Of a stretch of DNA of 32,000 bases, positions 1-32,000 are shown piece after piece. A model generated the notes under the pieces. The model was not told the origin of the DNA, made no database searches, and saw only the letters and a list, made by a program, of their open reading frames with translations. Location of the stretch: contig JAFGBS010000014.1 in assembly GCA_016933055.1 (NCBI GenBank), positions 182,568 to 214,567 on the forward strand, written 5' to 3'. Each line of letters starts with the position of its first letter. Within the stretch, counting starts at the first letter, position 1. The position numbers and the translations under genes were made by a program. Source of the DNA: Promethearchaeota archaeon (GTDB taxonomy: Archaea; Asgardarchaeota; Lokiarchaeia; Sigyniarchaeales; Promethearchaeaceae).

Positions 1-2
1 GT

Positions 3-1634
3 TTCAATCATCAAACCAAAATTGCCGTATCTGCTTCACCACAGATTGACCAAGTTACTTTTAACCTAGCAAAAAATGAGTATTATGCTTTCCAATTAGG
101 ATTAACTCTAAAATCAAAAGATCTATACTTCCATTCCTACTATTTAACCGATTTCGTGGGAGTTGAGAATAGTTTAGAAGTAATCTCATCCGATTTTGCT
201 CAATTACGATATGAAGATTATATTTTAGAAGAGGAATTTCCTGATAGACTTCTTCCTATAGAGGGAAATCCAATTCTGTTGAATAAAAGACAAACCCACA
301 TGTTTTGGTTTGATATTCGTACTCCTTATAATATAACAGCTGGTAATTATGCAGGAATTCTCAAAATTACCTTTAAATTAGGAGACCGATATCTTGAAGA
401 GAACATTCCCATTCGTTTTAATGTATGGGATTTTGCAATACCTTTTCGAAAACATGTAACCACTAGTGTGGGGGATGAAAGTGTTTCATCCGATGAGATA
501 TACAATCAAATGGTTGAAAGCTGGCATAAGCATCGATTTAATATGTATGCCGAAGATATCAAAGGAACGGATGACTATCGTGTATTTGAAATTTATAATG
601 GAGAACGCTATATCTATTACTTAAACAAGACAGATGGATCCGTTACATTCAATTGGACACTTTGGGATCAGAAAATCGAGGCTCTCTTAAATGTTACAAA
701 TGCTCCGATGAATGGAATTCGAGTAGATTATAGCCTGGGGAGAAGTCTAAAAATTGGCAATGAAACGGAAAATCAATGGTTTCTCAATTGGTTAATCGAA
801 GTAGAACAACATTTAGAATTGAGAGGATGGTTAAATATCTGCTATTATTACTTTGTAGATGAATTTACCTTATTTATCCCCGAAGAATATGAAAACCGAA
901 CCGCTTATTATGAAGCGGTAGAAGCACAACTCGCATCCATGAGATCTGTAGCACAAAAAATACGGATATTAGTAATTGCGCCCCCTCTTCCCGAATTGGA
1001 ATCCATTAAGCCTTACATTAACATCTATGTACCCTTGAGTTACGATCGAAATGTAGAACAATGGGAACAAACGAAAAATAGGGATAAAAAGGAGATGTGG
1101 TTCTATACTTGTATTGGACCTTTCGCACCCTATCCCAACGTCCACCTTTACAATCGACTCTTCGAAACACGTATACAAATGTGGAATACTTGGGCATGGG
1201 ATATGGATGGATACCTCTTTTGGAGAGCAAATAGTTTTAATCACGGACAATATGGATTTGGGTATAATTCATGGGGGGATGGATGGTTCATTTACATAGA
1301 TGAAGCGGAAAATCGAATATATGAGTCCATCAGATGGGAGAATCTCGGGGATGGACAAGAAGACTATGAAATGTTCTGGTTATTAAATGCTACTCTTAAT
1401 GAAATAGAAGAAAATGAGTTATTAGCACAAAGCGAGATAGATTTTTATCGGTCGGAACTCTATACAATAGTAAACACAGTTTCGGATGATTTTTTGGACT
1501 ATACTAATAATCCTCATGATATCTATTGTGGTATCGAGAGAATTGGACAAATTCTCCATTCCTTATCGCCAGTTATAGATATAAATGCAATTGGAGAAGC
1601 TCCTTGGTTTCCAATTTCAGGAGTAATCCCATAA
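3..1634 (+). CDS. DUF4091 / glycoside hydrolase family 123-like protein, 5'-truncated by the window edge
   Basis: The frame is open from position 3 (FNHQTKIAV...LAKNEYYAFQLG...), so the GTG at 156 is probably internal. Motifs AKNEYYAFQL, YYYFVDE, WFYTC, GYLFW and ESIRWENLGDGQEDYE match the recalled DUF4091/GH123 pattern (A-x-NE-x-x-x-FQ, DEP-like acid, WxY, SxRxExxRxGxEDYE). Confidence 0.7.
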   Translation, partial: FNHQTKIAVSASPQIDQVTFNLAKNEYYAFQLGLTLKSKDLYFHSYYLTDFVGVENSLEVISSDFAQLRYEDYILEEEFPDRLLPIEGNPILLNKRQTHMFWFDIRTPYNITAGNYAGILKITFKLGDRYLEENIPIRFNVWDFAIPFRKHVTTSVGDESVSSDEIYNQMVESWHKHRFNMYAEDIKGTDDYRVFEIYNGERYIYYLNKTDGSVTFNWTLWDQKIEALLNVTNAPMNGIRVDYSLGRSLKIGNETENQWFLNWLIEVEQHLELRGWLNICYYYFVDEFTLFIPEEYENRTAYYEAVEAQLASMRSVAQKIRILVIAPPLPELESIKPYINIYVPLSYDRNVEQWEQTKNRDKKEMWFYTCIGPFAPYPNVHLYNRLFETRIQMWNTWAWDMDGYLFWRANSFNHGQYGFGYNSWGDGWFIYIDEAENRIYESIRWENLGDGQEDYEMFWLLNATLNEIEENELLAQSEIDFYRSELYTIVNTVSDDFLDYTNNPHDIYCGIERIGQILHSLSPVIDINAIGEAPWFPISGVIP

Positions 1635-1697
1635 ACAGCTGATACTAAAAAAATCCCGATCAAGGAACTATTAAACTACATCGTATTACCTTCTTGT

Positions 1698-4265
1698 ATG
1701 TCTAATAATTTTCAAATTATTGAAGGATTTGCGAGTACAGACGCCAAACCTCATTATCCTCCTAACTTGCAATTAGAACCCATACATCAGGCTATTAAGC
1801 TGACCTTTAATTTAGAAAAGAAAATTGCATGGGGATCTGTGACCACTACGATACGTGCAAATTCTGATAATGCAACAACAATAAAATTTGATGCCATCGA
1901 TTTCACGATCAAATCTGTACAAGGAGCGGATTCCTATTCTTATGATGGCGAAAAAGTCACCATGACATGGAATACTGCTTGGAAGAGAGGGCAAATTCAA
2001 GAAATAGTTATTCAGTATTCAATTGAAGAACCCCTATCTGGATTGTATTTTTCTTATCCCGATGATAAATATCCTAACCGAATAGCTTATGTAGTAACGG
2101 ATCACGAAACAGAACGTGCACGCTATCATATTCCATGCATAGATCATCCCGCGATTCGCTGTTCTATTGATTTTTATCTGACTGCAAATGAGAAATATAC
2201 AATTCTTGCAAATGGAAGGTTAATCGAAGAAGGTAAGAATGGCGACGGAACTAAAACAGCCCATTGGAAGCAAAAATTCCCTTGCCCTTCCTATTTGATT
2301 ACTTATGCAATTGGAGAGTTCGTAAATTTCACCGATAGTGTGGTAGATGCAGGTAAAGGGTCCATTCCCATTGCTTATTTTACGACTAATGACTTCACAT
2401 CTGAAGCCCTTAAGCGTACCTTTGATAGAACTCCCGAAATGCTTGAGTGGATGACGAAGAAATTTAAATGCCCCCTCGAATGGGATAAATACTACCAAAT
2501 TATTACTCCTCATTATGCTGGTGCCATGGAAAATATCTCAATGGTAACTTGGGGATCCTTTGCACTGTTACATACCGAGGATGTTGCGAAGGAGTTATGG
2601 TGGAGAATAGATGCTATTAATGTCCACGAGATGTCACATTCGTGGTTTGGAGATATGATTGTTATTAGAGAGTTTACCCACGGATGGCTTAAGGAGTCTT
2701 GGGCTGTATACACCGAAAGTTGCTATTATGAAGATACGAGAGACGAGGATGAATGGAAATATAATATGTATAATAATTCACTTAGATACAGAGAAGAATC
2801 TGACTCAAAATATGCCAGACCAATTGTTAATAAGACATATGATAGCAGTTGGGATATGTATGACCGTCACTTGTATCCAGGTGGTGCATGGAGGATTCAT
2901 ATGCTTCGGCACTTGATAAAAAACCATGTAAGTGATGAGTGCTTCTGGGAGGCTGTATCAGATTATTTGAACACCTATAAAGGGAAAGTAGTTGAAACTA
3001 TAGATTTTCAGCGAAAACTAGAAGAACACTCCGGATTAAGTCTTCAATCGTTTTTTGATCAATGGTTATATTCTCCCGGTTATCCAAAACTGAAAGTTAA
3101 ATTTAACTTTGACGAGAAATCTCACTTAGCATCTCTTAAACTTGACCAAACACAAATTGATGAGAAAAAAAACATTGGTGTATTTCAGTTTCCCCTGGAA
3201 ATTATGTGGGAAACAGAGAATGGATCGTTTGAACGGGAAAAATTCATTATTTCTGAAAAAGTGCAAACCTTGTATTTCAAATGTGTTAAAAAACCCAAGC
3301 AGATACGTATAGATCCTGATTATGTACTATTATGCTCGTTAGAATTCAATCCAGGTACAGACATGCTAAAACAGCAATTGAAAACGGGTGATAGTATTGC
3401 GAAAATCCAAGCAGCAAAGGAATTAACAAAAACGGGAAAGAAAAAAGACTTGGAAACCGTATTTCATGCGTATCGGGATGAAAAATACTGGGGGACTAAA
3501 GTGGAGCTAGCGAAATTATTGAAAGAGTCTCCCTCTTTATACGGAATGCGTCTTCTTAGGGATTTATTAGAAGACGAATCGGATCCATTAGTGCTGACTT
3601 CCTTGATTCATAATTTTGCAAATGTCAGGGAATTCTTTGTATTTGATGCAATGAAGAACTATTTAAAACGACCTGTACACTATCCCTATGCTACAGCCAC
3701 TGCTTTAGAAGTAATTGGCACTATGCGAACGGATGAAGCGTATAAATTTTTAAACACCTATTCCCCACCTAAGGATCCTAAAAATATCGTTAAATCGGGC
3801 TTATATCGAGCAATAGGGAGTATTCGTACTGAGCAAGCTCTCGAATATCTGGTAAAGAAGATCCCATACGGTGAAGACGCAGAAAATTGTCGTTCAAGTA
3901 TAGCTTCTGCTCTTATTTCCTCTCTGAGTTGGATGAAGGAATCCGTAAGGAATCGGTATCTGGAAAAACTAACGGATATCATCCCCGGAGAGACTAACGA
4001 ATTATTCTTGCATAATTTAGCTCGAATTATAAGCACCGTTAAGGATCCCTTGGTAATTACTGCGTTGAAAACGATTAAACGAAAACTAGCGAAACAAGAT
4101 AAACCAGAGATCGATCGATTAATCCAAAAAGTACAGAAAAGCTTAAGTACGGAAGAAGAAATTCGAAATCTAAAATCAGAAATAGATTCTGTTAAGAAAT
4201 CATTGAAGAATTTGAAAGAAGTGGTAGAAAAAATCGAAGCGAGAACAGCACCGGAAAAAAAATAA
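1698..4265 (+). CDS. M1-family zinc aminopeptidase with C-terminal HEAT repeats and a terminal coiled coil
   Basis: GAMEN exopeptidase motif (YAGAMENIS), HExxH-x18-E zinc motif (HEMSHSWFGD...WLKE) and catalytic Tyr region (DRHLYPGG). The C-terminal ~300 aa is helical and HEAT-like, ending in the heptad EEEIRNLKSEIDSVKKSLKNLKEVVEKIEAR. Confidence 0.95.
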   Translation: MSNNFQIIEGFASTDAKPHYPPNLQLEPIHQAIKLTFNLEKKIAWGSVTTTIRANSDNATTIKFDAIDFTIKSVQGADSYSYDGEKVTMTWNTAWKRGQIQEIVIQYSIEEPLSGLYFSYPDDKYPNRIAYVVTDHETERARYHIPCIDHPAIRCSIDFYLTANEKYTILANGRLIEEGKNGDGTKTAHWKQKFPCPSYLITYAIGEFVNFTDSVVDAGKGSIPIAYFTTNDFTSEALKRTFDRTPEMLEWMTKKFKCPLEWDKYYQIITPHYAGAMENISMVTWGSFALLHTEDVAKELWWRIDAINVHEMSHSWFGDMIVIREFTHGWLKESWAVYTESCYYEDTRDEDEWKYNMYNNSLRYREESDSKYARPIVNKTYDSSWDMYDRHLYPGGAWRIHMLRHLIKNHVSDECFWEAVSDYLNTYKGKVVETIDFQRKLEEHSGLSLQSFFDQWLYSPGYPKLKVKFNFDEKSHLASLKLDQTQIDEKKNIGVFQFPLEIMWETENGSFEREKFIISEKVQTLYFKCVKKPKQIRIDPDYVLLCSLEFNPGTDMLKQQLKTGDSIAKIQAAKELTKTGKKKDLETVFHAYRDEKYWGTKVELAKLLKESPSLYGMRLLRDLLEDESDPLVLTSLIHNFANVREFFVFDAMKNYLKRPVHYPYATATALEVIGTMRTDEAYKFLNTYSPPKDPKNIVKSGLYRAIGSIRTEQALEYLVKKIPYGEDAENCRSSIASALISSLSWMKESVRNRYLEKLTDIIPGETNELFLHNLARIISTVKDPLVITALKTIKRKLAKQDKPEIDRLIQKVQKSLSTEEEIRNLKSEIDSVKKSLKNLKEVVEKIEARTAPEKK

Positions 4266-4274
4266 AAAAAAATT

Positions 4275-4358
4275 AAAATAGGGTTGAATTTTTGATTATT
4301 AGCGCCCAATGCAACTACAATAAACAAGGCATTGTGTGGGAGTTAACCCTATTTTTTT
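4275..4358. terminator. Inverted repeat between convergent genes, possible bidirectional terminator
   Basis: AAAATAGGGTT (4275-4285) and AACCCTATTTT (4345-4355) are perfect reverse complements. A T-tract follows the stem on each strand. Confidence 0.45.
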
Positions 4359-4951
4359 ACTAAATGAATGGTAACTATTCCGTGGTTTTCAGTTATTTTT
4401 ATTTTTTTCTTGGGTTCAAAATTCAAACTTATTTTTCTCTTGTATTTGATAGTATCGTGTTCGGCGATAATGATCACTTCTTTTCCATCAATATCAACAG
4501 TTAAATCCTTTTCTGCTACACCAGGCATTTCAAGTACAAGTTCAACAGAACCGTTGTCTTCCACAACATCCATTATTGGAACCTTATATTCTGCATCAGA
4601 AGGTTTTTCTCCTTCTCCCAAGCCTAGGGTCAACGGTTTTTTCTCACTTAAATCAATCAAATGACCGCCAAAGCGTTTCTGAATCCCACTTAGGAATCGG
4701 TCTACATCTTGTTCGGTTGCATCTCCAGATACGCGAATTTCAGGTTCTTTCATTCCAGTTTGATACTTATAAGAGATGGAATAGGATTTAGTTTTTCCAT
4801 CATCACTGAATTTCGACCTAGGAGAGCGGAACTCAAAGATTTCATCGACGTCTTGAAACATATCATCGAATTCATCCCCAAAAAACGACCATTCCTTGAA
4901 CATTTTTTTGATATTTTTATTCATATAATCGAAAATGTCTTCGTCAGGCAT
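4349..4951 (-). CDS. hsp20: Small heat-shock protein (archaeal Hsp20, alpha-crystallin domain)
   Basis: Phe/Asp-rich N-terminal arm, then the alpha-crystallin core (PIMDVVEDNGSVELVLEMPGVAEKDLTVDI...NHGIVTIHL). GAGGTGA Shine-Dalgarno-like site at 4961-4967 on the minus strand. Confidence 0.9.
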   Translation of the reverse strand: MPDEDIFDYMNKNIKKMFKEWSFFGDEFDDMFQDVDEIFEFRSPRSKFSDDGKTKSYSISYKYQTGMKEPEIRVSGDATEQDVDRFLSGIQKRFGGHLIDLSEKKPLTLGLGEGEKPSDAEYKVPIMDVVEDNGSVELVLEMPGVAEKDLTVDIDGKEVIIIAEHDTIKYKRKISLNFEPKKKIKITENHGIVTIHLVKK

Positions 4952-4960
4952 ATATTTTTT

Positions 4961-4967
4961 TCACCTC
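4961..4967 (-). promoter_or_regulatory. Shine-Dalgarno-like ribosome-binding site of hsp20
   Basis: Minus strand GAGGTGA, 9 nt before the ATG at 4951. Confidence 0.6.
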
Positions 4968-5034
4968 TTATAGTTAACTATAGGTTAACTAATCTAATAA
5001 AGGTTTGGATCTGGTTCCCAATAAAAGTGAAAAA

Positions 5035-6813
5035 TTACATACTAGGACGCATATGCTGAGGAGGAGGTCTTAAACAGAAGCCACATTTACCAAAAGAGAT
5101 TATGGTCTGATTCCAGCAGTGTTCATGATATAAGCGTTCGCAACTTGGGCACTGAGTTTGACACTGATCATGAGAGTCACCAGTACTGGATGAGATCTTC
5201 AACCCACATTCGGGACAATCTATTTTATGGCAGATAACACAACTAAGTATGGATTCAGCGAAGATTGTCTGAGATATCTGATTGAAAAGATCAATTAAGT
5301 AGTTAAAAGGATGCCATTGCTGGGTAAAGGACTGAATTTGATTGTTGATTTTTTCTTTTATTTCTTCATACTCTTCCAATGCTGATAGAAGCTTGAAGTG
5401 AGGAACTGTTATTGGATATTCATCATTCATTTGGACCTCGAATGTGAATGCCAGATCTTTAGTTTTTAGTTGACCAGATATTTCAATTGAAAATTTGTCG
5501 GTAGTTTTATCATAATCAACCTTTTTTACTCCCCCTTTCAGTAGATCTACTTCAAAACTTATGCGAGATGCCTTGTCAACCAACCAAGAAATCTCTCGTA
5601 ACACATCCACAACGTGGCTCTCTTTTCTCTTCCAATTTTTTAATACCATCAGATCTTGAGGGGAAAAAGGAAGGACTTCTTGCAATGCTGATGAAAACTG
5701 AACTAAAGGCTCGTTAGGATATTTTGAAATATCTAATGTAAGAATATATTCTTTAAATCCGTATGTAAATAAACCTACTTGAAGATGGGAAATTAAACCA
5801 TCTACCATTTCTGTCTTGTATTCCCCAAAGATCATTTTAGCCTCCTGTTCAATGTCACTCAAAAACCAAAGTTTTCCCTCAACCTCCCGAATTAATTCCA
5901 CAACATGACGGGGATTGTTCTCATCCCATGACTTCAAGATTCCAATAGATTCGTCAACATCCCCAAGGATCTTTCTTAAATTATCTTGAACCACCACTTC
6001 TGGCTTCTTTGGAAACGAAGAAAAGTCAATACGAATGATAAAAGTCTGTTCGAGAGTAATCGTAAGATACACTTCCACAACTCCCATAGTATTTCCAACA
6101 TAATCAATAGCGTATTCTTGCTGAATTAGCGCGGCTTCGGTTGATACTTTTACATCCAGTTCGGCATCTAAATTTTGTGCTTCGATGGACGGATATATAG
6201 GTCGTTCGGTGGGGGTGAGTGCGGGTACATTGTAAGGATCTGCTGAGGGATCCAAAGTTGGGTAAATGGATTCATTCTCTGGTACCTCTTCTTCGGAATT
6301 CCATTCTAAAATTTCATCGGGATTGATATATTCCTCTTGTTCATATAGATATTGACTCATATCGGGAGTGAGATATTGTTCCTCTTCATCCTTTTCTTGT
6401 TTATACGATTGTGATGACAATTCTTCCGTACTGAATTCTGCATAGGTAGGTTGGACAGATGGTTCCTCAGTAGATATATATATTTCCTTCTCCTCTTCTT
6501 GCTGTTCAACATAATTTTTAATTAGTACCGCTAATTCTCGTACTGCTGTGACTACATGACTTTCAGGAGTCCAATTATTCAATGCATTAAGTTCAATTTC
6601 CTCCGGAACATTGGGAATTGGGAGGGGAAATATAAAATCTGGTGGGTAAGTAGGAAAATCTTTGGTATATTTTATCTCTAAAGGATATTTTGTTTCCTTA
6701 TTGGGGGATTCATAAATGTATCCATATAAATGTCGGAGATTTCCTTTAACCATATAAAACTTGAATTCGGAAGCAATTAATTGTGCTTCATGGAGTAATT
6801 TTCCATTTTCCAT
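5035..6813 (-). CDS. Multi-UBC/RWD-fold protein with C-terminal C4HC3 RING finger (putative E3 ubiquitin ligase)
   Basis: Four related domains: the first three share EA-x-[LM]I-x-x-E[FY]...[FY]P-x-x-P...W...HVV-x-x-x-RE, and the fourth is more divergent (EYPITVP...WHP). C-terminal CPEC...CPSC-x4-H-x2-CW...CGFC. The ATG at 6813 (MENGKLL) is preferred over the TTG at 6891. Confidence 0.8.
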   Translation of the reverse strand: MENGKLLHEAQLIASEFKFYMVKGNLRHLYGYIYESPNKETKYPLEIKYTKDFPTYPPDFIFPLPIPNVPEEIELNALNNWTPESHVVTAVRELAVLIKNYVEQQEEEKEIYISTEEPSVQPTYAEFSTEELSSQSYKQEKDEEEQYLTPDMSQYLYEQEEYINPDEILEWNSEEEVPENESIYPTLDPSADPYNVPALTPTERPIYPSIEAQNLDAELDVKVSTEAALIQQEYAIDYVGNTMGVVEVYLTITLEQTFIIRIDFSSFPKKPEVVVQDNLRKILGDVDESIGILKSWDENNPRHVVELIREVEGKLWFLSDIEQEAKMIFGEYKTEMVDGLISHLQVGLFTYGFKEYILTLDISKYPNEPLVQFSSALQEVLPFSPQDLMVLKNWKRKESHVVDVLREISWLVDKASRISFEVDLLKGGVKKVDYDKTTDKFSIEISGQLKTKDLAFTFEVQMNDEYPITVPHFKLLSALEEYEEIKEKINNQIQSFTQQWHPFNYLIDLFNQISQTIFAESILSCVICHKIDCPECGLKISSSTGDSHDQCQTQCPSCERLYHEHCWNQTIISFGKCGFCLRPPPQHMRPSM

Positions 6814-6956
6814 TTTGAATACCCGAGTTTTTGAATAATAAAGGCTTAAATAGTGCTTTATATCTTGTCCAACAACAAAAAGTGAAGACAATAACTATAA
6901 AATACCGATATGTCTATAAACTGTACAAAAAAAGGGAAAAAAGAAAATCTCATCAT

Positions 6957-7166
6957 TTATTCTTCGAATTTGAAGGATAGGTTCACGCGCGCTCGGTACA
7001 TAACAATTTCATTATTCAAAATCTTCGCATCAAGTTTAATTACTTCTGCAATACGTAGATCCCGCAATGTTTTTGCTGCTGTCTCAACTGCATTATGAAT
7101 TGCATCTTCAAAACTTGTTTCAGAGGAGCCCACTAATTCAATAAACTTATACACAGATTCTGCCAT
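6957..7166 (-). CDS. Dodecin family flavin-binding protein
   Basis: 69 aa with the typical dodecin pattern VYKFIELVGSSETSFEDAIHNAVETAAKTLRDLRIAEV...YRARVNLSFK. Confidence 0.9.
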   Translation of the reverse strand: MAESVYKFIELVGSSETSFEDAIHNAVETAAKTLRDLRIAEVIKLDAKILNNEIVMYRARVNLSFKFEE

Positions 7167-7432
7167 AGTTTTTCACTTTAATTGTTTATGATATTAAAAA
7201 TCGGATATGTTTTCCGACGAAAATAATTACCCAAAAGGCATTATTAAATTCTTCGGCTACATAAAAAAAGGAAGATGAGAAATCGATGCTTTTTCATTCA
7301 TATAAACCTCAGAGATTTGTACAAAATGAAGATAAATTAGCATTCTCTTTCACAAAATTAAAATGAGATACTTAATGTCTTTTTCTTGACTGAAGTGCAA
7401 TTTCAGTCGATCAATGTTTGTTGTGAAAAAAA

Positions 7433-10400
7433 ATGCGAGATTTAGGAAAACTCGATTCCCTCCAGTTGGAAGAGAGAATACTCAAGTGGTGGGAATGCGA
7501 AAACATATATGAATTAATTAAGCAAAATGAACCCGAAAAACGCGTTTGGCGTTTTATAGATGGTCCTCCCTACACAAGTGGGGATGTGCATCTTGGAACT
7601 GCTTGGAACAAAATAATGAAAGACTTATTGATACGTTACAAGCGAATGCGGGGCTATAAGGTACTGGACACCCCCGGATATGATACACACGGGCTCCCAA
7701 TTGAAGTCGTAATGGAAAAGAAGCTCAATATTCACAACAAACAAGAGATTATCGATTACGGCTTAGATAAATTTATTGAAGAATGTCGTAAATATGCAAA
7801 AAGCATGATTCCCATAATGAATGAACAATTCAAGAGATTGGGTTGCTCATTTTGGGATTGGGAACACCCCTATGTCACCTATGAAAATACATACTTACAA
7901 GGTGCATGGTGGACATTAAAAAAGGCACATGAAAATGGATATTTATATAAATTCTATAAACCTCAGAATTGCTGCCCCAGATGCGCCACAGCATTAGCGA
8001 AGCATGAATTTGAATATGCAAATATAAAAGATACAGCCATTTTCGTAAAGTTCCAGACCATTGAGGACCCCAAAACCTTTTTTGTGATTTGGACAACAAC
8101 TCCGTGGACTCTTGTTGCTAACACCAATATTATGGTCAACCCCGATATTGAATACGTGGAGATGCGTGTAAAGGATGAAACGTGGATAATGGGGATAGCT
8201 GCTACCACAAATTTGCTGCAAAACAAGATGGGATTACCTTTAAACAAAGATGAGGGATTTTCCTACGGTAGGAGATTCAATGGTAGAGAATTGGAAGGAA
8301 AACGCTATATCCATCCTCTTGGGGATGAAGTTCCAATGCAAGCGGAACTTGAGAAGAAACAGCCCAAAGTACATACCGTGGTTCTCAGTTCGGAATTTGT
8401 ATCGGAAGGGGAGGGTTCGGGTCTTGTGCATACCGCCCCCGGTCACGGACCTGAAGATTTTGAAGTAGGTGTCAGAAACGAAATTCCCATTTTTAATCCT
8501 GTAGATCTCTCCGGAAATTATACTGAGGAAGGAGGATATTTCGAGGGGAAAAATGTTGCGGACACGAATGAAGAAATTATCGATATCTTACATAAGAAAG
8601 GTACTTTGCTTCATCAAGAGGAAATCGTACACGAATATGCTCATTGTTGGAGATGCAAAACAAAATTAGTGTACCGTGCTACCGAACAGTGGTTTCTTTC
8701 TTCCTCTGCGATTAAAGATCGAATGATCGAACTGAACCAAGATGTTTATTGGATCCCCGACCAAGCAGGACATTTACAGTTTGAGTCATGGTTGCAAAAT
8801 CTTCAAGATTGGTGTATATCTCGACAGAGATATTGGGGAATTCCTATACCGATCTGGGAATGTACAAATGAAAATTGCGACCATCTAGAAGTAATTGGTA
8901 CTGCAGAGGAGTTGGAACAAAAAGCAGGTAAGATCCCGGAAGATTTGCATAAACCTTGGATCGACGAAGTCGAGCTTCGATGCGATAAATGTGAAGGTGT
9001 CATGAAACGAATTTCCGATGTTCTGGACGTATGGTTTGATTCGGGATCGGTGATGTGGGCAGCTCAAAAATTCTATGACGGGTACATTCATTACGATACA
9101 TGGGAAAAAGCTGATTTTATCATAGAGGGAAAGGATCAAATACGCGGCTGGTTTAACTCATTACTTGGGTGCGCGGTATTAACTTCTGACCGCCGTAGTT
9201 ATGATGCTTGCTATATGCACGGATGGGTTTTATCCCATGGTATTAAGATGTCTAAATCTCTCGGAAATAAAGTGGAACCGAGAGATGTGATCGAGGGAAA
9301 AGTAGAGATCCTTACAGAGCGGCAAAAAGAGCTGCTTCGTGAAGAAGCCCGAGAAATAGAAGCTTCCAAATTTGAAAAAACAAAAAAAAATTTAACTAAG
9401 ACACGAATTTCTAAGAGAAAAAAGAAATATATCAAAGATGATAAACGCTGGTCAGATATCAAGGGAATTGAAACATTTAGGTTTTATTGTGTGACTGCAG
9501 CTGCGCCAGGTGCTGATTTCAGCTTCAACTATAAAGAATATGTGGATTCATATAAAGTGTTGAATACATTATGGAATTCATATGTATTCGCTCAGGAAAA
9601 AATGAGTTTAAACGAGTTCGATCCCCTCAAACACAAATTCAAATGGGAGGATTTAACCCTCGAAGATAAATGGATAATTTCCAAAACGAATGTAGTAATA
9701 AAGGAATTATCTCAGATCTTAGATTCCTATGAGCTTCCGAAATTTCCACAAAGGTTACAAGATTTTATCCTAAATGATGTATCTAGATGGTATATCACCT
9801 TAATACGAGAAAAAGTTGAACCCCGTAGTGAGGATCCCCTTAAAATTCAGACCCTTGCTGTATTATGGTATGTATTACATCGACTTTTACTGGTATTATC
9901 CCCTTTAAATCCGATGATTACAGAAGAAATTTATCAAAAAATGTTTGTAGATCATTTAAAAAATCCGAAGAAATCAGTACATCTCGAGAAATGGCCAAGA
10001 ATTCAAACTAAGCGAATTAATTCGGAAATTGAAGAACAGATGGAACTTAGTCGTCAAATTATAGAGGCAGTTCGTTCATTGAAAGCTGATAATAAAATTA
10101 AATTACGTTGGCCTACCAAAGGTTTGATTATTGTTCCAAAAAAGAATATTCCAGATTTACAATTGATGGAGTTGATACAGAATATGGCTAATGTGAAAAC
10201 TGTACGAATAGCCAAAGAGACTCCCGAAGGCAAGAATTACACATCTGTAGACCATGTTATAGGAAAATTGATTTTAGATCTTAATGACACTGTAGAATTG
10301 CAACGTGAACGTATTTTAAGGGATTTACTTCGCACATTACAACATTTACGAAAAATAAATGATCTAAAAACTGGTGAACCAATTCAAGTCATCCTAGCTA

Positions 10401-10684
10401 CGAAATCCGATTTCGCATTTGATACATTACAGCAAAATGAACCGGAAATTCGATCGAAGATCTCTGCGGAATCTTTTACTATTGAAAGAGAAATTCACTC
10501 GGAAGAAAACGGATGGATACATCACCAATTTTATTTCTGTTTGAATAAGGGATGTTATGCAAGTATCCGGAAAAAGCACATCGATAAAATACGCGAGGGA
10601 AAGGACTATAGTTGTGATTATTGTGAAAAACTAGTGACTGAAGAAAATCTTGGAGAGATTGACATAAGATTTAAAAAATTATGA
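7433..10684 (+). CDS. ileS: Isoleucyl-tRNA synthetase, archaeal/eukaryotic type
   Basis: DGPPYTSGDVHLGTAWNK (HIGH region), WTTTPWTL editing motif, GSGLVHTAPGHGPED, DWCISRQRYWGIPIP, EGKDQIRGWF and KMSKSLGN; 1083 aa. Confidence 0.97.
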   Translation: MRDLGKLDSLQLEERILKWWECENIYELIKQNEPEKRVWRFIDGPPYTSGDVHLGTAWNKIMKDLLIRYKRMRGYKVLDTPGYDTHGLPIEVVMEKKLNIHNKQEIIDYGLDKFIEECRKYAKSMIPIMNEQFKRLGCSFWDWEHPYVTYENTYLQGAWWTLKKAHENGYLYKFYKPQNCCPRCATALAKHEFEYANIKDTAIFVKFQTIEDPKTFFVIWTTTPWTLVANTNIMVNPDIEYVEMRVKDETWIMGIAATTNLLQNKMGLPLNKDEGFSYGRRFNGRELEGKRYIHPLGDEVPMQAELEKKQPKVHTVVLSSEFVSEGEGSGLVHTAPGHGPEDFEVGVRNEIPIFNPVDLSGNYTEEGGYFEGKNVADTNEEIIDILHKKGTLLHQEEIVHEYAHCWRCKTKLVYRATEQWFLSSSAIKDRMIELNQDVYWIPDQAGHLQFESWLQNLQDWCISRQRYWGIPIPIWECTNENCDHLEVIGTAEELEQKAGKIPEDLHKPWIDEVELRCDKCEGVMKRISDVLDVWFDSGSVMWAAQKFYDGYIHYDTWEKADFIIEGKDQIRGWFNSLLGCAVLTSDRRSYDACYMHGWVLSHGIKMSKSLGNKVEPRDVIEGKVEILTERQKELLREEAREIEASKFEKTKKNLTKTRISKRKKKYIKDDKRWSDIKGIETFRFYCVTAAAPGADFSFNYKEYVDSYKVLNTLWNSYVFAQEKMSLNEFDPLKHKFKWEDLTLEDKWIISKTNVVIKELSQILDSYELPKFPQRLQDFILNDVSRWYITLIREKVEPRSEDPLKIQTLAVLWYVLHRLLLVLSPLNPMITEEIYQKMFVDHLKNPKKSVHLEKWPRIQTKRINSEIEEQMELSRQIIEAVRSLKADNKIKLRWPTKGLIIVPKKNIPDLQLMELIQNMANVKTVRIAKETPEGKNYTSVDHVIGKLILDLNDTVELQRERILRDLLRTLQHLRKINDLKTGEPIQVILATKSDFAFDTLQQNEPEIRSKISAESFTIEREIHSEENGWIHHQFYFCLNKGCYASIRKKHIDKIREGKDYSCDYCEKLVTEENLGEIDIRFKKL

Positions 10685-10695
10685 GAATTCGCTTC

Positions 10696-11874
10696 CTAAA
10701 TTTTTATTTTATATATTTCCTCTTGTTTTGGTCCCGTAACTATTACTTCTCGATTTTCCGAAATATAGACATTGACTTCACTTCTAATTCCGATTTTTTC
10801 CTCAGGTATATAGATGCCGGGTTCAATGGAATGCAAAATCCCAGGAATTACTCTTCGAGTGTCTTTAGTTTCTAAAGAATCCAAGTTCACTGCGTTGCCA
10901 TGGGTTTCACGACCAATAGAGTGACCTAATCGATGGGTGAAATACTGACCAAATCCTCTTTTTGTTATATAGTCCCGTGCTACTTGGTCAATTTCCCATC
11001 CAGCGACGGATAGGCCAGATTGTATTTTTTCGGTTTCAAAATGAATAGCTTTATCTCTTGCTTTTATCACAACATCCCAGATTTCTTGAATTCGAGGTGG
11101 GATCACCTCACCGACATATGCCATTCTCGTAATATCGACATAAACGGAATCTTGATCTTTGAACTTAGCCCAGGAATCAATTAGAACCAAATCTCCTTCT
11201 TGAATTATGGACGAATTCTTATTTGGAATATAGTGAGGATCTGTTGCATGGTCATTAACAGCAACAATAGGACTCACATCAGTTACTAATCCATATTCAC
11301 GGTATTTTTTCTGGATCAATCGGTGAATATCGTATTCGGTAACAGATTCTTTTGTTTGCAGTAAATTACCAATCTCTTCGAACGCATTTGTTGTGATTCG
11401 ATGCATAATCACACTGGCTTTTTTATGAGTTTCGAATGCCTTTTCAGTAACTAAACCTTCAAATTCTTGAATAAGGTCTTGAGCACTTACCACTTCTACT
11501 CCGATACTTCGAATTAAATCTATTGTCCCCCCATCCACAATCGATACATAGGGTACGTCACCTAAAGGACTGTAATGCATCGCTACTCGATTATGTTGGT
11601 GCAATATAGATTGTAAAGTAGTGTGTAAATCTTGCCATTTGATAATCACATACTTTTCTCCTGGCAATGTGTCTAAAACATGGGGTTCGACAGAACTAAC
11701 TATTTTCTGCGGTGTTCCTTGAGCGGGTATGAAATAAAACCAGCGACGAGTACAGACCGGATTTCCTAGTCCTAATATACGATAGGATAATGGATCTCTC
11801 CCATGAAAATCATAGAATAACCATCCATCTATATTCTGGTCATGCAAAGCATTCTGTATTTGATTTACATCCAT
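10696..11874 (-). CDS. M24 family Xaa-Pro aminopeptidase / prolidase-like
   Basis: Pita-bread-fold metal ligands present in order: LIDSW, YVDITR, HRLGHSIG, SIEPGIY and IRSEVN. N-terminal creatinase-like domain. Confidence 0.93.
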   Translation of the reverse strand: MDVNQIQNALHDQNIDGWLFYDFHGRDPLSYRILGLGNPVCTRRWFYFIPAQGTPQKIVSSVEPHVLDTLPGEKYVIIKWQDLHTTLQSILHQHNRVAMHYSPLGDVPYVSIVDGGTIDLIRSIGVEVVSAQDLIQEFEGLVTEKAFETHKKASVIMHRITTNAFEEIGNLLQTKESVTEYDIHRLIQKKYREYGLVTDVSPIVAVNDHATDPHYIPNKNSSIIQEGDLVLIDSWAKFKDQDSVYVDITRMAYVGEVIPPRIQEIWDVVIKARDKAIHFETEKIQSGLSVAGWEIDQVARDYITKRGFGQYFTHRLGHSIGRETHGNAVNLDSLETKDTRRVIPGILHSIEPGIYIPEEKIGIRSEVNVYISENREVIVTGPKQEEIYKIKI

Positions 11875-11909
11875 GATACAAAAAAGGAAGAAATAAGAAA
11901 AAAGGTTGT

Positions 11910-14567
11910 TTATTCGCGAGGGAAAAGTATTTGTGCCTGTGCTGCTGATAATCTTGCAACTGGAATACGGAATGGCGAGCAGCTCACATAGTTCAAACCT
12001 ATTTTATGACAGAATTCTACGCTAGCAGGGTCTCCCCCATGTTCTCCGCAGATTCCTATTTCAAGATCTGGACGAGTGTTTCTGCCTTCCTTAACTCCCA
12101 TCTTCATAAGTTTTCCAACCCCAATCTGATCAAGGGATGCAAAAGGATTTTCTTCCAATATTCCCTTTTCCAAATAAAACGGGATGAATTTTCCTTCAGC
12201 ATCATCCCGGGAAAAACCTAATGTCATCTGAGTTAAATCGTTTGTACCGAATGAGAAGAATTCTGCTTCTTGCGCAATCTCATCCGCAGTTAATGCAGCA
12301 CGTGGAATTTCGATCATTGTTCCAAACATGTAGTGTAATTCCACACCAGATTCCCTGATGATTCTATCTGCGATTTTCTTCAATCCTTCTTTTACGGGTT
12401 TTAATTCCGAGATAAAACCGATTAAGGGGATCATAACTTCAGGATATACTTCTACTCCTTCTTTTTTCAACTCGACTGCAGCTTCAAATATAGCTTCCAC
12501 TTGCATATCGTTGATTTCTGGCCATTTCAATCCTAAACGACAACCCCGTAATCCCAACATTGGATTAGATTCGTGCAATCCCGAAACTAATTCAAGCATT
12601 TTCTCTTTTTCTTCTAATTCTGCTTTTACATCCTCGCCGTTTTTTACGCGGTATCGTAATAATGAAACTTCTGTAGTAATTGAGGTATAATCTGGAAGAA
12701 ATTCATGCAATGGAGGATCCAATAACCGGATGATAACTGGTTTTCCCGCCATGATTCGAAAGATACCTTTAAAATCTTCTTTCTGCATGGGTTTGATCTT
12801 TTCAAGTGCTTTTTTTCGTTCATCCGTACTTTTAGCTATAATCATTTCTCGAACCACAGGTAAACGCTCGGGAGCCATGAACATATGTTCTGTCCGTGCT
12901 AATCCTATCCCTTCAGCACCGAACTTGATTGCGTTTTTTGTGTCGGGGATTGTTTCTGAATTCGCATATACTCCAAGCTTACGAATCTCATCCGCCATCG
13001 CAAGTAATTCGTCAAATTCTCCACTAATTTCTGGTTCTAAGAGAGGAGCAGCTCCCTTGACTACTAATCCCGTGGATCCGTCAATAGTAATTACATCCCC
13101 CTCTTTGAATACTTGATTGTTTACACGAAAGAGTTTCTTTTTCACATCGATGAATAAATCACTAGCTCCACACACTGCAGGTTTTCCCATCCCTCGAGCA
13201 ACAACAGCTGCATGTGAAGTTTTCCCTCCATGAACAGTTAATACACCCTCAGAAGCCATTAACCCATGGATATCATCCGGTTTAGTTTCGGGACGGACTA
13301 AGATTACTTTTTTCCCTTGATTTGACCAGGTTTCTGCATCCTCCGGTTCGAATACAATTTGACCGGACACAGCTCCGGGAGATGCATTTATCCCCTTTGT
13401 AAGAAGTTCGTAGGTGGATTTTTCATCAATCCTTTTAAATAATAATCCAGTTAATTTATCCGCATCTACTCTAAGAATTGCTTCTTCTTTGGTAATTAAT
13501 TCTTCTTTCATCATATCTATTGCAATTTTTACCATCGCAACAGGAGTTCGTTTTCCATTTCGGGTTTGAAGAAGATAGAGGTTTCCTTCCTGAACGGTAA
13601 ATTCAATATCTTGCATATCCTTATAATGATTCTCCAATTTTTCCATAAGAGTTGTGAGTTCTGTATAAGTAGCGGGGAATTCCTCTTCCATATCACTGAG
13701 TTTTTTTGGAGTTCTAATACCCGCAACAACGTCCTCCCCTTGGGCGTTTGTAAGATATTCACCCATAAATTGTTTCTCACCTGTAGCGGGATCACGTGTA
13801 AATGCAACACCTGTCAAAGACGTGTTTCCCATATTCCCAAATACCATTTGTTGGATATTTACAGCGGTTCCAAAATTAGGGATACGGTTGAATTTTCGAT
13901 AATATACGGCTCGGGGACTATTCCATGAATCAAACACCGCACGTATTGATTTATATAATTGTTCTTTCGGATTATCTGGAAAATCTTCCCCAATCTTTTC
14001 TTTGTAAAGGATCTTATATTTCTGTATAATCTCTCTCAAGTGAGGGATTGTTAAATCCGTATCTTTTGCATTGGAACCGATTTTACTTTTAACCTCTTGC
14101 AGTATGTGCTCAAAATCATCATGATCGATTCCCATTACCACATCCCCGAACATTTGAATAAATCTCCGGTAAGCATCCAAGGCAAATCGCTCATTTCCCG
14201 TTTTCTTTACAAGCGCTTCTAAGTTTTTTTCAGTCAATCCAAGATTTAATACCGTATCCATCATGCCAGGCATGGACATGGGTGCCCCGCTTCTAACACT
14301 AACTAATAACGGATCTTCATTGTCATTAAATTTTTTACCAGCTAATTTCTCTAAGTTTTTTAACGCAGCCTCCACTTTGGGAGTAATTTCTTCCAAAAAT
14401 TTAGGATTTTTGAAGAATTCCAGACAAGCTTGACATGTAATAGTAAATCCCTGCGGAATGGGAATCTTAAGTTTAGTCATCTCGGCAAGATTAGCTCCTT
14501 TTCCACCGAGTGTATTTTTAAGTTCCTTCGATCCTTCCGAAAACATATAAACATATTTTTCTGCCAT
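11910..14567 (-). CDS. ppdK: Pyruvate, phosphate dikinase
   Basis: LGGKGANLAEM, VSVRSGAPMSMPGMMDTVLNLG, phospho-His motif GGKTSHAAVVARG, FSFGTNDLTQ and GICGEHGGDP. ATG at 14567 (MAEKYVY). Confidence 0.98.
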   Translation of the reverse strand: MAEKYVYMFSEGSKELKNTLGGKGANLAEMTKLKIPIPQGFTITCQACLEFFKNPKFLEEITPKVEAALKNLEKLAGKKFNDNEDPLLVSVRSGAPMSMPGMMDTVLNLGLTEKNLEALVKKTGNERFALDAYRRFIQMFGDVVMGIDHDDFEHILQEVKSKIGSNAKDTDLTIPHLREIIQKYKILYKEKIGEDFPDNPKEQLYKSIRAVFDSWNSPRAVYYRKFNRIPNFGTAVNIQQMVFGNMGNTSLTGVAFTRDPATGEKQFMGEYLTNAQGEDVVAGIRTPKKLSDMEEEFPATYTELTTLMEKLENHYKDMQDIEFTVQEGNLYLLQTRNGKRTPVAMVKIAIDMMKEELITKEEAILRVDADKLTGLLFKRIDEKSTYELLTKGINASPGAVSGQIVFEPEDAETWSNQGKKVILVRPETKPDDIHGLMASEGVLTVHGGKTSHAAVVARGMGKPAVCGASDLFIDVKKKLFRVNNQVFKEGDVITIDGSTGLVVKGAAPLLEPEISGEFDELLAMADEIRKLGVYANSETIPDTKNAIKFGAEGIGLARTEHMFMAPERLPVVREMIIAKSTDERKKALEKIKPMQKEDFKGIFRIMAGKPVIIRLLDPPLHEFLPDYTSITTEVSLLRYRVKNGEDVKAELEEKEKMLELVSGLHESNPMLGLRGCRLGLKWPEINDMQVEAIFEAAVELKKEGVEVYPEVMIPLIGFISELKPVKEGLKKIADRIIRESGVELHYMFGTMIEIPRAALTADEIAQEAEFFSFGTNDLTQMTLGFSRDDAEGKFIPFYLEKGILEENPFASLDQIGVGKLMKMGVKEGRNTRPDLEIGICGEHGGDPASVEFCHKIGLNYVSCSPFRIPVARLSAAQAQILFPRE

Positions 14568-14764
14568 AAAAATCAATTTAATGTGATCATTTCTATCAGA
14601 ACTGATGAGTGTGCTTATTAATCAATTAAAAAAAAGTTTGCCTTAGTAAAAATAAGACATTTCCCTTGAAGATAGTTGAAAAATGTCATATCCAAATATT
14701 ATACTGGTATTTATTTTTAGGATAATCAAGTATACTAAATATAAAAACCGAGGATGCATCCGAA

Positions 14765-16681
14765 ATGATTGCACAACGGTATCGAACCCATTTGAAAAAA
14801 GTTTGTCCCGCGATAAATCAATGTATAGCTACAGCTAAGACTACTGATTCATTGTTTATAGTTACTGGAGATATCGAACACAATGTAACCGTTTATAATG
14901 AGCAGCTTGAACAGATTCAACAAATCCCTTTTAAAGGTTGGATCCGATGCTGTGATGCATACGATATTGATCACAATGGAAATCATGAAATTGCTATAGG
15001 TTCCGGAGATAATTCTGTACGTGTATTTCGCTATGAAGAAGAAATCGGATATTCTGAATTGTGGAGGTATGATTTTAACAATAAAGTCACCACCATTACG
15101 ATAGGGGATATTAATTATGATGGACGCGCGGAAGTTATCGCAGGTGGATGGGATAATTCTCTCAAAGTTTTTGATGGGTTGACCGGAGTTCTTCTTTGGG
15201 AATTGACTTTCGACGATTGGGTTACCCTTGCAAAAGTTTTGGATGTAAACCATGATGGATTACCAGAAGTTGTTGTAGGCTTAAAGAAAGGACAATTTGG
15301 AGTAATCAATGGAATCACTGGAGAATGTTTATGGGATCATTTATTCCAAAAAAGGATCAACGCATGTGATTTAGTTCATCTAGCCAACAATCCTTACCCT
15401 CACCTGCTTGCCGGAGGAGATGAAAACATATTATATATTTTCGATTTTGAGGGTAATTTGGTGAATAAATTGGAAACTCCAGATCGAATCTTGTGTATTT
15501 CTCACGGTGATATCAATAAGGACAACTACAATGAAGTACTTCTAACATTAGCAGACAAACGATTATATGTGTATGAAAGTGAAGAAACCGGATTACCAGA
15601 AAACACTTCCTTAAAAATCCGATGGAGAGCTACATTAGATAACGTGGGTATGGGGTTAGTCATGTCCGATCAATTTAAAGATAATATTCCTCGAATAATT
15701 GTTACGGGATATTCCAAGGATGTTCGTATTCTTGAGGATTTTTTTTATGGAGCTGATTCTCAGAGAATACAAATCGAAGATTCGAACTATATCCCCCCAA
15801 AATTATCGAATCATGAGAAAAAAATGCGAGATTTAATGGGAACGGATGTAGATTTAGAATTTTTTAACGAGCCGAATGCTTTTTTTTTTCCAAAAAAAAT
15901 TGAAACTTTGAATCAGCTTATTCCCTCACAATTTGAATCGAAATCGGAAAGCTTCACCTTCATGAATCTAAAGGAGATATATGAGAATAAGTATCTTCTG
16001 GAACGTCAAATCGAACAAATAAGGAATGAAAATTTAGGAAAAGCAAAACCATTAGTTACATTTCCATCCCGCATTTGTAATTTGAACGAAATTCATGACT
16101 ATAGCAACAAAATCGAGGTTCACACAAGTGTGATGAAATCGGTTTCACAAAAGTCCGAAAGCATACCTACAGTGGAGTCATATAACGAAACCGATACTTC
16201 TCTCAAGATAAAATTCATTGAGATATTAAATTCAACGGAAATCATCAGTTCTAAAGCAAAAATGCAAGACCTTATGGAAGAGAATGGATTTACTGAAGAA
16301 CAATTCGAAAGAATCTTCACGATATTAAAAGATGAAGAAGGTATACTGACGTATAGTCGTTCAACTCCTCGTGGATATAGCATCTCAGTACAAGAAGCTC
16401 CTGCCGAAATTACTGAATCTTCCGTTACGATTAAAATTGAAGAAAGAAAGACTGTTTCAATTGATATTGAACCGAAAGATAGAGGTTTGGGTCTTCCTAA
16501 TGAAGCTTTTTTCGACTTGATTAAAGAAAATCAGCCCGTCAGTTCAAAAGATAGACTTCTGGAACTTGCTGAATCTATTAATATTGACAAAAAAACTGCA
16601 GAACAATTAATTGAGCAATTTAAAGAACTTGGTGTAATAGAATACTCAAGAAGCACACCGCGTGGATGGTCTACTATTTAG
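14765..16681 (+). CDS. FG-GAP-like beta-propeller protein (BBS2/ITFG-like blades) with two C-terminal winged-helix-like repeats
   Basis: About 7 blades in the first ~330 aa, with D-x-[DN]-x-[DN]-G loops (DIDHNG, DINYDG, DVNHDG, DINKDN) followed by E-[IV]-x-x-G-x-x-D-x-x-[VL]-x-[VI]F. No signal peptide is visible. Two repeats end YSRSTPRGYSI and YSRSTPRGWSTI. Confidence 0.75.
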   Translation: MIAQRYRTHLKKVCPAINQCIATAKTTDSLFIVTGDIEHNVTVYNEQLEQIQQIPFKGWIRCCDAYDIDHNGNHEIAIGSGDNSVRVFRYEEEIGYSELWRYDFNNKVTTITIGDINYDGRAEVIAGGWDNSLKVFDGLTGVLLWELTFDDWVTLAKVLDVNHDGLPEVVVGLKKGQFGVINGITGECLWDHLFQKRINACDLVHLANNPYPHLLAGGDENILYIFDFEGNLVNKLETPDRILCISHGDINKDNYNEVLLTLADKRLYVYESEETGLPENTSLKIRWRATLDNVGMGLVMSDQFKDNIPRIIVTGYSKDVRILEDFFYGADSQRIQIEDSNYIPPKLSNHEKKMRDLMGTDVDLEFFNEPNAFFFPKKIETLNQLIPSQFESKSESFTFMNLKEIYENKYLLERQIEQIRNENLGKAKPLVTFPSRICNLNEIHDYSNKIEVHTSVMKSVSQKSESIPTVESYNETDTSLKIKFIEILNSTEIISSKAKMQDLMEENGFTEEQFERIFTILKDEEGILTYSRSTPRGYSISVQEAPAEITESSVTIKIEERKTVSIDIEPKDRGLGLPNEAFFDLIKENQPVSSKDRLLELAESINIDKKTAEQLIEQFKELGVIEYSRSTPRGWSTI

Positions 16682-16970
16682 ACTCACTTTCTAATTCTCT
16701 CTTCTCATCTATTTGCTTTTTCAATAGACCAAAAGTAGCATCAAAATACTGATCAACCAATGATAATTTTAGTAAAATTACTTTAATTCGCTTGACATCT
16801 TCTTCGGAGTTAATTTTTTCATACAATCTCAAAATACTGGAACATAAACGCTCTGCAGTGCTGAAATCTTGATTGTTATATAAATCCACTGCGATTTGTT
16901 CTAAATCTTTTGCAGATTGTCTGATAAATTCAATTTCGCTTTCTCTATCGGTTTCTTCGGAATCAGTCAA
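16674..16970 (-). CDS. Small helical, single-TPR-like hypothetical protein
   Basis: 98 aa, TTG start with AAGGTG at 16981-16986 (minus strand) 10 nt upstream. AVDLYNNQDFSTAERLCSSILRLYEK resembles a TPR helix pair. The stop overlaps the convergent gene by 8 nt. Confidence 0.5.
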   Translation of the reverse strand: MTDSEETDRESEIEFIRQSAKDLEQIAVDLYNNQDFSTAERLCSSILRLYEKINSEEDVKRIKVILLKLSLVDQYFDATFGLLKKQIDEKRELESESK

Positions 16971-16997
16971 TAGGAATTAACACCTTATATGATAATT

Positions 16998-17030
16998 AAA
17001 AAAAAATATATTAAGCCCGTTAATTCGGGC
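16998..17030 (-). terminator. GC hairpin followed by a T9 tract downstream of the 17041-19203 gene
   Basis: GCCCG-6 nt-CGGGC at 17015-17030, then T9 (A9 on the plus strand, 16998-17006). It starts 10 nt after the stop codon. Confidence 0.5.
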
Positions 17031-17040
17031 ATCGTAGAGT

Positions 17041-19203
17041 TTACATCGATTCTTGTGCATCTGATGGCTTTCCAGTTCCAGAAAGCTTGTATTTGATCTC
17101 AAATCGGTCTCCAGATTCGATCTTTTCAATCTTCCATTTCAAAACATCTAATCCTTCTTTCTTGGTTACTTCAACCGGTTCTAGGCTCAAACCGCTATAT
17201 TCGAAATTCTCTGGTACTTTGTCTGCTACTTCAAAATTTCGGAGCACATAATCACCTGTATTTACGACATACAAGATAATCTCATATTCTCCTGTTGCTG
17301 CAAGACCAATAATTTCTTTACCACGGATCAATCTCTTTCTCACATGGATTACTGGAATTTCAATAACAGCAGGTCGTACTTCAAGTGCTTTTCCAGCGGG
17401 GTATGTGTTAGCTTGGTAGAGCACATCAGAGGTGTAAATAACTGTTTTATTTGGCTTGTCCGCAACAATGGGATAAGTTACTTGAATAATATCTCCTGGT
17501 TTAAATGCACCCAATGGTTTTTCTTTCAAGTCTTTCAGTTCCACTGTAACTCCATCCCTGTTAACAATTATCGTATCGACCTCAATTTCATCTCCATTAT
17601 AAGTTACTACGACATCACTTGTTTCAGGCGGTCTAAATCCATCTTGGATATTTTCAGTGAGAATAACCTCATTAAGATCCGCTCCACCCGTGTTCTCTAC
17701 TTTCATATTCACATGAAAAGTACTTTCTCGGAAGGAGGCAAGTTCTTTTTCATCATAAGATAGTTCCCCTGCAATTGAAGCAACGGCTAGTTCTACATCA
17801 TTGATTTCCATCAAACCCTCGGTGGACACCATATGGTCCGCTATCACGAAGAATTGTACCTTTGTCATAAATACGGGTTCTTGTCCAGGTTCCGATTGGT
17901 ATTCCCAAATATTGGATTTCCATTTTGCACCCTCGGGTAGAGGAGGAACCTCACCAGGATCGATGTCTACATACTTCACTGAGGGATTCTTGACGTCATA
18001 CACATCGGCATTTACTAAACGAAGTAAATATTCACTTTTATTTTCAAAGACAAACTGGCATTCATATTTATCAGGTCTCTCATCAGTTTCATAAAATCCC
18101 TCATAGAATGAATTATTCGTGTATGCATCAAATTTGTCGATACCTAAACCACTCAAGGTAATAGGAGCGTTGTATTTAACGAATATCTTACCAGAACGTA
18201 CTTTTGTGTCTTTATCTTTGACTTTTACTTCTAACTTAAGTTCAAGTTTTTCTTCAGCATTGGGTTTGAGTTCTTCTAATACCCATTTTACACCTCTACC
18301 TTCATCAAAATTTCCTTCATCCGCTTTTCCACTACTTGATCGTAAAACTTTTGCACGTTCAAACAAATCAGGGATGAGTTTAGTTACTTCGATATTTTCA
18401 AGTTTGACATCCGTAATGTTCGTCACGATGATGGAATAATAAATTTCATTATCAGCATCTAAGACTAAAGAATAACTCTCCGTGTCTGGATCATTTAAGG
18501 TGCTAATGAACTCGGAAACGTCAATATGTCGTGCAGCTTTTTCCTTTACCTCATAGGTTTTCTCTTCTTTTTCCCCAGGAGCCAGCTCATAAATAGATAT
18601 TGCCTCCTCCTCAAAGTCCGTACTGTCGATGTTTTTAAGACTTAAATCAATATCCCATAGTCGATCTTTTGTACTTACATTTTCAATACTGAACATACCA
18701 GAAGTGACACTTTCTTCTGCCGCATCAGTTCCGTCATGTTCTAAGTAGATTTTGCTATTTTCTAAAATTTTAACTGGTACAAGCTTCCCCTCTTTCTTTC
18801 CCGGAGTAAGTTTGATTACGCCTTCCTTCTTACCAGAATCGCGGTCGATCGTCTGAATTTCGTCGGATTCGTAAGCCATCTTTCCGCTATCCATTTGTTT
18901 TCGCTTGTAATCTTGTGCTTCTGCATATTCTTTGCGTTCGTCTGCCCCAAAGCCTAATTTCCCTTGGAGAGACTTGATTTTTTCAAAGTAATCGCTGATT
19001 TCAGATGAAGTGCTTCCCCTAATTCGTTCCTCAGTTCCTTTATCGATTGAATCTCTTATGATATTCACGGAGTCTGTTGATAAATCAGAAGTTAAATTGG
19101 AATATTTACCAAAAAGAGCTTCTGAACTGATATTCAAATTAGCTTTAAAACTTCTTCGTCCTATCTCAACGATTCCTAAGGGTCCTAAATCTAATTTTGC
19201 CAT
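17041..19203 (-). CDS. Cytoplasmic multi-beta-sandwich protein with a mu-homology-domain-like segment and DUF11/Ig-like repeats
   Basis: ATG at 19203 (MAKLDLGP) follows an AGGTTGA SD-like site. Three V-x-N-x-x-x-x-x-L-x-x-x-x-x-x-x-x-[IV]P/Q-x-x-F units are present. There is no signal peptide or TM helix. Motif order resembles the mu-adaptin C-terminal domain (see findings). Confidence 0.7.
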   Translation of the reverse strand: MAKLDLGPLGIVEIGRRSFKANLNISSEALFGKYSNLTSDLSTDSVNIIRDSIDKGTEERIRGSTSSEISDYFEKIKSLQGKLGFGADERKEYAEAQDYKRKQMDSGKMAYESDEIQTIDRDSGKKEGVIKLTPGKKEGKLVPVKILENSKIYLEHDGTDAAEESVTSGMFSIENVSTKDRLWDIDLSLKNIDSTDFEEEAISIYELAPGEKEEKTYEVKEKAARHIDVSEFISTLNDPDTESYSLVLDADNEIYYSIIVTNITDVKLENIEVTKLIPDLFERAKVLRSSSGKADEGNFDEGRGVKWVLEELKPNAEEKLELKLEVKVKDKDTKVRSGKIFVKYNAPITLSGLGIDKFDAYTNNSFYEGFYETDERPDKYECQFVFENKSEYLLRLVNADVYDVKNPSVKYVDIDPGEVPPLPEGAKWKSNIWEYQSEPGQEPVFMTKVQFFVIADHMVSTEGLMEINDVELAVASIAGELSYDEKELASFRESTFHVNMKVENTGGADLNEVILTENIQDGFRPPETSDVVVTYNGDEIEVDTIIVNRDGVTVELKDLKEKPLGAFKPGDIIQVTYPIVADKPNKTVIYTSDVLYQANTYPAGKALEVRPAVIEIPVIHVRKRLIRGKEIIGLAATGEYEIILYVVNTGDYVLRNFEVADKVPENFEYSGLSLEPVEVTKKEGLDVLKWKIEKIESGDRFEIKYKLSGTGKPSDAQESM

Positions 19204-19356
19204 TATAATTTCAACCTTTTTTATTTTTAAAAATTTTAAAGGATAATACATGATCATCTTTGGTCCTAAAAAAAATGAGCTTTTTTTTTTAAGAAAAAGT
19301 GCGATCCTCTATTCACGTATCGATGCAGAGCAGTTTTCTTATGGCTCTATTCTTCG

Positions 19357-20403
19357 CTAACATACACGAGGGATAGGTTCTCCATACGGTGTATCCAAAA
19401 ATTTCGTACCTCCCCATTCAGATTGTAACAATACCATCCCCAAATTCTCTCTTTGAGCAACGCCGACAATTTTTGCATCTTTACCTAATGGGTGTTCTCG
19501 CAATTTTTCAATGATGATATCCGTATAGTCTGGGTCTACTGCTAGTATTGCTTTGCCCTCAGACGCAAGATGGTAGGGATTTAATCCTAAAATGTCACAA
19601 ATTGATCGAACTTCTGGTCGAATTCGGATTTCCTTTTCAGTTAGTAAAATTCCTACTTTCGATTGAGTTGCCCATTGATTTAACGCCGATGCTATTCCTC
19701 CCCTTGTTGGATCTTTCATTGCATGAATTCCAGTGAAATTATGCAAGTGTTCGATCAAATCCAGTAAGATCGTTACATCTGAATTTAATGCTGTCTTTAA
19801 ATTAATACCATGACGATTTGCTATCAAAGCAGCTTCATGGTCTCCAAGCGGTCCCGTAACTATGATCGAATCTCCTGGTTGGACATTGTTGTCCGCTATT
19901 AGACGTGTTTTAGGTCGTAAACCTATTCCTGTCGTACTCATCATTAATTGGTCCAACTGGCCTTTCGGTAGTACCTTGGTATCTCCACATATTAGAGCTA
20001 CACTATGCTTTTCTAGTGCAGAAGTAAACGAATCCATTATCGTACGTAAATTTCGAAATGAAAAACCCTCTTCGATAAACACTGTAGAAGAAATCGCGAT
20101 ACATCTCGCTCCCATCATCGCTAGGTCATTAATTGTACTCGCCGCACTCAGTAAACCAATATCCCCACCTGGAAAAACTAATGGATGGATAGTATGTCCA
20201 TCTGAGGTGACTACAATCTCTAGATCAGAGTCTTGAAGGGGGATAGTAGCCCCATCATCAAACTCATCTATTCCAATACCTTGATCTACTCGTCTGATTT
20301 TTGCATTTAAAGTTAGGAATTTGATTAATTGCTCCTGTAAAACCCCTCCCGCCCCATGTGATAATAATACTACATCTTCGGGAGATTCTTGATGATTTTT
20401 CAT
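19357..20403 (-). CDS. hypE: Hydrogenase maturation carbamoyl dehydratase HypE
   Basis: LSHGAGG, DDGA, DGHTIHPLVFPGGDIG, NDLAMMGA, GDTKV, MKDPTRGG, and the C-terminal PRVC whose terminal Cys carries the cyanide. Confidence 0.96.
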   Translation of the reverse strand: MKNHQESPEDVVLLSHGAGGVLQEQLIKFLTLNAKIRRVDQGIGIDEFDDGATIPLQDSDLEIVVTSDGHTIHPLVFPGGDIGLLSAASTINDLAMMGARCIAISSTVFIEEGFSFRNLRTIMDSFTSALEKHSVALICGDTKVLPKGQLDQLMMSTTGIGLRPKTRLIADNNVQPGDSIIVTGPLGDHEAALIANRHGINLKTALNSDVTILLDLIEHLHNFTGIHAMKDPTRGGIASALNQWATQSKVGILLTEKEIRIRPEVRSICDILGLNPYHLASEGKAILAVDPDYTDIIIEKLREHPLGKDAKIVGVAQRENLGMVLLQSEWGGTKFLDTPYGEPIPRVC

Positions 20404-20483
20404 TGACTTGTACTAATAGAAAATTTTTTGTATAATCAAATTTACGAATTCTCCTAGTACAACAAAACAAACCGCTTTCTGTT

Positions 20484-21386
20484 ATGTCAAAACTACCTAA
20501 ATATATCGTTTCTCCATCGGATTCCGATAATTGGTTTATAATTGATTTGATAGATAAGAATATTAAAATTGATGTAGAAAAACGCGTTCTCACTTCACGA
20601 TTTGATTGCCAACCGCATGATGTGCATATTTCAGGTTCCGATAAATCAGTGTGCTGTTCTCGGTATTGTTGTTATATGGGATGCTATATTTCTCCCTTGG
20701 AAATCAAATTTATTGAGGATCATCTACCCGAAATAAAACGTTACCTCTCAGTAGAGAGTCAAGGTGTCTTGAAACAATATAAAGACGAGTTTTATTTACC
20801 TGAAGATTATGATCCCGAGGAAAATCTTTATAAAACCCGCTGTTCGCCCCATGAATCCACGCGTTTTTATTATGATGAGGATGTAAGTGAGGAAGAGATA
20901 GACGAGGATGAGAATGAAATTATCGAAATGATGGAGAATAATGATTCTGCAGATTTAGAAGATTTAGAATCAACTATTGATGAGATCCCTGATTGTTCGT
21001 GTCTTTTTCTAATGGAGGATGGATTATGTGCGGTACATAAATTTTGTGAGGATCAGAGAATAGATTGGACCCTTCATAAATTTAACATTTGTTCGACTTT
21101 TCCCATTGATATTCGCGTGACTCGAAATCAAACGGCTAAAGATGCGCCATATCCAGAAGAGAAAAGGGTAGATGATGAATGCAGCACATTGAAAATGATG
21201 GATGATTATGAAGATTTTCTTTATACTCATATGAATTGTATTAATCTTTCTCCAAAGATCAAAGCACAAAAAAAAGTTCCCTATATTCTGGATTCTATGA
21301 AATATGCGATTGTGAGTAGATTTGGAGAAGAGATTTGGCTTGCATTAAAGGAGTACGCTCTCCAGATACGACACCAAAAATCCTAG
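20484..21386 (+). CDS. Cys-cluster protein, DUF3109 / YkgJ-like (putative Zn or Fe-S chelator)
   Basis: FDC...CCSRYCCYMGC...C...CSCLFL...LCAVHK...KFNICSTFPI follows the recalled CC...CxF...CxxH...KPxxCxxFP pattern. Confidence 0.65.
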   Translation: MSKLPKYIVSPSDSDNWFIIDLIDKNIKIDVEKRVLTSRFDCQPHDVHISGSDKSVCCSRYCCYMGCYISPLEIKFIEDHLPEIKRYLSVESQGVLKQYKDEFYLPEDYDPEENLYKTRCSPHESTRFYYDEDVSEEEIDEDENEIIEMMENNDSADLEDLESTIDEIPDCSCLFLMEDGLCAVHKFCEDQRIDWTLHKFNICSTFPIDIRVTRNQTAKDAPYPEEKRVDDECSTLKMMDDYEDFLYTHMNCINLSPKIKAQKKVPYILDSMKYAIVSRFGEEIWLALKEYALQIRHQKS

Positions 21387-21431
21387 ATTTTTAAATTGCC
21401 CGTTTCCCATTTTAATTAGAAGGGAATCAAA

Positions 21432-22667
21432 ATGCGATCATTGTTAGAATTAGAATTTTACCCGCGTATTTCTTCATCTGAGTTAGAGAACTATATTACG
21501 AGATTTAAGAATAACAAGAATCATTGGAATGAACCTTTTTTTATGGATGTTTATTCCTACGTAGATGTAGATGAAATTAAACGAATCTGCAACCCTATTT
21601 TAGAAAGATCACCCAAAAACATGGTTATACTCGGAACAGGTGGCTCTATTCAGACTACTATGGCGTTAGAAGGATTATTACAGCGTGATTTCTATCCGGT
21701 GGTTTCTTCTCGTCCACGTGAATTACACCAAGTTTTGCGAAAATGCTCCCCGCAAGAAACAATCGTAATACCCATATCTCGGGGAGGAGAAACTCTAGAT
21801 GTAAATTCCACTATTGAGGTGTTTGCGTCCTATCCTATGTTAGGGCTTAGTTCTCAAGGTCCGATGTATGCGTACTTAAAAAAAAAAGAGATTCCTATAT
21901 TACCCGTTCCTGACTTATCAGGAAGATTTGCTGCAAGCATTTCTAATGTGGCTCTAGTTCCCGCTTATTTAGGAGGCATCGATATCGATCTGTTCTTAAG
22001 ATCATTACAAGATGCATATTCTGAATACAAAATGCAAGAGCACCATAATATCAATCTTGCTATGCAACTCGCTATATATTTATTTGTGCATTACGCAAAA
22101 GGATTTCGTAATTGCTTCATCATGCCTTACTCTTCCTATTTAGAAGGTTCAGCGGGATTATTTGTGCAAGAAATAAGTGAGAGTTCAGGTAAAGAAAATG
22201 CTGGAATGATGGGGACTAAACAAGAAGCTCCTCTATGTCAGCATTCCGTTTTGGAATTATTATTGGGGGGTTCGAAAGGTCATACCATTCCCTTTTTGTG
22301 GACTACACGATCTGAACCCAGAGACGTTGAAATACACAATGCTTCCTTTGGATTAGAAAATCAAACAGCTTTAAAAATCATCAATCACCAAGCAGATGCG
22401 ACATTCCAAGCATTGTTAACGCAAAAAGTACCCTCTGCAATGTTGAACTTGAAAGAAATCACAATTCAGGGAATGGCACAATTAATTGCATTTATCCAAT
22501 CGACGATTTATTATTTCTGCGTGCTTTTAGATGTGAATTGGGAAAATAATCCTTTAGTAAATACGGGAAAAAGCATTTGTAATAAAGCCATACAATCTAA
22601 TCTATCTGTAGAACAACGAAAAGCTCAAAGAAAGAAAATAGCATCGGAACAATTTTCCGATGATTAA
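21432..22667 (+). CDS. pgi: Divergent glucose-6-phosphate isomerase (PGI-superfamily SIS protein)
   Basis: ILGTGGS, SRGGETLDV (cf. SKSGxT), GRFA, QEISESSGKE (catalytic Glu), CQHS (catalytic His) and LVNTGK (catalytic Lys position). Confidence 0.7.
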   Translation: MRSLLELEFYPRISSSELENYITRFKNNKNHWNEPFFMDVYSYVDVDEIKRICNPILERSPKNMVILGTGGSIQTTMALEGLLQRDFYPVVSSRPRELHQVLRKCSPQETIVIPISRGGETLDVNSTIEVFASYPMLGLSSQGPMYAYLKKKEIPILPVPDLSGRFAASISNVALVPAYLGGIDIDLFLRSLQDAYSEYKMQEHHNINLAMQLAIYLFVHYAKGFRNCFIMPYSSYLEGSAGLFVQEISESSGKENAGMMGTKQEAPLCQHSVLELLLGGSKGHTIPFLWTTRSEPRDVEIHNASFGLENQTALKIINHQADATFQALLTQKVPSAMLNLKEITIQGMAQLIAFIQSTIYYFCVLLDVNWENNPLVNTGKSICNKAIQSNLSVEQRKAQRKKIASEQFSDD

Positions 22668-22825
22668 ATTTGATTTCAAGATCTAGAAATATCTCGTATA
22701 AAAAATCATTTAGGGATTTGTTACGTAGATCCAAGTAACGGATAAAATTTCATTAATACTAGGTTACTTCCAAACGCAAAAAAGGAAAACACTCGAACGA
22801 GATTAAACCTAAGAAAGTGACAGAG

Positions 22826-23194
22826 ATGAGCGAAGAACAGTTAAATTTCATATTGAAAACTTTAATGAATGAAGTTGATGGCATACAGAGTGTTGCATTA
22901 GTCTCACGAGAGGGTTTAATTGTAAATTCGATTTTGGAAGAAGATGTCTCCCCTATGCATATTGCTGCAATGTCGGCAATTATACTCTCCACGTGTGAGA
23001 GAGTATTATTGGAGTTTAAAAAAGGAGAGCTTGATGTATGTATTATTCAAGGAACTGAAGGTAAATTTATCTGTATGGAATGCGGTGAGGATTTTATTTT
23101 AGTATGCGTATTGCAAGAAGATGCACGTATGGATATATGTTTCACAAAAATGCGTAGTACGGTTGTAAAAGTTGTTGAACTTACCGAGGAATGA
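22826..23194 (+). CDS. Roadblock/LC7 domain protein
   Basis: About 122 aa: LNFILKTLMNEVDGIQSVALVSREGLIVNS...IAAMSAIILS...IIQGTEGKFI. The ATG at 22826 is preferred over the GTG at 22817. Confidence 0.92.
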   Translation: MSEEQLNFILKTLMNEVDGIQSVALVSREGLIVNSILEEDVSPMHIAAMSAIILSTCERVLLEFKKGELDVCIIQGTEGKFICMECGEDFILVCVLQEDARMDICFTKMRSTVVKVVELTEE

Positions 23195-23366
23195 GAATTC
23201 CCTTTTATGAAAATCCATTCTTCATATTAAGAGTATTAATTTCTGCACTCTTTTTGACTTTATATGATGCTGTTGTTGTAAGATCTTAAGTTAAGATATT
23301 TCTTAATAAACTCCCCGAATTTCAGATTGTTCGCAACTTAATAGTAACGTTTAATTCTTATCTGAA

Positions 23367-23375
23367 AGGTGAGGT
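23367..23375 (+). promoter_or_regulatory. Shine-Dalgarno-like site of radA
   Basis: AGGTGAGGT ending 5 nt before the ATG at 23381. Confidence 0.65.
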
Positions 23376-23380
23376 TTGAT

Positions 23381-24544
23381 ATGGCAAAGAAAAAAACCAC
23401 CAAAAAAAAAACCAGTAAAAAAACCACTACAAAATCAACCAAGAAAGATGAGATGGAACCTGACAATGAAAGCGATGGTGAGGAAATGGTTGATGAGGAG
23501 GATGTGAAAGAATTGGTTGAAGAAGAACTTAAGGAAGAGAAACACACGGGTATGGAAAATACCCAAAATTTCAGTAAAATAAGTCCCTTCGTCGTAGATT
23601 CATTGAATTACGATGTCAAAGATCTCCCGGGTGTAGGAGCAGCCACCTTGAAAAAGTTGGAAGACGCAGGTTATGGAACCTTACAGGCTATTGCCATGAC
23701 ACCGCAGAAGACTATTATGGAAGATACAGGGTTGGGAGAAAAGACCACAGCTAGTATAATCCAAGCTGCAAGAGAAACTCTCCAATTAACCTATGTTACA
23801 GCAGACCAAGTCTGGGAAAGAAGAAAACACTTACCAAAAATAACAACGGGATCTGACAAAGTAGATGAGTTAATTGGAGGTGGTATTGAAGTGGGTGGTA
23901 TAACAGAACTTTTTGGGGAATATCGAACAGGAAAAACCCAGATTTGCCATCAATTATGTGTAAATGTTCAATTACCTCGCTCAGAAGGGGGTTTAGAGGG
24001 AAGGGCACTATATATTGACACAGAAGGAACATTCCGACCCGAACGATTGATCCAGATGTCGGAAGCTAAAGGTTTGGATTATAAAAAAGTCTTAAAAGAT
24101 GTATTTGTAATACGAGCACATACTTCTGAACATCAAGTATTGTTGGTAAAAAATTCGATTGATACAATTTCAAAAGAAAAAATCAATTTGATTATTGTAG
24201 ATTCCCTCATCTCTCATTTTCGAAGTGAATATATAAGTCGAGGAACTCTCGCCACTCGGCAACAACTATTGAACCAACATATCCATGACTTAATTCGATT
24301 GGGAAACATTTATCCTGAACTGGCAATTGTCGTAACGAACCAAGTACAAGCAAAACCAGATGCATTTTTCGGAGATCCAAATCGTCCAACTGGAGGTCAT
24401 ATTATGGCACATGCATCAACCCTCCGTTTATATCTACGGAAGGGGAAAGCAGAACAACGCATTATGATTGTAAAGGATGCCCCTCATCTCCCAGAAGGTG
24501 AAGCAGTGTTTACTATTACAGAAGATGGAATTGGAGATGCATAA
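23381..24544 (+). CDS. radA: RadA/Rad51 recombinase with a long charged N-terminal extension
   Basis: HhH domain ([13 protein letters not shown]), Walker [23 protein letters not shown], Walker [20 protein letters not shown] and [10 protein letters not shown]. Confidence 0.96.
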
Positions 24545-24559
24545 AAAAAAAGTAAAAAA

Positions 24560-27500
24560 TTACTTATCTTTTAATTTCCAACCAATTGGTTTAGTTTTTG
24601 TTTCAAATCCAATCTTATTCTCTTTACGGAGTTTTTCGAAAACCTCTTTAATCTGTTCCATTTCTGCTTCTATCCCATGATCTTTCAGCGCTTGGTCAAT
24701 AGCTTTCCATAAATCATTCTTGGAACGGATGGTTTGCTCTCTAATTTGGTGAATAGTCGTTTTTTCGATATTTAATTCGATAGAATCCTTCTCATCAATG
24801 ATAAATTTCTCTTGTTCATCTTGAATTTTCTCTTCTAACGTATCCCTAGTTTCTTCTTTTTGGGTGGGATCTTCTTGTGATTCCGTCTCTTCTCTTGATG
24901 TTTCCTTATGTTTTCCTGATTGTTCTTCTCCTTCCTCATCAATATTCTCTTCTTTGCTCTTTTCTGTGGTATCTGTAGCCTCTGTTTCGGTTGTTTCCAC
25001 CTCTTCTTTCTCTTTTTCCAATAAATCTTCAAAAGTTTCCTCTTCTTCGGTAATTTCTTCTTGCTCCACTTTCCTTTCAATGTCTTTTATCATTCTTTTG
25101 GATTTTCTGCGTTTACGTGTTGCAATAAGGGTAATGGAACCCGTTACTACTATAAGTCCAAAACCAATTGCTCCGTATGGAAACCATTTTGATAATTGCG
25201 AGCTAATGTTTATAGATCCATTATATATACTAGTTTCAGAATCAAAGGTCTCAGAGAATATAACACTGAATAAGAGTATTGAATCCGAGGATGGTACTGT
25301 AAACGTAAAAGTAAGTACTCCTTCCGTGTTACTGACTTGAGATATGTTAAGGCTACCGATTTGCAGCTCCACTGTTGCGCCACCTAAAGATGTCCATTCC
25401 GTACTTCCATCTGGGCGGTATTCAATAATGAACCTGAAACTTGTTTCAGTGCCAGGTGTAATTTTAGTTGGTAAGGTGGCCATTGGAGAAATGCGTATTT
25501 CATTTTTGTTAAGTACATTTACAGTAAAGGCAACAGAAGTATTGTGGAAATACGTACGGTTGAGATTAAGATTAAAATTAAGGATGGGAGTCGCGATGTA
25601 AGTTTCTGGAACTATTATCTGGTAGGAGTTCTCGATATAGGTTCCGTAAAAAGAAGTGCCACCTAAGATTAGCTCTGCAATCCCATCTATTAATTCTGAA
25701 TTCGTATAATTATCAATGAGATGGACTAAAATAATGAGATCGTTCCCAAAATAGGCAAATTCGAACGCTAAGTTTTCTTCCTCCATACTATGACCATAAT
25801 CCTGCACTTCCAAGTTTTCATATCTAGTGTCACGATAGGTTATAGTCACAGTAAATTCATCTATTAGGGGATCGAATTCATCGGGATTTAATTCTACTTT
25901 AAAGACATAATCTCCTTCTAGTAAATTTATCGGGATGTTCCAAATTGCGGTTCCATTCTCATTTGTTTCAGCAAGGAACCAATATTGAGTGCCCATAATA
26001 GAAAGATTTACCGTGGTATAAGAAGCAGGTATATCATAAGTGGTTTCTTGGAAAGTATATTGAATCAAGCTGCTTGAACCGCTATATAAGCGATAATGAT
26101 TATCGTCCAATTGCTCTGAATTCTGCCCAAATTGCTGGATCAATTCAAATTCTGCACTACCATTAAGTTTCTGTAATAAAATATTGTAGGTGAACACTTG
26201 TGATTGGTACCCAAGGAGCGTGAATTCAAATCGTGCATAAAAATAACCGAAAGAAATGGAATCCAGATTTAAAATCCATCGGAAAATGTTATTAAATGTG
26301 TCTACAGTAGCTTCACTATTATAAGTTCCATTGATATACAGAGATGCAGTAGCAGCATTAGATAGAAATATGGAATTATTTATATCCCAATACCCAAATT
26401 CGAAAGTTATATTGTTAAATAACTTATAAGCGGTTAGGAAGTCTCCATTTTGCGTAAGATTGCCATCATATCCTGGTATTTGATGATAAATTCCCACTTC
26501 TGTGTAATTAGTTGGCAAAACCCTGACAATTAGAAAGAAATTGAAACTTACCGAATCATAATCTAAACGTTGGAAATTTATTGTAACTAATATTTTGGTA
26601 TTCAGAATTAAGTCATCGGATGGGAAAAGGAATGAATAATTCCCATTAGAAAGATCTGAACCGAGAACTGGAATTCCATTATATATTAAATTACAAGTTG
26701 CACCTACTATCCCTATTGAATTATTTGTGTCAAAATATGAAGCAAACACTTGCACATCATACACTTTAAATCCATTAAAAGAGTTATCTGCAATTGTGTA
26801 TACTAGGGTATCAGTTTCATGACCAAGATGATCGGGTTGTATGATATCATCGAAGGTATAATCTGTGGGTATAAAGGTGGTGTTAATCGTGAATTCATCC
26901 GTGTGATTTTCATAATGAAGTTTTTGTATGGTTATGGTTATTGTATAAACTCCTTCTGTGTTTAAATCTGATTCGGGAATAATCCACAGATACAATCCAT
27001 TGATGTCACTGACGGAGTTGTAGTTTTTTGAATTTAGAGCAAGTCGATGCACATCTGCATTTTCGATACCTACCCCATTTTCTGTATCATAATATTCATA
27101 GAATATTTGTATTCCATATCGAGTATATACAACATAATGACTTCCTTGTAATGGTAATGGATTTGGAGTATGATCGGTTTGAGTTATGGTTGTGAATGAT
27201 AAGGTGGTTGGTAAAACCTGCAGCGTGAGATTAAACTGTAAAGATGCGGTTTGGTAGGTAGACAGTGTAAATGTTACGGAAATCAAATACATTCCCTCCT
27301 CCAGGTTTAGAGTCGGAATAGTCCATGTATAGTTTCCTTCGAATTCGGAATCAATGAAAATGGTTCCACTATTGAAAGAAAGTGTGGGATTTGCACCAGA
27401 AATATATGCAGTATTGTTGAGATCGTAGAAATATATTGATACTTCTGTGTCATACGCGTTATAGGCCACAAAATCAAAACTTGGTTCTCCATTTTGAGTC

Positions 27501-30500
27501 AAATTATCGAAATCTCCGTGATCTGGTTGGACAATGCTATTCAAAATCATATCCGTCGGTAGATTGTAAAATGTAATAACAAATGAATAGGTAGCTTGTT
27601 CATAGTCATCCAAATCGAACGTGATTCTAACGGTATATGTACCCAATGCAACCAAGCTCTGATCAATTTGCCACCCATATATCCCATCTCCATAGTATGC
27701 GGATGAATAATTCACATTTCGGAATTCTAAGGATGAGGTAGTTGCGCCTGGTATAGAGATTAAATGATTTAGATCCCAATAGGATAGGTTTACTGAGAAT
27801 CCATATGCTACATATGCGAAATATCCCTCGGGTAATCCTTGGAAAATCAAGGAATCTGTTCCATAAAGCCCATGATCAGGTTGAGTGATATCAAAGTTTT
27901 GTGTTTCTGTAGGTAAATTATTCAAAGAAAGATTGAATGCGTAATTTTGTGTTTCGTAGAATTGCGATTCCATTATGATCACCACCAGGAAAATCCCTAA
28001 TGTTAAATCATCGGCTGGAATTAGCCAAGTATACTGCCCATCGTCACCTGTATAATCATAATAGGAGAAACCGTTAAAAGATAACGTTGCGGTTGTGGAA
28101 TTTATACTTACTGAGTTATTGATATCTCTGTAAGTCAAATATACTTGAACTCCATATTTGGTATATGCAATATAGTAGTAACCCGGAGGTCCAGAAAAGG
28201 ATAATGTATTCGCATTATCTTCGGATTGAGTAATATCAAAATCAAGCACTTCGGTAGGTAGGGGTTGGATGGTTATGTTAAACATAAAATTAACAGATTC
28301 CCAGTTGATTTTACTGATAATGATTGTAATTGTGTACTGCCCTGTTTTATCGAATATGGGAATATTTGTCCAAGTATACACTCCCCCGACTCCGATGGTC
28401 TCTACATATGGAGTTCCATCAAAGGTTAAGGTTGCAGTAGCATCATTGATTCCTCCCCCAAAGAAAGTATCCATATAGGACGCTTCAACACTGAGGTTGT
28501 AAGACATATAAGCTTGGTAGGAATATTCGAAATAAGGAAGCGTGTTAGAGGTATGATCCGGTTGAATAACATCTTGTAATACTCCATTAGTTGTAATCAA
28601 TGTTAAATTCAGATTGAAATTAATATTCTGACTTTGATGATCCTCTTTGGAAAATTCAATATAGCATGTATAAACACCTACAGTTGCGAATTCAGTTTCC
28701 AATGTCCATACGGCATATCCTGTCGAATTCGTAGTTGTCTCATAGATAGTTCCACCAAAGAATAGAAGTGCTGTTGCCCCCGAAATTAAAGAACCATTAT
28801 CGATATTCCAATACTGGGCAGTTATTGTGGTATTGAAATTACGTAATAGATCATAAGTAGCACCAGTTGCAGTGATATTCTGAGAACTACTGGTTTGATT
28901 GACTTGGGTTATTAAACTATCAGTTTGCCAAGTAATGAAGGAAATATAAAATTCAATGTTGGAAGTCTGATAATTCGTTAATGTGATTGTAATTGTAAAA
29001 TAATAGACTGACCCACTATAATAAAATGAGTTATCCAAAATGAATGTTGCTTCTCCAAGCCCATCGGTGATGTCAATTAGATTCCCTTCTGTAGTAGATA
29101 ATAGTGTAGAAGTCGCACTTGAAACACTTAATCCGTGAATGATGTCATCAAATCGGACCACAATAGTTATATCAGAACCCCCTTTAGCAGTATAGGTATT
29201 TGTAACTGCTGTATAACCCAAAGGTCCATTTGCGTTCGTATAGGACACATTTGATATTTGAGTGGGGATTAGCAAATAATTCAATTGAAAACTATCATTA
29301 CCATCAGCATAGTTGCTATGATTTGAATTAACTGATACCGAGATGATCCCTGAATAGGTTCCAGCCGGAAGAGTAAACATAAAGAAACCGTCCACTGTTC
29401 CCGAAGTATTATAATAGGTGATTCCGTTGATGACAAGAGAAGCATTCCCTTTCGTTCCATCAATCCAGTATCCGTTATTCGTATCAAAAAATCGCACGAA
29501 TACGTAAGTATCATATACTTGATAAGTAGGATAAACTCCTCCCGTCGCTGAGGAGTTCCAATTCCCGTTATATACAGCCCAAACGGTTAAATCTGTTAAT
29601 CCCGTTGCAATATAAATACCAAATGAATCGGTTGCAGTTGCGTAATTTGCTTTTGTGAAGGTGACTTCTGCTGAATTATTCCCTGCAATAGAATCCAGAT
29701 AATCGAGTTGCCAGGAATAAATCCCCCCTATTTCTGAATCGTAATTATAATTCACACCATTGAAATCTATTTGCCCAGTAGTTGCAGTGGATATGAGGGA
29801 GTTGTCTTTTGCATTTCTCCATTGAATTTCTACGAAAATATCAGATCCATAATACTCACCGGAATAGGTGTCGGTGCCTCCGTTATATGTTAGGGTTGTC
29901 GTATCGATCTTCACACTAGTAATTGTTATGGTGGTGGGAACTGCAATCAAATCGACTCGGATATTAAACGATTCCGTCTCATAATTAGCCTTTATTAAAT
30001 CCACAGAAAATAAGTAATCATTTCCGACTGCTATTGTGTCAAAATCTATGTTCCATTCATATATTCCGTTCGCATCGAGATCTGTATCTTGGTATGTAAC
30101 GGAAAATGTTAAGGTTCCAGTGGCTTGAGCAATCAATGCGTTTGTAAACGAATTTCGGAATTCGACTGTAATATGCAAGTCATCCCCATACCAAGCAATA
30201 AAGTCACCAGATGAATTGTCTAACAACTCTCCATACTGTGTGATGATCAGATCATCATAATAAGTAGGACAATTATTGATATCAAAAGTCGTGCTTGTAG
30301 TTTGGGTTTGGTAGTATGATTTATTCACCCCTATCATGGGAATACTATAGTCATTCCCCACAACTTGAATTCCTGTGGGAATAATGAATGTAACTTCTCC
30401 ATTACTGTCCGTTGTATCATAATAGGTTATTCCATTATAGGTCAAATTTGCAAATGCCCCAATAATGGGGGTATTATCGTTATCGATATCCAGATACCGA

Positions 30501-31999
30501 ATGGTTATCGATATATCGGTACCGTAATAAAGATCATAGGGAGTGTTGGAATCAGTAATACCGTATTCAACTTGCTCTAGAGATAAGACTTCAAGAGAAG
30601 TTCGATTAATTACATAAATATTGACACTATATTGTTGAGTAAGATACCATTGTCGAGTGATGGTGAAATTTATTGTGTAATAACTTGAACTTCCCAAAAC
30701 GGGTGTACTATCTAATTCAAGTTCATATAATCCTCCTCCACTATATTGCCACGAGTTTAGAAACGCAGCATTAATGGGGTTCCATATCAACGTTCCACTA
30801 GATATTCCAATAGATGCATTGTTCAGGAAATAGGGAGAAAGAGTGACGTTATTACCCCTAATTATATAATAAGTTGTCGGTGAAAGAGATTGAGTGGTTC
30901 TTATATAGCGATAATAGGTGAACGAGGTAAATTCAGTGATGAAATAATTTTTTTCAGCACGGATTTGGATATCAATCTGACCTAAGGAAGTTGCTTCCCA
31001 TCCATAAATTGTGATATTATAATATCCCCCTCCAAGGCTTTGAACATTATCTGAAGTAAATTCCGCACCCATAATGCTATAACTAATAGTTGCATCAGTG
31101 ATTGGAGTTCCTCGGGTAATTCCATCTACATAAACTTGTATATCGAATTCATCATCATTGAAATAATTCGAACCATTATTAGCACTGACAACCGAAATAT
31201 CCAAGATACCGGTCACGTTAATATATACCTCAACCGTGTCAAAAAGCCCTCCATCATCGGTTAATCGCAAGATAAAACTTTCATATCCCACAATGGCAGA
31301 AAGACTGCCAAATGTAATTACATCGGCAGCCCCATCAATATTTACCACTTTAAAAAGACTGTATCCGGGGTCAATTGACCAAGTTAGTTCATGATCATCG
31401 TGATCAACATCATTTTCGAACAATTTCAAATAGAATTCGAAATCGGCAAAATTTTCCCATTGATTCCAAGTTTCATTATTAATGATAATGGTTTTATCGG
31501 TAATCCATGGTGCATCATTTACTTCTATAACTTGTATTGTTATTGAGATAGAATCAGTTAATCCCCCGCTATCAATCAGCCATAAAGTGAACGTATCAAT
31601 TCCAGAAGCATTCGCTACTGAACTAAATACTAATATATCTGAATCAGAATATTGCCCCATCACCGTGACTAAAGATGTGTCCAATCCAGTGATATACCAA
31701 TCTAAATCCGTTCCCCAGTCTTCAACATCACTTTCAAATCCTGAAAGATGGAAGCTAAAGGTCCCAAAATCCTCGTCTTGTGTCCAACTCGAGTTCCCTT
31801 GAATGATTGTCGGATTTAAGATTGTGGGATTATCATTAACTGGATTTATAGTAATGGTTATGGTAACTGAGTCGGTTAATCCGCCCGAATCCACCAGCCA
31901 TAAGGTGAAGGTATCGGATCCATAAACATTCAAAATGGAACTAAAAGTTAAAACATCATTCGTTGAATTTTCACCAGATATTGTGACAAGTGAGGTATC
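24560..31999 (-). CDS. Giant type-I membrane surface protein (>2470 aa, 5'-truncated): cadherin-like repeats, ~18 Ig-like repeats, TM helix, acidic tail, terminal winged-helix-like domain
   Basis: The frame is open to the right edge (DTSLVTISGENSTNDVLTFSSILNVYG...), so the TTG at 31933 is internal. VNDNP/VNDAP and DVED/DVDHD motifs, dozens of N-x-S/T sequons, TM WFPYGAIGFGLIVVTGSITLIA (25121-25186) followed by RKRRKSKR. Confidence 0.9.
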   Translation of the reverse strand, partial: DTSLVTISGENSTNDVLTFSSILNVYGSDTFTLWLVDSGGLTDSVTITITINPVNDNPTILNPTIIQGNSSWTQDEDFGTFSFHLSGFESDVEDWGTDLDWYITGLDTSLVTVMGQYSDSDILVFSSVANASGIDTFTLWLIDSGGLTDSISITIQVIEVNDAPWITDKTIIINNETWNQWENFADFEFYLKLFENDVDHDDHELTWSIDPGYSLFKVVNIDGAADVITFGSLSAIVGYESFILRLTDDGGLFDTVEVYINVTGILDISVVSANNGSNYFNDDEFDIQVYVDGITRGTPITDATISYSIMGAEFTSDNVQSLGGGYYNITIYGWEATSLGQIDIQIRAEKNYFITEFTSFTYYRYIRTTQSLSPTTYYIIRGNNVTLSPYFLNNASIGISSGTLIWNPINAAFLNSWQYSGGGLYELELDSTPVLGSSSYYTINFTITRQWYLTQQYSVNIYVINRTSLEVLSLEQVEYGITDSNTPYDLYYGTDISITIRYLDIDNDNTPIIGAFANLTYNGITYYDTTDSNGEVTFIIPTGIQVVGNDYSIPMIGVNKSYYQTQTTSTTFDINNCPTYYDDLIITQYGELLDNSSGDFIAWYGDDLHITVEFRNSFTNALIAQATGTLTFSVTYQDTDLDANGIYEWNIDFDTIAVGNDYLFSVDLIKANYETESFNIRVDLIAVPTTITITSVKIDTTTLTYNGGTDTYSGEYYGSDIFVEIQWRNAKDNSLISTATTGQIDFNGVNYNYDSEIGGIYSWQLDYLDSIAGNNSAEVTFTKANYATATDSFGIYIATGLTDLTVWAVYNGNWNSSATGGVYPTYQVYDTYVFVRFFDTNNGYWIDGTKGNASLVINGITYYNTSGTVDGFFMFTLPAGTYSGIISVSVNSNHSNYADGNDSFQLNYLLIPTQISNVSYTNANGPLGYTAVTNTYTAKGGSDITIVVRFDDIIHGLSVSSATSTLLSTTEGNLIDITDGLGEATFILDNSFYYSGSVYYFTITITLTNYQTSNIEFYISFITWQTDSLITQVNQTSSSQNITATGATYDLLRNFNTTITAQYWNIDNGSLISGATALLFFGGTIYETTTNSTGYAVWTLETEFATVGVYTCYIEFSKEDHQSQNINFNLNLTLITTNGVLQDVIQPDHTSNTLPYFEYSYQAYMSYNLSVEASYMDTFFGGGINDATATLTFDGTPYVETIGVGGVYTWTNIPIFDKTGQYTITIIISKINWESVNFMFNITIQPLPTEVLDFDITQSEDNANTLSFSGPPGYYYIAYTKYGVQVYLTYRDINNSVSINSTTATLSFNGFSYYDYTGDDGQYTWLIPADDLTLGIFLVVIIMESQFYETQNYAFNLSLNNLPTETQNFDITQPDHGLYGTDSLIFQGLPEGYFAYVAYGFSVNLSYWDLNHLISIPGATTSSLEFRNVNYSSAYYGDGIYGWQIDQSLVALGTYTVRITFDLDDYEQATYSFVITFYNLPTDMILNSIVQPDHGDFDNLTQNGEPSFDFVAYNAYDTEVSIYFYDLNNTAYISGANPTLSFNSGTIFIDSEFEGNYTWTIPTLNLEEGMYLISVTFTLSTYQTASLQFNLTLQVLPTTLSFTTITQTDHTPNPLPLQGSHYVVYTRYGIQIFYEYYDTENGVGIENADVHRLALNSKNYNSVSDINGLYLWIIPESDLNTEGVYTITITIQKLHYENHTDEFTINTTFIPTDYTFDDIIQPDHLGHETDTLVYTIADNSFNGFKVYDVQVFASYFDTNNSIGIVGATCNLIYNGIPVLGSDLSNGNYSFLFPSDDLILNTKILVTINFQRLDYDSVSFNFFLIVRVLPTNYTEVGIYHQIPGYDGNLTQNGDFLTAYKLFNNITFEFGYWDINNSIFLSNAATASLYINGTYNSEATVDTFNNIFRWILNLDSISFGYFYARFEFTLLGYQSQVFTYNILLQKLNGSAEFELIQQFGQNSEQLDDNHYRLYSGSSSLIQYTFQETTYDIPASYTTVNLSIMGTQYWFLAETNENGTAIWNIPINLLEGDYVFKVELNPDEFDPLIDEFTVTITYRDTRYENLEVQDYGHSMEEENLAFEFAYFGNDLIILVHLIDNYTNSELIDGIAELILGGTSFYGTYIENSYQIIVPETYIATPILNFNLNLNRTYFHNTSVAFTVNVLNKNEIRISPMATLPTKITPGTETSFRFIIEYRPDGSTEWTSLGGATVELQIGSLNISQVSNTEGVLTFTFTVPSSDSILLFSVIFSETFDSETSIYNGSINISSQLSKWFPYGAIGFGLIVVTGSITLIATRKRRKSKRMIKDIERKVEQEEITEEEETFEDLLEKEKEEVETTETEATDTTEKSKEENIDEEGEEQSGKHKETSREETESQEDPTQKEETRDTLEEKIQDEQEKFIIDEKDSIELNIEKTTIHQIREQTIRSKNDLWKAIDQALKDHGIEAEMEQIKEVFEKLRKENKIGFETKTKPIGWKLKDK
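25200..31190 (-). repeat. About 18 degenerate ~105-115 aa Ig-like repeats
   Basis: Recurring A-x-L-x-F-x-G...G-x-Y-x-W-x-I...G-x-Y-x-I-x-I-x-F-x-K-x-x-Y...F-x-I-x-x-x-x-[LI]PT. I counted 18 by eye from the C-terminal strand motif. Confidence 0.7.
31190..31999 (-). repeat. At least three cadherin-like (tandem-95 type) ~100 aa protein repeats
   Basis: DTSLVT...FSS...G-x-DTFTLWL[VI]DSGGLTDS occurs twice nearly identically, with a third degenerate copy (LRLTDDGGLFDT). The repeats are linked by VND[NA]P. Confidence 0.75.
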
Positions 32000-32000
32000 C

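Follow-up and report, generated by a model that had tools for sequence, protein, structure and literature searches.

A FANCL-like array of pseudo-E2 folds ahead of a predicted three-zinc RING-type finger in a Lokiarchaeial protein, a candidate ubiquitin ligase

In the 32,000-nucleotide stretch of Promethearchaeota DNA analysed here (the window), positions 5035..6813 of the minus strand are a real gene, encoding a protein of four UBC/RWD-type folds and a C-terminal Cys/His finger. On balance, we favour the reading that this protein serves the Lokiarchaeial ubiquitin system as its RING-type E3 ligase or as an E3 scaffold, and its family is probably an undescribed archaeal ubiquitin ligase. The coding sequence for this protein of four pseudo-E2 folds plus RING comprises 592 codons and a stop codon at 5035-5037 (all feature coordinates given below are likewise on the minus strand). 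We place the start at the ATG at 6813, since the first methionine of the 43 aligned homologues falls at the same point, and a TTG at 6891, considered as an upstream start, was dismissed on the same ground. The gene is present in single copy in its genome assembly (3.76 Mb in 36 contigs, 91% complete). At least 198 full-length homologues with 39-69% identity were found in a 90%-clustered protein collection, the named ones being from Asgard MAGs.

An AlphaFold2 model built from the 43-sequence alignment contains four ordered domains of alpha/beta-meander/alpha type, at residues 1-109, 214-315, 317-428 and 431-521, with block pLDDT values mostly of about 80-94. D1 (residues 1-109; 6487..6813) is a UEV-like pseudo-E2 with a full UBC fold in which the catalytic cysteine is replaced. 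D2 (residues 214-316; 5866..6174) and D3 (residues 317-428; 5530..5865) are non-catalytic UBC/RWD-like folds, and D4 (residues 429-521; 5251..5529), packed before the RING, is an RWD-type fold with the motif EYPITVP (YPxxxP). The four E2/RWD folds proposed in the first-pass annotation are thus borne out by the model, and the repeat motifs that it quoted are all found in the translation. These are, in three of the domains, HEAQLIASEF, TEAALIQQEY and QEAKMIFGEY; DFPTYPP, SFPKKP and KYPNEP; and WTPESHVV.., WDENNPRHVV.. and WKRKESHVV.., with EYPITVP...WHP in D4. Profile-profile comparison of the domain sub-alignments supports the repeat relationship, at 97.8% for D1 and D2 (P 9e-13), 97.0% for D1 and D3 and 98.5% for D2 and D3 (P 4e-15); D4 was linked to D1 only (80%, P 1e-5). 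These scores show that D1-D3 are mutual homologues rather than chance resemblances. Further, the profile of the genome's own active E2 was matched by D1 (93.6%) and D4 (91%), and D1 passes the Pfam UQ_con cut-off (29.1 versus 27 bits).

Active E2 function was ruled out because the column of the E2 catalytic cysteine holds none. In a HMMER alignment to Rad6, this column falls on E74 (codon 6592..6594); across the family it is occupied by glutamine in 26, glutamate in nine, histidine and asparagine in two each, and also by isoleucine and serine, and never by cysteine. The HPN motif of E2s is not kept in the family. As had been claimed at the outset in denying E2 activity, this protein has no cysteine before residue 525, and all 43 aligned homologues have none or one before the finger. 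The lone pre-finger cysteine of many members marks the start of D3; it is not conserved and is absent here. The array displays the features of UEV or pseudo-E2 domains (a UBC fold without the catalytic cysteine) as well as those of the RWD domain (PF05773: alpha, beta-meander, alpha; YPxxxP; no catalytic cysteine).

Between D1 and D2 lies an acidic, proline-rich linker (residues 110-213; 6175..6486), and residues 108-215 are disordered in the alignment-based AlphaFold2 model, with pLDDT below 50. Aspartate and glutamate make up 26% of the linker and lysine and arginine 4%; its length ranges from 64 to 187 residues across homologues. It carries a short conserved motif, QYLTPDMSQYLY (6343..6378; family consensus EEYITPDLNAYPPDF), in which T149 and P150 are invariant and D151, Y155 and P156 are kept in at least 90%. 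The invariant T-P sits within a conserved EEYITPDLNAYPP-like motif, and a weaker second copy follows. As a matter of speculation, the motif might serve as a docking or auto-inhibitory peptide.

The C-terminal finger (residues 522-592; 5038..5250) combines a C4HC3 cross-brace core with an inserted C-x2-C...C(+H) site. It had first been annotated as a C4HC3 RING, and the core of that description holds: C525, C528, C555, C558, H563, C566, C577 and C580 follow the RING spacing C-x2-C ... C-x2-C-x4-H-x2-C-x10-C-x2-C, which is invariant. The ligand count does not hold, as 11 ligands are invariant rather than eight, with C533, C536 and C551 being the additional ones. H529 is also invariant in the 43-sequence alignment and kept in at least 90% of a wider one, H565 is present in 39 of the 43 homologues, and the conservation of the ligands persists after the addition of 25%-identical paralogues. 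Eleven to twelve ligands, as read from these alignments, are enough for three zinc sites.

RBX1 and APC11 are the three-zinc RING-H2 fingers of cullin-RING ligases and the APC/C, respectively, and the C-x2-C...C(+H) seen here is inserted, as in those proteins, between ligand pairs 1 and 2. The best PDB match of a finger-only profile was RBX1 (22 bits, E about 1e-3), which pairs C525/C528 with C42/C45, C533/C536/C551 with C53/C56/C68, C558 with C75, H563/H565/C566 with H80/H82/C83 and C577 with C94. The three extra cysteines match the insertion of RBX1 that forms its third zinc site, and the H-x-H-C of the family aligns with H80-x-H82-C83. I527 aligns with I44, the E2-contact isoleucine of RBX1, whereas the canonical E2-contacting tryptophan (W87 in RBX1) is an invariant threonine (T570) in the family; W567 sits three residues before T570 and is not kept in paralogues. 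The second ligand pair is C-x2-C here in contrast to C-x-H in RBX1 and APC11, giving the C4HC3 core, and no cullin-binding N-terminal strand like that of RBX1 was seen in this protein. The RBX1/APC11 family threshold was not reached, with zf-rbx1 matched weakly by 34 of the 43 members at a best E of 0.1 (0.002 in the wider set). Other weak Pfam matches were to Prok-RING_1 (37/43), zf-ANAPC11 (18/43) and zf-RING_2 (16/43). PHD models were matched less often and also weakly (PHD in 7/43, best E 0.0078; DPF3 at E 0.2-0.4), and RH_dom was weakly matched by all 43 fingers. The RING families score above PHD and explain the extra ligands. The modelled finger has strands at 552-554 and 561-563 (a beta-hairpin spanning 552-563) and a helix at 564-574, at moderate confidence (pLDDT 47-82). 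In the ESM Atlas its nearest clusters were FANCL_C, zf-RING_2, Listerin and archaeal RINGs (0.81-0.88), all taken as leads only. On marginal statistics, we read the finger as an RBX1-like RING variant with a C4HC3 core and three predicted zinc sites; a plain C4HC3 RING fits it less well.

A rival explanation, possible though in our judgement unlikely, is that the protein is a non-catalytic ubiquitin-binding scaffold or adaptor. Its pseudo-E2 folds would then bind ubiquitin or E2s as do UEV, BRCC45 and kinetochore RWD proteins, and its zinc cluster would be a structural or protein-binding one (PHD-, C1- or Rubicon-homology-like) with no ligase activity. The weak RH_dom and PHD matches and the loss of the canonical tryptophan position are in keeping with this, as are structural matches of the model. 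Below the top match, Foldseek returned BRCC45 (6gvw_C, E 8e-6), the FANCL central domain, fly FANCL, CENP-O, Listerin, KNL1 and Mediator subunits, among which BRCC45, CENP-O, KNL1 and the Mediator subunits represent the tandem UEV/RWD type. Similarly, Pfam BRE is matched by seven of the 43 members (best E 5e-6). BRCC45/BRE and the double-RWD kinetochore proteins KNL1 and CENP-O/P lack a RING; they belong to deubiquitinase or kinetochore complexes. However, the RING families outnumber as well as outscore PHD among the matches of the finger, and the RBX1 alignment covers all 11 ligands. LRR proteins and beta-helix proteins of the NosD type also terminate in this finger, and a recognition domain followed by a RING is a usual layout. 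The scaffold explanation is further opposed by relatives that occupy the E3 position of Ubl-E1-E2-DUB operons.

Among these relatives are short forms in sister orders of the class, proteins of 364-430 aa that start at D2, have three folds and the RING, and are FANCL-sized. A ThiF-type E1 gene lies directly downstream of the short form, on the same strand, in four of the six sister-order loci examined. One of these four has the order short form-E1-E2-JAMM, and its E2 is 64% identical to E2b, the second E2 of the window's genome. A co-directional Ubl-E1-E2-JAB run, whose Ubl is an 84-aa ubiquitin-like ORF (Pfam ubiquitin E 0.008), ends with the gene for a relative of 691 aa; this relative carries an additional RING at its N-terminus and one further D2-like fold, and from D2 to the RING it is 26% identical to the protein described here (E 6e-35). 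The contexts of the paralogues P0201, P0209, P0206 and P0213 were short contigs or unrelated neighbours. An E3 role is supported because the short forms adjoin an E1 and the 691-aa relative ends a Ubl-E1-E2-JAB operon. The prokaryotic RING E3 claimed in the first-pass annotation hence gains support from the placement of relatives next to E1, E2 and JAMM or JAB genes, and stands as a candidate ligase. Archaeal RINGs encoded together with Ubl, E1, E2 and a JAMM protease have been described (PMC5654768; bioRxiv 10.1101/2023.07.25.550441). The relatives hold the same operon position as these ubiquitin-operon RING E3s of Caldiarchaeum and Asgard archaea, which are small, single-domain proteins with no pseudo-E2 folds, whereas here a three-zinc RING comes after three or four UBC-like folds.

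In this genome and order, the gene itself lies outside a ubiquitin operon. The genome contains a Ubl-E1-E2a-JAMM operon without a RING gene, a second ubiquitin-like gene, and E2b, which is 27 kb from the gene. No ubiquitin gene was found in the window, and with neighbours that encode Hsp20, dodecin, IleRS, peptidases and PPDK we rejected a functional operon there. The window is about 36% G+C and contains, along with housekeeping genes, eukaryote-like genes for Roadblock/LC7, a BBS-type propeller and RadA, as is in keeping with an Asgard origin.

A more specific version of the E3 reading, one that names the substrate, is a translation quality-control ligase of the RNF25, RNF14 or Listerin type. 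Its RWDs would attach to the ribosome or to a translation factor, leaving the RING to mark stalled components. The IleRS gene is a neighbour in 61 of 80 related loci, and in 56 of the 61 it comes immediately after the gene in the same orientation (in the window, the pair is divergent and the dodecin gene lies between); the other neighbours in these 80 loci are sugar and polysaccharide genes. However, the adjacency to IleRS belongs to one order only and may be inherited gene order, the sister orders place the gene with E1-E2-JAMM, and no ribosome-binding feature was identified. We consider a quality-control ligase quite improbable. RNF25, Listerin (Ltn1) and the SEA-complex RWD plus RING protein (8adl_C) have one RWD and not an array, together with other N-terminal domains (HEAT repeats, beta-propeller).

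FANCL, the E3 of the Fanconi anaemia core complex, consists of an ELF domain, a double RWD and a C4HC3 RING, and its partners are UBE2T, FANCB/FAAP100 and FANCD2/I. The FANCL-like architecture suggested by the first reading of the sequence was recovered when the AlphaFold model was searched with Foldseek. The top match was human FANCL (7kzp_L; E 3e-9, 402 columns), and FANCL residues 3-370 are collinear with model residues 225-591. In this alignment D2 takes the position of the ELF domain and D3 is the first half of a double-RWD-like pair, and three UBC-like folds are followed by a C-terminal RING. FANCL (7kzp_L, 3k1l, 3zqs) likewise has three non-catalytic UBC-like folds directly before a RING with a C4HC3 core. 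In an exhaustive structure search, KNL1 aligned over 330..525 and the FANCL DRWD over 316..516. D2 and D3 also superpose on FANCL domains 2 and 3 (TM 0.67 by target), and the FANCL register is not unique because this pair and D3 with D4 both superpose on the double RWD. The nearest non-self clusters in the ESM Atlas were FANCL, BRE, RWD plus RING proteins and LTN1; FANCL was the nearest named eukaryotic cluster (0.89), a lead only. Unlike FANCL, the protein begins with an additional UEV-like domain, tethered by a disordered linker; its finger has a predicted third zinc site, and its folds are recent duplicates of one another.

Sequence comparison yielded no significant match to FANCL. The Pfam model FANCL_d1 was matched by four of the 43 members (best E 0.0059) and FANCL_d2 by one (E 0.089), and FANCL_C was not among the 25 families that the 43 fingers matched most often. 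No FANCL chain was present among the listed PDB hits of the full-length, D2-to-RING and finger-only profiles; the family profiles find E2s and RBX1 in the PDB. D1-D3 are closer to each other than to anything eukaryotic, and this mutual duplication suggests an array assembled within this lineage. The protein is FANCL-like in layout, and is not filed as a FANCL member because of the lack of a significant sequence match, the duplicate nature of D1-D3, the RBX1-like third site and the single-class distribution of the family. A true FANCL orthologue, or a direct ancestor-like relative, with a role in DNA repair is highly improbable on the same grounds, together with the ambiguous double-RWD register and a context of ubiquitin genes or IleRS, not repair genes, in spite of the top Foldseek rank, the collinearity over the full length of FANCL, the Atlas lead and the match of the short forms to FANCL in size and domain count.

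The single-class distribution rests on a GTDB-based genome search, in which 112 of 400 genomes of the phylum had a match. Every one of the 112 belongs to the class from which the window comes, and the other classes sampled yielded no match. A match is carried by 30 of the 90 genomes with completeness of 90% or more and contamination of 5% or less. Record titles include Promethearchaeia, Lokiarchaeota CR_4, Sigynarchaeum and other Asgard labels; the Thor-, Hod-, Hermod- and Odin- labels among the NCBI titles conflict with the single-class result, and the genome search is followed here. Of 1.84 billion representatives searched exhaustively by HMM, only 227 reached E<=1e-3, and 35 of these E<=1e-30; there was no demonstrably eukaryotic protein among the best 150 of the 227 matches in this nameless library. 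Several paralogous subfamilies exist.

Kinetochore-origin work has proposed that eukaryotic RWD proteins, including FANCL, radiated from an archaeal non-catalytic E2, and in Asgard archaea it found, apart from E2s, no more than a Uev-like protein and a single RWD-like domain (PMC6601020). A descent of this kind had been suggested for the present protein, as a possible relative of the ancestor of FANCL. This suggestion finds no support in the FANCL_d1 scores or in the duplicate D1-D3, and the absence of the family from the other Asgard classes sampled also speaks against it. Independent assembly of a like architecture is no less likely than common descent of this family and FANCL. We consider it doubtful that the family survives as an archaeal relative of the stock behind eukaryotic tandem-RWD scaffolds and RWD-RING ligases (FANCL, RNF25, Listerin and the kinetochore double RWDs); if it did, a pseudo-E2 array fused to a RING would predate eukaryotes and would have been present already in Asgard archaea.

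If the protein acts as an E3 of the Lokiarchaeial ubiquitin system, the C-terminal three-zinc RING would recruit a ubiquitin-charged E2. The type of E2 best suited to this would be E2b, in which the Phe and Pro-Ala loops, the usual RING contacts of an E2, are retained. By analogy with FANCL, RNF25 and Listerin, D2 and the double-RWD-like D3-D4 may form a rigid docking platform for substrate or partners. D1, tethered by the acidic linker of about 100 residues with its conserved TPD/YPP motif, may bind ubiquitin or pair with an E2, and would thereby position an acceptor ubiquitin or auto-regulate the ligase. Prediction of a complex of residues 429-592 and three zinc ions with E2b gave a score of 0.37, against 0.00 for the best control, with at least 97% contact agreement between runs and a partner pLDDT of at least 85. 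Of 80 solved complexes, 58 reach the mark applied to such predictions, as do two of 110 mismatched pairs; with a score of 0.60 or below, however, only seven of the 80 solved complexes reach it, together with both of the mismatched pairs that passed. As RING-E2 complexes are a textbook case with many solved structures, the pass with E2b may reflect likeness only. The prediction gives weak support to a RING-E2 pairing.

No description of the architecture was found in the open literature searched, supplementary tables excluded. UEV-Vps23 proteins and small RING E3s are known from Asgard archaea (PMC9192718; bioRxiv 10.1101/2023.07.25.550441; PMC5654768). At least one Asgard class has complete pseudo-E2/RWD arrays fused to a predicted RING, and in some lineages the gene sits inside a ubiquitin operon. 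The archaeal ubiquitin system, whose RING proteins tested so far have all been small, thereby gains a large multidomain candidate E3. The family offers a prokaryotic model for the cooperation of an RWD platform with a RING, for the use of a tethered UEV domain in an E3, and for a FANCL-like architecture, whether inherited or convergent. The D2-type fold is also found in many other architectures, including some in which it is the lone domain of that type.

Among 80 related loci, isoleucyl-tRNA synthetase (IleRS) is the conserved neighbour of the gene encoding four pseudo-E2 domains and a RING in 61, and in 56 of these 61 the IleRS gene lies on the same strand and directly 3' of the pseudo-E2/RING gene. 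In the window, the pseudo-E2/RING gene (5035-6813, -) and the IleRS gene (7433-10684, +) are adjacent but divergently oriented, separated by a dodecin gene (6957-7166), an arrangement which implies a local inversion. Two genomes of sister orders encode, immediately 5' of the short-form gene and the E1 gene, a sugar-nucleotidyltransferase that contains a left-handed beta-helix (L111, 6032-7327, +; L109, 8677-9978, -); both enzymes show weak eIF2B-epsilon-like matches.

The disordered acidic linker of the pseudo-E2/RING protein carries a conserved short motif (window 6343-6378, -; family consensus EEYITPDLNAYPPDF), in which T149 and P150 are invariant, and a second, weaker copy, E-E-Y-I-x-P-D, at about 6310-6340 (-). 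The conserved motif may serve as a peptide for docking or regulation.

The ubiquitin operon of the window's genome (contig C16, 93130-96000; loci L002 and L005) has the gene order Ubl, E1, E2a and JAMM protease, and contains no RING gene. Its Ubl, of 123 aa, has an acidic N-terminal extension and ends in ...PASTAGM, without a terminal di-glycine. E2a lacks the Phe usually contacted by RINGs; the second E2 of this genome (C22, 160065-160484) retains it.

The C-terminal three-zinc finger of the pseudo-E2/RING protein also ends other proteins of 410-700 aa, which are composed of leucine-rich repeats or NosD-type beta-helix repeats (P0274, P0288, P0291, P0297, P0303, P0286, and those on contigs G153:C498 and G154:C243). 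This suggests a broader set of archaeal recognition-domain-plus-RING ligase candidates.

Elsewhere in the window, a giant ORF of 2457 aa (24560-31933, -), which runs beyond the window end, had no Pfam match at E<=1e-3. Several eukaryote-like genes lie near one another, encoding an M1 aminopeptidase containing segments of TAF2-like and HEAT type (1698-4265, +), an FG-GAP/BBS-type beta-propeller (14765-16681, +), a DUF11 protein whose adaptor mu-homology match is weak (17041-19257, -) and a Roadblock/LC7 protein (22817-23194, +).
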